Notes: generated by a model from the letters alone, not told the origin. A stretch of DNA of 64,000 bases from Sphingomonas sp. (GCF_036387595.1 NZ_DASVTL010000117.1:18573-82572), one strand, 5' to 3'. Counted from the stretch's first letter, positions 1 through 64,000 are shown. Numbers and translations: made by a program.

Positions 1-1
1 C

Positions 2-130
2 TATGTCAATGCTTACAGCGCGATTCCGGCGGTGCAGGCGGCGCTGGTCGCTGCCCTGACTGGCGAGGCCGCGTTCCCCGGCGTGTCGCCGGTCGATCCT
101 TTCTGTGGGCAGGCGGCCGCGCGCTTTTGA
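2..130 (+). CDS. 3' end of an upstream CDS (partial; product not assignable from 42 residues)
   Basis: Frame open from the window edge (YVNAYSAIPAVQAALVAALTGEAAFPGVSPVDPFCGQAAARF), ending at TGA 128-130. Codon usage resembles the neighbouring genes. Confidence 0.35.
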   Translation, partial: YVNAYSAIPAVQAALVAALTGEAAFPGVSPVDPFCGQAAARF

Positions 131-179
131 CGATCCCGGCCGTCCTTGCCCTCGCAGCAGCGCCCGTCACGGGTCCGAC

Positions 180-659
180 GTGGTAGAGACATCAGCCCGC
201 GCCGTCGTGCCTTTGCTGACGCATGCCTTCGATTTGATCGTAACGCTCGGACCGCCGGTCGAACTCGGTACTGTCCCCGCCGGCCGGCGGCGTTTCATCC
301 CGATTACCGGCGGTACGGTGTCCGGTCCAATGTTAAGCGGCATCGTCCTGCCCGGCGGCGGCGACCGGCAGACGATCGGCTCGGATGGCACGACCGGAAT
401 CCACGCGCGCTATGCGATGCAGGCGAGCGACGGAACCGTGGTCGAAATCGACAATCCCGGCGTGCGGGTCGCTTCGCCAGAGATCATCGCTCGGCTTGCT
501 GCCGGCGAAGTCTTGGACCCCGGTCTGTATTATTTCTGCACGACCCCGCGCTTCGCGTTGCCCGCCGGGCGGCATGACTGGCTGCGCCAGCGTGTATTCG
601 TCGCGATCGGCATGCGTCATCCGGAGATGGTCGAACTCAGGATCTATCGCCTCGACTGA
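180..659 (+). CDS. DUF3237-family small protein
   Basis: ORF 105..659. The segment VPAGRRRFIPITGGTVSGPMLSGIVLPGGGDRQ matches my memory of the DUF3237 signature. GTG at 180 gives about 159 aa; 105 is the longest alternative start. Confidence 0.7.
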   Translation: MVETSARAVVPLLTHAFDLIVTLGPPVELGTVPAGRRRFIPITGGTVSGPMLSGIVLPGGGDRQTIGSDGTTGIHARYAMQASDGTVVEIDNPGVRVASPEIIARLAAGEVLDPGLYYFCTTPRFALPAGRHDWLRQRVFVAIGMRHPEMVELRIYRLD

Positions 660-683
660 ATTCCCAGGCAGGGACCGGGGAAC

Positions 684-701
684 GGCGCAGTTCACTGCGC
701 C
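684..701 (+). terminator. GC-rich hairpin downstream of the DUF3237 gene
   Basis: GGCGCAG-TTCA-CTGCGCC forms a perfect 7-bp stem 25 nt after the stop. There is no U-tract, so its role as a terminator is uncertain. Confidence 0.3.
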
Positions 702-1040
702 TCGACACGGCCTTACCACATCCTTGTCGACGCCGGGGCTGTTCAGCGATGTCCGCCGACCCGACCTGGCGAGCTACCGGGCGGATCATATTCCGCCGAT
801 TTACGCCGATCGCCTATCCGGCGGCGAGGACAATGGCGCGATCTACATCCGTCGCGCGCGCTGAACGGGGTGCAGCTGACCGAGCCGTTCCTCGCTCGAA
901 TCCGCGATCATGAACGGCGGCGTTCTGGAACTGTGGTGGCGACGCGAGCGGCTCGATGGGGGTAGGGCTGGCTGAGGTGCCTTATCAGGTAGAGACGCGC
1001 GTTGCGCCGCGTACCGCAGCATCTTCTAGGCTTGCCCTCC

Positions 1041-1700
1041 CTAGACGAACATCGCCAGCACACCGGCTTCGGTCGGCGGGCGGGGGATCGTGAAGGCAAT
1101 CGGCTTCCAGTCCGCCGCCGCTGGACGCTGCAGGCATATGTCGAGCCATCGGCTCAGCGCAGGATAGAAGGTGATCGGTACGCCTGCGATCGGCACCAGC
1201 GTCATCACCGCCGCCACGTTGAGGTCGGCCACGGTGAAACGATCTCCGAGCAGGAACGGGCGCGTCGCCAGGTGCGAGTCGATAACGCGGAACGGGCGAT
1301 CGAGCTTGCCGCACGCCATCGTCGCCTGCGCCGGGTCACGGCCGCTTTCCGGGAAGAGCAGCAGGTTCGCCGCTGCCAGCAGCAGGGGCTTTTCCACTTC
1401 CGTTGCGACCCAGAAACTCCACTGGGTCGCGTGAGCCTCCTCGACCAGATCGCGCGGTGCGAGGGCGCCTGCGAACTTGCGCGCCAGATAGAGGTTGATC
1501 GACAGCGATTCGAAAAGCACCAGTCCATCGTCGACCAGCGCGGGAACCCGTCCGTTGGGGTTGATCGCCAGATACGCCGGTGTCCGTGTCGCACCGCCGC
1601 GAAAGTCGATGGGGACATGCTCGAACGGTAGCCCCAGTTCTTTCAGCATCCACATGACGCGGTGCGCCCGCGAGAACGGGTGGCCGTACAAGGTCAACAT
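1041..1700 (-). CDS. Glutathione S-transferase
   Basis: ORF 1041..1742. MLTLYGHPFSRAHRVMWMLKELGLPFEHVPIDF...NPNGRVPALVDDGLVLFESLSINLYL is a GST N-domain. ATG at 1700 avoids overlapping the receptor stop at 1714; the alternative start is 1742. Confidence 0.85.
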   Translation of the reverse strand: MLTLYGHPFSRAHRVMWMLKELGLPFEHVPIDFRGGATRTPAYLAINPNGRVPALVDDGLVLFESLSINLYLARKFAGALAPRDLVEEAHATQWSFWVATEVEKPLLLAAANLLLFPESGRDPAQATMACGKLDRPFRVIDSHLATRPFLLGDRFTVADLNVAAVMTLVPIAGVPITFYPALSRWLDICLQRPAAADWKPIAFTIPRPPTEAGVLAMFV

Positions 1701-1713
1701 CGTACCAGGCCCG

Positions 1714-4113
1714 TCAGAAGCGGAACCCGGTGCGAATGCCATAGGTGCGCGGCGGGCGCAGGATCACGATCGCCTGACCGATCGCGGGCTGGACGAAGCC
1801 CGACGCGCGCACCGCCTCGTCCTCGATATTCTCGATGTACGCACCGACCGACAACCGGCCGTCGTCGGTCCGGTAGGTGAGCGAGGCGTACGATACCATC
1901 GTGTCGGGCTGGAACTCGCCGGGCAGATATTCCTCCGCGACGAAGTATTCCGACTGGAGCCGCGTGCCGAGGATCGCGTCGATCCCGCCGCGCCCTGCGC
2001 CAAGCTCGAACGTCCGCTGATAGCTGGCGTTGAGCACCCATTTTGGCGTCTGCGCCAGCGGATAGCCCGCGCAGTTCACCGTTGCGAACCGCTGCCCCGA
2101 AACCGGATCGACGCCCGGCGTCTGCGGGCAGCTGACCGCCGCCCGGCTTCCCGGCGCGCCCGGCAGCGAGACGTTGTAGACGAGTTCCTGGAATTCGCTG
2201 AACACATATTGCAGGTTGACGCTCAACCGATCGTTGCGCGTCGGCCGCCAGAGCAGGTCGGCCTCGGCCCCGTAGATCTTGGCTTTGCCCGCATTTTCGG
2301 TGATGATGGAAAACCCCGCCGGGCGGATCGGCCCGAGATGGGTGATCTGCTTGTCGTTATATTTCCAGTAGAACGCCTCGACGTTGAGCTGGAGCGTATT
2401 GTCGAAGAACCGGTTCTTGGACCCAAGGGTGAATGCCCGGATCGTTTCGGGGGCGAAGGTGTTCGTGGGCAGCGAGGGATAGAAGCCACCCGCCTTAAAC
2501 CCCGTCTCCACGCTGGCGTAGAGCAACGACGCATCGCCAGCGTCGAATTCGACGCCCGCCTTGTAGGTTAGCTTGTTGAACTCGAGATCGCCAGAGAATG
2601 GCCCGGTGCATGTGCCGGCCGGAATGTTGAACGTGCCCGGCGTCGGACAGGTTTGCGCATAGAAGGCGGCCGCCGGTCCGGGGAAGCCCGCCGGAAGCGC
2701 TGGCAGGCGCGTGATGTTGACGCCCGTCTGCGACTTCTTCTCGTTGGTATAGCGAACGCCGCCCGTGGCGCGGAACCGCTCGGTCAACGGAACGGTCACC
2801 TGCCCGAAGGCCGCGAGGCTGCGAACGGGCAGCCCGGGCGAGGTCGTGATCGTCCGGGTGATCCCCTGGTTGGCATCGACGAACAAGGTCGAGTTGTCAT
2901 CGAAATAATAGCCGCCGACGACCCACTTCACCGCCGAGCCGCCGGGCGATGCCAAGCGAACCTCCACCGACGTTTGTTCCGACCGCTCGGTCGAGGTGAG
3001 CGGGAAGCCGCCGGCATAGGCCTTGAAGTCGTTGCGGGTGAACCGATACGCCGGGATCACGGTCAGGTTGGCGAATCCGGCGTCGTAATTGATCGTCGTG
3101 TTCACCCCCCATGCGTCCAGATCGACAAAGCCGTCATCCGCGATCGGCGGCAACAGCGTCGGGTTGCGTCCGCCGCTGATCCCGAGTGAGGCGTTGCGCA
3201 GGAGCGCGTTCGATTCGGGCGAGGTCGGCCCGCGATAGGGGTCGTCGTTGTCGAGGAACCCGTTCGGGGTCGAGAACACCGCGCCGGGTCCTTTGCCGCC
3301 CTGATGGATATAATCGGCGGACAGGTTGATGCTCAGGGCGTCGGTCGGCTCGAGCAATAGCTGTGCGCGGACCGCCTGTCCGATGTCGTCGAGATAGCCG
3401 TCGCTGAGATAACCGTCGCGATGCACCACTTGCGCCGCGACCCGCAGAGCCGCCTTGTCGCCGATCGGAAGATTGATCATCCCCGATGCACGAACAAGGT
3501 CATAGGTGCCGACCTCCATATCGACGTTGCCCGCGAGCGCGCCCAGCTGCGGCCGGGCGACGATCACGTTGATCGCGCCACCGGTCGCGTTGCGGCCGTA
3601 CAGCGTGCCCTGAGGGCCCTTCAGCACTTCGACGCGCTCCAGGTCGAAGAACAATCCGTTGGGCGCGGCCGAGCGGGCGAGATAGACGCCGTCGAGATTG
3701 ATCGCGACCGCGGGTTCGGAATAGATGAACGGCGCGAAATTGCCGACGCCGCGGATCGTCACCTGAGTCCCACCTGCGCCGAGCGGCGACAGCTGGAGGG
3801 CGGGGATGAGCTTGGTGAGATCCTGTGGCTGGCTGACACCGGCATTCCGGATAGCGGCGCCGTCGACCGCGCTGATCGCGAGCGCGGTCCGCTGCAGGCT
3901 TTCGGAGCGGCGCTGCGCGGTGACGACGATATCGCCGATGCCGTCGGCCTCGGGGGTCGGGATCGCACCGACCGCACCTTGCTCTGCGGCTTGCGCCGGG
4001 ACGCCCGTCGGTGCCGCGGCGTCACCTGGAGCCTGCGGCGCAGTCTGCGCGTGAACGCCAACCGATGAAAACGCCAGCGCAGCGATGCCAGCCCGTGTCA
4101 GAAATCCGTTCAT
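1714..4113 (-). CDS. TonB-dependent receptor
   Basis: ORF 1714..4233. The internal ATG at 4113 is preceded by GGAGGA and gives the signal peptide MNGFLTRAGIAALAFSSVGVHAQ. Plug motifs are IVVTAQRR and VEVLKGPQGTLYGRNATGGAINV. The C-terminus ends RTGFRF. Confidence 0.9.
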   Translation of the reverse strand: MNGFLTRAGIAALAFSSVGVHAQTAPQAPGDAAAPTGVPAQAAEQGAVGAIPTPEADGIGDIVVTAQRRSESLQRTALAISAVDGAAIRNAGVSQPQDLTKLIPALQLSPLGAGGTQVTIRGVGNFAPFIYSEPAVAINLDGVYLARSAAPNGLFFDLERVEVLKGPQGTLYGRNATGGAINVIVARPQLGALAGNVDMEVGTYDLVRASGMINLPIGDKAALRVAAQVVHRDGYLSDGYLDDIGQAVRAQLLLEPTDALSINLSADYIHQGGKGPGAVFSTPNGFLDNDDPYRGPTSPESNALLRNASLGISGGRNPTLLPPIADDGFVDLDAWGVNTTINYDAGFANLTVIPAYRFTRNDFKAYAGGFPLTSTERSEQTSVEVRLASPGGSAVKWVVGGYYFDDNSTLFVDANQGITRTITTSPGLPVRSLAAFGQVTVPLTERFRATGGVRYTNEKKSQTGVNITRLPALPAGFPGPAAAFYAQTCPTPGTFNIPAGTCTGPFSGDLEFNKLTYKAGVEFDAGDASLLYASVETGFKAGGFYPSLPTNTFAPETIRAFTLGSKNRFFDNTLQLNVEAFYWKYNDKQITHLGPIRPAGFSIITENAGKAKIYGAEADLLWRPTRNDRLSVNLQYVFSEFQELVYNVSLPGAPGSRAAVSCPQTPGVDPVSGQRFATVNCAGYPLAQTPKWVLNASYQRTFELGAGRGGIDAILGTRLQSEYFVAEEYLPGEFQPDTMVSYASLTYRTDDGRLSVGAYIENIEDEAVRASGFVQPAIGQAIVILRPPRTYGIRTGFRF

Positions 4114-4298
4114 GCCATCCTCCTCCGGCCTCAGGCCTAAGCCGATCCCTTGCGTTCCCGATCGAAGTGTCGGCAGGTTTGCCCTCGAAAGGCACCCGGA
4201 TGATCGCTTAAAATCCTGCTCCGTCATTGCCAATAAACCGTAATGCGGTCAAGCCGTATCGTGATACGGTGCAGTCTGAAATTTTTAGGAGAGCAACG

Positions 4299-4985
4299 AT
4301 GGAATTTTCGGACTGTGCCCGGCTCTTGGACCCCGCCCCTATGGCGCTGGAAATGGGTTTCGAGCGCCTGGGCGACGGCGTGCTTCACGTCGCCGCCAGA
4401 ACCGACATGCGTGGCTGCACGGGCGCCATGTTGGAATGGTGGTTCGGTTCGCGTCCCGGGACGCGCGAATACCTCTGGTGGCATCCACTGGATCATGTCG
4501 CCTCTGCTTGGTCGGAAACGCGGGAGGGCACGCACATCGGCTCGATCCATCATGCGACCGAACGCTTCACGGGGAGCGAACCGGAGCAACTCGCCATTCA
4601 GTTTCGTGAACCGGCGGAGTTCTTCGACGCCGGGGAACTCGCCGCTGCACGGGCCTCGGGTGCTGTTTCGGCGGTGATCTGCGCGCATGGTGGCCCCGGC
4701 CCGGAACCACGTCGTCGCCCGGACGGCGCGGTGATCGGCACGCGTCTGATCCATCTATGCCGCGACACGCCGTGGGGGATGGTGCTGCGCACGCACTTCT
4801 TCCTGGGCTACGATCTTCCGCGCTTGGGAATGCCAAGAGCGATGATGGACGAGCAATTCCCCGATCACCTCGCCCCGAACCTGCTTCAGCACTGCTATGA
4901 CGAGTTCACCACCCTGTCGCGCTTCCTCCCCTCTCTCTACGAAGCGGAAGCGGGCGGTGTGCGTCCGCCGCGTCGGTCGTGGTAG
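4299..4985 (+). CDS. Hydrolase, DAPG/phloretin-hydrolase-like (family call tentative)
   Basis: ORF 4227..4985. ATG at 4299 follows AGGAGA. The segment MLEWWFGSRPGTREYLWWHPLDH...HHATERF resembles the DAPG-hydrolase family from memory. I am confident it is a CDS; the product is tentative. Confidence 0.55.
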   Translation: MEFSDCARLLDPAPMALEMGFERLGDGVLHVAARTDMRGCTGAMLEWWFGSRPGTREYLWWHPLDHVASAWSETREGTHIGSIHHATERFTGSEPEQLAIQFREPAEFFDAGELAAARASGAVSAVICAHGGPGPEPRRRPDGAVIGTRLIHLCRDTPWGMVLRTHFFLGYDLPRLGMPRAMMDEQFPDHLAPNLLQHCYDEFTTLSRFLPSLYEAEAGGVRPPRRSW

Positions 4986-5129
4986 CGTCGCCGTACCCCG
5001 GACAGTAGGCAGACAGCGCACTTGGCAGGACGTTGGCAAGACAAGCCCGGCGTATGAAGTGCGTCCTGTACAAGCCAGCCGGGGGAGGCTTTTCCGCCAA
5101 TCTTGCACCGCAACGTGGGACGATATCGC

Positions 5130-6434
5130 TCAGTCCGTGACTGCGCCCATGGCGTCCGGTACATCGTCCAACTGGCCAAGAGTGCGGAAAAGGGCGCGTA
5201 GCCCATCGCGCTCGGCGGCCGTGAGATGGGGGTTCCACACGTCCAGGATCAGCACAGCCCGCACGGCGTCGCTGTCGTTCCAGGCTTCGTGCTCGATCGT
5301 GTCGTCGAAGGCAAACGCTTCGCCCTCCACCCATTCTCGCGTTTCACCCCCGACGCGAAAGCCGCACCCTGGCGGCACGATCAACGGAAGATGCACGACC
5401 GCACGCACGTTGCTGACCCCGGTATGCCCTGGAAGCCGGGCGCCAGGCTGAAGGATCGAAAAGAACGCCGTCGGCCCCTTGCCCGGCATGTCGGCCAGCG
5501 GCACCCGGTCGAGCGCTGCGGAAGTCGCCGGGCATCGCGCGCACACCTCCGCCTGTCGTTCGCCATAACGCCATAGATAGCGCGCGCTCCACGCACGCGA
5601 GCCGTCAAGCGGGGTCCATTTGTTGGTCGGCGTTCCGGGCGCCTGATCGACATAGGGCGCAAAGCCGTTGTCGGGTGCCGTCAACAACGCGTGCAACTCG
5701 CTCCGGATTGCAGGGGCGGCCGCTTCCAGTTCGTCCATCCAGGGGAAGTGCCGCCGTTCGAAGAATTCATCGGCGGGCAGGAAAGGAAAGTGCAGCCCAT
5801 GCGGCTCGTTATGGAAAACCCGTCGGCGTCCCAGCATTGCATCGACGCACGCATCGAATCGTCGCGCGTGCGTGCTCAGTTGCCGGCGTGCCTCGACCAA
5901 CCCGGTATCGATCTGGGCGCCCATCCGTGCGGCTACTACCGCAACGCGCCCGCGTGCGTGGGCGAGCAGATCGACCATCGCTTCGGAAGCGTCGGGCATT
6001 GCCTCGATCATGCTCGCGACGCCGCCCCAGCGGAATGCGGCTGCGTTTGACTCGCCCAACCGCTCGTGGAGTTCGGCAATCCGAACATTGGCCATCAAAT
6101 GCCGCTGATCGAGTGCCAGCGCGCGCTCCAAGGCAGCGCGCTCCCCGCTCGAATCGTCGGCAAGGCGCTGCGCCTTTGCCAGATTCATCCACAACGGTGC
6201 CGCGCCAGGATCGGCCGCGGCCGCACGCGCGAAGTGAGTGGCAGCGGCGAGGGGGGCATCATCCCCCAGCGCCAGCAATCCCAAAGCGTTCCATGCCGCG
6301 GCATGCTGAGGATCGCTGGCGACAATCCGCGCAAACAGCCCTGACGCTTCCGCCGGCTGTCCCGCTTGTCGTGCCGCCTCAGCTTGCCTGAGCAACGCGG
6401 CAATTTCAGGCGCGCCTGCCTTGATCTCGGTCAT
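5130..6434 (-). CDS. TPR-repeat + aspartyl/asparaginyl beta-hydroxylase-family oxygenase
   Basis: ORF 5130..6440 starts at TTG; the ATG two codons in (6434) has a GAGG upstream. The N-terminus has TPR-like repeats (AAWNALGLLAL..., APLWMNLAKAQ...). The C-terminus, PGARLPGHTGVSNVRAVVHLPLIVPPGCGFRVGGETREWVEGEAFAFDDTIEHEAWN, is typical of the Asp/Asn beta-hydroxylase (LpxO/ASPH) fold. Confidence 0.8.
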   Translation of the reverse strand: MTEIKAGAPEIAALLRQAEAARQAGQPAEASGLFARIVASDPQHAAAWNALGLLALGDDAPLAAATHFARAAAADPGAAPLWMNLAKAQRLADDSSGERAALERALALDQRHLMANVRIAELHERLGESNAAAFRWGGVASMIEAMPDASEAMVDLLAHARGRVAVVAARMGAQIDTGLVEARRQLSTHARRFDACVDAMLGRRRVFHNEPHGLHFPFLPADEFFERRHFPWMDELEAAAPAIRSELHALLTAPDNGFAPYVDQAPGTPTNKWTPLDGSRAWSARYLWRYGERQAEVCARCPATSAALDRVPLADMPGKGPTAFFSILQPGARLPGHTGVSNVRAVVHLPLIVPPGCGFRVGGETREWVEGEAFAFDDTIEHEAWNDSDAVRAVLILDVWNPHLTAAERDGLRALFRTLGQLDDVPDAMGAVTD

Positions 6435-6551
6435 CGACAAACCTCGGCTTACTGACGGCAGGGGAACTGCCGATCAACCGCCGCCGGCAACCGGCTGATC
6501 GGTCAGCGCGAATCCAACATTGCGCGCCCGCCGCGGCGCGTGCGCGACCGC

Positions 6552-6812
6552 TTAACTACCACCTTGCGGAATGCCGGCGTTGCGCTCCTGCATCTCGCGG
6601 CCGCCCGCTTGCGCGGCTTCGGAGATACGTCGCCAATCGGTGGCCGAGAAGCAGCGCTTCTTCCGAGATACCAGCGAGCCGACGACCAGGTCGGACTTGC
6701 AGATCATTTTCGGTGCGGGCGGCGCCTGCTCGGGCTTCTTTTCCTGAGCCAAGGCTGCGCCAGGTGTTGCGAGGATCGCCAGCAACAACCCCACATTCAC
6801 AAATTTCCGCAT
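6552..6812 (-). CDS. Small secreted protein (86 aa) with a Sec signal peptide and a two-Cys loop
   Basis: This is the tail of ORF 6552..7304. ATG at 6812 is preceded by AGGGAGGG. The signal peptide is MRKFVNVGLLLAILATPGAALAQ. The mature part contains ICKSDLVVGSLVSRKKRCFSATDW. Confidence 0.7.
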   Translation of the reverse strand: MRKFVNVGLLLAILATPGAALAQEKKPEQAPPAPKMICKSDLVVGSLVSRKKRCFSATDWRRISEAAQAGGREMQERNAGIPQGGS

Positions 6813-6920
6813 ATTACCCTCCCTGACGTATCGCTGCACAATATGCCCTAATGGTTTCGGAAAGTGAAGCGCACCGCGATCCAGGTTGCGGGAGCATATA
6901 TCCCCGTGCACAGAGCGGGG

Positions 6921-7943
6921 ATGATCCCGCCTCCACCCCGTGCCGGCTTGGTCGCCGGAGATCCGCTCTGGTTGCCACATCGTTATGACCCGATCGCCGA
7001 CGCGGTACATTTCCGTCACGTTTCGCGCGCGGATCACAGCGCCGCCACGTTCCTGACGGACGAGGAACTCGGCCCCGCTGCTCCCACCGTAGAGAAACGC
7101 GCGGACGCGATGACGAATGCGCCCGCCGCGGCGCCCATCCACTTCATCTTCCACTCGGCGTTTTGCGGCTCGACCCTGCTGGCGCGTGCCCTCGATATCG
7201 AGGGCGTGGCCATGGCGTTGAAGGAACCAGTGATCCTCAACGATCTCGTCGGCTGGCGGCATCGCGGCGGCGATACACGGCAGATCGCGCGCACCCTCGA
7301 TCATGCGATGGCGCTGCTTGCCCGTCCCTTCACGCCGGGCGAGTCGGTGATCGTCAAGCCTTCGAACGTCGTCAACGCCTTCGCCCCCGCCATGTTGGCG
7401 ATGCGGCCGACATCCGGCGCGCTGCTGCTGTACGCACCCCTCGAAACCTATGTCGCGTCGATAGCGAAGAAGGGCATGTGGGGGCGTCTATGGGTGCGCG
7501 ACCTGCTCATCAAGCAGATCAAGGACGGGTTGATCGATCTGGGGTTCACGCAAGACGATTACCTTGCCCACACCGATCTGCAGGCCGCAGCGGTCGGGTG
7601 GGTTGCGCAACATGCGCTGTTCGCGCGGCTGATAGAAGCGCATGGCCCGCACCGCATTCGGACACTCGACAGCGAAACGCTGGTTGCGCAGCCGGAGCGC
7701 GCGATGGCGGCGCTGGCCGACCTATATGGGCTGACGCTCGACGCTGCAGCCGTCGCGTCCGGCCCGGTCTTCACCCGACATTCCAAATTCGGGACCGTGT
7801 TCGGGGCGTCCGAGCGTGAGGCCGAACATCGCGCTGCCATCGAGGCGCATGGCGACGAAATTGAAAAGGTGGTGATCTGGGCGCAGGCAGTCGCCCGCGC
7901 TGCCAATGTGTCACTCGATCTGAAAGTGCCGCTGCTCGCGTGA
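6921..7943 (+). CDS. Hypothetical protein, possibly a P-loop sulfotransferase-like fold
   Basis: ORF 6864..7943 starts at GTG 6864; ATG at 6921 is the alternative. The HFIFHSAFCGSTLLARAL segment resembles the PAPS-binding loop of bacterial sulfotransferases. I do not recognise the rest of the protein. Confidence 0.6.
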   Translation: MIPPPPRAGLVAGDPLWLPHRYDPIADAVHFRHVSRADHSAATFLTDEELGPAAPTVEKRADAMTNAPAAAPIHFIFHSAFCGSTLLARALDIEGVAMALKEPVILNDLVGWRHRGGDTRQIARTLDHAMALLARPFTPGESVIVKPSNVVNAFAPAMLAMRPTSGALLLYAPLETYVASIAKKGMWGRLWVRDLLIKQIKDGLIDLGFTQDDYLAHTDLQAAAVGWVAQHALFARLIEAHGPHRIRTLDSETLVAQPERAMAALADLYGLTLDAAAVASGPVFTRHSKFGTVFGASEREAEHRAAIEAHGDEIEKVVIWAQAVARAANVSLDLKVPLLA

Positions 7944-7970
7944 CGCGCGCCTTGCGAATTACTTCACGCA

Positions 7971-8004
7971 AATAAAAAGGGGGCGGGCACGCATGCCCAC
8001 CCCC
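7971..8004 (-). terminator. Rho-independent terminator of the large TonB receptor gene (hairpin shared with the convergent + strand gene)
   Basis: The minus strand reads GGGGTGGGCA-TGCG-TGCCCGCCCCC followed by TTTTTATTT, about 38 nt after the stop at 8042. Confidence 0.7.
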
Positions 8005-8041
8005 ATTCAGATGCTCGCCTTCCGAAGAAGGCGTGCCCAGC

Positions 8042-11000
8042 CTAGAAACGCAGCCGCACGTTCGCGGTTACCCGGCGACCAACCGCGTCATACGTCGACG
8101 GGAAGGTGTTGCCGCTGTTGAACGCGGTCGATCCAGCGCCCGCGCCGACCAGTGGCGGCTGCTTGTTGAGCAGGTTCTCCGCCGTGAACGTCAGCGTCAT
8201 GGTCTCGGTCACGCCGAAACGGGTCGTCAGATCGAAATAATGATAGGCGGGGATCGTTCCGAGATTCTGGTTGCCGAAGCCGGTGATCAGACCCGAGTAA
8301 TAGGGTCCGTTGCCGTTCTCAATATCGTCAGGCTCCTGCGTGACGGCATCTAGGTAGCGCCAAAGGAGCGAAACATCGACGTCGCCGATCGTCAGGGTTG
8401 TGCGCTGCGAGAACTGGAACTCGGGCTGAATGGAGCCACAGTTCACGCTGTAGAAGCCTACGCAGTCACGATCGAGCGCGGTCGGCGTAGCCTGGAAGCG
8501 CGAATTGTTGTTCCAGGTTCCGATGAAGCCCAGATTCAGGCCCGCAAAGCCGAGATCACGGCGATAGTTGACCGTGAGATCGACACCATCGTTGTACAGC
8601 TTGCCCAGGTTCGACGAGGCCAGGAACAGGCCAGGCGTCGTCGCAGGGTCACCATCCAGCGCACCGGTTGCCGGGTTGCGCCGGATGATCGTGCAGGCAT
8701 CGGTCGTTTCCGCCCCAGCGGGTGGCGCAAAGACGTTCGCACCGAAGCACGCCGCGATCGCGTCGCCCGGCGTCGGGCTGGAAACGGCGCCCTTCACCTT
8801 GATGTTGAAGTAATCCACTGCGATCGACAGACCCGACACGAAGTCGGGCGTGAACACGCCACCGATCGTGTAGGTGTTGGCGACTTCCGGACGAAGGTTG
8901 ACGTTGCCGCCGCCGGTCGAATTCGCCTGCTGCGCCGTCGGGTCGTTGATCGAGTTGATGTTGCCGACAGTCGCCCCCTGCGCAAGGCAGACCGCGCGAA
9001 GCGTGCCGGTCGGATCGGGGCGGCCGTTGTCCACGCCCGATCCGTCCAGGGTGGCGCACGGATCGATACCCAGGTTGGTCAGACCGGTGCTCACCGGCGC
9101 GAATAGTTCGCCGATGTTGGGTGCCCGAACCGCACGCGTATAGTTGCCGCGGATCTTGAAGCCGTAACCCGGCTCCCACTGACCGCCGACCTTGTAAGTC
9201 GTGGTGTTGAACGTGGGCGAACCAGGCGCATCGACCTTATAGTCGGAGTAGCGGACGCCTGCTTCCAGCGTCAGTTCCTTGAAGAACGGACGGTTCTGGA
9301 TCAGCGGCAGCAAAAGCTCGCCAAACGCTTCATAGACTTCGTAGCCGCCGTCGATGTTCGGTGCAGCGCCACCCGAGCCGCCCAGTTCGCCTGCGGTCTG
9401 TGCCAGCGTGTCCGACCGCTGCTGAGCACGATACTTGCGATACTCGCCACCGACCGCGAAACCCAACACGTCGTCCGCGAACGGCGAAGCGAAGCCGAAG
9501 TTGCCGCTGATCGTGCCACGTGCCTGCGCCAGGGTGGTGCGGACCGTCGTGGTCGATTCACCCGTGATGTAGGGAATCTGGTTCGGCAGGATCGAGCCCT
9601 GCGCACCGAACAGGTTGATGGGGACGCAGCCCGCGCCCGCGCCAATGTCCGCCCCACCCGTCGCGCCGCCGAGGCAAGTCGTGGTGTTCGTGGCATAGAC
9701 GGCAGAACGGAGGCGCGAAGTGAGCGTGTAGCCCTGCAGCGTCTGCTGGTTTTCGCTCTCGCCATAAGCGCCGTTGACATCGAAGTTGATGTTGCTGGTG
9801 ATCGCACCGCGCAGGCCGAGGCGATAATCGAACACCGTGCTGGTGAACTGGCTGATCCGCGGCCCGACTTCGACCGCACGGCGGCTGATGTTGACCGCCG
9901 GGTTGAGGTTCAGGGTCTCGCCCGCCTCGATCGTGCCGTTGCCGTTGACGTCGAAGGGAACGGGGGCGCCGTTGCCCACTGCGCGGAAGTTAGGGTCCGC
10001 CGGCGACGTCGCGGTTGCGGCCGCGTTACATTCCGCCACGGTGAAGCGCGGACGATAGACTGCGGCAGAGGGATTGACGTCGAACGCGCAATATTGCGCG
10101 CGCAGACCGGCCGGCAGATATGGGTTGCTCAGCGGGACGACAAACGACGAGCCGAATGAACCCGAAGGCGCAACGAGGGTGCTCACGGTCTGCTTGGAGA
10201 ACAGGCCACGGGTATAGACCTCAAGACCGTCCGAAACCTCGTACTTCGCCTGACCGAACATGTTGAACCGCTCGAACGGGGTCTGGAAGATGTTGTCCGG
10301 GTTGAAGTTGAACGCCTGGAATGGCGTTACGGCGTTGCCGGTCGCCGGGTTGATCTGACGACCGCCGCCGTTCCCCGTGGCGGGGTTCGTGCTGGGCAGA
10401 CCGGTAGCGGGGTCGATCGGACGGGTGCCCGTGAAGGTCGAGGGAACCGAGGTGCCCGAACCACCGCCAACGGCGCCGGTGAATGTATCGACGTTCAGCA
10501 CCGAGATCTTGCGATCGCCCTGGAAGACCGGATCGACTTCCTGATAGCCGACGCTGAACACGGCGTTGCCGCGGCCGTCGTCGAAATTGGCGCCGATCGT
10601 GACATCGGCGCGCAGGCGGTTGCCGTCACCCTTTTCGCTGATGCCTTCGCTGATGTTGATCTCGGCGCCCGAGAAATCCTGGCGGGTGATGAAGTTGACC
10701 ACGCCGCTGATCGCGTCCGCGCCATAGGTGGTGCTGGCACCACCGGTCAGCACTTCGACGCGCTCGACGAGCGCCAGCGGAATGTTGTTGAGATCGACGA
10801 CACCGGCAAGGTTGCCGGGAACCGGACGGTTGCCGTCGAGCAGCACGATGTTGCGGTTAGTACCCATGCCGCGAAGGTTGACGAACGACTGGCCGCCGTT
10901 GCCGTTGTTGACGGCCGAACCGATGGACGGAACCGCGCCGGGCAGCTCGCGCAGCAGCTCTTCGGCGACGTTCGCTGCCTGCAACTCGACTTCATCGCGA

Positions 11001-11227
11001 CCGATGACCGAAACCGGGCTGGATGACTCCAGGTTCGGGCTGCGAATCAGCGAGCCGGTGACGACGACGTCGGCTGAAGGACTCTCTTCGGCGGCCGAAG
11101 ACGCACCGGTGGTCGACGCGTTCTGCGCGTCCTCGGCAGGCGCTACCTGCGCCGACAGAGGAGTGCCAAGCATGGCGGCACCGGCGAACAGCGTTGACGC
11201 GAGAAGCCGCGAGCGAACAGATTTCAT
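8042..11227 (-). CDS. TonB-dependent receptor (large, about 1060 aa)
   Basis: ORF 8042..11428. ATG at 11227 gives the signal peptide MKSVRSRLLASTLFAGAAMLGTPLSAQ. Plug motifs are VVVTGSLIR and VEVLTGGASTTYGADAISGVVNFI. The C-terminus ends NVRLRF. Confidence 0.9.
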   Translation of the reverse strand: MKSVRSRLLASTLFAGAAMLGTPLSAQVAPAEDAQNASTTGASSAAEESPSADVVVTGSLIRSPNLESSSPVSVIGRDEVELQAANVAEELLRELPGAVPSIGSAVNNGNGGQSFVNLRGMGTNRNIVLLDGNRPVPGNLAGVVDLNNIPLALVERVEVLTGGASTTYGADAISGVVNFITRQDFSGAEINISEGISEKGDGNRLRADVTIGANFDDGRGNAVFSVGYQEVDPVFQGDRKISVLNVDTFTGAVGGGSGTSVPSTFTGTRPIDPATGLPSTNPATGNGGGRQINPATGNAVTPFQAFNFNPDNIFQTPFERFNMFGQAKYEVSDGLEVYTRGLFSKQTVSTLVAPSGSFGSSFVVPLSNPYLPAGLRAQYCAFDVNPSAAVYRPRFTVAECNAAATATSPADPNFRAVGNGAPVPFDVNGNGTIEAGETLNLNPAVNISRRAVEVGPRISQFTSTVFDYRLGLRGAITSNINFDVNGAYGESENQQTLQGYTLTSRLRSAVYATNTTTCLGGATGGADIGAGAGCVPINLFGAQGSILPNQIPYITGESTTTVRTTLAQARGTISGNFGFASPFADDVLGFAVGGEYRKYRAQQRSDTLAQTAGELGGSGGAAPNIDGGYEVYEAFGELLLPLIQNRPFFKELTLEAGVRYSDYKVDAPGSPTFNTTTYKVGGQWEPGYGFKIRGNYTRAVRAPNIGELFAPVSTGLTNLGIDPCATLDGSGVDNGRPDPTGTLRAVCLAQGATVGNINSINDPTAQQANSTGGGNVNLRPEVANTYTIGGVFTPDFVSGLSIAVDYFNIKVKGAVSSPTPGDAIAACFGANVFAPPAGAETTDACTIIRRNPATGALDGDPATTPGLFLASSNLGKLYNDGVDLTVNYRRDLGFAGLNLGFIGTWNNNSRFQATPTALDRDCVGFYSVNCGSIQPEFQFSQRTTLTIGDVDVSLLWRYLDAVTQEPDDIENGNGPYYSGLITGFGNQNLGTIPAYHYFDLTTRFGVTETMTLTFTAENLLNKQPPLVGAGAGSTAFNSGNTFPSTYDAVGRRVTANVRLRF

Positions 11228-11505
11228 TGCAGAACCCCTTGAGTGCCAGCCTGTTAGCCGGTCGGTTTCCCCATTCGAGACGAAGCGAACAACGGCCCGA
11301 TGAACCCCATCTTTACGGAACCTCCATCCCGCTTCGCAATGCACAACGCGACCGTTGGGGCGCAACACGCGGTTTTTGCGACGCGTTGTGGCAAAAGCGT
11401 CACAATCGGTGACGGCTCGGTGCTGCATGCTTGCCGGGCTGGGCGATGGCAGTCAGTAAGGGCCGATGGGGTCCAGCCGCTCGCTGCGCGATATGAGGAA
11501 AACGA

Positions 11506-12015
11506 ATGTACGTTCTGATCGCCATTGCCGGATTTGCGGCTGCGGTGCCTGCCGCAGTTGCTGATTCCGATTCCTCGAAGGCTTTCGACGTCGTGACGGC
11601 CTGCCGCGCGATTACCGAGCCGAGCGAACGGCTCGCGTGTTTCGATCGAACGATCGCCGCATTCGCCGACGCGCGATCGAAGGGCGATGTCGTCGTGGTC
11701 GATCGCGCGCGGGTCGTCGAGCGCAAGCGCGCGCGCTTCGGGCTGGCCATGGAAACCGACGATCTGTTTGGCGGCGGGGCGGAAGATCGGGCCACGGCCG
11801 TGCGACAACTGGATACCACGATCCGCAGCGTTTCGCCGGGGCGGGGCGATTTGTGGACGATGGAATTGGCGAACGGCTCGGTCTGGCGCGCTGTGGAGGC
11901 GTTGCGCTTTCCGCCCAAGCCCGGGCAGACCATCCGGCTGGTCACTGCTCCCCTCGGCGGCTTTCGTGCATCGGTTGGCGGACGCTCGTCGGTGCTGGTC
12001 AAGCGCGTCCGTTGA
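11506..12015 (+). CDS. Secreted hypothetical protein
   Basis: GAGGAA lies upstream of the ATG. The signal-like N-terminus is MYVLIAIAGFAAAVPAAVA. A Cys pair (TACRAITEPSERLACFD) is present. The codon bias is coding-like. Confidence 0.7.
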   Translation: MYVLIAIAGFAAAVPAAVADSDSSKAFDVVTACRAITEPSERLACFDRTIAAFADARSKGDVVVVDRARVVERKRARFGLAMETDDLFGGGAEDRATAVRQLDTTIRSVSPGRGDLWTMELANGSVWRAVEALRFPPKPGQTIRLVTAPLGGFRASVGGRSSVLVKRVR

Positions 12016-12019
12016 CCGC

Positions 12020-12886
12020 CTAAAACGCCGGCATGCCCTCCGCCACCAGCAGCGGATCGAGTTTGGCGCCGAGCCATTGCAGGCTCCAGTGAAGGTGAGG
12101 GCCAGTCGCACGGCCGGTCGCGCCGCTCAGCGCGATGAGCTGCCCGCGGCGCACGTGCTGGCCTGGTGTCACGTCGATCCGCGACAGATGCAGGAAAGCG
12201 CTGTTCAGCCCCATGCCGTGATCGAGCATCAGCAGCCTGCCTTCGAGCGTGAAGGGGCGGTCGGTCGCCAGCGTCACCACGCCGTCGGCGGGCGCGGACA
12301 CCGGCGTACCGGTCGGCACCGCCACGTCGGCACCGGAATGATAGCCGCCCGGCTTCCCTTGGTACACACGCTGCGCGCCGAACAGGCCCGACAAGCGCCC
12401 GATCGCGGGCCATCGTAGTGGTTCGCGCCAGCCTTGCGCATCCGTCGCCACCGCGCGCGCAGCGGTTATCGCGGCGCGTTCTGCCGGGCGCGCTGCTTCG
12501 AATTCGGCATCGGTCTTGCCCGCGCGGTAGGGCGCATCGACCCGTTCGATCCGCCAGGCCCGCGGGGAAATCGCGATGGGCACCGTGTCGCTGCCGCCGG
12601 CATGCGTCTGAACAAGCTGGGCGTTCGCAGCCGCATCGCGATCGAAGCCGAGGATGAACCGCCCGTCTACTGCGATCGGCACCGCATGTCCGTCGATCGT
12701 CAGCGCCGTCACTCCGGGCGATACCTGCCCGCGGACCAGCCCGCCCTGGATCGGCGTACCGGAAAGCCGCGGCGGCAGCGGCACCGGCTTGGTCGGGGGT
12801 GTAATCGCAAATGTGACCGGGGGCGCAGCCGGCGGCATGGGTGCCGCGCACCCCGCCAGCAGCAATGCCGCCGCCATCGCCTTCAT
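12020..12886 (-). CDS. M23-family metallopeptidase, lipoprotein
   Basis: ORF 12020..13201. ATG at 12886 gives the lipobox MKAMAAALLLAGC. M23 motifs are GYHSGADVAVPTGTPVSAPADG and LSGATGRATGPHLHWSL. Confidence 0.9.
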   Translation of the reverse strand: MKAMAAALLLAGCAAPMPPAAPPVTFAITPPTKPVPLPPRLSGTPIQGGLVRGQVSPGVTALTIDGHAVPIAVDGRFILGFDRDAAANAQLVQTHAGGSDTVPIAISPRAWRIERVDAPYRAGKTDAEFEAARPAERAAITAARAVATDAQGWREPLRWPAIGRLSGLFGAQRVYQGKPGGYHSGADVAVPTGTPVSAPADGVVTLATDRPFTLEGRLLMLDHGMGLNSAFLHLSRIDVTPGQHVRRGQLIALSGATGRATGPHLHWSLQWLGAKLDPLLVAEGMPAF

Positions 12887-13083
12887 CTGGGGCTTAGAGC
12901 TTGGCTGGCTATCGCTGCGGAGGCATAGGCTTCCTGCGCCGCCACGTTCCAATAGCGCAGTTCCTCCATCGCGATCCGCGCACCCGATACAGCGCAGATC
13001 ACATGATCGCCCGGACTCAGCACGCGAAAGCCGTTCGCCATATAATGGAGCCGCGCCGGGCGATCGGAATTGGACATCAACAT
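12883..13083 (-). CDS. DUF2093 domain protein
   Basis: ARLHYMANGFRVLSPGDHVICAVSGARIAMEELRYWNVAAQEAYASA matches my memory of the DUF2093 signature. The stop overlaps the M23 start by 4 nt. Confidence 0.75.
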   Translation of the reverse strand: MLMSNSDRPARLHYMANGFRVLSPGDHVICAVSGARIAMEELRYWNVAAQEAYASAAIASQALSPR

Positions 13084-13112
13084 GGGTGATAGCTCGCGTC
13101 AGAACCGAGGCC

Positions 13113-14483
13113 TCACAGCAACGTCGGTTGCTCGCCGGGTGACCGATCATAGGTGCGTGCGGTGCCGCGCTCAACCCGTGCATCCGTGGTCCCGTCGGCA
13201 AAGCGCAGGGTCAGCGCCCCGGCGGTGCGCGCTGCCTCGGCGGTGGAAAGCGTCGCACCGCCGATGCGCGCGGTGACGCGGGCGTAGCCGCGCTCCAGCA
13301 CCCGATCGGGATTGAGCGACCCCGCGAGCCGCCACGCCGCATCCAGCCGCGCGCGGTCGCGCTCCAATTTTCGCATCAGCATCGCCGGCCTGAGTGCGCT
13401 GCCCGCGCGATCGAGCGCCCCGCGCGCGCTCGTCGCCCGCCGCTCCAACCCGCGATCCAGCCGGGCGCCTGCATCGTCGGCACGCTGGCGCTGCGGCCCG
13501 AGCAGCGCGTCGCGCTTGGGCATCAGCCGCGCAAGCCCCTCCAGTCGTTCGCGCCCGCGCTCGATATAACGGCGGGCACAGCGTTCGGTGCGAGTGGCCT
13601 GAGCGGTGATCGTCAGCCGCAGGTCGGCAAGCACCGGCACCGCGATCTCCGCCGCCGCAGTCGGCGTCGGCGCACGCAGGTCGGCGGCGAAATCGCACAA
13701 GGTGGTGTCGGTCTCGTGCCCCACCGCCGAGATGATGGGGATGGTGCATTCTGCGACTGCGCGCACGACGATTTCCTCGTTGAATGCCCACAGATCCTCT
13801 ATCGAACCGCCGCCACGGGCGACGATCACCAGGTCCGGGCGCGGCATCGCACCGTCTTGCGCCAACGAGTCGAAGCCGCGCACGGCGGCCGCGATCTCGG
13901 CCGCGGCGCCTTCGCCCTGCACCTTGACCGGCCACACCAGAACATGCGTCGGACACCGGTCCTCCAGCCGGTGGAGGATATCGCGGATCACCGCGCCGGT
14001 GGGCGAGGTAACGACGCCGATGACCCGCGGCAGAAAGGGCAACCGCTGCTTGGCGGATGCGTCGAACACTCCCTCGGCCGCCAGTTTCGCTTTCAGCTTG
14101 TCGAGCAACGCCATCAGCGCGCCCGCACCCGCCAGTTCCATCCGCTCGATGACGATCTGATATTTCGAGCGGCCGGGATAGGTGGTCAGCTTGCCCGTCG
14201 CGATCACTTCGATGCCGTCCTGCGGCGCGAAGGCCAGTCCACCGGCCTGCCCCTTCCAGATCACGCCGTCGATCACCGCTGCATCGTCCTTGAGGCAGAG
14301 GTAGGCGTGGCCCGACGCAACCCGCTTGTAGCCGGAAATCTCGCCGCGCAGCCTGACATGGCCGAATTCGCCCTCGACCATCCGCTTCAGCCGGCCCGCA
14401 ACCTCGCTCACGCTTTGCGCGGGTGCGTTGTCGCCGGGCACTGCCTCGGCTACCAGCCGGGGATTGTCGAAGGGGGTGGCCAT
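13113..14483 (-). CDS. xseA: Exodeoxyribonuclease VII large subunit
   Basis: [44 protein letters not shown] forms the OB-fold N-terminus, followed by a catalytic core and a coiled-coil tail. Length is 456 aa. Confidence 0.9.
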
Positions 14484-15747
14484 GAACGTCCTGCTGATCG
14501 GTGGAGGTGGGCGCGAACATGCGCTGGCGTGGAAGCTCGCCCAGTCGCCCGCGCTCGATACGCTTTACGCGGCGCCGGGCAACCCCGGCATCGCGCATCA
14601 TGCGACGTGCGTCGCGCTGGATGCGACGGACCACGCGACCGTGGTGGCGTTCGCCATGAAGCATGCGGTCCGCCTGGTCGTGATCGGGCCGGAGGCGCCG
14701 CTGGTCGACGGCTTGGCGGATACTCTGCGCGATGCGGGCTTAGCTGTGTTCGGACCGAGTGCGGCGGCGGCGCAGCTGGAGGGGTCGAAGGGCTTCACCA
14801 AGGATCTATGCGCGCGAGCAGGCATCCCCACCGCGGGCTATATACGTTGCAATGACGTCGACACCGCGCATGCCGCGCTCAAGGGCACGTTTGGGCTACC
14901 CGTCGTCGTCAAGGCGGATGGGCTGGCGGCGGGGAAGGGCGTCGTCGTCGCCTTCGACCATGCCACTGCCGCCGCCGCGGTCGATTCGATCTTCGCAGAA
15001 CCGGGCGCGCAGATCGTGATCGAGGAATTTCTGGAGGGCGAAGAGGTGAGTCTTTTCGTGCTCACTGACGGCCAAGCCATCCTGTCCTTCGGATCGGCGC
15101 AGGATCACAAAAGGGTCGGCGAGGGGGACGTTGGCGCGAATACCGGGGGCATGGGCGCCTATAGTCCTGCGACCGTGCTGACGCCCGAACTGGAAGCCCG
15201 CGCGCTCGCCGAGATCGTGCTGCCGACCGTTGCGGCAATGCGCGAGTCGGGTACGCCGTTCTCGGGCGTGCTCTATGCCGGGCTGATGCTTACGCCGCGT
15301 GGCCCGCAGTTGATCGAATATAACGCGCGCTTCGGCGATCCCGAGGCGCAGGTGCTGATGGCGCGTTTTTCGGGTGACCTGCTCCACACGCTGCTGGCCG
15401 TCGCGGAGGAGCGATTGGCGATGCTGCCACCGGTTGCGTTCGACGACGCGGTGGCGCTGACGGTGGTGATGGCGGCCCAGGGCTATCCCGGAACACCTCG
15501 GACGGGCGGGCGCATCGCGGGGCTGGCGGACGCCGAGGCGACCGGCGCGATGGTCTTTCAAGCGGGAACCCGGATGACCGGCGACGGGTTGGTCGCAAGC
15601 GGTGGCAGGGTGCTCGCCGTGACCGCGACCGGCACCGACGTCGCATCGGCGCAGGCCGCGGCGTATCGCGGGGTCGATGCGATCGATTTCGAAACCGGCT
15701 TCTGCCGCCGGGACATCGGCTGGCGTGAAGTGGCGCGAGCAGGCTAG
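14482..15747 (+). CDS. purD: Phosphoribosylamine--glycine ligase
   Basis: Within ORF 14428..15747, ATG at 14482 gives [23 protein letters not shown]. The ATP-grasp core is present throughout. Confidence 0.95.
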
Positions 15748-15750
15748 GGT

Positions 15751-16392
15751 ATGGCAATGACCGACGGAACCAGCGCGATCACGGGTATCCACATCGCGCT
15801 TATCGCCGTGCTGGCGGTGCTCGCTATCGTCGCGATGATCTGGGGCGTGCGCCTGAAGGCGAGGCGGGTGCAGGCAAAGAAGGAGGTTGAGGTCCACGCC
15901 GAGGAAGCGGGCGTGGAGATCATCCCCGCTGATGCGCAGGTTCCGCCGGAGCCACTGCCGGTCGCGCCGCTTCCTCCTCCGTTCGCCGATCAACCCACGC
16001 CGGGCATGCCGCGAGCGGTCAGGGCGCACGTCGAAGGCGCCCCCGCTCCCGAGCCGCTCGCCGATGAGCCGATCGCTGCTGCTTCGGCGCCCGAGGGCGT
16101 GCCGGCCACGCTGGCGACCGACGCGGTCGTCGCCGAACCTGCGTTCGATCCGGCCGACGGCCCCGTCACCCAGATCAAGGGACTCGGGCCGCGCGTAGCG
16201 ACGCGGCTCGGCGAACTGGGGATCGACCGGGTCGGACAACTCGCCGCGCTCGATGCCGCCGGTGCGGCAGCGCTCGATGCGCAGATGGGACCGTTTACCG
16301 GGCGAATCACTCGTGATCGCTGGGTCGAACAAGCGCGCCTGTTGGCGTCTGGCGACCGCGAAGGGTTCGAGCGGGTTTTCGGCAAGCTCTGA
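15751..16392 (+). CDS. Membrane-anchored protein with a Pro-rich linker and a C-terminal helix-hairpin-helix-like domain
   Basis: A single N-terminal TM helix (IHIALIAVLAVLAIVAMIWGV), a PPEPLPVAPLPPPF linker, and a C-terminal IKGLGPRVATRLGELGIDRVGQLA motif. Confidence 0.7.
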   Translation: MAMTDGTSAITGIHIALIAVLAVLAIVAMIWGVRLKARRVQAKKEVEVHAEEAGVEIIPADAQVPPEPLPVAPLPPPFADQPTPGMPRAVRAHVEGAPAPEPLADEPIAAASAPEGVPATLATDAVVAEPAFDPADGPVTQIKGLGPRVATRLGELGIDRVGQLAALDAAGAAALDAQMGPFTGRITRDRWVEQARLLASGDREGFERVFGKL

Positions 16393-16440
16393 CGGGATCG
16401 CCAAAGCCACTACTCTCGCCTTGCATCGCAGCAACGAAAC

Positions 16441-18957
16441 GTGGACGCTGACGTCCGCATGACAGGGAACATCGCCATCGCGACGCAGACCGGGCAGATA
16501 CCCCTCTTCGACGCATCAACCCACGCGCGCCGGTGGATCGCCGATTATTGCGTGCGTCGGGTGTCGGGCGACGTGCTGTGCGACAGCGACGATCCGGCCT
16601 GGGCGGCGATGTTCGAAGAACTCGCGGTGGTCGCCTCGGACGATCTCGCCCATGCGCGCGAACGCGTCCAGCGTCATGCCGCGGATATCGGCACCGGCTT
16701 TCGCATCGTTGGTGAGGCGGACGAGCGACCCTGGCCTGTCTCACCCGTGCCGCTGCTGATTGCGGCAGACGAATGGGCGGAGATCGCACGCGGCATCGTC
16801 CAGCGCGCCGAGTTGATGGAGACGGTGATCGCCGATCTCTATGGGGAAGCCAAACTGGTCGAGCGCGGCCTGCTGCCCGCCGCGCTGGTCGCGGGCAGTC
16901 CGCTGTTCCTGCGGCCGATGGTCGGGCTTGCGCCGCCCGGCGGGCGGCATCTGCAATTCGTCGCGATGGACCTGGGACGCGGCCCGACGGGAGAATGGCG
17001 CGTTCTGGCCGACCACCTGCGCGCGCCTGCGGGGGCGGGCTATGCGCTGGAAAACCGGCTGGCGCTCAGTCGCACGCTGGGCGGATTGCAGGCACGATTG
17101 AACGTGCAGCGCCATGCGCCCTTCTTCGCGGCCATGCGCGCCGGGTTGGCGGCGGCATGCCGGCGAACCGACCCGCGCATCGGACTGCTTACGCCCGGCC
17201 GCTTCAATCCCAGCTATCCCGAACAGGCGCATCTGGCGCGCTATCTCGGGCTGCTGCTGGTCGAGGGCGCCGATCTGGCGGCGCTGGAGGACAAGGTGTA
17301 CGTCCGCACCATCGCCGGGCTAAAGCGGATCGACGCGTTGTGGCGGCGGGTCGATCCGCGGATGATCGATCCGCTGGCGTTCGATTCGCATTCGCAGATC
17401 GGCGTGCCTGGGCTAATCGACGCTTATGCCGCGGGCAACGTCGTCATCGCCAACGCGCCCGGCTCGGGCGTGCTGGAGGCGCCCGCATTTTCGGCCTTCC
17501 TGCCGATGATCGCCCGCCGGCTGCTGGGCGAGGATCTGCGCCTGCCCAACATCGCAACCTGGTGGTGTGGACAGCCGCACGAGCGCGCGCGGGTCGAGGA
17601 GGATTTCGAATCGATGATTATCGGCCCGGCATTCGGTGCCGCGCCGCTCGGCCTGCCCGGCGGCGTGGCCGTGCCGGGTGCCGATCTGTCGGCGCCGCTC
17701 CGCCGCCGCCTGCTCGACGATATGACCCGGCGCCCGCAGGATTACGTCGGTCAGGAAATCGTGCGGCTGTCCACCATGCCGGTGGTCAGCGGCGACGCGT
17801 TGGTTGCGCGGCCGTTCACTCTCCGGGTTTTTGCAGCACGGGGTGCGGACGGAGGCTGGACCGTGCTGCCGGGTGGCTTTGCGCGGATCGGCGAGCATGC
17901 CGACGCGCGCGCCGCGGTCATGGGCGAGGGCAATTGGTCCGCCGACGTGTGCGTCCATGGGGCGGATGCAGTGGCGCCCGTCTCGCTCCTCCCCACGACC
18001 GATTCGCTTGCTGTGCGGCGCAATCCCGGAACCTTGCCGAGTCGGGTGGCCGACAATTTCTACTGGCTCGGTCGCTATCTGGAACGCGGTGAGGCGCTGC
18101 TCGGCGCGATCCGGGTGATGCTGGGCAATTCGATCGACGTCGATCGCGGTGCCGCCCTGTCGAGCGAAACGGTGGGGCGGCTCGTCGGTCTCATCACCGG
18201 CGCGGGTGCTGCGCCGCACCCGCCGTCGCTGCATCGCACCGATCTGACCGCCTTGGCGCGCACCGCGATGGAAGACGAGGCCGGGCAATCGGTCGCCACG
18301 ATCAACGCCCATGCGCGTGCGATCGGCGACGGATCGCGCGACCGCCTGTCGGCAGACATGACGCGGCTGCTCGATGCGCCTTTTCCGCGCCACCCCGGCA
18401 TGCTCGATCGCGCAGGGTCGCTCCACCGCCGCTACGCCGCGATCCTGGGGCTGTCCGCCGAACATATGGTGCGCACCGCATCATGGCGTTTCCACGATCT
18501 CGGGCGGCGGATCGAACGCGCGGTCGGGATCGCGCGGGCGGTGCGGGTGTTCGGCATGCCCGGCGCGTCGGCGGACGACCTCTCGACGCTGCTCGATTTG
18601 GTCAATAGTCAGATCAGCTATCGCCAGCGCTATCCAACCGGCATCGCGCGCGTGCCCGTGGTCGATCTGGCGGCGCTCGACCCCGGAAACCCGCGCGCGC
18701 TGGCGTTTCAGATGGAGCGGATCGTCGAGCATCTGGCCGCGTTGCCGGTGCTGGCCGACGACGGCATGGCCGAGGCGCAGCAGGCGCAGGCCAATGCGCT
18801 TGCCGCGCGCGTCGCCAATGCGACCGCGCATGGCTTGGACGCCGATCTGCTGGGCGATGTCGAATGGCGGCTGAGCACCTTGTCAGATGCGATCGCGCGC
18901 CGATATTTCCTCCAGGGCGCCGAACCCCTGCGCGCGCCGGGATTGACACTGGCATGA
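16441..18957 (+). CDS. Fusion protein: circularly permuted type-2 ATP-grasp domain + alpha-E domain (formerly DUF404/DUF407 + DUF403)
   Basis: An 838-aa ORF starting at GTG 16441 (ATG alternative at 16459). The N-terminal ~480 aa and C-terminal ~320 aa (NFYWLGRYLERGE..., SYRQRY...) match my memory of the two families. Confidence 0.8.
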   Translation: MDADVRMTGNIAIATQTGQIPLFDASTHARRWIADYCVRRVSGDVLCDSDDPAWAAMFEELAVVASDDLAHARERVQRHAADIGTGFRIVGEADERPWPVSPVPLLIAADEWAEIARGIVQRAELMETVIADLYGEAKLVERGLLPAALVAGSPLFLRPMVGLAPPGGRHLQFVAMDLGRGPTGEWRVLADHLRAPAGAGYALENRLALSRTLGGLQARLNVQRHAPFFAAMRAGLAAACRRTDPRIGLLTPGRFNPSYPEQAHLARYLGLLLVEGADLAALEDKVYVRTIAGLKRIDALWRRVDPRMIDPLAFDSHSQIGVPGLIDAYAAGNVVIANAPGSGVLEAPAFSAFLPMIARRLLGEDLRLPNIATWWCGQPHERARVEEDFESMIIGPAFGAAPLGLPGGVAVPGADLSAPLRRRLLDDMTRRPQDYVGQEIVRLSTMPVVSGDALVARPFTLRVFAARGADGGWTVLPGGFARIGEHADARAAVMGEGNWSADVCVHGADAVAPVSLLPTTDSLAVRRNPGTLPSRVADNFYWLGRYLERGEALLGAIRVMLGNSIDVDRGAALSSETVGRLVGLITGAGAAPHPPSLHRTDLTALARTAMEDEAGQSVATINAHARAIGDGSRDRLSADMTRLLDAPFPRHPGMLDRAGSLHRRYAAILGLSAEHMVRTASWRFHDLGRRIERAVGIARAVRVFGMPGASADDLSTLLDLVNSQISYRQRYPTGIARVPVVDLAALDPGNPRALAFQMERIVEHLAALPVLADDGMAEAQQAQANALAARVANATAHGLDADLLGDVEWRLSTLSDAIARRYFLQGAEPLRAPGLTLA

Positions 18958-19871
18958 GCGATACGGTGGATGAAGTTCTCGATTTCAAGCCGATGGTGTA
19001 CGATATCCGGCACCTCACCCGGTTCGATTACGGCGCGCAGGTCAAGTTCGCGCGGTGCAATCTCAGGCTGAAACCAATCGACTGGCCGGGGCAGCGGCTG
19101 GTTTCCTATACGCTCGACGTGGAGCCGGTCGGCCGCACCAGCCCTGCACGGGCCGAGGCAGGACGCGCGAATGTCACGCGCCTGGTGGTCGATCAGCCGG
19201 TGCGGACGCTGACGATCGAGAGTCGCGCGCATATCGTGGTGGATCGGCTGGTGCCGGTGCCTTCAGCGTCCGATCCGACGCTGGCCGAGGTCGCGGCGAT
19301 GGCGCGGGCAAGTCGCGATCTCTCGCCGGGCTGCCCCGCGACCTATCTCTATCCTTCGCCGCTGATCCCGTTAGACCGCGACATAGCGGACTATTGCGCC
19401 GCCGATCTCGCGCCGGATGCGCCTGCGCTCGAAGCGGGGATCGCCCTAGCGCGGCGCATCCAGCGCGACTTCACCTTCGATCCGACCGCGACGCTGGTGG
19501 ATACGCCCCCGCACGAGGCGTTCCACCGCCGCGTCGGGGTGTGTCAGGACTTCGCTCAGATCATGATAACCGGCCTGCGCGCTGCCGGCCTGCCCGCCGC
19601 CTATGCCTCGGGCTACATCCGCACCATCCCGCCATCGGGCGAGCCGCGACTCGTCGGCGCGGACGCGACGCACGCGTGGGTCTTGCTCTGGTGCGGCCCG
19701 GTCCAAGGCTGGATCGGGCTCGATCCCACCAACGGCATCTGGATGGCGGGCGACCATATCGTCGTCGCGGTGGGACGCGATTATGCCGAGATCGCACCGG
19801 TAGACGGCGTGGTCCTTGGTTCGGGCGCCCAGGCGATGGAGGTCAGCGTCGATGTCGCCCCGGTGGAGTGA
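18954..19871 (+). CDS. Transglutaminase-family protein (bacterial transglutaminase N-domain + transglutaminase core)
   Basis: ATG at 18954 overlaps the upstream stop (ATGA). The N-terminus is MVYDIRHLTRFDYG. The Cys-His-Asp triad appears in contexts RRVGVCQDFAQ, ADATHAWVLLW and WIGLDPTNG. Confidence 0.85.
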   Translation: MSDTVDEVLDFKPMVYDIRHLTRFDYGAQVKFARCNLRLKPIDWPGQRLVSYTLDVEPVGRTSPARAEAGRANVTRLVVDQPVRTLTIESRAHIVVDRLVPVPSASDPTLAEVAAMARASRDLSPGCPATYLYPSPLIPLDRDIADYCAADLAPDAPALEAGIALARRIQRDFTFDPTATLVDTPPHEAFHRRVGVCQDFAQIMITGLRAAGLPAAYASGYIRTIPPSGEPRLVGADATHAWVLLWCGPVQGWIGLDPTNGIWMAGDHIVVAVGRDYAEIAPVDGVVLGSGAQAMEVSVDVAPVE

Positions 19872-19898
19872 TTTTCCGCCCGACCGACAGGCACGTTC

Positions 19899-20123
19899 CT
19901 ACCGGGTGGCGGCGTTCGGCTGCTCGCCGTCCTTCTCTGGTCCGCTGTACGCCTGTTCCGTCTGCCCGCCGTGCCCGAAGAAGCCGCCTGCGCGCTTGTC
20001 GGGTTTGACGCCGTTCGGATAGGCACCCGGGCTGCCGCCGTCGCCGGGTGCGTTGTTGACGCCATCGGGCTGGTGCGCATTGCCGCTGCCACCGTCCGCC
20101 TGCATCTGCTGCTTGTCGCTCAT
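19899..20123 (-). CDS. Small hydrophilic Gly/Pro/Asp-rich protein (74 aa), stress-protein-like
   Basis: Within ORF 19899..20213, ATG at 20123 is preceded by AAGGAGA. The sequence MSDKQQMQADGGSGNAHQPDG...GGFFGHGGQTEQAYSGPEKDGEQ has no hydrophobic core. Confidence 0.6.
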   Translation of the reverse strand: MSDKQQMQADGGSGNAHQPDGVNNAPGDGGSPGAYPNGVKPDKRAGGFFGHGGQTEQAYSGPEKDGEQPNAATR

Positions 20124-20145
20124 GGTCGTCTCCTTCACACCGCCC

Positions 20146-20171
20146 AACGCGCGAAGGCGGCCAAGCGTTCG
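20146..20171 (-). promoter_or_regulatory. EcfG-type (general stress response) promoter candidate for the 74-aa gene
   Basis: The minus strand reads cGAAC-N17-CGTT, ending 22 nt before the ATG. This is one mismatch from the GGAAC-N16/17-CGTT consensus. Confidence 0.45.
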
Positions 20172-20172
20172 A

Positions 20173-20201
20173 TTGCACAAAGCGCAGCCCTGCCCCACAT
20201 A
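20173..20201 (+). promoter_or_regulatory. Sigma-32-like promoter candidate for the J-protein gene
   Basis: TTGCAC-N14-CCCCACATA lies 29 nt before ATG 20230 and resembles the CTTGAA-N13-17-CCCCATNT consensus. The match is weak. Confidence 0.25.
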
Positions 20202-20229
20202 GTCGCGTAACACACCAACCGGGGATTAC

Positions 20230-21165
20230 ATGGCCGATCCGTATCAGACGTTGGGGGTAGCGCGCAGCGCCGACGAGGCTGCGATCAAGAAGGCGTATCG
20301 CAAGCTGGCGAAGGAGCTGCACCCCGACCGCAACAAGGACAATCCCAAGGCTTCCGAGCGGTTCAGCCAGGTCACCAACGCGTACGACCTGCTGAGCGAC
20401 AAGGACAAGCGTGCACGCTTCGATCGCGGCGAGATCGACGGCGACGGCAACCCCGCTGCGCCCTTCGGCTTCGGCGTCGGACAAGCGGGTACGCGGGCAG
20501 GTCCAGGCGGATTCCGCGCGCAGAATTTCGATTTCGGCGGGGGTGGCGACGAAACGCCCGATATGAGCGACATCTTCGAAGGGCTCTTCAATACCGGCGG
20601 CAAGGGCGGCTTCTCGAGCGGCTTTGGTCGCCGTCCGCAGCCAAAGGGCGCTAACGCAGCCTATCGCCTGCAGGTGCCCTTCGTCGATGCCGCCACGCTT
20701 AGTCCGCAGCGCGTAACGCTGGCCAACGGTACGACGATCGACCTGAAGCTGCCTGCAGGTGTCGAGACCGGCACCCAGATGCGGCTGTCGGGCAAGGGCG
20801 AACCCGGGCCCGGCGGCCCCGGCGATGCGATCGTCACGATCGAGGTCCAGCCGCACCGCCATTTCGTTCGCGATGGCGACGACGTCCGCCTGGACCTGCC
20901 GATCACGCTGACCGAGGCGGTGCGCGGCGGCCAGGTGAAGGTGCCGACGGTTGACAAGCCGGTCATGCTGACGATCCCGCGCGGCACCAGTTCGGGGCGG
21001 ACGCTGCGCCTGAAAGGCCGGGGATTTACCCGAAAGAACGGCGAGCGCGGGGATCAGCTCGTCACCTTGATGATCGCGATTCCCGCCGACGACGGCGACC
21101 TGAACCGTTTCGTCGAGGGCTGGAGCGGCGACGGTGGGAACCCGCGGGGTGCGATGGGCGTCTGA
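20230..21165 (+). CDS. DnaJ-family co-chaperone, CbpA-like (J domain + DnaJ C-terminal domains, no zinc finger)
   Basis: DPYQTLGVARSADEAAIKKAYRKLAKELHPDRNKDNPKASERFSQVTNAYDLLSD is a J domain carrying HPD. A G-rich linker follows, and no CxxCxGxG repeats are present. Confidence 0.85.
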   Translation: MADPYQTLGVARSADEAAIKKAYRKLAKELHPDRNKDNPKASERFSQVTNAYDLLSDKDKRARFDRGEIDGDGNPAAPFGFGVGQAGTRAGPGGFRAQNFDFGGGGDETPDMSDIFEGLFNTGGKGGFSSGFGRRPQPKGANAAYRLQVPFVDAATLSPQRVTLANGTTIDLKLPAGVETGTQMRLSGKGEPGPGGPGDAIVTIEVQPHRHFVRDGDDVRLDLPITLTEAVRGGQVKVPTVDKPVMLTIPRGTSSGRTLRLKGRGFTRKNGERGDQLVTLMIAIPADDGDLNRFVEGWSGDGGNPRGAMGV

Positions 21166-21171
21166 TGGCGC

Positions 21172-22134
21172 ATGACCGACACCAGCGGGCTGACGCCTGA
21201 AGATCGCGCGCATCATCACGGCCGGACGCGGCAGCGAATAGACCGCGGCTTCGCCAAGGTTCGGCCGGGCAGCGCTGCGTTCGAGATCGCGAAGCGGGCC
21301 GCATTGGGCGTGTACAACGACGGCTTCATCCACGCGGGAAATCTGGCCTACCTCGCGTTGATGACGCTGTTCCCGTTCTTCATCGTCGCCGCTGCGATCC
21401 TGTCGCTCGTCGGGCAGAGCGGCGAGACGCAGCGTACCGTGATGTCTTTCCTGCGCGTGCTGCCCCCCGATGTGTCGGAACTGCTGCGCAAGCCGATTTC
21501 AGACGTGATCGCCGCGCGCACGGGCTCGCTGCTGTGGCTGGGGGCGCTCGTCGGGCTGTGGACGGTCGGCGGGTTCATCGAGACGATCCGCGATATCTTC
21601 CACCGCGCCTATGGCTATAAATCGACCGCGCCGTTCTGGAAATCGCGTCTTGGCTCGTCCTTCGTCATCATCGCCTCGGTCGTGCTCGCGCTGATGGCGT
21701 TTCTGATCCAGGGCATCCTGACCGCGGCTGAGCAGTTCATCTACCGCCTGCTCCCGTTCGCGCAGGATGTCGCCGGATGGGTCGGGCTGGCTCGGTTCAT
21801 TCCTGGATTGGTGATGTTCGGGGCGCTCTACATGCTGTTCTATGCGGTGACGCCATCGAAATACCGTTACAGTAAATGCCGCAAATGGCCGGGCGCGTTG
21901 TTCACCGCATCCTGGTGGGTGTCGATGACCGCGCTGCTCCCGGTGATCCTCGCGCAACTCGGCGGCTACGATCTGACCTATGGCAGCCTGGCCGGCGTGG
22001 TCGTGATGCTGTTGTTCTTCTATCTCATCGGTCTGGGCCTCGTCTTCGGCGCGCACCTGAACGCGGCACTGGCGGAACCGCCCGAACCGCATGTAGAGGG
22101 TGCCGGCACGGCGACGCCGCCGGTCGCAGCATAA
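21172..22134 (+). CDS. YihY/BrkB-family inner membrane protein
   Basis: The FIHAGNLAYLALMTLFPFFIV signature, multiple TM helices, and a length of 320 aa. Confidence 0.85.
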   Translation: MTDTSGLTPEDRAHHHGRTRQRIDRGFAKVRPGSAAFEIAKRAALGVYNDGFIHAGNLAYLALMTLFPFFIVAAAILSLVGQSGETQRTVMSFLRVLPPDVSELLRKPISDVIAARTGSLLWLGALVGLWTVGGFIETIRDIFHRAYGYKSTAPFWKSRLGSSFVIIASVVLALMAFLIQGILTAAEQFIYRLLPFAQDVAGWVGLARFIPGLVMFGALYMLFYAVTPSKYRYSKCRKWPGALFTASWWVSMTALLPVILAQLGGYDLTYGSLAGVVVMLLFFYLIGLGLVFGAHLNAALAEPPEPHVEGAGTATPPVAA

Positions 22135-22143
22135 GGGTTTCGC

Positions 22144-22947
22144 GTGAACGATCTGATGGCAGGCAAGCGCGGGCTCATCATGGGCCTGGCCAACGACAAG
22201 TCGCTCGCTTGGGGAATAGCCAAGAAGCTGTCCGATGCGGGCGCCGAACTCGCGTTCAGCTACCAGGGCGAGATGATGGAGAAGCGGGTGCGCCCGCTCG
22301 CCGAGCAACTGGGCGTCGCGCGGCTGTACGAATGCGACGTGTCCGACATGGGCGCGCTCGACGCGACCTTCGCGGCGCTGGCGAAGGACTGGCCGACGAT
22401 CGACTTCGTCGTCCACGCGATCGGCTTTTCGGACAAGAACGAGCTGCGCGGCGGCTATATCGGCACCAGCCTCGACAATTTCCTGATGACGATGAACATC
22501 AGCGTCTATTCCTTCGTCGCGGTCGCCAGGCGTGCGGCAGCGATGATGAATGCCGGCGGCAGCCTGCTGACGCTCAGCTATTACGGCGCGGAAAAGGTCA
22601 TCCCGCATTACAACGTCATGGGGGTCGCCAAGGCGGCGCTGGAGACGAGCGTCCACTATCTGTCGGTCGATCTCGGCCGGCAGGGCATCCGCTGCAACGC
22701 GATCTCGGCGGGACCGATCAAGACGCTGGCCGCCAGCGGGATCGGCGATTTCCGCCTGATCCTGAAGTGGAACGAACTGAACGCCCCGCTGAAGCGCAAC
22801 GTCACGATCGACGACGTCGGCGGCGCCGGCCTTTACCTGCTTAGCGACCTGGCGAGCGGGGTGACCGGCGAGATCCACCACGTCGATGCCGGGTATAACG
22901 TGATCGGCATGAAGGCGGAGGACGCGCCGGATATCGCGCTGGTCTGA
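22144..22947 (+). CDS. fabI: Enoyl-[acyl-carrier-protein] reductase (NADH)
   Basis: GKRGLIMGLANDKSLAWGIAKKLSDAGAELAFSYQ and the downstream Y..M...K catalytic region (YNVMGVAKAALE). Confidence 0.95.
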   Translation: MNDLMAGKRGLIMGLANDKSLAWGIAKKLSDAGAELAFSYQGEMMEKRVRPLAEQLGVARLYECDVSDMGALDATFAALAKDWPTIDFVVHAIGFSDKNELRGGYIGTSLDNFLMTMNISVYSFVAVARRAAAMMNAGGSLLTLSYYGAEKVIPHYNVMGVAKAALETSVHYLSVDLGRQGIRCNAISAGPIKTLAASGIGDFRLILKWNELNAPLKRNVTIDDVGGAGLYLLSDLASGVTGEIHHVDAGYNVIGMKAEDAPDIALV

Positions 22948-22951
22948 GGCA

Positions 22952-23191
22952 GTGGTCGTCGTTCACCGGGAAGCAGGTCTTCGGGTAATCATTTTTCGCG
23001 ATGACCATGATCCGCCGCATGTCCACGTCTTTGGCGATGGCGAAACCAAGATCGAACTCGGCGACAATCCCGGCGAGATCAGGATCGCCTATTCGATCAA
23101 CGCGAAGCGCAACGAAAAGCGTCGTGCGGAAAGTGCCGTGCGTGCTAATCATGCAGTGCTGCTTGAGCGATGGAGGGAGTTGCATGGCTGA
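22952..23191 (+). CDS. DUF4160 domain protein (79 aa)
   Basis: GTG start lies 5 nt after the fabI stop. The segment LRVIIFRDDHDPPHVHVFGDGETKIEL carries the HxPPHxH signature of DUF4160. Confidence 0.8.
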   Translation: MVVVHREAGLRVIIFRDDHDPPHVHVFGDGETKIELGDNPGEIRIAYSINAKRNEKRRAESAVRANHAVLLERWRELHG

Positions 23192-23537
23192 GATCAGCGA
23201 TGCGGAGTGGTCGGCTGCGGAAGAGCGTGGCCGGATCGAAATGGCGACCAAACCTCGAGCGCGGTCGGCCCTGTACGACGTAGCGTCGCAGCGTCTGATC
23301 GTGGAGCTTGTGAACGGCAGCACGTTCATTTTTCCGCCCAGATTGGCACAAGGTCTGGAGAATGCGACCGACGCGCAGCTTTCTCGCGTCGAGATATTGG
23401 GTGTCGGTTTCGGCCTCCACTGGGAGGAACTGGACGCCGATGTCAGCGTGGAGGGCTTGCTCGCGGGGCGTTTCGGTTCGCGGCGCTACATGGCCGAGCG
23501 ATTCGGGTCCGGCTGGGAGGCCGCAGCCGCCGAATGA
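23184..23537 (+). CDS. DUF2442 domain protein (117 aa)
   Basis: ATG at 23184 overlaps the DUF4160 end by 8 nt. [17 protein letters not shown]...[25 protein letters not shown] matches my memory of DUF2442. The stop overlaps the aroC ATG (ATGA). Confidence 0.8.
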
Positions 23538-24616
23538 GCTACAACACCTTCGGCCGCGTCTTTCGCTTCACGACCTGGGGTGAAAGCCACGGGCCGGCGC
23601 TGGGTGCCGTCGTCGACGGCTGCCCGCCGGGGATCGCGCTGAACGAAGCGGATATCCAGCCCTGGCTCGATCGGCGCCGCCCCGGCACCTCGCGCTTCAC
23701 CACGCAGCGACGCGAGCCGGATGTGGTGCGCATCCTCTCCGGCGTGTTCGAGGGGCGGACCACGGGCACGCCGATCAGCCTGATGATCGAAAACGTCGAC
23801 CAGCGATCGAAGGATTATTCCGAGGTCGCGCAGGCCTATCGTCCGGGCCATGCCGATTACGCCTATGACGCCAAATACGGCTTTCGCGACTATCGCGGCG
23901 GCGGCCGGTCTTCGGCGCGCGAGACCGCGGCGCGGGTCGCGGCGGGCGCAGTGGCGCGCGCGGTCATCCCCCAGGTGCGGGTGCGCGCCTGGGTGGAGGC
24001 GATCGGCGGCGACGCGATCGACCCGGCCGCCTTTGACGACGCGCAGATCGACGCGAACCCGTTCTTCTGCCCCGACGCCGCCGCCGCGATCCGCTGGGAG
24101 GCGATGATCGACGCCGCGCGCAAGGCGGGATCGTCGCTCGGCGCGGTCGTCGCGTGCGAGGCCGTCGGCGTGCCCGCGGGATGGGGCGCGCCGCTCTATG
24201 CCAAGCTCGACAGCGGACTCGCCGCGGCCTGCATGTCGATCAACGCGGTCAAGGGCATCGAGATCGGCGACGGCTTCGCCGCGGCGGCGCTGTCGGGTGA
24301 GGGCAACGCCGATGCGATGCGGCCGGGCGACGGCGGGCCGGTGTTCCTCGCCAATCACGCCGGCGGCATCGCGGGCGGGATCGCGACCGGGCAGCCGGTG
24401 ACGCTGCGGGTGGCGTTCAAGCCGACCAGTTCGATCCTGACCGCGGTCGAGACGATCACCCGCGGCGGCGAAGCGACCGAGATCGCCACGCGCGGGCGCC
24501 ACGATCCGTGCGTCGGCATCCGCGGCGTGCCGGTGGTCGAGGCGATGGTGGCGCTGGTCCTGGCCGACCAGGCGTTGCTCCACCGCGCCCAATGCGGGGA
24601 ACGCCGAAGCGTCTAG
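23534..24616 (+). CDS. aroC: Chorismate synthase
   Basis: Within ORF 23207..24616, ATG at 23534 gives [33 protein letters not shown]. The [14 protein letters not shown] motif is present. Confidence 0.95.
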
Positions 24617-24621
24617 GCCGT
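24597..24621 (+). promoter_or_regulatory. Canonical EcfG-type general stress promoter
   Basis: GGAAC (24597-24601), a 16-nt spacer, then CGTT (24618-24621), 31 nt upstream of ATG 24653. It overlaps the aroC stop codon. Confidence 0.6.
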
Positions 24622-24652
24622 TGTGACTGCATGAATTATCAGGAGAAAGTTC

Positions 24653-25099
24653 ATGCGCATCCTTCCTATCGCCGCCGCCTTGCTGCTCCCTGCCGCTGCC
24701 GTATCCGCCCAGGTCGGTGGGTCCACCGCCGGTAGCGCCACCGGAACCGTGGGTGGCACCGTGGGCCAGACGACCGGTTCGGCGGACACCACCGTCACCG
24801 GGCAGACCACCACCCCCTCGACCACGACTTCTCGGCCTAAGACGGGCACGCGTGGCCGGACGACGACCCACACCGGTACGCATGGCGGCGCCCATACGGG
24901 CACGACCGGCGGAACCACCGGAACGAGCACCGGTACCACCACGTCGACCGACGCACCCCTCTCGACCGGTTCGTCGGCCACGACCGGGGTAAACACGGGC
25001 ACCTCGACTCCGGGCGGCACGTCGATGACGGGCACAGCGGGCACGTCCACGACGGGCAACACCGGCGCCTCGACGACGGGCACCACCACCCCGCAATAA
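24653..25099 (+). CDS. Secreted Thr/Gly/Ser-rich low-complexity protein (148 aa)
   Basis: CAGGAGAAA serves as the RBS. The signal peptide is MRILPIAAALLLPAAAVSAQ. The mature part is about 40% Thr by hand count, with TTGTSTG-type irregular repeats. Confidence 0.75.
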   Translation: MRILPIAAALLLPAAAVSAQVGGSTAGSATGTVGGTVGQTTGSADTTVTGQTTTPSTTTSRPKTGTRGRTTTHTGTHGGAHTGTTGGTTGTSTGTTTSTDAPLSTGSSATTGVNTGTSTPGGTSMTGTAGTSTTGNTGASTTGTTTPQ

Positions 25100-25109
25100 G
25101 GATTCGGAC

Positions 25110-25129
25110 GGGCGGCTCGAAAGCCGCCC
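25110..25129. terminator. GC-rich hairpin between convergent genes
   Basis: GGGCGGCT-CGAA-AGCCGCCC lies between the stop at 25099 (+) and the stop at 25137 (-). There is no U-tract on either strand. Confidence 0.4.
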
Positions 25130-25136
25130 GATACCG

Positions 25137-26441
25137 TCAGTCCGCGAAGGGGTCGCGGACGAGGATCGTGTCCTCCCGCTCCGGGCTGGTCGAGACCAGC
25201 GCCACCGGGCAGCGGATCAGTTCCTCGATGCGGCGGATGTATTTGATCGCCTGTGCGGGCAGATCGGCCCAGCTACGTGCGCCCGCGGTCGATCCTTCCC
25301 AGCCCGGAATCGTTTCATATACCGGCTCTACCGCCGCCTGATCCGCGGCATGCGACGGGAAATAGTCGAGCGGCTCGCCGCGCAGGCGGTAGCCGGTGCA
25401 GATCCGTACCTCCTCGAAGCCGTCGAGTACGTCCAGCTTGGTCAGCGCGATACCGGTGACGCCGCCGACCGCGACAGACTGGCGCACCAGCACCGCATCG
25501 AACCAGCCGCAGCGCCGCTTGCGGCCGGTGACGGTGCCGAACTCATGCCCGCGGACGCCCAGCCGCTCACCGGTCGCACCTTCTTCGCAGTCGGGCGCAA
25601 GTTCGGTCGGGAACGGGCCTGATCCGACGCGGGTCGTATAGGCCTTCGCGATCCCCAGCACGAAGCCGACGCCGCTTGGCCCCAGCCCCGAGCCGCCTGC
25701 CGCGGCCCCCGCGATCGTGTTCGACGAGGTGACGAACGGGTAGGTGCCGTGATCGACGTCGAGCAGCACGCCCTGCGCGCCTTCGAACAGGATGCGTCGT
25801 CCACGCGCGCGCGCTTCGTTCAGGTCGCGCCACACCGGCTTGGCGAAGGGCAGGACGAAGCCGGCGATCGCGCGCAGTTCGTCCACCAGCCGCGCACGGT
25901 CGATCGGCGGCTCGCCGAAGCCTGCGCGCAGCGCATCGTGGTGCGCGCACAGGCGGTCGAGTTGTGCATCGAGTTCGTCCAGGTGCGCCAGGTCGCACAC
26001 CCGCAGCGCGCGCCGGCCGACCTTGTCCTCGTAAGCGGGGCCGATGCCGCGCCGGGTCGTGCCGATCTTGCCGACCCCACTAGCATCCTCGCGCAGCGCA
26101 TCGAGGTCGCGGTGGAAAGGGAGGATGAGCGCGCAGGTGTCGGCGATGCGCAACGTCTCCGGCGTGGCGGAGACGCCCTGTTCGGCGAGCCGGGCGATCT
26201 CGTCGCGCAGCGCCCAGGGATCGAGCACCACGCCGTTGCCGATCACCGAAGGCGTGCCACGGACGACGCCCGAGGGCAGCAGCGACAGCTTGTACACCTT
26301 GTCACCCACGACCAAAGTGTGCCCGGCATTGTGCCCGCCCTGGAAGCGCACGACCATGTCGGCCTGGCTGGCGAGCCAATCGACGATCTTGCCCTTGCCC
26401 TCGTCACCCCATTGCGCGCCGATGACCGCCACATTGCCCAC
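25137..26441 (-). CDS. purA: Adenylosuccinate synthase
   Basis: GTG start. The N-terminus [24 protein letters not shown] and the full-length match are classical PurA. Confidence 0.95.
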
Positions 26442-26651
26442 GCGCCTGACCCTTTGCTTGTTGCGGGTGCCGCTTAGGGGCGACTGGCCGGTGGGTCCAC
26501 GGGTTTGTGGCTGCGAGCCGCGTAACTTCCCTAAGGTCGCGCATAGAAGGCATGACAGCGGTGGTAAGTTTGCGCCGATCGCCGGGCAAACTTGACTGCT
26601 TGCTATTGCTACTAAGTCGCATTATGCGCACCCCGATCGAAGGGGTTTCTG

Positions 26652-28787
26652 ATGAAGCTGATTAATCCACTGCTCCTGGGCGCAGCGCTCTATGGCATGC
26701 CTGCGACCGCTCAGACGGTGGCGCGCGCCGACGACATCGTCGTTACCGGGCAAAATATATCGACCGGCGCCGCCACCAAGACGGACACGCCGTCCATCCA
26801 AGTGCCGCAGCCGGTGACGGTGATCCCGGCGGACCTGTATGAGGCGCAGGGCGCCGTCTCGATCTCCGACACGCTCAACTATGTCGCCGGTGTGCAGTCC
26901 AATCCCTACGGCCCGGACAGCCGCGTCGACGGCGCCACGATCCGCGGCCTGAACGCGCTCCAATTCCGCGACGGCATGCGCGACATCTTCAGTTTCTACG
27001 CCAGCATCCGTGCCGATCCGTACAATTTCGACAGCGTGCAGGTGCTGCGCGGTCCCTCGTCGATGCTCTTTGGCCAGGGATCGCTCGGCGGCCTCGTCAA
27101 CCTCAATTCCAAGCTGCCTTCCGCGACCGCCGCGGGTGAGGTCGCGGTCCGGTACGGCAGTTTCGATCGCAAGGAGGCGCTGTTCGATTTCACCGGGCCG
27201 ATCGCGAGCGGATTGGCGGGGAGGATCGTGGCGCGAGTGCGGGATGCCGGCACGCAGACCGACTTCGTTCCCGACGACCGCGTGATGATCGCGCCGTCGC
27301 TCACCTGGTCGCCAGGCGGCGATACCGACGTGACGCTGCTGGGGCTGTATCAGCAGGACGATGGCGGCTCGACCGCGCAATTCCTGCCGCTGGTCGGCAC
27401 GATCCTTCCCAATGCGAACGGCCAATTGCCGAACGACCGCTTCATCGGCAAGCCGGGGTGGGATCGCTATGACGGTCGGCTGTTGCAGGGCACCGCACTG
27501 GTGACGCACCGTCTCGGTGAGCAAGCCAAGATCAGCCTGAAGGCCCGCTACATCGACAGCGACCTGACCTATCTGACGCATTATCCCAACAGCTATTCGA
27601 ACCCAGCCAATCCCTATGTGCTGCTGGACCCGGCCACGGGCATGCCGGTGGTCGATCCGCTCACCCGCGTGCCCGCGCGCGATCCCGAACAGCGGACGAT
27701 CGGACTCTATGCCGACGGCAGCACCGCGCGGATGGAGATATTTTCGAGCGACAATACCGTCCAGCTCGGCTTCGCAACCGGCAGCGCGATCGATCACGTC
27801 GTCCTCGCCGGCCTGGATTACAGCTGGAACCACGTCCGCAAGACCGGGGGCTTCGACCTCGAATATATCGACATCTACGACATCGATTATGGCGCGATAT
27901 CCGACTTCGGCGGTGGCTTGCCGCAACCTGCGGCGCCGTCGGCGGATGTCGAGCAGGATCAACTGGGTTTCTATCTGCAGGATCAGATCCGGCTTTGGGA
28001 CCGGGTGTCGGTCGTCCTGGGCGCGCGGCGCGACCGGGTGTCGACCAGTTCGTTCGGCGGGCCGCGCGTGGTGCAGAGCGCCACCACGTTCCGCGCCGGA
28101 GTGATCGGCGAGATCGTGGCCGGCATCTCCCCCTTCTTCAGCTACACCGAGAGTTTCGAGCCGATCGCGGGCGTCGCCAGCAACGGCAATCCCTTCGTGC
28201 CCAAGGCGGGAAGCCAGTATGAGGTCGGCATCAAATACCAGCCGAACGATGCGAGCATGATTACGGTGACCGGCTACCGCATCAAGGAAACCAACCGGCC
28301 GATCGACGATCCGGCGACGGCGGACCCGTTCGACCAGCGGCAGGCGGGCGCGCTCACCTCCCGCGGTGTCGAGTTCGAGGCGCGCACGACGCTGCCCGGC
28401 CAGGTCCAGCTGATCGCCAATTACAGCTATAACGAGGCCGAGATCGACGGCACGAACCGTCAGCTCGACAACGTGCCCAAGCACAATGCGTCGCTTTGGG
28501 CGGCACGACCCTTCATGCTGGCGAGCGGCGTGAGCCTGCGGATCGGCGCGGGCGTGCGCCATGCCGGTGAAAATCGGTCCTTCGGGCCTGCGTTTCCCGA
28601 CGGTATCGCGACGCCCGACTATACGCTGGTGGATGGCTTTGCAGAAATACGCTGGCGCCGCTGGGGCTTGGCGCTCAACGCCACGAACCTGCTCGGGAAG
28701 GATTATTATTCCGCCTGCCTGGCGCGGGGCGATTGTTTCGTCGGTGCCGAGCGCAATGTCTTCGGCACGCTGCGCTACCGGTTCTGA
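26652..28787 (+). CDS. TonB-dependent siderophore receptor
   Basis: Signal peptide MKLINPLLLGAALYGMPATAQ. DDIVVTGQ is a TonB-box-like motif, and VQVLRGPSSMLFGQGSLGGLVNL is a plug motif. The C-terminus ends GTLRYRF. The ~700-aa size and the PepSY partner downstream fit the siderophore class. Confidence 0.9.
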   Translation: MKLINPLLLGAALYGMPATAQTVARADDIVVTGQNISTGAATKTDTPSIQVPQPVTVIPADLYEAQGAVSISDTLNYVAGVQSNPYGPDSRVDGATIRGLNALQFRDGMRDIFSFYASIRADPYNFDSVQVLRGPSSMLFGQGSLGGLVNLNSKLPSATAAGEVAVRYGSFDRKEALFDFTGPIASGLAGRIVARVRDAGTQTDFVPDDRVMIAPSLTWSPGGDTDVTLLGLYQQDDGGSTAQFLPLVGTILPNANGQLPNDRFIGKPGWDRYDGRLLQGTALVTHRLGEQAKISLKARYIDSDLTYLTHYPNSYSNPANPYVLLDPATGMPVVDPLTRVPARDPEQRTIGLYADGSTARMEIFSSDNTVQLGFATGSAIDHVVLAGLDYSWNHVRKTGGFDLEYIDIYDIDYGAISDFGGGLPQPAAPSADVEQDQLGFYLQDQIRLWDRVSVVLGARRDRVSTSSFGGPRVVQSATTFRAGVIGEIVAGISPFFSYTESFEPIAGVASNGNPFVPKAGSQYEVGIKYQPNDASMITVTGYRIKETNRPIDDPATADPFDQRQAGALTSRGVEFEARTTLPGQVQLIANYSYNEAEIDGTNRQLDNVPKHNASLWAARPFMLASGVSLRIGAGVRHAGENRSFGPAFPDGIATPDYTLVDGFAEIRWRRWGLALNATNLLGKDYYSACLARGDCFVGAERNVFGTLRYRF

Positions 28788-29368
28788 TGGAATATGGATC
28801 GGCTCTGTTGTGGGTAGCCGGTGCGCTGGGCGCCGGCGCGGTCGGCGTGCTTCGCTACGCCTGGTCGCAGCCGCGCCGCGTCCGCGCCCTGAACGTCGTC
28901 GCATGGGCGATGCTCCTGGGCGCATTGCTCTGCGGCGGGTGGCTGGAGGGGGCGTGGGGAATTTCGATCGTGTCGCTGGCGATCATCGGCGCGGCATTCG
29001 TGTCGCTGGCGATTGCAGGCATCCGATCGCCGTCGGGGCGCCGCGTTCAATCCGATCGCCGTTCGGGCATGACGCCGCAGCCCGCTGCGCCGCGCCGCGT
29101 CGGTCGCCGCTTCGCGACCTTCCTGCTAGTCATGCCCGGCGGACTCGCTGCTTCGATCGCGCTGGGTCTGGCGATGCGCGGATCGGGTATGGCGCTGGAA
29201 TGGGGTGAGGCGAATGCCAATGTCGCGGCGCTCTATACCGTCCCGCTGGCCTGGGCGATGCTGGCCACGATCGTGCTGATGCAGGCCGATCGTCGCCGCC
29301 AGATCGCGACGCTGCTGGCATGCGGCTTGGTGGGCGTGCCGTTCCTTCTGACAGGATTCGGTTCATGA
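28787..29368 (+). CDS. Multi-pass membrane protein (DUF3325-like placement)
   Basis: The ATG overlaps the receptor stop (TGATG). Several hydrophobic helices are present. It sits between the receptor and the PepSY protein. Confidence 0.6.
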   Translation: MEYGSALLWVAGALGAGAVGVLRYAWSQPRRVRALNVVAWAMLLGALLCGGWLEGAWGISIVSLAIIGAAFVSLAIAGIRSPSGRRVQSDRRSGMTPQPAAPRRVGRRFATFLLVMPGGLAASIALGLAMRGSGMALEWGEANANVAALYTVPLAWAMLATIVLMQADRRRQIATLLACGLVGVPFLLTGFGS

Positions 29369-30648
29369 CGATCGCGCCGAACGCCGCCACGGTAAGGAAT
29401 GCGCTGTCCGCGCATGCCGCCATCGGCCTGCTGGCCGGCGCGCTGCTGTATCTGGTCTGCCTCAGTGGTACTCTGCTGGTCTTCCACGAGGAATGGCAGC
29501 GGATCGAACAGCGCGATGCGCCGGAAATGGCGCGCGTCGATCCGCAAGCCGTGCAGCGCGGCCTGACCGCGGTGCTGGACCGCGAGAAGGGCAAGCCGCC
29601 CACCACCCACCTCTACGTACATCTGCCGACCCCCGCACTCCCGCGCCTGACCGTCACCACCGATAGCCAGGCGGTGCACCTCGACGCGCAGGGCAGGATC
29701 GCCGGTCCCGAGGAGAACAGATGGTCGGAATTTCTCTATGCCCTGCATTATACGCTGCACCTGCCGGGGGTGATCGGCATCACGATCGTTGGCGTGCTGG
29801 GGATGCTGATCGTGGCGCTTTCGATCACCGGGCTGATCGCGCACCCGCGCATCTTTCGCGACGCATTCCGCCTGCGCACGCGGCACAGCGGCGGCGTCGC
29901 GCTTGCCGACTGGCACAACCGGCTCAGCGTCTGGACGCTGCCCTTCGGCCTGGCCATCGCGATCACCGGCGCGGCGATCGGGCTTGCCAGCATCACTGCC
30001 TATGCCGTGGCGCAGCGTTATTACGCGGGCAATCTCGCGGCGGTCTATGCGCCGATCTTCGGTGGCGAAGCCAAGCCGAACCCGGCGAAGGCGCCGGTCG
30101 CCGACGCGGCGGCGGCGCTTCGCCAGATGCAGGTCCGCTATCCGGCGGTGCAGGTCACCTATGTCACGCTCCACGATCCCGGCACGCTGGGCCAGCATGT
30201 CCAGATCGCCGGCGGCCATTCGCGGCGGCTGATCTTTGGCGAATATTATATGTTTGACGCGGCCGGGCGGTTCATGGGGGCGGCGGGTCTGGCGGACGGG
30301 GCGCTGGGGCAGCAGGCGGCGGCCTCCAACTACAATCTGCACTTCGGCAATTACGGCGGGCTGCCGATCAAGATCGCCTATTGCCTATTCGGCCTGGCAT
30401 TGACGATCGTCACCGCGACGGGCGTCTATATCTGGCTCGGCAAGCGGCGGCGCAGGGGGCTGTGCGAGCCGCGCCTGCTCGGCGCCTGGCACGGCCTGGT
30501 CTGGGGCGCGCCGGCCGCGCTGGCGGTGACGCTGGTCGTGCGCTTTCTCATCGGCAACGCCGCGCCGTTCACCGCCATCTTCTGGTGTGGCCTGCTGCTC
30601 GCGATCGTCTTTGGCGTATTGCAGCACGGCAGGCCGTTGGTGCGATGA
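29365..30648 (+). CDS. PepSY-associated TM-helix protein (PiuB-like iron-regulated membrane protein)
   Basis: ATGA overlap with the upstream gene. The N-terminus AHAAIGLLAGALLYLVCLSGTLLVFHEEW and the YALHYTLHLPG motif are typical of this family. Confidence 0.8.
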   Translation: MTIAPNAATVRNALSAHAAIGLLAGALLYLVCLSGTLLVFHEEWQRIEQRDAPEMARVDPQAVQRGLTAVLDREKGKPPTTHLYVHLPTPALPRLTVTTDSQAVHLDAQGRIAGPEENRWSEFLYALHYTLHLPGVIGITIVGVLGMLIVALSITGLIAHPRIFRDAFRLRTRHSGGVALADWHNRLSVWTLPFGLAIAITGAAIGLASITAYAVAQRYYAGNLAAVYAPIFGGEAKPNPAKAPVADAAAALRQMQVRYPAVQVTYVTLHDPGTLGQHVQIAGGHSRRLIFGEYYMFDAAGRFMGAAGLADGALGQQAAASNYNLHFGNYGGLPIKIAYCLFGLALTIVTATGVYIWLGKRRRRGLCEPRLLGAWHGLVWGAPAALAVTLVVRFLIGNAAPFTAIFWCGLLLAIVFGVLQHGRPLVR

Positions 30649-30675
30649 CCTCGGCCCGGTCTGAGGATGCAAGAT

Positions 30676-30789
30676 CACCGCCTCCCCGGCGACGGCAGGG
30701 GCCCAGGCTGGCGTACGTAAATGGCAGGGTTCGTCCTGACCTCGCACGACCTGTGCGCCTGGGCCCCGGCCTTCGCCAGGGAGGCGGTG
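30676..30789. repeat. Long imperfect inverted repeat (33-nt arms, 30/33 complementary, 48-nt loop)
   Basis: Arm 30676-30708 (CACCGCCTCCCCGGCGACGGCAGGGGCCCAGGC) pairs with arm 30757-30789 (GCCTGGGCCCCGGCCTTCGCCAGGGAGGCGGTG), aligned by hand. It lies in the 211-bp gap between convergent genes. Confidence 0.6.
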
Positions 30790-30859
30790 GCTATTCAAGG
30801 CGTATCAACTTGGTCGCGAACGGTTCTCAAGACGAACGGGTTGAACTCGGATCACCGCG

Positions 30860-31288
30860 CTAAGCGCCGCCTCCATCGCGGGCGAACCGGCGCATGGCGT
30901 CCAGCGTCTCGGCGCTGAGATGATGTTCGAGGCCCTCGGCGTCAATCTCCGCGATGTCGCTCGACACGCCGAGCGTGGTCAGGAAGCGGACGACGACTTC
31001 GTGGCGTTCCTTCGATTCGGCGGCCATCGCTGCACCCTGCGCGGTCAGGAAGATCGACCGATAGGGCCGCATCTCGATGAGGTCGTCGCGCTTCAGGCGG
31101 TTCAGCGTGTTGGCGACGGTGGCGGGCGTCACGCCAAGGCGCTCGGCCAGGTCGGTGGCGCGCGCCTCACCCGTTTCGGCGATCAGATCGGCGATCAGTT
31201 CGACATAATCCTCCTGCACCTCGGTACGGTGCGCCAGGCGGACGCGTGCGAAACGACGCGCCTGTTCTCCTGCATCCGGCAACGCCAC
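30860..31288 (-). CDS. mntR: Manganese-responsive transcriptional regulator, DtxR family
   Basis: ORF 30860..31351. GTG at 31288 is preceded by AGGAGA. HRTEVQEDYVELIADLIAETGEARATDLAERLGVTPATVANTLNRLKRDDLIEMRPYR...DAEGLEHHLS parallels E. coli MntR. Confidence 0.85.
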   Translation of the reverse strand: MALPDAGEQARRFARVRLAHRTEVQEDYVELIADLIAETGEARATDLAERLGVTPATVANTLNRLKRDDLIEMRPYRSIFLTAQGAAMAAESKERHEVVVRFLTTLGVSSDIAEIDAEGLEHHLSAETLDAMRRFARDGGGA

Positions 31289-31344
31289 GCGGCAATCTCC
31301 TCTAGATGTCGGTATCTCGCACAACCCAGTATAATAACCAAACA

Positions 31345-31358
31345 TTAGCACTGGCTAA
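31345..31358. promoter_or_regulatory. Candidate MntR operator in the mntR/mntH divergent region
   Basis: Perfect palindrome TTAGC-ACTG-GCTAA within AACATTAGCACTGGCTAAAC. It resembles the E. coli mntH MntR box (AACATAGC-N4-GCTATGTT, from memory). Confidence 0.55.
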
Positions 31359-31406
31359 ACTTACGAGCATGTGCATAAGGCTCGTCCGAAAGCCGCGGAG
31401 GTGTGA

Positions 31407-32744
31407 ATGGACAAGCCTGCTCCCCCCACGCGCGCGTGGCGCACGCAATCGGGATCGAGCCTTCCGGAAGTGTTCCGCACCATCGCGATTCCCCGCGACG
31501 CGCGCTTCTGGACCAAGCTCGGCGCGTTTTCCGGCCCCGGCTATCTGGTCGCTGTCGGCTATATGGACCCCGGCAACTGGGCGACCGATCTGGCGGGCGG
31601 ATCGCAATTCGGCTATACGCTGCTCTCGGTCATCCTGCTGTCGAACATCATGGCGATCGTGCTTCAGGCGCTGTCGGCCAAGCTCGGCATCGTCACCGGC
31701 CGCGACCTGGCCCAGGCGTGCCGCGACCATTACAGCCGCCCGGTCGGCTTCATGCTGTGGGTCGCGTGCGAACTGGCCATCGTCGCGTGCGACCTGGCCG
31801 AGGTGATCGGCACGGCCATCGCGCTGCAGCTGCTGTTCGGGATTCCGCTGGTCTGGGGGGTGTGCCTGACCGCGCTCGACGTGCTGCTGATCCTGCTGCT
31901 CCAGCAACGCGGCTTTCGCAAGCTGGAGGCGTTCATCATCGCCTTGCTCGTCATCATCGCGGGCTGTTTCGTGGTCGAATTGGCGCTGTCGCAGCCTGCG
32001 ATCGGCGACGTGCTGCGCGGCTATCTGCCCACCGCGCAGGTGGTGACGAACCCCGCGATGCTCTACATCGCGATCGGTATCCTGGGGGCGACCGTCATGC
32101 CCCACAATCTCTATCTCCATTCGTCGATCGTGCAGACCCGCGCGTTCGAGCGCGACGATGCCGGGCGGCGCGAGGCGATCCGCTATGCCACGCTGGACAG
32201 CACGGTCGCGCTGATGCTGGCGCTGTTCATCAATTCGGCGATCCTGATCCTGGCCGCATCGACGTTCTACGTCGCCGGGCGCACCGACGTGGCCGAGATC
32301 GGCGACGCCTATCAGCTGCTGACGCCGATGCTCGGCGCAGGCATCGCGAGCACGCTGTTCGCGGTAGCGTTGCTGGCATCGGGACAGAATTCGACGATCA
32401 CCGCCACGCTGGCCGGGCAGATCGTCATGGAAGGATTCCTCAAAATCCGGCTGCCCGCGTGGCAACGGCGGCTGATTACCCGCCTGCTCGCCATCATCCC
32501 GGCGGTGAGCGTGGCAATCCTCTATGGCGACCGCGGGACCACGCAATTGCTGGTGCTCAGTCAGGTGGTGCTGTCGATGCAGCTTCCCTTCGCCGTCATC
32601 CCGCTGGTCGCCTTCACCAGCAACCGCGCCAAGATGGGCAAGTTCGTCAATCCGGGGTGGCTGAAATGGTCCGCGTGGATCATCGCGGCGGTGATCGTCG
32701 GACTGAACGTCAAGCTGCTCGCGACCTTCGTGGGGCTGGTCTGA
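31407..32744 (+). CDS. mntH: Nramp-family divalent metal (Mn2+) transporter
   Basis: GGAGGTG serves as the RBS. The [28 protein letters not shown] signature and about 11 TM helices are present. Confidence 0.95.
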
Positions 32745-33535
32745 TGCGCGCGCTGATTGCGCTGTGTCTGCTCGCCGCGCCGCTGCCGGCGTTCGCGCAG
32801 GCGGGCACGCAAACCCGCCGCGAGATGTCGACGGACCGCCCGGACAAGACCGAGTCGCCCTATACCGTGGATGAGGGCCGCTTTCAGTTCGAGCTGGATT
32901 TCGCGACCTATACGCGGGACCGGGCGGAGGGCGTGCTGGACGAAACCTACGCGATCATGCCGGTCAATCTGAAATATGGCATCGGCCGCGATACCGATCT
33001 GCAGGTCATCGTCGAACCGTATCTGCGCCGGATCGCGACGGACGGGCGCGCGGGAGCGCGGGATACCACCGACGGGTTCGGCGACGTCACCGTCCGGCTG
33101 AAACACAATCTGTGGGGCAACGACGGGGGCGGCACCGCATTGGGGATCATGCCGTTCGTCCGATTGCCGACGAACAGCGCGGACCTGGGGAGCCGCAAGG
33201 CCGAGTTCGGCGTCATCGTCCCGCTGGCGATCAAGCTGTCCGAGAGCATCGACCTGGGCCTGATGACCGAAGTCGATATGGTGGAGGACGACGACGCGCG
33301 GAGCTATCGGGCGAGCTTCGTCAATTCGGCCACGCTCGGCTTCTCGCTCACCGATCGGCTGGGTCTCTATACCGAATTGTTCACCGAACGCGGGGAGGAT
33401 TGGATCGTCACCGGGGACGTCGGCGTGACCTACGCCCTGTCCGATTACACGCAAATCGACTTTGGCGCGAACATCGGCATCACGCGGGCGGCCGACGATC
33501 TGGGCATCTTCGCCGGATTGTCGAGGCGGTTCTGA
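32744..33535 (+). CDS. Outer-membrane beta-barrel protein (transporter / MetA-pathway-like barrel family, tentative)
   Basis: The ATG overlaps the mntH stop (TGATG). The signal peptide is [19 protein letters not shown]. Beta-strands alternate and the C-terminus ends GLSRRF. Confidence 0.75.
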   Translation: MRALIALCLLAAPLPAFAQAGTQTRREMSTDRPDKTESPYTVDEGRFQFELDFATYTRDRAEGVLDETYAIMPVNLKYGIGRDTDLQVIVEPYLRRIATDGRAGARDTTDGFGDVTVRLKHNLWGNDGGGTALGIMPFVRLPTNSADLGSRKAEFGVIVPLAIKLSESIDLGLMTEVDMVEDDDARSYRASFVNSATLGFSLTDRLGLYTELFTERGEDWIVTGDVGVTYALSDYTQIDFGANIGITRAADDLGIFAGLSRRF

Positions 33536-33552
33536 GCGGCGGTGCGGTATCC

Positions 33553-34065
33553 ATGCGGACGTGCCTGATCCTGGGCGGCGCGCGATCGGGCAAAAGCCGG
33601 CGGGCGCTGGAGATCGCGGAGACCTGCTCGGGCGCGCTGCATTTCGTGGCGACCGCGCAGGCGTTCGATGCAGAGATGGCCGAGCGCATCGCGCGACACC
33701 GGGCGGAACGCGACGCGCGTTGGACGACGACCGAGGCGCCGATCGATCTGCCCGATGCGATCGCGGGCGCGAGCGACGGCCATGCAGTGCTGCTGGTCGA
33801 CTGCCTGACCTTGTGGCTGTCCAACCTGATGCTTGGCGGCCACGACGTCGATCGGGCGACGCGCAGTCTGCTCGATCAGGTGGCCGCACCCCGGTCGGCC
33901 ATGCTGCTGTTCGTCTCGAACGAGCTCGGCCTGGGGCTGGTGCCCGAAACGCCGCTGGGGCGCCAGTTCCGCGACGAGCAGGGCCGGCTGAACCAGCGTA
34001 TCGCCGCGCTGGTCGGTCGGGTGGAGTTCGTCGCGGCGGGATTGCCGCTGGTGCTCAAGGGGTAG
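33553..34065 (+). CDS. cobU: Bifunctional adenosylcobinamide kinase / adenosylcobinamide-phosphate guanylyltransferase
   Basis: MRTCLILGGARSGKSRRALEIAE carries the P-loop. LLVDCLTLWLSNLM and FVSNELGLGLVPETPLGRQFRDEQGRLNQ are also present. Confidence 0.9.
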   Translation: MRTCLILGGARSGKSRRALEIAETCSGALHFVATAQAFDAEMAERIARHRAERDARWTTTEAPIDLPDAIAGASDGHAVLLVDCLTLWLSNLMLGGHDVDRATRSLLDQVAAPRSAMLLFVSNELGLGLVPETPLGRQFRDEQGRLNQRIAALVGRVEFVAAGLPLVLKG

Positions 34066-35056
34066 ATTCCAGCGCCGCTGCCAGCCGTGCCAGCGCGGCC
34101 GGGCCGGCGGGCAGGCCGATGCGCAGGCGATCGGGCGGGTCGGCGAAGCGGCGGACGTAGATCCCGGCGGCGGCAAGCACCGCCCAACGCCGGTGCGCGT
34201 CCCCAACCGCGACGAAGCGGAACAAAGGCGTCCCGCCTGCGACCGTCAGTCCATTGCCCGCCAGCACCGCGTCGAGCGCCGCGGTTTCCCGGGCCAGCCG
34301 GTCTAGGGTCTCGCGCCGCCAGTCCTCATCGGCATAAGCGACGCTGCCCAGCTTCAGCGCCGGTCCCGATACGCTCCATCCGCCGAGCAGCATCGCCATC
34401 GCGTCGAGCGTCCCCGCAGACCCAAGTAACGCCGCCAGCCTCAGCCCCGCCAGGCCGTAGAACTTGCCAAACGAGCGCAGGACCACCAGCCCGTCCATGC
34501 CGGCCCGCGCGGCGATAGACAGGTCGGACGCGACCTCGGCGAAAGCCTCGTCCACCACCATCCATCCGCCCCGCGCAGCCTGAACATCGGCTGCGGCGCA
34601 CACCATGTCGGGCGAAACCGTCCGGCCATCGGGGTTGTTGGGGTTGCACAGCACGATCGCCCCCGCCCGTGTATCGAGTGCGGCCTCCAGCGTCGGTACG
34701 GCGACGACCGTCCGGCCCGCGGCAGTCCAGGCGCGCGCATGGTCGCCATAGGTGGGCGACACGATCGCGACGCTCGCCGCGCCCAGGACCAGCGGGAGCA
34801 GGCGGATCGCGATTTCGCTGCCCGGCACCGGCAGGATCGCCGCCACGTCTGCCCCGAACGCGGTCGCCATCGCGTGGGCGCATGTCCGACGGGCTTCGAT
34901 GGTCGGCAGCCGCGTCCAATCCGCGCCGGTAATCGCGTCGAGCGGATAGGGCCGGGGGTTGATCCCGGTGGACAGATCCACCCACGGTTCGGGCGCATCG
35001 GGAAAGGCGCGCCGCATCGCGTCCAGCGCGCCGCCGTGGACGAGGTCGTCGCTCAC
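34055..35056 (-). CDS. cobD: L-threonine-O-3-phosphate decarboxylase (class I/II aminotransferase fold; Salmonella nomenclature CobD)
   Basis: Within ORF 34055..35314, GTG at 35056 overlaps the cbiB stop (GTGA). VHGGALDAMRRAFPDAPEPWVDLSTGINPRPYPL and the SFGKFYGLAGLRLA pyridoxal-Lys region are present. Confidence 0.85.
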   Translation of the reverse strand: MSDDLVHGGALDAMRRAFPDAPEPWVDLSTGINPRPYPLDAITGADWTRLPTIEARRTCAHAMATAFGADVAAILPVPGSEIAIRLLPLVLGAASVAIVSPTYGDHARAWTAAGRTVVAVPTLEAALDTRAGAIVLCNPNNPDGRTVSPDMVCAAADVQAARGGWMVVDEAFAEVASDLSIAARAGMDGLVVLRSFGKFYGLAGLRLAALLGSAGTLDAMAMLLGGWSVSGPALKLGSVAYADEDWRRETLDRLARETAALDAVLAGNGLTVAGGTPLFRFVAVGDAHRRWAVLAAAGIYVRRFADPPDRLRIGLPAGPAALARLAAALESTP

Positions 35057-35988
35057 CGGATGGCGGCCAGCGCCAGTATCCCGGCTGCCAGCAGGATTGC
35101 CCGCACCGCTACGGCCAGCGCTCTGCCGATCGCTGCCGCTTCTGGATCGACGCCCGCAAGGTTGAGCCAGGGTTCGTCCGCCATACGCGCGGCGTAATGC
35201 CGCGGTCCCGACAGGCGGATGCCGAGCGCCCCCGCCATCGCGGCCTCCGGCCAGCCCGCGTTGGGCGAGCGATGCCGCCGCGCATCGCGCCACGCGGTCT
35301 TGGCGGCGGTCCACGACCAGCCGGCCACCGCGATCAGCCCCGCCGTCAGTCGTGCGGGCACCAGGTTGGCGACATCATCCAGCCGCGCTGCGAAGCCGCC
35401 AAAGGTTTCGTGCCGCGCTGTCCGGTGTCCGATCATCGAGTCGAGCGTGTTGATCGCCTTGTACGCCGCAAGTCCGGGCAGACCGGCGACGGCACCCCAG
35501 AACAACGGGGCGATGACACCGTCCGAAAGGTTTTCGGCGAGGCTCTCGATCGCGGCGCGTGCCACGCCCGCCTCATCGAGCCGGGTCACGTCGCGCCCGA
35601 CGATCCGGGCCACCGTTGTTCGCGCCGCAGCTAGGCCGTCGGTCGCAAGCGATCGGCGCACCGCATCGACATGCTCGTACAGGCTGCGTGCCGCGACGAG
35701 CGTGGCGGCGGAGACGACTTGCAGCACGACGCCCACCGGACCCGGCACCGCCGAGATCGCCATTGCTACGGCGATGGCGACGCAAAGAACACTCACGGTC
35801 GCGGCCATTCCCAGCAAATAACGTGGTGCCGATCCGAAATCGGAGCGGTTCCATGCGTGATCGAGCCGGTGGATCAGCGCACCCAGCCACGTCACCGGAT
35901 GGCCGATCCGGCTGTGGATCGCGTCGGGCCAGCCGATCGCCGCCTCCAGCACCAGTGCCGCCAGCATCGTCGCGGCATGCGAAGTCAC
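35053..35988 (-). CDS. cbiB: Adenosylcobinamide-phosphate synthase
   Basis: GTG start overlaps the cobQ stop. LVLEAAIGWPDAIHSRIGHPVTWLGALI and the membrane helices are typical CbiB. Confidence 0.9.
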   Translation of the reverse strand: MTSHAATMLAALVLEAAIGWPDAIHSRIGHPVTWLGALIHRLDHAWNRSDFGSAPRYLLGMAATVSVLCVAIAVAMAISAVPGPVGVVLQVVSAATLVAARSLYEHVDAVRRSLATDGLAAARTTVARIVGRDVTRLDEAGVARAAIESLAENLSDGVIAPLFWGAVAGLPGLAAYKAINTLDSMIGHRTARHETFGGFAARLDDVANLVPARLTAGLIAVAGWSWTAAKTAWRDARRHRSPNAGWPEAAMAGALGIRLSGPRHYAARMADEPWLNLAGVDPEAAAIGRALAVAVRAILLAAGILALAAIR

Positions 35989-37451
35989 CCACCGATCCAG
36001 CCGGGTGCGCGCGCGGCGGCGATCACCGCATCGACGTCCAGCGCGGCCTCGATCCCGTCGGCAAGTTCGTCTAGCGCCGCATCGACGGCACCGTCATAGG
36101 CGAGCGGCGAGGTCGGAACGCCGAGGCGCTGGAGCCATGAGCGGCGGAATGTGTCGTCGGCGAACAGCCCGTGGACGTAGGTGCCCTCGACCAGGCCATC
36201 GACGGCGCCGTCGGGGCCATCGTCCAGCATCAGCATCGGCCGGGCCAGCGCGTCCCCCGTCGTGCGGCCCGAATGGATCTCATACCCCCTGACAGGCGCA
36301 TCCGTTCTGGCGCAGCGGCCGGCGACGACGCGAACGTGCTTGTCGGCGAGCATCTGCGTGTCCATCGCGAGCAGCCCCAGTCCGGAGGCGTCGCCCGCTG
36401 GTCCTTCGATCCCCAGCGGATCGCGCACTGTGCGGCCGAGCATCTGGAACCCGCCGCATATACCCAGCACACGCCCCCCGGTGCGCGCATGCGCCAGGAT
36501 GTCGTGATCCCATCCCTGGGTGCGCAGAAAGCGCAGATCTTCGATCGTCGCCTTGGTTCCGAAAAGGATCACCGCGTCCGCATCGCGCGGGATCGGCTTG
36601 CCCGGCGGAATGAAGGCGAAATCCACCCCCGGCTCCATCCGCAGCGGATCGGCGTCATCGAAATTGGCGAGCCGCGACATCATCGGCGCGACGATCCTCA
36701 ACCCGGCCGTGCGCGAAGCGGCGGGTCGATCGAGCGCGACCGCATCTTCGGCGGGGAGACGTGCGGCGGCGGCGAGCCAGGGGATCACGCCGAAGCTGCG
36801 CCACCCCGTCGCGCGCTCGATGGCCACAAGGCCGTCGTCGAACAGCGCAAGGTCGCCCCGGAATTTGTTGATCGCGAAGCCGACGATCATCACGGAATCG
36901 GCGGCGTCGATCACGGCATGCGTGCCGACCAGCGCGGCGATGACCCCGCCGCGGTCGATGTCGCCGACCAGCAGCACGGGCACGCCGGCTGCGCGTGCGA
37001 ACCCCATGTTGGCGATGTCGCGCGTGCGAAGGTTCACCTCGGCCGGGCTGCCGGCACCCTCGACGATCACCAGGTCGTGCGCATCGGTGAGGCGCGCGAA
37101 GCTGTCGAGAACGGCGGGGAGCAGGCGGTGCCGCCCCGCCATATAGGCGGCCGCATCCTCCGACCCGATCGCCCGGCCGTGGACGATCACCTGCGCGCGG
37201 CGGTCGCTCTGCGGCTTGAGCAGCACCGGGTTCATGTCGACATGGGGTGCAACCCCCGCGGCGCGCGCCTGCAGCGCCTGCGCCCGGCCGATCTCGCCCC
37301 AAGACCCATCGGCGTTTGCGCAGGCCGCCGCGTTGTTGGACATGTTCTGCGGCTTGAAGGGTGCGACCGACAGGCCGCGGCGCCTGGCGATCCGGCACAA
37401 TCCGGCGACGATCAGCGACTTGCCGACATCCGAGCCGGTGCCCTGGATCAT
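35985..37451 (-). CDS. cobQ: Cobyric acid synthase
   Basis: Within ORF 35985..37598, ATG at 37451 gives MIQGTGSDVGKSLIVAGLCRIARRRGLSVAPFKPQNMSNNAA. The glutamine amidotransferase C-domain contains GICGGFQMLG. Confidence 0.95.
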   Translation of the reverse strand: MIQGTGSDVGKSLIVAGLCRIARRRGLSVAPFKPQNMSNNAAACANADGSWGEIGRAQALQARAAGVAPHVDMNPVLLKPQSDRRAQVIVHGRAIGSEDAAAYMAGRHRLLPAVLDSFARLTDAHDLVIVEGAGSPAEVNLRTRDIANMGFARAAGVPVLLVGDIDRGGVIAALVGTHAVIDAADSVMIVGFAINKFRGDLALFDDGLVAIERATGWRSFGVIPWLAAAARLPAEDAVALDRPAASRTAGLRIVAPMMSRLANFDDADPLRMEPGVDFAFIPPGKPIPRDADAVILFGTKATIEDLRFLRTQGWDHDILAHARTGGRVLGICGGFQMLGRTVRDPLGIEGPAGDASGLGLLAMDTQMLADKHVRVVAGRCARTDAPVRGYEIHSGRTTGDALARPMLMLDDGPDGAVDGLVEGTYVHGLFADDTFRRSWLQRLGVPTSPLAYDGAVDAALDELADGIEAALDVDAVIAAARAPGWIGG

Positions 37452-37465
37452 GATGGCGCGGGCGA

Positions 37466-38227
37466 TCAGACCGCTCCGTCGATCAGCACGCGACCATTTT
37501 CGACGCGTGCGGCCACGCCATAGACGGCGGCGATCCGTTCGGGCGTCAGCGTAGCGGCGGCCGGGCCGTCGGCGACGATCGCGCCGCCCGCCATCCACAC
37601 CAGCCGATCGGCGTAACGCGCGGCGAGATCGAGATCGTGGAGGACCACGACCGCACCGCCGCCGGAATCGACATGGCCGCGCAGCAGGCGCAGCACGCGG
37701 TGCTGGGCGCGTGGATCGAGCGAGGCGACAGGCTCGTCCGCGACGATCATCGCAGCCTCCGCCGCGAGCGCACGGGCGCAGTGGACGCGGGCCAGTTCGC
37801 CGCCTGACAGCGTATCGGTGGCGCGACCGGCCAGCGGCGCGAGGTCGCAGGCCGCGATCGCGCGGTCGACGGCGTCCGCATCGGCTGCTCCCAACCGTCC
37901 GGGTGCCGCCCCGTGCGCGAAGCGGCCGAGCGCGACCACATCGCGCACCGATTGCGGCCAGGCGAGCGGGCGTGCCTGGGGCAGATAGGCGCAGGCGCGT
38001 GCGCGCGCGGCGGGGGACAGCTGCGCGGCCGTCTTGCCGTCGATCGTCGCGGACCCCTCGCCGGGCGAGAGCAGCCCGAGCGCGACGCGCAGCAACGTGG
38101 TCTTGCCCGCGCCATTGGGGCCGAGCAGCACGGTCAGCGCGCCGGGGGCGAAGGCCAGGGTGGCGGGGCGTAGGATGACTGTCCCCTTCACGCCATGCGT
38201 TGCGCCATCCAGGCGGAGTTCGGTCAT
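37466..38227 (-). CDS. btuD: ABC transporter ATP-binding protein (FecE/BtuD type)
   Basis: Walker A (GPNGAGKTTLLR), signature (LSGGELARV) and Walker B (MIVADEP). It sits in the riboswitch-led btuB operon. Confidence 0.8.
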   Translation of the reverse strand: MTELRLDGATHGVKGTVILRPATLAFAPGALTVLLGPNGAGKTTLLRVALGLLSPGEGSATIDGKTAAQLSPAARARACAYLPQARPLAWPQSVRDVVALGRFAHGAAPGRLGAADADAVDRAIAACDLAPLAGRATDTLSGGELARVHCARALAAEAAMIVADEPVASLDPRAQHRVLRLLRGHVDSGGGAVVVLHDLDLAARYADRLVWMAGGAIVADGPAAATLTPERIAAVYGVAARVENGRVLIDGAV

Positions 38228-39210
38228 GCGCCCGTCCTCCGCCGCGCCGCGATCAGCACGAACAGCGGCGCGCCGACCAGTGCGGCGACAACGCCCAGCT
38301 TCAATTCGCTGTCGGTCGGCAACACGCGCACGCCGATGTCGGCCACCACCAGGAACAGCCCGGCGAGCAGGGCGGAGGGAAGGAGGCTACGCGCCGGATC
38401 GTGCCCGACCCGCGCGCGCACCAGATGCGGCGCGACGATGCCGACGAAGCCGATCGTTCCCGCCATCGACACCGCGCCGCCTGTCGCCAGCCCGGCGCCG
38501 AGCACCACCGCGAGGCGCTGACGCGACAGGTTCAGCCCGATCCCGCTCGCTGCCTCCTCCCCCAGCGTCAGGGCGGACAGCCCGCGCCGGGTCGCGAAGA
38601 GAAGGGTCAGGCCCGCGATGATGAACGGCGCGGCAAAGGCGATGTCGGCAAAGCTGCGGTTCGCGACCGATCCCATCATCCAATTGACCATGTCGGCCAG
38701 GCTGAACGGATTCGGCGCCAGGTTCATCAGCAAGGCCATCAGTGCCCCCGCGAAGCTCGACAGTCCGACGCCGACCAGGACCAGCGTCACCACCGACCGG
38801 GTTCTCGGCGCGACCGCCGCGATCAGCGCGGTCGCCGCAAGCGCGCCGCCGACCGCGGCCAGCGGCAACGCCCAGGGAAATGCCTCCGCCAATCCCCAGT
38901 AGAGCACGACAGTCGCGACGAGGGCGGCCGAGGCGGATACGCCGAGCACGCCCGGTTCGGCGAGCGGGTTGCGCAGCAGGCCCTGCAGCGCCGCGCCGCT
39001 GGCGCCGAGCGCCGCGCCGACCACGAACGCGGCGAGCGCGCGTGGCAGGCGGATGGCCCAGACGACTACCGCGTCACCCGGCTCTCCGCCGCCGACAAGC
39101 GCCGCGAGCAGCCGTCCGGCTGGCAAGGGTGTCGACCCGAGTAGGCACGCGGCCACGATCGCGAGCAGCGCCGCTATACCGAGCGCGACCGAAAGCGCAC
39201 GGCCGTTCAT
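38224..39210 (-). CDS. btuC: FecCD-family ABC permease (BtuC type)
   Basis: Within ORF 38224..39996, ATG at 39210 gives MNGRALSVALGIAALLAIV...IRLPRALAAFVVGAALGASGAALQGLLRNPLAEPGVLGVS. ATGA overlaps occur on both sides. Confidence 0.85.
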   Translation of the reverse strand: MNGRALSVALGIAALLAIVAACLLGSTPLPAGRLLAALVGGGEPGDAVVVWAIRLPRALAAFVVGAALGASGAALQGLLRNPLAEPGVLGVSASAALVATVVLYWGLAEAFPWALPLAAVGGALAATALIAAVAPRTRSVVTLVLVGVGLSSFAGALMALLMNLAPNPFSLADMVNWMMGSVANRSFADIAFAAPFIIAGLTLLFATRRGLSALTLGEEAASGIGLNLSRQRLAVVLGAGLATGGAVSMAGTIGFVGIVAPHLVRARVGHDPARSLLPSALLAGLFLVVADIGVRVLPTDSELKLGVVAALVGAPLFVLIAARRRTGA

Positions 39211-40034
39211 CGCCTTGCTCCTGCGTTCGCCAGCGCCTCGATCGCGTCGAGCAGGAACCAGCCGCCGCACGCGGTCCATGCCCCCTCGATCCCGACCACC
39301 GGCCGGTCGCGGAGCTGCGCGCGCGCGATCGGGTGGCGCGCGGCGCTCCACCGATCGGGATGGTTGGTCCTGGAGCCGAAGAAGGCCGCGGCCACCACGT
39401 CCGGGCCGCCATAGGCCAGCCGTTCGAGCGGCAGCGGCTGCCATCCAGAGTCGCGCTGAAAATTGCGATAGCCCGCGGTTCGCAGCATCTCGTCCACCAG
39501 CGTACCCGCGCCGGTCGTCACCCCGCCCGGCGTCATGTAGAGCGCGGTCTGCTTCATCGGCCTGCGCCGGAGCGCGGCGAGACGGGCGTCCATCTGCACC
39601 GCGACGCGCTCTCCCGCCACCGGTTCGCCCAGCCCCTCGGCCACGTCGACCAGGGTCTGCCGGACACCGGCGATGTCCGACGCATAGCCGATCTGGAGCA
39701 CCGGCACCCCGGCCTTCTCGAGGAACGCGGCCACGCCGGGGCCGCCGCCATAGGAGCGGATGACGAGATCGGGGCGGAGCACCAGCACGTCCTCCGCCCG
39801 CGGCGCGACGCTCGCGACGCCGCGGGCCGCTTTGCGCATGTACGAGAAGTCGCTTTGCGCATCCGGCGACAGCGCCAGGATGCGATCGCGCGCGACCAGT
39901 TTCAGCGCATATTGGTCGGCGCAATAATCCAGGCTGACGATCCGCATTGGCCGCACCGGCAGCTGGGGCAGCGACGGGGCGGGGGCCTGTGCGCACCCGG
40001 CCAGCGCCAATGGGACGGCCAGCGCGCGGATCAT
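39207..40034 (-). CDS. btuF: Periplasmic substrate-binding protein (BtuF/FecB cluster A type), lipoprotein
   Basis: The lipobox is LALAGC. RIVSLDYCADQYALKL is typical of class III binding proteins. The start overlaps the btuB stop. Confidence 0.75.
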   Translation of the reverse strand: MIRALAVPLALAGCAQAPAPSLPQLPVRPMRIVSLDYCADQYALKLVARDRILALSPDAQSDFSYMRKAARGVASVAPRAEDVLVLRPDLVIRSYGGGPGVAAFLEKAGVPVLQIGYASDIAGVRQTLVDVAEGLGEPVAGERVAVQMDARLAALRRRPMKQTALYMTPGGVTTGAGTLVDEMLRTAGYRNFQRDSGWQPLPLERLAYGGPDVVAAAFFGSRTNHPDRWSAARHPIARAQLRDRPVVGIEGAWTACGGWFLLDAIEALANAGARR

Positions 40035-41953
40035 ATCTTCAGCCGCACGCCGGCATAAGCGGCACGCCCCAGCGTGCCGTAGCCCAGGATCGTCTCATAC
40101 TTCTCGTCGAACAGATTCTCGATCCGCCCGAAGAGTTCGATTCCCTGCCCGATCGGGTAGGCCGCGCGGATGTCGGCCAGGACATATCCGTCGAGGCGGC
40201 TGGTGTTGGCGGCATTGTCGAAGCTGTCCCCGACATGCGCCAGCGTGGCGCCCGCCTGAAGCCCGAAATCAAAGGCATAATCGGCGATTACGCTGACGGT
40301 CTGGCGTGGTCGCCGGGCGAGTTGGAGCCGGTTGAGCCGGTTCCGTGCGTCGATGAAGCTGTATTGGCCCCGAAGCGTGAAGCGGTCGATCGGACGCAAG
40401 GTCGCGCTGAGTTCGACGCCTTGCGCGCGGGTTAGGCGGATGTTGTCGTAGGTGCCCGAAGGCCGGCCGACGCAGATCGCAGCGGGGTTGCGGGTGCAGG
40501 AAATGAAGTCGATCTGATTTTCGGTATTGCGGTGGAAATAGGTCGCCGCCAGGTCCACTCGGCCGCCGAACCGCTGGCCGATCCCAACCTCCCAGCTCTC
40601 CGATCGTTCGGGGGCGAGCGTGGTGTTGCCGAAGTTGCTGTAGAGCTGGAACAGCGACGGCGCCTTGAAGCCTTCGCCGTAGGCCGCGCGCAGGCGGGTC
40701 GCGCCGCCGTTGGGGCTGTACACGCCCGAGGCCGCGAAGGTCGTCGCATCGCCGAAGGTCTGATGGTCGTCGTGACGGACTCCGCCGGTCAGGACCCCGC
40801 CGGCGAACGGCTTGACGCTCGCCTCCCCGTAGACGCTGCTGATCCGCACGTCGGCGCCGGCCGGCGCCCCGCCGAAGCTGGCGGACACGTAGCGCGAGGT
40901 TTCCGTCTCCGCACCGAACGTCGCATCGACGGGATCGAGATCGACGACGCCCTGATATTCGAAGCGCTCGTTTTCGCCCTGCGCGTCGAAGGTCGTGCGG
41001 ATCGCGCCATCGGGGTCGATGTTGGTCCGCTCCGTCCGGGTATAGGCGAAGGCGAAACGGTTGCGGAACCGGCCGCCCAGCAACGTCGCGTTGACGCCGC
41101 CATAGCCGACCAGTTCGCGCGTCTTTCCCCCCTCGCGCGTGTCGGCGAAGGCGAAGGCCGGGGCGGGGAAGCCGTCGACATCGGCCTCGCCGTCCGAATA
41201 GAAGCCGCGCAGGTCGATCGAGACGGTGTCGGTAAGGTCGATCAGCGCGCGCGCGTTCACCCCGAAATTGTCGAACCCGTCGCGCTCGCGCCCGCCGCTT
41301 TTTTCGTCGAGGGCTGAGATGCCGTCGGTGCGGAAATAGCCCGCGCCCGCGCTTGCCGCGACCGGGCCGACGCGCGCCGAGACGTTGCCGAACGCCTGAT
41401 ACGTATCGCGCCACCCGCCTTCCGCGCGCGCATTGATGCGCAGGGCGTCGGTGGGCGCGGCGGTGAGCAGGTTGACGACGCCGCCGATCGCCTGGCTGCC
41501 CCAGATCACGGATTGCGACCCGCGAACGACCTCGATCCGTTCGATGTTGCCGACCAGGAGGTTCCCGAAATTATACCCGCTGCCGGTCGAGGACGGATCG
41601 TTGAGCTTCACCCCGTCAATCAGGACGACGTTCTGGTCGCTGTCGGCGCCGCGGATGTTGACGCCGGTGGCGGTGCCCGGGCCGCCGTTGCGGGTGAAGG
41701 TGACGCCGGGCACGGTGCGGAGCAGATCGACCACAGTCTGCGACTGACGGCGGCGTATCTCGTCGGCAGCGATGACGGTGACCGATTGCGCGACCTCGTC
41801 TGCGGGCCGTGCGGTACGGTTGGCGGTCACGATGACATCGCCGGCAGCCCCGGCGGCCGAATCGAGATCGCGGCCGGTCTGGGCGGAGGCGGGGGCCGCG
41901 ATGGCGATCGCCAGCGCGCCGGCGCTGGCAGGTAGAATGGAGAAGCGGAACAT
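40031..41953 (-). CDS. btuB: TonB-dependent corrinoid receptor
   Basis: Signal peptide MFRFSILPASAGALAIAIAAPASAQ, DVIVTANR as the TonB box, and plug motif IEVVRGSQSVIWGSQAIGGVVNL. About 640 aa. A cobalamin riboswitch lies immediately upstream. Confidence 0.9.
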   Translation of the reverse strand: MFRFSILPASAGALAIAIAAPASAQTGRDLDSAAGAAGDVIVTANRTARPADEVAQSVTVIAADEIRRRQSQTVVDLLRTVPGVTFTRNGGPGTATGVNIRGADSDQNVVLIDGVKLNDPSSTGSGYNFGNLLVGNIERIEVVRGSQSVIWGSQAIGGVVNLLTAAPTDALRINARAEGGWRDTYQAFGNVSARVGPVAASAGAGYFRTDGISALDEKSGGRERDGFDNFGVNARALIDLTDTVSIDLRGFYSDGEADVDGFPAPAFAFADTREGGKTRELVGYGGVNATLLGGRFRNRFAFAYTRTERTNIDPDGAIRTTFDAQGENERFEYQGVVDLDPVDATFGAETETSRYVSASFGGAPAGADVRISSVYGEASVKPFAGGVLTGGVRHDDHQTFGDATTFAASGVYSPNGGATRLRAAYGEGFKAPSLFQLYSNFGNTTLAPERSESWEVGIGQRFGGRVDLAATYFHRNTENQIDFISCTRNPAAICVGRPSGTYDNIRLTRAQGVELSATLRPIDRFTLRGQYSFIDARNRLNRLQLARRPRQTVSVIADYAFDFGLQAGATLAHVGDSFDNAANTSRLDGYVLADIRAAYPIGQGIELFGRIENLFDEKYETILGYGTLGRAAYAGVRLKI

Positions 41954-42059
41954 GGGGACGGTCCTTCACGCGTCGCCGCCGCCGAGCGGAAACGCGAACA
42001 TACGACAGGAATGGCCCGCCCGCTAAAAGCGGACGCGACGACGGCCGAACTGTCGTTAC

Positions 42060-42290
42060 GAAAGGAGCATGCTCCCCATCCCCATTGGCTGGACCCGGCC
42101 CGGGACGAACGACGCGACGGCAGGTCTCCTGACTCGCCGATCAGCGCCTCGGGCCGTCTTCCCGGAGGGTTAGCTCCAGTGACATGGTGGCCGTCGACTC
42201 CTGGCTCACAGTTGCGGGCACAGTCCCGGTATCGCACCGGGTTCCCTCTTCGCCTCCGCGTTGCCGCGGCGGAACCGTCTGTCGCGCGCC
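42060..42290 (-). promoter_or_regulatory. Cobalamin (AdoCbl) riboswitch, aptamer plus putative expression platform
   Basis: The minus strand reads GGTTCC...GAAGAGGGAACCCGGTGCGATACCGGGACTGTGCCCGCAACTGTGAGCCAGGAGTC...CACTGG...GGGAAGACGGCC...GAGTCAGGAGACCTGCCGTC (B12 box, 42116-42135). A palindromic hairpin GGAGCATGCTCC + TTTCG (42064-42075) follows. Confidence 0.85.
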
Positions 42291-42349
42291 ATCGCCGCCA
42301 CCGCAGCTGTTGTCAACGGCGGCGGTTCGCCCGGGGTGCCCGTGCCCCC

Positions 42350-42952
42350 TCAGAAGTCGATGCCCTTCTGCGCCTTGATCCCGGCCTGGAACGGATGCTT
42401 CACCTCGACCATGTCGCTGACCAGATCGGCATAGGCGATCAGTTCGGCCTTGGCGTCGCGCCCGGTGAGGATGACGCTGGTGCGCGCCGATCGCGCGGCC
42501 AACCCCGCGATCACGGCTTCAACGCCGAGATAGTCGTAACGCAGCGCGATGTTGATCTCGTCCAGCACCACGAGATCGAACGCGCCCGACGCCATCATCT
42601 CTGCGCCCTTGGCGAACGCGACGCGGGCGGCGGCGATGTCGCGGTCGCGGTCCTGGGTGTCCCAGGTGAAGCCCTCGCCCATCGTCGCCCAAGTCACTTC
42701 GTCTGGGAAGCGATCGAAGAACCGGCGCTCGCCCGTCACCCATTTGCCCTTGATGAACTGCACCACGCCGACACGCTGTCCCCAGCCGAGCGCGCGGATG
42801 ATGACGCCGAAGGCGGAGGACGACTTGCCCTTGCCGTTGCCGGTGTGGACGAGGACCAGGCCGCGCGCCGCGTCCGCCGATGCCTTGCGCTTCGCGTCCT
42901 GCTCCGCTTTCAGCGCCTGCATCCGCGTCTTGTGGTCGTCGGCTTCGTCCAT
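42350..42952 (-). CDS. cobO: Cob(I)yrinic acid a,c-diamide adenosyltransferase
   Basis: GLVLVHTGNGKGKSSSAFGVIIRALGWGQRVGVVQFIKGKW and VVLDEINIALRYDYL are classical CobO/BtuR motifs. Confidence 0.9.
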   Translation of the reverse strand: MDEADDHKTRMQALKAEQDAKRKASADAARGLVLVHTGNGKGKSSSAFGVIIRALGWGQRVGVVQFIKGKWVTGERRFFDRFPDEVTWATMGEGFTWDTQDRDRDIAAARVAFAKGAEMMASGAFDLVVLDEINIALRYDYLGVEAVIAGLAARSARTSVILTGRDAKAELIAYADLVSDMVEVKHPFQAGIKAQKGIDF

Positions 42953-42962
42953 GTATCAATCC

Positions 42963-43475
42963 TCAGATGGCGATCCACCCGCCATAGGCCAGCGTGAAGC
43001 GCCACGCATCATCGCGCTCGGCGGCGGCGCGCGCGGCGCGGACCACCCCCTGATGTGTCACCATCAGCGTGGACCCGGGCGCCGCGCGGGCATCGGCCAG
43101 CGCGCCCGCGACCCGCGCGGCGAAGGTCGCGATGGACTCCCCGCCGTGCGGCCGTGCATCGTGGAAGTCCGCGGCCCAGGCGTCGATCTCCGGGCGGGGT
43201 ATATCGTCCCAGCGCAGCCCCTCCCATGCGCCGAAATCCATCTCGGCAAGCCGGGCGTCGATCGTCACCGGCTTGTCCGTTGCGGCGACGATCACGTCGG
43301 CGAGGCGGCGACATCGCCGCAGCGGACTGGTGATGAGACGATCGAACGCGGGCAGATCGGGCAGCAGCGCGGCGGCTTCCTGCGCGAAGGTGTCGGCGCA
43401 ATCGAGGTCGCTCGCACCATAGCAGACGCCGGCGGCGACCGCGGGTCGGGTGTGGCGCAGCAGGATCAGGCGCAC
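42963..43475 (-). CDS. cobC: Alpha-ribazole phosphatase (histidine phosphatase family; Salmonella nomenclature CobC)
   Basis: Within ORF 42963..43613, GTG at 43475 gives VRLILLRHTRP (RHG-type motif). SPLRRCRRLA is present. The gene sits between cobS and cobO. Confidence 0.8.
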   Translation of the reverse strand: MRLILLRHTRPAVAAGVCYGASDLDCADTFAQEAAALLPDLPAFDRLITSPLRRCRRLADVIVAATDKPVTIDARLAEMDFGAWEGLRWDDIPRPEIDAWAADFHDARPHGGESIATFAARVAGALADARAAPGSTLMVTHQGVVRAARAAAERDDAWRFTLAYGGWIAI

Positions 43476-44233
43476 GCCAGCAGCCCGAGATACAGCCCCA
43501 CCTCGCTCAACTGCTGGACCGCGCCCAGGCAATCGCCCGTATAGCCGCCCAGCCGCCGTTCGAACACGGCGCGCCCCCCGAGATGCCCCAGCGCAAGCCC
43601 GCCCAATGCCCATGCGAGAACCGCGCCGCCGAGCATCCAGCCCAGTCCGCCTGCGAGCAGAGCGCCGGTGGCGAGCGCAAAGGTCAGGCTGCGCACGGAC
43701 AGTCCGCTGGCGGTGAACTTGCCGGTGCCTTCGTCGCGCGCATAGCGGGCGGTCGCGATCACCAGCACCGCCGACAGCCGGCTCAGTCCGTGCCCGGCGA
43801 CCAGCGCGACCGCCGCCGCCGCGATCGGCAAGGCGGCGAGGCTCGCGATCTTGAGCGCCAGCACGATGGCCAGGGCCAGGGTGCCATAGGTTCCGATCCG
43901 GCTGTCGCGCATGATCTCCAGCGTGCGAATACGATCCGCGCCGCCGCCGATGCCGTCGAATGTGTCGGCCAGCCCGTCCTCATGGAAAGCGCCGGTAAGC
44001 AGGAGGGTGGCGCCGGAGGACAACAGCATGGCGACGAGCGGCGTGAACGCCTGGTCCGTCACCAGCAGCACGGCCGCCGCGAACGCACCGACCAGCGCGC
44101 CCACCAGCGGGTAATGGCGCACCGCGGCGCGTAACCGCTCGGGTGTGTACGCGCCTGCGGGAACCGGCACGCGGGTCAGGAACTGCACGGCGACCGCGAA
44201 GGTCGCGGTTTCGTTTGCCAGCCGGCGCCTCAC
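43466..44233 (-). CDS. cobS: Adenosylcobinamide-GDP ribazoletransferase (cobalamin synthase)
   Basis: AVAVQFLTRVPVP...HYPLVGALVG...HEDGLADTFDGIGGG and the membrane helices are typical CobS. Confidence 0.9.
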   Translation of the reverse strand: MRRRLANETATFAVAVQFLTRVPVPAGAYTPERLRAAVRHYPLVGALVGAFAAAVLLVTDQAFTPLVAMLLSSGATLLLTGAFHEDGLADTFDGIGGGADRIRTLEIMRDSRIGTYGTLALAIVLALKIASLAALPIAAAAVALVAGHGLSRLSAVLVIATARYARDEGTGKFTASGLSVRSLTFALATGALLAGGLGWMLGGAVLAWALGGLALGHLGGRAVFERRLGGYTGDCLGAVQQLSEVGLYLGLLACA

Positions 44234-44243
44234 GCGGAACGGC

Positions 44244-45245
44244 TCATTCGTGCCCGCTCACGCCCGCATCCGCAGATGTGGCCATCTCGCGCAGCATCGC
44301 GGCGGCGGCCTTCACGAGCGGCCATGCGAGCAGCGCGCCCGTTCCCTCGCCCAGCCGCATGCCGAGGTCGAGCAGCGGCTGTGCGCCGAGACGGTCCAGC
44401 AGGAGTGTGTGCCCAGGTTCGGCCGAGCGGTGCGCGAATACCAGCGCGTCGCGGCTCGCCGGATTCAGGCCGGTCGCGGCCAGTGCCGCGGTGGTGGCGA
44501 TGAAGCCGTCGACGATCACGATCCGGCCGCTCGCCGCGCCAGCCAGCGCCGCGCCCGTCATCATCACGATCTCGAACCCGCCATATTCCCGCAGCGCGTC
44601 TGCGGGTGCGAGCGTCGCTGCGGTGCGGGCGGCCGCTCTTTCCAGCACCGTGCATTTGCGTTCCAGTCCTGCGGCATCGACGCCGGTGCCCGGCCCGACC
44701 AGATCGCGCACCGGCGATCCCATCAGCTTGGCGGCGATCAGGGCGGCGGCCGATGTGTTGCCGATCCCCATTTCGCCCAGGCATATCGCCTCTCCCGGCG
44801 TCGCGGCGACCAGGTCGCGGCCCGCCACGATCGCGCGCTCATATTGCGCGGCGCTCATCGCGGGTTCGTCGGCCATGTTGCGCGTCCCCGGCGCGATACG
44901 GCGCGAGAGGAGATCGGGGTGAACAACCGGATCGCCGGCGACGCCCGCGTCGATGACCCGCACGTCCACGCCCACCGAGCGTGCGAAGACGGTCGCCGCA
45001 GCACCGCCGGCGAGGAAGTTCAGCAGCATCTGGCGGGTGACTTCCTGCGGATAGGCCGATACGCCTTCCGCGACGACCCCGTGATCGGCCGCGAACAGAA
45101 GCAGCGTCGCGCGCTCGACGATCGGCGACAGCGAGTGCTGCACGCTTGCGATCTGGGCCGCCAACGCCTCCACCCGCCCGAGCGATCCTTGCGGCTTCGT
45201 CTTGGCATCGAGCGCGCGGATGATCTCGGCATTTGATAAAGGCAA
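44244..45245 (-). CDS. cobT: Nicotinate-nucleotide--dimethylbenzimidazole phosphoribosyltransferase
   Basis: LDAKTKPQGSLGRVEALAAQIA...LLLFAADHGV...GEMGIGNTSAAA motifs are present. Confidence 0.95.
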   Translation of the reverse strand: MPLSNAEIIRALDAKTKPQGSLGRVEALAAQIASVQHSLSPIVERATLLLFAADHGVVAEGVSAYPQEVTRQMLLNFLAGGAAATVFARSVGVDVRVIDAGVAGDPVVHPDLLSRRIAPGTRNMADEPAMSAAQYERAIVAGRDLVAATPGEAICLGEMGIGNTSAAALIAAKLMGSPVRDLVGPGTGVDAAGLERKCTVLERAAARTAATLAPADALREYGGFEIVMMTGAALAGAASGRIVIVDGFIATTAALAATGLNPASRDALVFAHRSAEPGHTLLLDRLGAQPLLDLGMRLGEGTGALLAWPLVKAAAAMLREMATSADAGVSGHE

Positions 45246-45420
45246 CGCAGGCGACCTCGTTCTCGCTGGGACGATGCGCGCCCTACTTCATGGTGCTCGG
45301 AATCCAAACGCCTCCGCCGGGTTGACGCCGGCAAGGCCATGCGATTTGTTCCAGCTTTCCGCCTGAACACGCTTGTGGTAAAAGTAAGTTTGACCCATAA
45401 AAGTAGGGATTGGAGTGCGG

Positions 45421-46161
45421 ATGCGGTTTGCGGGCAAGAAGGTGCTGGTCACGGCGGCTGCACACGGGATCGGGCGCGCGACCGCGGAGCGGCTCCGCGA
45501 CGAGGGTGCGTTGGTCTGGGCGCTCGATCGCGATCGTGAGGCCCTGGACGCAATCGAGGGCGTGCGCCCCGTCTTCGCCGATCTGACCGACCCGCAGGCG
45601 ATCGCCGCGCTCCCGCTCGTCACCGGGCCGATCGACGTGCTGGCCAATATCGGGGGCTTCGTCGCGGCGGGCGACATTCTGGAATGCGACGACGCCGACT
45701 GGGCGCTCAGCTTCGACCTCAACGTCAACGCGATGCACCGCACCATCCGCGCGTTCCTGCCCGGCATGCTGGCGCAGGGCGCCGGGGCGATCGTGAACAT
45801 GAGCAGCATCGCGTCGAGCGTGAAAGGCATCCCCAACCGTTATGCCTACGGCGCGAGCAAGGCGGCGGTGATCGGGCTGACCAAGGCGGTGGCCGCGGAT
45901 TTCGTCGGGCGCGGCATCCGGTGCAACGCGGTGTGCCCCGGCACCGTGGAGACCCCGTCGCTGCGCGCGCGCGTCGTCGCGCAGGCCGATGCGCAGGGGG
46001 TGAGCGTGCCCGAGGCCGACGCCGCCTTCGTCGCGCGCCAGCCGATGGGGCGGCTGGGCCGCGCCGATGAGATCGCCGCGCTGATCGCCTATCTCGCCAG
46101 CGACGAAGCGGGCTTCACCACCGGCGCGGTCCATGTGATCGACGGCGGCTGGGTCAATTGA
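45421..46161 (+). CDS. SDR-family oxidoreductase, probable 2-keto-3-deoxy-L-fuconate dehydrogenase type
   Basis: ORF 45415..46161 starts at GTG; the ATG is two codons later. KKVLVTAAAHGIGRATA is the Rossmann motif and YGASKAAV is the catalytic YxxxK. The pathway role is inferred from the fucD neighbour. Confidence 0.8.
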   Translation: MRFAGKKVLVTAAAHGIGRATAERLRDEGALVWALDRDREALDAIEGVRPVFADLTDPQAIAALPLVTGPIDVLANIGGFVAAGDILECDDADWALSFDLNVNAMHRTIRAFLPGMLAQGAGAIVNMSSIASSVKGIPNRYAYGASKAAVIGLTKAVAADFVGRGIRCNAVCPGTVETPSLRARVVAQADAQGVSVPEADAAFVARQPMGRLGRADEIAALIAYLASDEAGFTTGAVHVIDGGWVN

Positions 46162-46171
46162 GGACGATGCG

Positions 46172-46263
46172 ATGACGCTGTTGCGCCATGGACCCAACGG
46201 GCAGAACTTACGGCTGGGCATCGCCGGGCCGGGCGAGCAGACGCAGACGATGGTGGGCGCCGC

Positions 46264-46267
<4 letters not shown>
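46172..46267 (+). pseudogene. 31-codon ORF resembling the N-terminus of FAH-family hydrolases (possible gene remnant or coupled leader)
   Basis: [31 protein letters not shown]. The first ~12 residues resemble the MKLLRYGPxGQE start of fumarylacetoacetate-hydrolase-family enzymes from fuconate clusters (from memory). The stop overlaps the fucD GTG (GTGA). Confidence 0.3.
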
Positions 46268-48290
<2,023 letters not shown>

Positions 48291-48292
48291 CC

Positions 48293-49162
48293 ATGCCCGG
48301 CCGCGAAACCGTGGAACCCGCCCAGTCCAAGCAGCGGGCCTATTCGGCGCCCGCGCTGGAAAAGGGCATCGACGTCCTCGAGCTGCTCGGCGGCGAGCCG
48401 TCCGGCCTGTCGATCGGCGAAATGGCGGCACGGATGGGTCGATCGATCAGCGAATTGTTCCGCGTCGTCATCGTGCTCGACCGCCGCGGTTGGCTGAGGA
48501 AGGATGCCGCGACCGATCGCTACCGGGTGACCTACAAGGTGCTGGAGGCGGCGCATCGTGCGACCCCTGCGCAGGAATTGATCCATGTCGCGGCGCCGCT
48601 GATGCACGCGCTGGCAGCCACCGTCGAGCAATCATGCCATATGGTCGTGCTCAACGATGGCACGGAAGGCGCGCGCGGCCTCGTCGTGCTGCGCCAGGAA
48701 AGCCCCGGCCAGACGGGCTTTGCGGTGCGGCTGGGGACGTCGGTCGATCTGGCGTCGAGCTGTTCGGGCCACGTCCTGCTGGCGTTCGCGAGTGCCGAGA
48801 AGCGCGCGGCCTTGCTTGCGGCGACCAAGGGCGCACCTGGGCTCTCCGCGCGGATCGATCGGGTGCGCGAACACGGCCACGAATGTATCCCCAGCGCGCG
48901 GATGGCGGGGGTATCCGACATGAGCTGCCCGATCTTCGGCTTCGACGGTCAGGCCGTGGCGGCGCTGACGATCCCGTTCCTGGAGGCGATCGACGGCGCG
49001 GCGCATGTCAGCCGGCCGGAGGCGCTGGATGCATTGAAGGCTACCGCGGCGCGCATCTCGACCGCGCTCGGCTGGTACGATCGCGGCGACGAGCCGGGCA
49101 GGGCCGCATTGCCGACTGCCGCACCGACGCGACGGCGGCGGGCAGCCGCCGGGCGCGCATGA
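48293..49162 (+). CDS. IclR-family transcriptional regulator
   Basis: The N-terminal wHTH is [49 protein letters not shown]. An IclR effector domain follows. Confidence 0.85.
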
Positions 49163-50316
49163 GGATGCCCGCCGCCTCCATCGCCGACTACCGCGATCTG
49201 GCCCGCCGTCGCCTGCCGCGGTTCCTTTTCGAGTATATCGACGGCGGCAGCTATGCCGAGACGACCTTGCGCCGCAACGTCGCCGATCTGGAGACGATCG
49301 CACTGCGCCAGCGCGTGCTCGCCGACGTCTCTGCGATCGATCTGTCCACCGAATTGTTTGGCCATCGCCAGGCGCTGCCGGTCGCGCTTGCGCCGATCGG
49401 TCTGGCGGGGATGAACGCGCGGCGCGGCGAAGTGCAGGCGGCGCGCGCGGCCGAGGCCGCGGGCGTTCCCTTCTGCCTCTCGACCGTGTCGGCCTGCCCG
49501 CTCGGTGAAGTCGCGGCGGCCATGCGGGCACCCTTCTGGTTTCAGCTCTACATGATCCGCGACCGCGGCTTCATGCGCGAATTGTTGGCAGGCGCGCGGG
49601 CGGCGGGGTGTTCGGCGTTGGTGTTCACGGTCGATATGCCCGTTCCCGGATCGCGCTATCGCGATTATCGGTCGGGACTCGCCGGTGCGCCCGGGCTTGT
49701 CGGCGGCCTGCGTCGGGCCGCGCAGGCGATGGCACGTCCGCGCTGGGCCTGGGACGTCGGCGTCCACGGACGACCGCACGGGCTGGGCAACATCGCCCCG
49801 CTGCTCGGGCGCAACACCGGGCTGGAAGACTTCTTCGCCTGGATGCGCGACAATTTCGATCCTACCGTCACCTGGCGCGATCTGGAGACGATCCGGGCCG
49901 AATGGGACGGGCCGCTGATCCTGAAGGGGGTGCTCGACGCCGACGACGCCCGGACGGCGGCGAGCATAGGGGTGGACGGCATCGTGGTATCGAACCACGG
50001 CGGCCGGCAGCTGGACGGGGTGCCGTCCACGGCACGCGCCTTGCCAGCGATAGCGGCCGCCGTCGGTGATCGCCTGACCGTGCTGGCCGACGGCGGCGTG
50101 CGTTCAGGACTGGACGTCGTGCGCCTGCTCGCGCTGGGTGCGAAGGGTGTGCTGCTCGGGCGTGCCTGGGTCTACGGCCTGGCCGGTGGCGGGCAGCGCG
50201 GCGTGGCGCATGTGCTGAGCCTGATCGCCGCCGAGATGCGAGTCGCGATGGCGCTCACCGCCCGCACCTCCATCGCCGCGATAGATCGCACCTGTCTCGT
50301 GGAGGATGTCGGATGA
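49159..50316 (+). CDS. lldD: FMN-dependent L-lactate dehydrogenase / alpha-hydroxy-acid oxidase
   Basis: [37 protein letters not shown] and [12 protein letters not shown] are present. ATG at 49159 overlaps the IclR stop; ATG at 49165 is the alternative. Confidence 0.85.
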
Positions 50317-52790
50317 TCGCGTCAGGCGACCGCCCCGGTGGCGCCACGGATCGCCAACCCGGCAATATCGCCGACGATTGGACGCGGCGCGATATGCTGC
50401 TGGGGCTGGGGGGCGTTGGTGCGGGGCTGGGGGCCTGGGGCATCGGCGGCCTGCCCGCGCGCGCTCTGGCGGCCGACCCGCTCGCAGTCGCGACGCATAT
50501 CCTGTCCTTCGACGCGCCCGCACGAAGCTGGCTGGAGGCGATCCCGGTCGGCAACGGCCGGATTGGGGCGATGGTGTTCGGTGGTATCGCCGAGGAGCGC
50601 ATCCAGCTCAATCACATCGAATTGTGGTCGGGGCGTCCGGCCGCAGATGACCCGCCCGCCGCGCGGGACGCGCTGGCGGAGGTGCGCCGCTTGCTGTTCG
50701 CAGGCCGCTATGCGGAGGCCAACGCGCTGGCCCAGGCGCGGATGATGGTGCCGATGAACACCGAGACCTTCGGCTCATACCAGATGCTGGGCGATCTGCT
50801 GCTCAGCCTGGATCATCCCGGGGATGCTGGACGGTATCGAAGGGAACTGGATCTGGGAGCGGGCGAGGCGCGGGTCGATTATACGATCGCGGGCCATCGC
50901 TACACGCGGACGATCCTGGCGTCCTTTCCCGACCAGATTCTGTCCATCCACCTGACCACGACCGCGCCGCAGGGCCTTTCGTTCACCGCGCGCCTGCGCC
51001 GCAGCCGTGACGCGACCGTGGCGGCGGCACGCGATCATGTCGCCATGCGCGGCCGGCCCGTACCCAGCGGCACCGCCTTCGCCGCCGATCTCGGCTGCGT
51101 CGCGCAAGGTGGGGTGCGGATGCTGCTGGACGACGGCTGGCAGGTCACCGGCGCGCGCAGCGCAACGCTGTTGCTGAGCGCCGCGACCGACCTGTTGCAG
51201 GCCGATCCGGGAGGGCGGGCGGATGAGGCGATGAGGCGGGCGCGGGGGCGCGGCCCGGCGGCGATAACTGCACGGCACCGGCAGGATCATCGCGCGCTGT
51301 TCGACGCGGTGTCGCTGGATCTCGGCGTGCGGCGCTCGCCCGATACGTCTGCCGAGATGCTGTTGTCCACGGCTGACGGCGGCGACGAGCGGGCGCTGGC
51401 CTGTGCCTATTTCGATTTCGGGCGGTATCTGCTGATCGCCAGTTCTCGGCCGGGGTCGTTGCCCGCCAATCTGCAGGGGCTGTGGGCCGACGGGTTCAGC
51501 CCGCCCTGGAGCGCGGACTACCACATCAACATCAACCTGCAGATGAACTATTGGCCGGCCGAAGTCTGTGGTCTGGGCGCATTGCACGAGCCGCTGTTCG
51601 CGCATGCCGAACGGCTGATCGCGCCGGGCGCGCGGACCGCGCGGATCATCTATGGCTGCCGCGGCGCGGCGGCGCATTACACCAGCAATCCCTGGGGCCA
51701 CACCGCGCCTGACGGGCAGCTGCAATGGGGCATGTGGCCGGACGGGCTGGCGTGGCTGAGCCTTCACTTCTGGGAACATTACCTCTTTTCCGGCGACATC
51801 GACTTCCTGCGCGCGCGTGGTCTGCCGATGTTGAAGACGTGTGCGCTGTTCACCCTGGATTATCTGGTCGCGCATCCACGCACCGGCATGCTGGTGGCGG
51901 GTCCGGCGACATCGCCCGAGAATAGCTATCGCCTGCCCGGCGGCGGCGGCAGCGGCGAGATCACGATGGGGCCGGCGATGTCGCAGTCGATGGCCTTCGC
52001 GGTGCTCAGCCGCTGCCGGGCCGCGGCGGCGCTGCTGGGCACCGAAGCGGCGCTTGCTGCGCGGTGCGACCGGGCGATCGCTCAGCTGCAACGGCTGAGG
52101 ATCGGCGCCGATGGCCGTATCATGGAGTGGCCCGAACCGTTCGAGGAGACCGATCGCGGGCACCGCCACGTATCGCACCTGTTCGGCCTGTTCCCGGGCT
52201 ATGAGATCGATCCTGCGACCACGTCGGCGCTGGCGGACGCGGCACGCAAGACGCTGGCCGCGCGGCTGGCTGGCGGCGGCGGGCAGACGGGATGGAGCGC
52301 CGCCTGGCTCGCGATGTTCCGAGCGCGCCTGGGTGAGGGCGATGCCGCCCGGTCGCTGCTGACCAAGCTGTTCCGCGAATCCACCGCGCCCAACCTGTTC
52401 GACACCCACCCGAGCGGGGGAGAGGTGCCGCTGTTCCAGATCGACGGCAACCTGGGCGCGACCGCGGCGATCGTCGAGATGCTGCTGCAAAGCCACGAGG
52501 GGCGGCTCCGCATCCTCCCGGCGTTGCCCGGTGCCTGGCCGGACGGTCGGCTGACCGGAGCGAGGGCGCGCGGCGGAGTGAGCGTCGATATCGTCTGGCG
52601 GAAAGGCGTGGCGCGCGAGGTGACGCTGCGGCCTTCACGCGATGTCGATTATGCGATAGTGCCGCCGCCGGGTCAGCGGCTCTCGGCGGCTTTCGCGGGT
52701 GATGGGGCGATCGAGGTGGCGCAGCCGCTGTTCGCGCTGCGACGGGGCCGAGTCTACCGCCTCGTGTTCGATGGCAGCGAGGATCGCTAG
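50313..52790 (+). CDS. Glycoside hydrolase family 95 (alpha-L-fucosidase type), Tat-exported
   Basis: ATGA overlap with lld[11 protein letters not shown] is a twin-arginine signal. [19 protein letters not shown]...[13 protein letters not shown] is the GH95 N-terminus. [31 protein letters not shown] is the catalytic region. Confidence 0.85.
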
Positions 52791-55511
52791 ATGGCTGAGG
52801 TCACGCGGCGCGATGCCCTGCTCGGCGCGGCGGCGCTGGGGCTGCACGGCACCGCGCGTGCAGGGTCGCCGGATGGCGGCGCGGGTGCTCTGGGTGCGTC
52901 CGAGCTGCGTATCGACCACCGCGATTCCGCAGACGGGCTGAATGCGGCGCGACCGCGGTTCGGCTGGACGCTGACGGCGCGGGATCCTGCCCGCCGCGAC
53001 CTGCGCCAGCGTAGGGCGCGGCTGGTCCTCACCGCACCGGGCGGCGCGATCGTGTTCGACAGCGGGCGGGTGGCGGGTACGGCGCCCTGGCTGGTGCCGG
53101 CTCGCGACGTGGCGATGCCGCCGCAGACCCCGCTGCGCTGGCGCGTGATGATCTGGGACCAGGACGACCGGCCCTCGCCGTGGAGCGCGGAGGCGCGTTT
53201 CGTCACCGGCGCGGCGCCGGACTGGCGCGGGCAGTGGATCGCGGCGGAATCCGACGGGGTGGTGACCGCGCCGGCGGACGAAGCGACCCGACCGGCGACG
53301 TCGCGCTATGTCCTGCCGCTGCTGCGCCGACGCTTTCGCATCGACCGGCCGGTGCGGCATGCGGTGGTCTGCGTGTCGGGGCTGGGTGCGCATGTCCTGA
53401 GCATCAACGGCAAGGAGCCGTCGGTGGCGATCCTCAACCCCGGCTGGACCGATTATCGCCGCACGATCCTCTATGAAACGATCGACGTGAGCGATCATCT
53501 GCGCCTGGGCGACAACATGCTCGGCATCCGCCTGGGCGGCGGCATATACGACGTGGCCGGCGCACCGGGCCGCTATTCCAAGTTCATCGCATCGTTCGGC
53601 GCACCCAAGCTGATCCTCCAGCTGCGCATCGTCCATGTCGACGGCACCGAACGCTGGATCGTCAGCGACGATGCGTGGCAGGCGCGGCCGGGTCCGGTAC
53701 AGTTTTCCTCCATATTCGGCGGCGAGGATCACGACGCCCGCCGCGAGCCGACCGGCTGGAACCTGGCGGGCGCCGCGGACGGACCGGGATGGGAACCCGT
53801 GCGGCTCACACGTGGCCCCGGCGGTGTCCTGACACCGCAGGGCACGCCGGGGCTGGCGGTGGCGGAGCGCGTCGTCGCCATCGCGAGGACGCACGTCGAG
53901 CCTGGCGTGACCGTCCACGATCTCGGCCGCAATTTCGCGGGACGTCCCATAATCACGGTCCGCGGCGCGCCCGGCAGCGTCGTCCGCATCACGCCGGGCG
54001 AATTGCTCGACGAACGTGGCCGCGTCACCCAGAAGAGCATGGGCGCCAGCCCCGATGCGGCGATCCGCTTCACCTATATCCTCGGCCAAGGCGATGCGGC
54101 GCAGACCTGGGCGCCGCGGTTCAGCTACACCGGTTTTCGCTATCTGGAGGTCGAGGGCGGCGGCGTGGTCGATGTCGCGGGCGAGTTCGTCCGCGCAGCC
54201 TTGCCGGAAACCGGCGCCTTCACCTGCAGCGCACCCGCGATCACCGCGATCCACCGGCTGATCCGCGCCGCGGTGCTCAGCAACGTCGCGACCGTGCTGA
54301 CCGACTGCCCGCACCGCGAAAAGCTCGGCTGGCTGGAGCAGACGTGGCTGAACGCGCGCACGATCCTGAGCACCGTCGATGCGCTGCCGCTTTATGCCAA
54401 GATGACCGGCGACATGATCGACGCGCAACGGAGCGACGGCATGGTGCCGTCGATCGCGCCCGAATATATCCGCTTCGTGGACGGTGCCGGGCGCGACACG
54501 CCGTTTCGCCACTCGCCCGAATGGGGGTCGGCGATCGTCCAGGCGCCCTGGGCCGCATACCGCTTTTCGGGCGATCCGGCGATCCTGCTCCGCGCCTATC
54601 CGGCGATGCTGCGGTACATGGCGTTTCTGGAGAAGGAGGCCAGGGGCTCGATACTGGATGTCGGATTGGGGGATTGGTACGATCTCGGCCCCAAGCCGCC
54701 GGGCGAGGCGCAGCTGACCAGCCGCGCGTTCACCGGCACGGCCGTATGGTACGACGACCTGATCGCGCTCGTGCGGATCGCCACGCTTCTGGGCCATGCG
54801 GGCGACGCCGCTGCGTTTGCGGCGCGCGCGGAACGAGTGAAGGCGGCGATCGACCGGCGCTTCTTCGATCCGGCCACCGGCATTTACGACCGCGACAGTC
54901 AGACCGCCAATGCGATGGTGCTCGCGCTCGACCTGGCGCCACCCGCGCGCCGCACGGCGGTGCACGCCCGGCTGATCGCCGCGATCGACGCGCGCGAAGA
55001 CCATGTTTCGGCGGGCGATATCGGTTTCCACTATCTCGTCCGCGCGCTGGCCGCCCAGGCTCCCGACCGGCTGGCGCGCATGCTGTTCAAGCGCGATGGC
55101 GCCAGTTACGGCGCGCAGATCGCGCGCGGCGCCACCGCGCTGACCGAGGCGTGGGACGCCAATCCTGCGTCTTCGCAGAACCATTTCATGCTCGGCCATG
55201 TCATGGGATGGCTGATCGGGGGGCTGGGCGGCATCGACCTGGATTTCGCGCGCGGCGAACAAGCTGCACTCAGGATCGCGCCCGTTCCGGTGGCCGGCAT
55301 CACCGCCGCGAGCGCGACGCTGCGCACTGCCGTCGGTACGGTGCGCACCCGCTGGTCGCATGACGCGCGGGGCGTGTTCCACCTGCACGCGATCATCCCG
55401 CCGGGGGTCTCCGCCGCGATCCACATGCCGGGTGCGGGCGATCAGCCGCGTCTCGTAGGTTCGGGCGCCTACGATCTGATCGGACAAGTGGCGATGCCGG
55501 CGGCGCTATGA
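52791..55511 (+). CDS. Glycoside hydrolase family 78 (alpha-L-rhamnosidase type), Tat-exported
   Basis: The ATG immediately follows the GH95 stop. TRRDALLGAAALG is the Tat signal. RPRFGWTL is the N-domain motif. TDCPHREKLGWLEQ is the (alpha/alpha)6 catalytic region. Confidence 0.85.
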   Translation: MAEVTRRDALLGAAALGLHGTARAGSPDGGAGALGASELRIDHRDSADGLNAARPRFGWTLTARDPARRDLRQRRARLVLTAPGGAIVFDSGRVAGTAPWLVPARDVAMPPQTPLRWRVMIWDQDDRPSPWSAEARFVTGAAPDWRGQWIAAESDGVVTAPADEATRPATSRYVLPLLRRRFRIDRPVRHAVVCVSGLGAHVLSINGKEPSVAILNPGWTDYRRTILYETIDVSDHLRLGDNMLGIRLGGGIYDVAGAPGRYSKFIASFGAPKLILQLRIVHVDGTERWIVSDDAWQARPGPVQFSSIFGGEDHDARREPTGWNLAGAADGPGWEPVRLTRGPGGVLTPQGTPGLAVAERVVAIARTHVEPGVTVHDLGRNFAGRPIITVRGAPGSVVRITPGELLDERGRVTQKSMGASPDAAIRFTYILGQGDAAQTWAPRFSYTGFRYLEVEGGGVVDVAGEFVRAALPETGAFTCSAPAITAIHRLIRAAVLSNVATVLTDCPHREKLGWLEQTWLNARTILSTVDALPLYAKMTGDMIDAQRSDGMVPSIAPEYIRFVDGAGRDTPFRHSPEWGSAIVQAPWAAYRFSGDPAILLRAYPAMLRYMAFLEKEARGSILDVGLGDWYDLGPKPPGEAQLTSRAFTGTAVWYDDLIALVRIATLLGHAGDAAAFAARAERVKAAIDRRFFDPATGIYDRDSQTANAMVLALDLAPPARRTAVHARLIAAIDAREDHVSAGDIGFHYLVRALAAQAPDRLARMLFKRDGASYGAQIARGATALTEAWDANPASSQNHFMLGHVMGWLIGGLGGIDLDFARGEQAALRIAPVPVAGITAASATLRTAVGTVRTRWSHDARGVFHLHAIIPPGVSAAIHMPGAGDQPRLVGSGAYDLIGQVAMPAAL

Positions 55512-57242
55512 TCCGGTGACGGGAGCGTCGCGGAGTGCTGCGTCGAAGGCCGGCGAGGTCAGCAGGTGGAACACGCCCGGTGCGACCTCATACCCGTCGC
55601 GCACCCCGTGGCCTGCCAGCGCGGTAGCCACCAGCGTCCGATCGCGCACGACCAGCCGCAGCCTGCCGCGATAAACGTCGGCGGTGTGGATGTTGTCGTC
55701 TCCACCCAGCGCCCGGCGCAGCGCGGCGGGCAGCGCGTGCGTGGCTACTCCGATCTCGCTGGCGGGGGTCGTCGCACTCGGTACAGGCGCTGCCGTCCGG
55801 CCCGGCGACGCAAGTGCATCGCGGATTTCGACCGCGACCTGATCCGCGATGGGGCCGAGCACCACCTGCACCGCATGCAGCGAAGGCTTGATGATCCCGC
55901 GCGCGCCGAGCGCCTTGAGCCCCCCCGCGTCGATTGCGGCCTGGTCCACGACGATCAGCCTGAGCCGGGTGGTGCAGGCATCGACGCTGGTCAGGTTCGC
56001 CGCCCCGCCTAAGGCGGTCACGAAGCCGGCACCGCGAGAACTGGCGACGGGTGCCGCGGGGGCGGCGCCCTCCAGGGGTTCGCGCCCCGGCGTAGGCAGG
56101 TCCAGCTTGACGATGGCGAGCCGGAACAGCCCATAATAGATCGCGAAATAGGCGGCGCCAACCGGGAGCAGCAGCAATGGCCGGGTCGATTTGCCGAAGT
56201 TCAGGGCATAATCGAACAGCCCCGCCGAAAAGCCGAAGCCCAGGTGGACGCCGAGCGCATCCATCAATGCCATCGACACGCCCGTCAGCACGGCATGGAT
56301 CGCATAGAGGACCGGCGCGAGGAACATGAAGCTGAACTCGATCGGCTCGGTCACGCCGGTCAGGAACGAGGTCAGCGCCAGGCTGAGCAACAGGCCGCCG
56401 ACCGCCTTGCGGCGTTCGGGCAGAGCGGTCCGGTACATCGCCAGGCACGCGGCCGGCAGGCCGAACATCATCACCGGGAAGAACCCGCTCATGAATGCGC
56501 CTGCCTGCGGATCTCCCGCGAAGAAGCGGCGCAGATCGCCCGTCGTGCCGTTGTAATCGCCGACGACGAACCAGGCGATGTTGTTGAGAACGTGGTGCAG
56601 CCCGGTGACGAGCAGCAGGCGGTTCAGCACGCCGAACGCAAATAGCCCGAAGCCGCCGGCGCCGGCGATGCCCCGGCTGAGCGAGTCGATGCCGCCGCTG
56701 ATCGCGCCATAGCCGAAGCCCACCAGCGCCGCGATGGCGAGACCCGCCAGCCCCGCCACGATCGGCACGAACCGCCGCCCGCCGAAGAAGGCGAGATATT
56801 CCGGCAGCTTCATCGCCGAATAGCGATTGTAGAACAGGCCGCCGACGATTCCCGAGACGATGCCGATCGGCACCTCCAGCTTGGCGATCGCCTTGCTCCG
56901 AAACGCTGCGGTAGCCAGGTCCGCCAGAGGAGCGGCCAGTCCTGCGGTCGTCTCCGCCGGCACGGCAATGAGGACGCCTGCGCCCTTGCCTGCGACCAGG
57001 AAGCAGACGACGCCTGCCAGCGCCGCGGCGCCATTGCCGTCACGCGCGAACCCGGCCGCCACGCCGATCGCGAAGAGCAGCCCCAGATTGGAGAAGATCG
57101 CCTCCCCCGCCGCGCCGACGAACGCGATGTCGAGCATGTCGGGCTGGCCGAGGCGCAGCAGCAGCCCCGCAATCGGCAGAACGGCGATCGGCAGCATCAG
57201 CGCACGGCCGAGCGGCTGGAGGATTTCGAGCGGCGACCTCAT
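55506..57242 (-). CDS. nagE: PTS N-acetylglucosamine-type transporter, EIIC-EIIB (plus a second degenerate EIIB-like domain)
   Basis: LQPLGRALMLPIAVLPIAGLLLRLG is the EIIC N-terminus. The EIIB active site is NLTSVDACTTRLRL. The C-terminal repeat is GGDDNIHTADVYRGRLRL. Confidence 0.9.
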   Translation of the reverse strand: MRSPLEILQPLGRALMLPIAVLPIAGLLLRLGQPDMLDIAFVGAAGEAIFSNLGLLFAIGVAAGFARDGNGAAALAGVVCFLVAGKGAGVLIAVPAETTAGLAAPLADLATAAFRSKAIAKLEVPIGIVSGIVGGLFYNRYSAMKLPEYLAFFGGRRFVPIVAGLAGLAIAALVGFGYGAISGGIDSLSRGIAGAGGFGLFAFGVLNRLLLVTGLHHVLNNIAWFVVGDYNGTTGDLRRFFAGDPQAGAFMSGFFPVMMFGLPAACLAMYRTALPERRKAVGGLLLSLALTSFLTGVTEPIEFSFMFLAPVLYAIHAVLTGVSMALMDALGVHLGFGFSAGLFDYALNFGKSTRPLLLLPVGAAYFAIYYGLFRLAIVKLDLPTPGREPLEGAAPAAPVASSRGAGFVTALGGAANLTSVDACTTRLRLIVVDQAAIDAGGLKALGARGIIKPSLHAVQVVLGPIADQVAVEIRDALASPGRTAAPVPSATTPASEIGVATHALPAALRRALGGDDNIHTADVYRGRLRLVVRDRTLVATALAGHGVRDGYEVAPGVFHLLTSPAFDAALRDAPVTGS

Positions 57243-59773
57243 GGCTGAACCTGCTCCAGAAAATCGCCGGCGAGCGCACGGACCTCAGCCGCCGATCCGG
57301 CCGCCAGCGCGCGCGCCGCATGGTCGCGACATGCCGGGACCGACAGGCGCCGGATCAGCGCCTTGATCTCGGGCACCAGTGCCGGGGTGGACGACAGTTC
57401 CGTCACCCCCAGGCCGATCAGGATGGGCACCGCGAGCGGATCGGAGGCGAGACCGCCGCACACCCCGGTCCAGCGCTGCGCGACGGCGGCCGCGGTACAT
57501 GTCGCTGCGATCAGCCGCAGCACGGCGGGGTGCAGACCATCGACACCGCCGGCGACCGCGGGATTCCCGCGATCCATCGCCAGCGCATATTGCGTCAGAT
57601 CGTTGGTGCCGATCGAAAGGAAGTCGGCTTCGGCGGCGAGCAGGTCCGCGATCAAGGCCGCGGCAGGCGTCTCCACCATGATGCCGAGTTCGACCGGCTC
57701 GGCGACCGCCATCTCGATGCGCAGCCGATCGAGCACCGCGCGGACCGCACGCAATTCGCCCAGATCGGACACCATCGGCACCATGATCCGGCACTGGCCA
57801 ATGGGGCGCACCGCCAGGATGGCGCGAAGCTGGGTTTCGAGCACATCCGGATGGGCCAGGCCGACACGGATGCCGCGCACGCCGAGCGCGGGGTTTTCCT
57901 CGACCGGCATCGCCAGATAGGGCGCGGGCTTGTCGCCGCCGATGTCGAGGAGCCGCACGATCAGCGGTCGTCCCGCCAGCGCCTCCGCGATCGCCTGGTA
58001 ATCCGCGGTCTGCTCGGCGGCCGTGGGCGCGGCGTCGCGTTCCAGGAAGAGGAATTCGGTGCGCAGCAGTCCGCATCCTTCCGCGCCATTGGCGACGGCG
58101 AGCTGCGCGTCCGCCAGCGATCCGAGATTGGCAAAAGCCTCGATCCGGATGCCGTCGCGGGTGCGGCTCTCCTGCGCCGCCGCGGCATGAGCGGACGCCT
58201 TGGCCGCGGCGCGGGCGGTGATCTGCTTGCGGGTGGAGGCGATCAGATCGGGGGCCGGATCGACGATGACATGCCCCGCATCGGCATGCAGGATCATCGG
58301 CGTGCCGTCCGGGATCGTGTCGATGGCGGCGCCCATGGCGACCAGGGCGGGCAGGCCCAGCCCAGCCGCCAGGATCGCGACATGCGACGTCGGCCCGCCG
58401 CGCGCGGTGCACAGGCCGGCTATGCCGTCGGTGTCCATGCCGACGAGCTGGGACGGCAAGAGATCGTCGGCGATCAGGATGCACCCCGGCGGCAAAGCGA
58501 CTGCCGTCTCGGCCACGCCAGCCAAGGCGCGCAACACCTGGCCCTCTACATCGTGCAGATCGGCCACGCGCTCCATCATGCGAGCGTTGCCCGATCCGGT
58601 CAGCACCGCGACCTGCGCCGCAATCGCCAACTGCCAGCCGCGGCCCGCACTTTCCCCGGCAGCGATGTGACGCATTGCTGTCTCACGCAGGGCGGGATCG
58701 TCGAGAAAGGCCAGGTGCGCCGCCATGATCCCCGAGGCCGTTGAGTCGGCCTGCTCCATTCGCCGGGAAAGGCGGGCGGATACGGTGGCGATCGCGTCGT
58801 CGATCCGGCGCTGCTCGATCAGCGCGTCATCCGCTTCGTCGGCGACGACGACCTCCGCGATGCGCAAGCGGAACGCCGTGCCAATCGCGAGTCCGGGTGC
58901 CGCCGTCACCCCGCGCAACGCGCCGTCGGGAAGCATCTTGATCGGCATCGCGAAGCCGGGGGCTTGCGTACCGGGGCGGGCAGCCGGAATGGCAGCGTTG
59001 ACGCCTTCACCCATGCCGCTCTCGATCAGCGCGGCCACCGTCGCGACGGCCTCTGCACCCTCGACGCCGCCGGCCTCGATCGTGATGGTTTCGCCGTAGC
59101 CGATGCCCAGCGCCAGGAGGGCGACAGCGCTGCGGGCGTCGCCCCGCCTTTCGCCGCTCACCAGCGCGACGTCGGCGGACAGATGCTTGATGGCGCCGCC
59201 GATCCGCGCCGCCGGACGTGCGTGGATGCCATGCGCCAGCGGCACGGTGACGCTGCGGCTATGTTCCGCGAAGGCGCTTGCGGACCCCGCAGGCGCGTCA
59301 TCACGAGCGGCCAGGATCATCAGCATGTCGCCGACGTTGACCGCGCATTCGTCGCAGCGTTCGACGATGCTGAAGCGATCGGGATTGGTGACGATGATCG
59401 GCGTAACGAGGCTCGGCGCGCGTGCGGCCAAAGCGTCGATGTCGAACGCGATCAGCGGGGCGCCCCGGGTCACCTGCTCCCCTTCGCGCACCAGCGGGCT
59501 GAAGCCCCGGCCCGCCAGCCCGACCGTATCCATGCCGATGTGCATCAGGATCTCGGCGCCTTCGCGCGTGCGCAGCGTCAGCGCATGACCGGCGGCGTGG
59601 AGCGTCAGCACCATGCCGTCGCACGGCGCGTGGAGAACCGATCCCAGGGGGTCGATGGCGATGCCGTCGCCCAGCATCCGCTCTGCAAACACCGCATCGG
59701 GAACGTCGTCGAGCCGGGTCGCCCACCCCTTTAGCGGCGCACTCAGGATCACGCGGCTCGCCGGATCAGCCAT
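57239..59773 (-). CDS. Multidomain PTS protein EIIA(Glc-type)-HPr-Enzyme I
   Basis: Within ORF 57239..59821, the start is ATG 59773. The EIIA domain has FAERMLGDGIAIDP...MHIGMDTV. The HPr domain has GIHARPAARI. The EI domain has GGPTSHVAILAAGLGLPA. Confidence 0.9.
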   Translation of the reverse strand: MADPASRVILSAPLKGWATRLDDVPDAVFAERMLGDGIAIDPLGSVLHAPCDGMVLTLHAAGHALTLRTREGAEILMHIGMDTVGLAGRGFSPLVREGEQVTRGAPLIAFDIDALAARAPSLVTPIIVTNPDRFSIVERCDECAVNVGDMLMILAARDDAPAGSASAFAEHSRSVTVPLAHGIHARPAARIGGAIKHLSADVALVSGERRGDARSAVALLALGIGYGETITIEAGGVEGAEAVATVAALIESGMGEGVNAAIPAARPGTQAPGFAMPIKMLPDGALRGVTAAPGLAIGTAFRLRIAEVVVADEADDALIEQRRIDDAIATVSARLSRRMEQADSTASGIMAAHLAFLDDPALRETAMRHIAAGESAGRGWQLAIAAQVAVLTGSGNARMMERVADLHDVEGQVLRALAGVAETAVALPPGCILIADDLLPSQLVGMDTDGIAGLCTARGGPTSHVAILAAGLGLPALVAMGAAIDTIPDGTPMILHADAGHVIVDPAPDLIASTRKQITARAAAKASAHAAAAQESRTRDGIRIEAFANLGSLADAQLAVANGAEGCGLLRTEFLFLERDAAPTAAEQTADYQAIAEALAGRPLIVRLLDIGGDKPAPYLAMPVEENPALGVRGIRVGLAHPDVLETQLRAILAVRPIGQCRIMVPMVSDLGELRAVRAVLDRLRIEMAVAEPVELGIMVETPAAALIADLLAAEADFLSIGTNDLTQYALAMDRGNPAVAGGVDGLHPAVLRLIAATCTAAAVAQRWTGVCGGLASDPLAVPILIGLGVTELSSTPALVPEIKALIRRLSVPACRDHAARALAAGSAAEVRALAGDFLEQVQP

Positions 59774-60902
59774 CGACCCGCTGCCCGCCGATCCAGGTGC
59801 CGCGCGGGTGCAGATCGGCATCGAGCCACACCCAATCCGCGCGCTGCCCCGGTGCCAGCGTGCCGTGCCGGTCGGACAGACTCAGGAACGCCGCTGGTGC
59901 CCCCGCCGCCATCATCGACGCGGTCTCCGGCGCGACGCCGATCAGCCGCACCGCGTTGCGCACTGCGGCCGCCATGTCGAGGTCGGCTCCCGCGAGCGTC
60001 CCATCGTCGTCCTGCAGGGTGCCGCCCGCGACGTTGATCGACTTGCCCTGTAGCATGAACGAATCGGCGGTGGTGCCGATGTTGGGCATCGCATCGGTCA
60101 CCAGCATGAACTTGGCCGGGTTCTTGGCGCGCAACGCGATCCGCAGCGCGACCGGATCGACATGGACGCCATCGACGATCAACCCGCACCAGCTGTCGGG
60201 ATCGTCCAAGGCGGCACCAACGACGCCCGGCGCCCGGTGAAGCAGCGGAGACATCGCGTTGAACAGATGCGTGAAGCCGCGCAGGCCCGCGGCCAGCGCG
60301 CGTACGACCGTCGCGTGATCGGCGTTGCTATGCCCGGCGCTGACAATCACGCCAGCGTCCGCCAGCCGGCGGATATCCGCCGGATCGCACAGTTCGGGCG
60401 CCAGCGTCAGCATCACCTTGCCCGCCCGTGGCCGGGTCAGCAGAGCCAGCGCCTGCTCGTCCAGCCGCCGCAGCTTGGCGGCATCGTGGATGCCCTTCCG
60501 CGCGACGTTGAGGAACGGCCCCTCGATATGGACGCCGAGCACGCCGGGCACCCCGGCCGCAATGGCCGCATCGGCCGCGTCGAGCGCCGCGGCGATACGA
60601 TCCATGTCGTCGCTGATGAGGGTCGGCAGGAAACCGGTCGTGCCGAAGGCGGCGTGCGCCGCGCCGATCGCGGCGATCCCGCCCACGCTGATGTCGTCGT
60701 TGAACAGTACGCCGCCGCCACCGTTGACCTGCGTGTCGATGAAGCCGGGCATCAGCCATCCGCCCTCGAGATCGAGGGCGTCGCCGCCGTCGCCGGGCGC
60801 GCCGATCGCGGCGATGGTGGCATCGCGCACGCTCAGCGTCGCGGCCTCCAGCAACCCTTGCGAAGTCACGATCCGGCCGTTGGCGATGGCGAAGCGGGTC
60901 AT
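59766..60902 (-). CDS. nagA: N-acetylglucosamine-6-phosphate deacetylase
   Basis: Within ORF 59766..61652, ATG at 60902 has an ATGA overlap. GGWLMPGFIDTQVNGGGGVLFND and GVHIEGPF motifs are present. Confidence 0.9.
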   Translation of the reverse strand: MTRFAIANGRIVTSQGLLEAATLSVRDATIAAIGAPGDGGDALDLEGGWLMPGFIDTQVNGGGGVLFNDDISVGGIAAIGAAHAAFGTTGFLPTLISDDMDRIAAALDAADAAIAAGVPGVLGVHIEGPFLNVARKGIHDAAKLRRLDEQALALLTRPRAGKVMLTLAPELCDPADIRRLADAGVIVSAGHSNADHATVVRALAAGLRGFTHLFNAMSPLLHRAPGVVGAALDDPDSWCGLIVDGVHVDPVALRIALRAKNPAKFMLVTDAMPNIGTTADSFMLQGKSINVAGGTLQDDDGTLAGADLDMAAAVRNAVRLIGVAPETASMMAAGAPAAFLSLSDRHGTLAPGQRADWVWLDADLHPRGTWIGGQRVDG

Positions 60903-61972
60903 AGCGTGTTCGTCACCTTGTTCAGGTGCGGCGGCGCATCGGGGTTCAGGCCGCGCGCGACCGACAGTCGGGCGGCCATGCGATAGAAGCTCTGGAGCAT
61001 CAGGATCGGCTCGGTCGCGGGATGCGTGCGGATCGCCGGGAGCAGCGCGAGCGGATTGTCGCCTGCGGCATCCGCAAGACACAGGCCGGCGCCGCGCGCG
61101 ACGAAAGCCTTCGCCATCTCTCGCACGGCATCGCCGGCCTTGTCGGACGTCGCAAAGCCGATCACGGGAAAACCGGCCCCGACGATCGCCATCGGCCCGT
61201 GCTTCACCTCCGCAGCGCTGAACGCCTCGGCATGGAGGGCGCAGGTTTCCTTCAGCTTCAGCGCGGCTTCCTGCGCAATGCCATAGCCATAGCCGCGGCC
61301 GATCACGAACAGGTTGCGCGCATCCATAAGCAGGGGCAGCGCCGCGCCCCAATCGAGCGCGAAGGCGCGCGGCAGCTGCTCCGGCAGCGCGGCCAGCCCC
61401 GCGTGCAGATCGGCATCGTCGCTCCACGCGGCGGCGAGTGCCGCCAGCCCAGCGAGCGAGGCGATGCACGATTTCGTCGCTGCGACGGACAGTTCGGGCC
61501 CCGCCATTAACGGCAGCACCTCGTCCGCCAACCCCGCCAGCGGCGATGCCGCATCGTTGACCAGCGCCACGACGAACGCACCGGAGGCGGCCTGCGCCTC
61601 GACCGCGGCAAGCAGGTCCGGGCTGCGGCCGGATTGCGATATGGCGACGCACAGCTTGGCACCCGCCGCGACCGGCGCCGCATAGACCGACGACACCGAT
61701 GGCGCGACCGTGGCGGTGGGCACGCCCAGCAGCGTTTCGAAAAGATACTTGCCGTAAGTCGCCGCATGGTCCGACGATCCGCGCGCGACCGTCACCACCA
61801 CCGCCGGCGGGGCCGCGCGCAGGCTGGCGCCGAGCCGCGCCAGCGCTGTGGCATTGGCGTCAAGGAACCGGCCGACCGCCGCGCCGGCTTCGCCCGCTTC
61901 GGTGTGCATCAAGGTGTCCTGCGCGCGAAGCGGCGCTGCGTGGCTGTCGGTCAAATGGGCCTCAGATGTCAT
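60899..61972 (-). CDS. nagB: SIS-domain glucosamine-6-phosphate deaminase (NagB-II type)
   Basis: Two SIS domains are present (VVVTVARGSSDHAATYGKYLFE..., FVIGRGYGYGIAQEAALKLKET). The gene lies within the nag operon. Confidence 0.8.
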   Translation of the reverse strand: MTSEAHLTDSHAAPLRAQDTLMHTEAGEAGAAVGRFLDANATALARLGASLRAAPPAVVVTVARGSSDHAATYGKYLFETLLGVPTATVAPSVSSVYAAPVAAGAKLCVAISQSGRSPDLLAAVEAQAASGAFVVALVNDAASPLAGLADEVLPLMAGPELSVAATKSCIASLAGLAALAAAWSDDADLHAGLAALPEQLPRAFALDWGAALPLLMDARNLFVIGRGYGYGIAQEAALKLKETCALHAEAFSAAEVKHGPMAIVGAGFPVIGFATSDKAGDAVREMAKAFVARGAGLCLADAAGDNPLALLPAIRTHPATEPILMLQSFYRMAARLSVARGLNPDAPPHLNKVTNTL

Positions 61973-62699
61973 TCAGTTCGGCGACGAGATCATAGGCGTC
62001 GCCGCGATAATAGGATTGGGTGAATTCGGCCGTCCGCCCATCGCGCAGGAAGCCGCGGCGCTCGATGAACAGCCCGGCATGGCCGGGTTCCACGCCCAGC
62101 GCGCGCGCCTGGTCGGCGGGAAAGGCGAGCGCGCGCAGGCGCTGCAACGCGCGCACCGGGCGATTGCCCGCCGCCTCCAGCGCCGCATAGAGCGATTCCT
62201 CCACCGCCGCGGCCGACGGCAGGCAATATCCCGCGATGGTCGAATATTCGAGCGCCATCGGCACCGCATCGGCATAGCGGATGCGCTGGAACCGATACAC
62301 CGGCGTGCCCGGCGAAAGGCCGAGCGACAGCGCTTCCTCAGGCGTCACCGTGCCGGCCGTGCGGCTGATCCAGCTGTTGCTCGGCGTGCGTCCGCGCGAT
62401 GCCATGTCTTCGGAAAAGGACGAGAGCTTGGAAAAGTTCTTCTCCACGCGCGCCGAGACGAACGTGCCCGCGCCGCGGCGCCGGGTCAGCAGGCCTTCGT
62501 CGACCAGCCCGGTCAGCGCCTTGCGCACGGTGATCCGCGACACCTTATACTCGGTGGCCAGATCGCGCTCGGCGGGAATCGCGTCGTCCTGGCTCAGCAC
62601 GCTGCCGTTGATGGCATCGCGGATGAGTTGCTGGAGCTGCACATAGAGCGGCGCGGGATTGTCATCCCGCAAGTCCCCCACCAGACCGGCGAACGGCAT
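61962..62699 (-). CDS. nagQ: GntR/HutC-family regulator of GlcNAc utilisation (NagQ type)
   Basis: ORF 61962..62723 starts at TTG; ATG at 62699 is preferred. YVQLQQLIRDAINGSVLSQDDAIPAERDLATEYKVSRITVRKALTGL forms the wHTH, followed by a UTRA C-domain. Confidence 0.85.
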   Translation of the reverse strand: MPFAGLVGDLRDDNPAPLYVQLQQLIRDAINGSVLSQDDAIPAERDLATEYKVSRITVRKALTGLVDEGLLTRRRGAGTFVSARVEKNFSKLSSFSEDMASRGRTPSNSWISRTAGTVTPEEALSLGLSPGTPVYRFQRIRYADAVPMALEYSTIAGYCLPSAAAVEESLYAALEAAGNRPVRALQRLRALAFPADQARALGVEPGHAGLFIERRGFLRDGRTAEFTQSYYRGDAYDLVAELNDI

Positions 62700-62761
62700 G
62701 AAGCTCAACCCCCCTTCGAGCAATAGCCGGATCGATACGGTGCCGATCCGCTGACCGCAAT

Positions 62762-62779
62762 AGGTATTCTATTGGTCAT
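62762..62779. promoter_or_regulatory. NagQ-box-like direct repeat upstream of nagQ
   Basis: AGGTATT-CTAT-TGGTCAT on the + strand (7-bp repeats, 4-bp spacer), 63-80 nt upstream of the nagQ ATG. It overlaps the cutC stop codon. Confidence 0.45.
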
Positions 62780-63530
62780 GAAAACTTGCATCCAGAGCCA
62801 GGCGCAAGGCCCGAACGTCTGCCAGGCTGGTCTGCCTCGCCGTCGCGCCAAAACCGAGCGTTACCGCACGATCGTCCTCCGCATCCCGGGCGACAGCATC
62901 GGCGCGGCACGACGCGTGGACGGCGCCGACTCCGGTGGCGTCGATCAAAGCGCGGACGTTCGCCGCATCGACGCCGGCGCCCGCGACGATCTCGCATCGG
63001 TCGGCGGCGCGCCGACGCATCGCCGCGAGACAGGCGCTGCCCGCGCGCGCGCTCGTGGCGCCGCCTGCGCTGAGAACCCGGTCGAACCCCAGCGCGATGG
63101 CGTGATCGAGCGCCGCGAGCGGATCGGCACAAAGGTCGATCGCGCGGTGGAGCGTCGTCCTGAGCGGTATGCCGCGGCGTGCTTCGCTGGTGCGGACGGT
63201 CTGCATCAATCGCGCCAGCACCGCGCGGTCGAGGCCGCCGGCGCCATCGGTCGCGCCGAACACGACGCCTTCCACTCCCGCCGCGGCCATAAGCACGATC
63301 TCGTTGACCATGATGCAAAGCGTGGCTTCGTCATAACGAAAGCCACCCTCATGCGGCCGGATCATCGCGACCACCGGCACCGCCGCCTTCACTGCGATGT
63401 CGACCAGCCCGGCCGAAGGGGTCAGTCCCCCGAGCGACAAGGCCGCGCAAAGCTCGACTCGATCCGCGCCGCCGGCAACCGCGGCGGCGACACCGGCAGG
63501 CGTATCCACGCATATTTCCAGAATTGGCAT
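62769..63530 (-). CDS. cutC: CutC-family protein
   Basis: Within ORF 62769..63611, ATG at 63530 gives MPILEICVDTPAGVAAAVAGGADRVELCAALSLGGLTPS, followed by a TIM-barrel-like remainder. Confidence 0.85.
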   Translation of the reverse strand: MPILEICVDTPAGVAAAVAGGADRVELCAALSLGGLTPSAGLVDIAVKAAVPVVAMIRPHEGGFRYDEATLCIMVNEIVLMAAAGVEGVVFGATDGAGGLDRAVLARLMQTVRTSEARRGIPLRTTLHRAIDLCADPLAALDHAIALGFDRVLSAGGATSARAGSACLAAMRRRAADRCEIVAGAGVDAANVRALIDATGVGAVHASCRADAVARDAEDDRAVTLGFGATARQTSLADVRALRLALDASFHDQ

Positions 63531-63815
63531 CGAACATCTCGCAAGGATTCGCAACGATCCGCCCATCGACGATCGACGAATCGGGCCTCTGGTCTTACTT
63601 CGGCGCAACAAAGTTCCGGGTCAATCGGCTTGGATCATGGCGCTTGTCTCACGTTCGGAACGGGGTCGGCCGGCGACGAGGGAGCAACAACACAGGAAAG
63701 ACAAGACGATAGGCGCCTGCCTTGGCGCAAAATCGAACTGCAACGAAGCTGAAATTTTTCGTAGCGCAACGGAAACGAATTGGTTACGTATCGTCAAGAC
63801 CAAACGCTTCCGGGC

Positions 63816-63833
63816 AATACCAATCGGTAGCCA
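63816..63833. promoter_or_regulatory. NagQ-box-like direct repeat upstream of the probable receptor gene
   Basis: AATACCA-ATCG-GTAGCCA on the + strand (reverse complement of TGGTATT-type repeats), 80-97 nt upstream of ATG 63913. Confidence 0.45.
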
Positions 63834-63912
63834 ATTACGGAGCGTCTCGCCGGACGGGCAAGCGGTCGAGGTACGAGGACGCGTCGATTCGGCGCATGAA
63901 GGGGGCTTCATC

Positions 63913-64000
63913 ATGGCGTATTCGCTCAAGCACAATCTGCTCTGGACCACCGGACTGGCCAGCGCCCTGCTGATCGGCACGGCCGCACAGGCACAGACCG
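63913..64000 (+). CDS. 5' end of a secreted protein, probably a TonB-dependent receptor (partial)
   Basis: MAYSLKHNLLWTTGLASALLIGTAAQAQT is a signal peptide ending in the AQAQ typical of the other receptors here. The ORF runs off the window. Confidence 0.45.
   Translation, partial: MAYSLKHNLLWTTGLASALLIGTAAQAQT

Follow-up and report, generated by a model that had tools for sequence, protein, structure and literature searches.

Comparative genomics by Iyer et al. in 2009, as described in papers that cite it, predicted bacterial operons combining a circularly permuted (CP) ATP-grasp protein, an Alpha-E protein, and a transglutaminase, and proposed that they attach peptide tags to proteins (PMC6376114, PMC5666114). 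Related unfused operons in other genomes include the proteasome-like protein Anbu (PMC6376114, PMC5666114, PMC8050072), and the papers on Anbu structure explicitly describe the operon hypotheses as still unconfirmed (PMC6376114, PMC5666114). A first-pass annotation of the DNA studied here had stated that no substrate or product of such a system has been demonstrated, and our full-text literature search likewise found no paper giving one for the CP-ATP-grasp/Alpha-E/transglutaminase family. In Mycobacterium tuberculosis, we take Rv2567 to be a fused ATP-grasp/Alpha-E homologue, and Rv2569c, whose gene lies near that of Rv2567, is presumably a transglutaminase-like protein. Rv2567 and Rv2411c were negative for the single product assayed, GABA-trehalose (bioRxiv 10.64898/2026.04.15.718621).

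We analyzed a 64-kb stretch of Sphingomonas sp. DNA (the window) that encodes such a pair. The ORF listing of the window contains an 838-aa frame with a GTG start at positions 16441 to 18957 (plus strand) and a second ORF at 18864 to 19871 (plus strand), in which a 305-aa frame opens at ATG 18954 and ends at 19871. The sequence reads ...ctggcATGAgc..., so the TGA stop of the ligase ORF (18955 to 18957) overlaps the ATG of the next gene in an ATGA at 18954 to 18957 (plus strand), as had been noted previously. The overlap couples the two genes at the level of translation. Overlap is also common among the relatives' loci: it measures 4 nt in 41 of 76 loci and 1 nt in 11, and 14 of the other 24 have either a gap of 22 nt or less or an 8-nt overlap. 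The ligase gene precedes the transglutaminase gene in 75 of the 76 loci (complete at that point) and in 6/6 further contexts, an order seen from Alphaproteobacteria to Verrucomicrobiota, Desulfuromonas, and Bacteroidota. Neither gene has a paralogue within the window.

The GTG at 16441 marks only the start of the longest ORF. Because the ligase homologues are mostly 822 to 829 aa long and the similarity to other Sphingomonas loci begins at residues 3 to 24, the ATG at 16459, which would yield a protein of 832 aa, is the more likely start. For the transglutaminase, similarity to homologues starts at Met14 of the 305-aa frame; most loci nevertheless keep an overlapping start codon for this gene.

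The first-pass annotation had read the long ORF as an ATP-grasp-like N-terminal half joined to an Alpha-E-like C-terminal half, and had proposed profile searches with the CP_ATPgrasp_2, Alpha-E, Bact_transglu_N, and Transglut_core models as a check on the pair. All four models matched well above their curated cutoffs, at E values that chance would not produce. The assignment of the fused protein (16441 to 18957, plus strand) draws on Pfam, a match to PDB entry 3N6X, an AlphaFold2 model, Foldseek, and family conservation, with the ATP-grasp half spanning approximately residues 50 to 500 and Alpha-E approximately residues 530 to 825 in 838-aa numbering. CP_ATPgrasp_2 (PF14403) matches residues 104 to 483 over positions 1 to 373 of the 374-position model (E = 4.1e-129; 431 bits against a cutoff of 32 bits), and CP_ATPgrasp_1 matches as well (E = 3.5e-83). 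The AlphaFold2 model of the fused protein is confident and compact (pLDDT, 88.5; pTM, 0.86). The nearest solved structure to the ATP-grasp half is 3N6X, both by sequence (E = 2.6e-62) and by Foldseek (E = 4e-29; target TM, 0.83), with 27% identity. Foldseek also recovered glutathione and homoglutathione synthetases (2HGS, 3KAL, and 8FBZ; E of ~1e-10), followed by the ligase Cp1B (9CJN), glutathionylspermidine synthetase (GspS; 2IO7), YjfC/YgiC (7UK6/7UKA), and trypanothione synthetase. Target TM values to these small-molecule ligases range from ~0.4 to 0.66; the better match, 3N6X, is an uncharacterized protein. By these model-based comparisons, the ATP-grasp half is predicted to adopt the permuted fold of 3N6X and eukaryotic glutathione synthetase. 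The characterized Foldseek neighbors are all small-molecule carboxylate-amine ligases, and none is a protein modifier. A stand-alone ATP-grasp homologue from Yersinia frees phosphate from ATP (PMC6376114). The 838-aa protein is a predicted ATP-dependent amide-bond (carboxylate-amine) ligase.

The C-terminal half matches the Alpha-E model (PF04168) over its entire length (residues 532 to 823; model positions 1 to 294 of 294; E = 6.9e-56; 190.5 bits), and the modeled domain is all-helical, with 13 helices. Foldseek found no fold match for it in the PDB (best E, 0.5; TM, <0.3); profile matches of Alpha-E to designed helical proteins were rejected as spurious, and the mention of DUF403 (Alpha-E) in a paper on HEPN proteins proved to be a false lead, as DUF4037 was what had matched. 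Conservation across 44 diverse fused proteins delineates two ER motifs. In the first (W542-L-G-R-Y-L-E548-R549-G; 18064 to 18090, plus strand), E548 is conserved at 90% or more, alongside invariant W542, R545, and R549; in the second (W682...G688-R-R-I-E692-R693; 18484 to 18522, plus strand), W682, G688, E692, and R693 are invariant. Arginine occupies 13 of the 36 best-conserved Alpha-E positions. Across its length, the fused protein retains 98 of the 104 family columns conserved at 90% or more and therefore does not look degenerate. The six departures are R192H, L225H, M476L, W504C, L540F, and R555G. The core-Sphingomonas clade has replaced R192, W504, and R555, residues that 90% or more of the 43 remaining fused proteins in the alignment have in common, and its activity may, judging from these positions, not match that of the family at large.

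The second gene (18954 to 19871, plus strand) encodes a 305-aa transglutaminase-fold enzyme, identified by Pfam, by matches to PDB entries 6G49 (E = 3e-11) and 3ISR, and by an invariant Cys-His-Asp triad. Bact_transglu_N (PF08379) covers residues 16 to 94 (E = 8e-17; 62.2 bits; cutoff, 27) and Transglut_core (PF01841) covers residues 154 to 258 (E = 4.5e-15; 56.3 bits; cutoff, 23). The triad, previously described as intact, lies in the motifs GVCQDF, DATHAW, and GLDPTNG (first residues 195, 237, and 255), and Cys197, His240, and Asp257 are each kept in all 76 aligned homologues. As no signal peptide was found in the protein, it is presumably cytoplasmic. A broad-specificity protease activity has been claimed for Rv2569c of M. 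tuberculosis, and the paper on that protein notes a predicted cysteine-protease domain; the Sphingomonas protein could by analogy be a stand-alone protease whose link to the ligase is incidental. We consider this highly improbable: the Rv2569c activity was stopped by serine-protease inhibitors and unaffected by E-64 or NEM, which is a poor fit to a Cys-His-Asp enzyme, the Sphingomonas protein lacks a signal peptide, and conservation of gene order and translational coupling across phyla argues against an incidental link.

We tentatively favor a different reading, to which we assign a rough probability of 0.4, namely, that the two enzymes work as one cytoplasmic module, first forming an amide bond of a single kind and then processing it, with a ligase and a thiol-amidase or transamidase acting on a small peptide-like metabolite. 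The ATP-grasp half would activate a carboxylate with ATP as an acyl-phosphate and then couple it to an amine, as its closest characterized structural relatives do. The partners joined by these relatives are a small peptide and an amino acid (glutathione and homoglutathione synthetases) or a peptide and a polyamine (glutathionylspermidine and trypanothione synthetases and YgiC/YjfC). An acyl-phosphate mechanism has been described for glutathione and homoglutathione synthetases and for Cp1B, a dicarboxylate-amino-acid ligase whose joined substrates are a dicarboxylic acid and an amino acid, and YgiC/YjfC are described as peptidylpolyamine synthetases (PMC12568646). Alpha-E, permanently attached and bearing the ER motifs and conserved arginines, would probably supply or position the substrate, whose charge is most likely negative. 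The transglutaminase-fold enzyme would then form a thioester on Cys197, after which it could either hydrolyze the ligase product, as an amidase does in glutathionylspermidine metabolism, or transfer the acyl group to another amine as a transamidase. A small metabolite that is peptide-like or of the gamma-glutamyl or polyamine type is, in our view, a more likely substrate than a protein.

Transglutaminase-fold enzymes typically act on protein glutamines or isopeptide bonds, which speaks for the main rival explanation, the tagging of proteins or peptides. Here, the ligase would modify carboxylates of target proteins, on side chains or at the C terminus, with an amino acid or a short peptide, and the transglutaminase would remove or transfer the tag, in a functional analogue of pupylation and depupylation or of RimK- and TTL-type glutamylation. 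Tagging was the original comparative-genomics proposal (Iyer et al. 2009, as cited in PMC6376114 and PMC5666114), it would suit the presence of proteasome-like Anbu in the related unfused operons of other genomes, and the acidic tails of proteins could bind to the arginine-rich surface of Alpha-E. Within the window, however, we found no Anbu, other protease, candidate tag, or target gene, and none is conserved beside the fused form; no Anbu-like gene, precursor-peptide gene, conserved small ORF, or substrate-protein gene adjoins the pair. The first-pass annotation had described a fused, Anbu-less variant with no precursor-peptide gene next to it. No characterized structural neighbor that we found modifies a protein, and work on Yersinia saw neither stable binding of the operon proteins to Anbu nor any peptidase activity of Anbu (PMC6376114). 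We regard tagging as a possible, if somewhat unlikely, alternative. Its most self-contained form, a minimal ATP-dependent tagging system in which Alpha-E would recognize the target and the transglutaminase-fold enzyme would serve as eraser or transferase, we judge unlikely; if true, it would represent a new bacterial posttranslational modification pathway that is widespread across phyla.

The genomic surroundings are those of housekeeping genes. The pair is flanked by purD, a gene for a 213-aa protein, a DnaJ-like gene, and yihY, and the neighboring housekeeping genes comprise xseA, purD, the DnaJ-like gene, yihY, fabI, aroC, and purA. The synteny of these neighbors is restricted to Sphingomonas, and we rejected them as a functional clue. 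A role as a defense system was also rejected, PADLOC having given no match. Just 5′ of the ligase gene lies a TTGCAT motif (16421 to 16426, plus strand), whose TTGC is invariant or nearly so in all 12 aligned Sphingomonas upstream regions, irrespective of the upstream gene. From this alignment, TTGCAT may conceivably be the −35 box of the pair's own promoter; its spacing to a plausible −10 in the window is short, and a sigma-70 consensus scan upstream of the ligase gene returned no promoter-like site. Neither a sigma-54 nor an EcfG-type promoter was found upstream of the ligase gene, nor was an EcfG-type promoter found upstream of ligD in 39 Sphingomonas loci.

Regulation of the relatives bears on a third explanation, in which the pair would serve the turnover, mainly under nitrogen limitation, of a nitrogen-rich compound used for storage or scavenging, for example an amino-acid polymer or a conjugate of the gamma-glutamyl or polyamine type; the transglutaminase would free ammonia or amines, and the ligase would rebuild or prime the compound. 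Among the Burkholderia cenocepacia genes with the strongest dependence on NtrC/sigma-54 is a cluster for a DUF404/407 ATP-grasp protein, a DUF403 Alpha-E protein, a transglutaminase, and a large transglutaminase protein (PMC5491218), Pseudomonas putida PP_2685-2688 (Anbu and a CP ATP-grasp protein) is upregulated on nitrate versus ammonium (PMC8050072; also PMC6376114), and in Bradyrhizobium a sigma-54 site is predicted 5′ of a CP_ATPgrasp gene (PMC13207237). All of this evidence comes from paralogous unfused systems in other classes, however, and the Sphingomonas ligase gene has no sigma-54-type promoter that we could find upstream. As a separate account we consider a nitrogen-economy role quite unlikely; it overlaps with the amide-bond module favored above rather than competing with it.

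The family is broad. At 50% identity, the family of the fused protein comprises 8,596 clusters. Sphingomonas orthologues are 75 to 92% identical, S. melonis being one of several species with close homologues, and the pair is annotated in many Sphingomonas genomes. A common third partner of the fused form is a protein of ~1,100 aa with Bact_transglu_N, Transglut_core, and DUF2126 ("putative amidoligase") domains, whose PDB matches are confined to the N-terminal transglutaminase part. The gene for this large protein adjoins the pair in 9 of 80 loci, as it does in 3 of the 6 extra contexts. The window contains no DUF2126 gene, with tblastn searches using four DUF2126 proteins matching only the small transglutaminase, and none was found nearby in core Sphingomonas; in the absence of an adjoining DUF2126 protein, the Sphingomonas locus is the two-gene version of the system. 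That relatives carry a transglutaminase domain fused to another predicted amidoligase, DUF2126, fits the idea that a transglutaminase and a ligase act as a unit. The lack of an Anbu gene, a feature of the unfused sub-type only, places the locus in a separate sub-type, still as a member. The pair is a typical member of a widespread, computationally described family and not a new kind of system, and the locus gives no new biology beyond one more family member. Its description in the first-pass annotation as the window's strongest candidate for unknown enzymology is fair, with the qualification that the enzymology is no more testable here than in thousands of other genomes.

This family counts as one of the larger conserved enzyme systems of bacteria whose chemistry our literature search did not uncover, with thousands of clusters in many phyla, including those in M. 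tuberculosis and Pseudomonas, and with relatives that are strongly induced by nitrogen limitation. The identity of the substrate would give a function to four Pfam families, CP_ATPgrasp_1/2, Alpha-E, Bact_transglu_N, and, by extension, DUF2126, and might also explain the enigmatic proteasome homologue Anbu. With two genes, housekeeping surroundings, and some genetically tractable strains in the genus, Sphingomonas could offer experimenters an easier way into the system.

Compared with known systems, the pair is most like the predicted CP-ATP-grasp/Alpha-E/transglutaminase systems of Iyer et al. (2009), with which it shares three Pfam families, the gene order, and the triad. Its fusion of ATP-grasp and Alpha-E corresponds to the form that we take Rv2567 to represent, and it differs from the wider predicted system in having neither Anbu nor the large DUF2126 transglutaminase within 64 kb. 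The likeness to 3N6X (Mfla_0391 of Methylobacillus flagellatus, deposited by structural genomics as a "putative glutathionylspermidine synthase") lies in the ATP-grasp half, whereas that protein is a stand-alone 474-aa ATP-grasp protein without Alpha-E. The eukaryotic-type synthetases 2HGS and 3KAL and the fungal ligase Cp1B (9CJN) share the circularly permuted topology (Foldseek E of 1e-8 to 1e-10; target TM, ~0.6) but are only 10 to 15% identical and have neither Alpha-E nor a transglutaminase partner. The second protein shares Transglut_core and its Cys-His-Asp triad with the periplasmic domain of TgpA (6G49) and a putative cysteine protease from Cytophaga (3ISR). TgpA resides in the membrane/periplasm, whereas the Sphingomonas protein is presumably cytoplasmic, carries Bact_transglu_N, and is coupled to a ligase. 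GspSA of E. coli (2IO7) and its paralogues YgiC/YjfC have a related ATP-grasp-like fold (Foldseek E of 1e-5 to 1e-6) with an identity of only 10 to 14%, and neither GspS nor CHAP is among the Pfam matches of the pair. The amidase of GspSA is a CHAP domain fused N-terminally, whereas the Sphingomonas partner is a separate transglutaminase-fold protein, and GspSA has no Alpha-E. In GspSA, a synthetase is paired with a papain-like cysteine amidase that cleaves the same bond, and at the level of mechanism it would offer the best functional analogy for a ligase working with a thiol enzyme.

Both genes of the pair lie on the forward strand of a window with a G+C content of ∼68%. In the ORF listing, the ligase gene spans 16441-18957 from a GTG start and encodes 838 aa, and a second ORF ends at 19871; within it, an ATG opens the 305-aa transglutaminase frame (18954-19871). 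The sequence around 18954 (ctggcATGAgc) confirms the ATGA overlap described in the first-pass annotation, with the TGA stop of the ligase overlapping this ATG. Pfam recovered CP_ATPgrasp_2 (residues 104-483; E = 4.1e-129) and Alpha-E (residues 532-823; E = 6.9e-56) in the ligase, bearing out its reading as fused ATP-grasp and alpha-E halves, and Bact_transglu_N (residues 16-94; E = 8e-17) and Transglut_core (residues 154-258; E = 4.5e-15) in the 305-aa protein, so that all four profiles named in that annotation were matched. NCBIfam has a model for neither protein. GTG 16441 is simply the start of the longest ORF; since homologues are mostly 822 to 829 aa long and similarity in Sphingomonas loci begins at residues 3 to 24, ATG 16459 is more likely the true start (residues are numbered here from the GTG). 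A TTGCAT motif just upstream of the ligase gene is conserved. The three transglutaminase motifs quoted earlier begin at residues 195, 237 and 255, and the Cys-His-Asp triad is indeed intact, with C197, H240 and D257 invariant in 76 sequences. Signal-peptide character is missing from the N terminus of this protein (MSDTVDEVLDFKP...), and both proteins are therefore presumed to be cytoplasmic.

The ligase belongs to a very large family with a wide spread. Sphingomonas supplies its closest relatives (from 92% identity downward), which carry the NCBI name "circularly permuted type 2 ATP-grasp protein." When 1.84 billion cluster representatives were searched exhaustively with HMMER, 8,596 clusters matched at E ≤0.001 and 1,764 at E ≤1e-30, and nearly all of the best 150 cluster matches were fused proteins of ∼800 to 890 aa. 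We mapped the window genes onto 80 related genomic loci. The ligase-transglutaminase order held in every locus complete at that point except L046 (Sphingomonas sp. Leaf17), across Sphingomonas, Bosea, Beijerinckia, Roseiarcus, Caulobacterales, Chthoniobacter, Verrucomicrobiota, Desulfuromonas and one Bacteroidota genome, and also in 6/6 further contexts from distant cluster representatives. At the stop/start junction, the two genes share 4 nt in 41 of 76 loci and 1 nt in 11; of the remaining 24 loci, 14 have the genes separated by ≤22 nt or sharing 8 nt. Translational coupling of the pair is kept across phyla.

The neighbors of the pair are housekeeping genes: xseA, purD and a 213-aa protein gene on the 5′ side and a DnaJ/CbpA-like gene, yihY/brkB, fabI, aroC and purA on the 3′ side, where synteny is limited to Sphingomonas among the 80 loci. 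Synteny breaks directly upstream of the ligase gene (window ∼14400-16440 versus 5469-7925 of the related locus L004, and 42 other loci), and the window carries xseA, purD and the 213-aa gene in place of ligD. The latter (3′-phosphoesterase, ligase and primase-polymerase domains) is present in 43 loci, in 39 of them on the same strand just upstream of the ligase gene, and no LigD is encoded anywhere in the 64-kb window. The conserved unit is the pair alone.

The 213-aa gene (15751-16392, +) lies between purD and the ligase gene; of the related loci, just L001 and L002, the two closest, also have it upstream of the ligase. The C-terminal ∼100 residues of its product resemble the helix-hairpin-helix-like tails of the NuoE, L21, S2 and phasin PhaH NCBIfam models, with matches (E = 1e-15 to 5e-8) all far under cut-off. 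ARAGORN placed an 88-nt tRNA-Ala(GGC) over its 3′ end (16310-16397, +) and a 95-nt tRNA-Arg(CCG) inside a long ORF (53004-53098, +); both fall below the Rfam gathering score and are probably false positives. A 74-aa hydrophilic, Gly/Pro-rich ORF (19899-20123, −; MSDKQQMQADGGSGNAHQPDG...) forms a convergent pair with the transglutaminase gene and a divergent one with the DnaJ-like gene. It had a match in neither Pfam nor PADLOC, and its detection by tblastn was confined to L001, L002 and L027, the closest relatives. It is preceded by a GGAG ribosome-binding site and by GAAC-N17-CGTT at 20146-20170, resembling the alphaproteobacterial EcfG general-stress promoter. Farther away, a cobalamin riboswitch (42102-42293, −; Rfam RF00174, 119.6 bits, E = 2e-29) sits just upstream of ORF 40031-41953 (−). 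The product of this ORF is 29 to 32% identical to the plug regions of the two annotated TonB-dependent receptors of the window (8042-11428, −; 26652-28787, +) and is probably a B12-regulated BtuB-type receptor; several such receptor ORFs are typical of Sphingomonadaceae.

In many non-Sphingomonas loci and in S. jatrophae, the pair adjoins a gene for a ∼1,100- to 1,200-aa protein with Bact_transglu_N, Transglut_core and DUF2126, the last described as a "putative amidoligase." With no DUF2126 gene in the window and no Anbu-like gene beside it, the pair represents the two-gene form of the fused subtype, in agreement with its earlier designation as an Anbu-less fused variant; the same form occurs in other lineages (loci L059, L064, L065, L068, L072 and L085). 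Peripheral "Sphingomonas" species have close DUF2126 homologues, as do Sphingobium, Novosphingobium and Rhizorhabdus. The top 120 DUF2126 matches include none of the named core Sphingomonas species with close homologues of the window ligase, which is suggestive only of core Sphingomonas being without DUF2126. Superclusters of fused and unfused sets reach six genes, as in the metagenomic locus L084 (unfused ATP-grasp, Alpha-E, DUF2126-transglutaminase, fused ligase and two transglutaminases), and the two subtypes may therefore work together. Unfused CP-ATP-grasp/Alpha-E(/transglutaminase) sets adjoin the fused system in other taxa at L084 1160-11180, L077 2169-10512 and L047 16540-18260.

Across 44 aligned, diverse fused proteins, 29 columns do not vary, and the window ligase matches 98 of the 104 columns that are ≥90% conserved among the other 43. 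Three of its six deviations are R192H, W504C and R555G (codons 17014-17016, 17950-17952 and 18103-18105, +). These three consensus residues are missing throughout the core-Sphingomonas clade, almost without exception, and their loss is a single lineage-level event. Distant homologues (≤50% identity), with or without an adjacent DUF2126 gene, keep R/K192 and R555, and W504 is missing from just one of them. R555 is also kept in S. jatrophae, whose locus has DUF2126; the core-Sphingomonas clade has no adjacent DUF2126 gene. The substitutions hint at, without proving, altered specificity or partner contacts.

The AlphaFold2 model of the ligase (44-sequence alignment; mean pLDDT, 88.5; pTM, 0.86) suggests a defined mutual arrangement of the two halves. 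Foldseek matched it in the PDB to 3N6X (E = 4e-29; target TM, 0.83), to eukaryotic-type glutathione and homoglutathione synthetases (2HGS, 3KAL and 8FBZ; E ∼1e-10), and further to the fungal ligase Cp1B (9CJN), E. coli glutathionylspermidine synthetase/amidase (2IO7), YjfC/YgiC (7UK6 and 7UKA) and trypanothione synthetase. The characterized neighbors all join an amine to the carboxylate of a small molecule or peptide via an acyl-phosphate. Among them, YgiC/YjfC are peptidylpolyamine synthetases and Cp1B is an epoxysuccinate-amino-acid ligase (PMC12568646). The C-terminal half of the model had no Foldseek match in the PDB. A separate Alpha-E model (pLDDT, 84.4; 13 helices) likewise had no PDB fold neighbor (best E = 0.5; TM <0.3), and PDB-sequence profile matches were spurious only; the predicted Alpha-E fold has no solved relative. 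Arginine occupies 13 of its 36 best-conserved positions, versus 11% overall, which suggests an anionic ligand.

Our full-text search found no reported substrate or product for the family, and the earlier account of current knowledge was fair. We take Rv2567 to be a fused ATP-grasp/Alpha-E homologue and Rv2569c to be its transglutaminase-like neighbor. Rv2567 and Rv2411c were expressed as candidate GABA-trehalose synthetases, both with negative results (2026 preprint, bioRxiv 10.64898/2026.04.15.718621). Rv2569c has been described as a secreted "serine protease" that neither E-64 nor NEM affects (PMC11081392), an activity that probably has no bearing on a presumably cytoplasmic, ligase-coupled Cys-His-Asp enzyme. 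The Anbu structure papers recorded phosphate release from ATP by the Yersinia ATP-grasp, detected neither a complex with Anbu nor peptidase activity of Anbu, and left the tagging and peptide-synthesis hypotheses unconfirmed (PMC6376114; PMC5666114). Given that every characterized structural neighbor of the ATP-grasp half is a small-molecule ligase and that the pair is not accompanied by a substrate gene, we favor action on a small peptide-like metabolite (probability of about 0.4) over protein tagging, which we consider unlikely. A role in nitrogen economy, which we consider quite improbable, would fit either chemistry. Nitrogen limitation induces the related unfused clusters PP_2685-2688 of P. 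putida (PMC8050072) and I35_5080-5083 of B. cenocepacia; the latter, which encodes a large transglutaminase protein, depends strongly on NtrC/sigma-54 (PMC5491218). The data behind this role all concern paralogous systems of other bacteria, and a sigma-54 promoter looked for at the window locus was not found.

For the favored small-metabolite reading, the ATP-grasp half would activate a carboxylate to form an amide bond, Alpha-E would supply or position a probably acidic substrate, and the coupled transglutaminase-fold enzyme would hydrolyze or transfer the same linkage via a Cys197 thioester. The fusion of a transglutaminase domain to a second predicted amidoligase, DUF2126, in relatives supports the view that ligase and thiol enzyme act as a unit. 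The pair is a genuinely long-standing puzzle, and the window is no more tractable for solving it than many other genomes. The locus typifies a family already known and defined by computation but biochemically uncharacterized, and so does not represent a novel type of system; the closest working analogy for its ligase and transglutaminase is the glutathionylspermidine synthetase/amidase pair.
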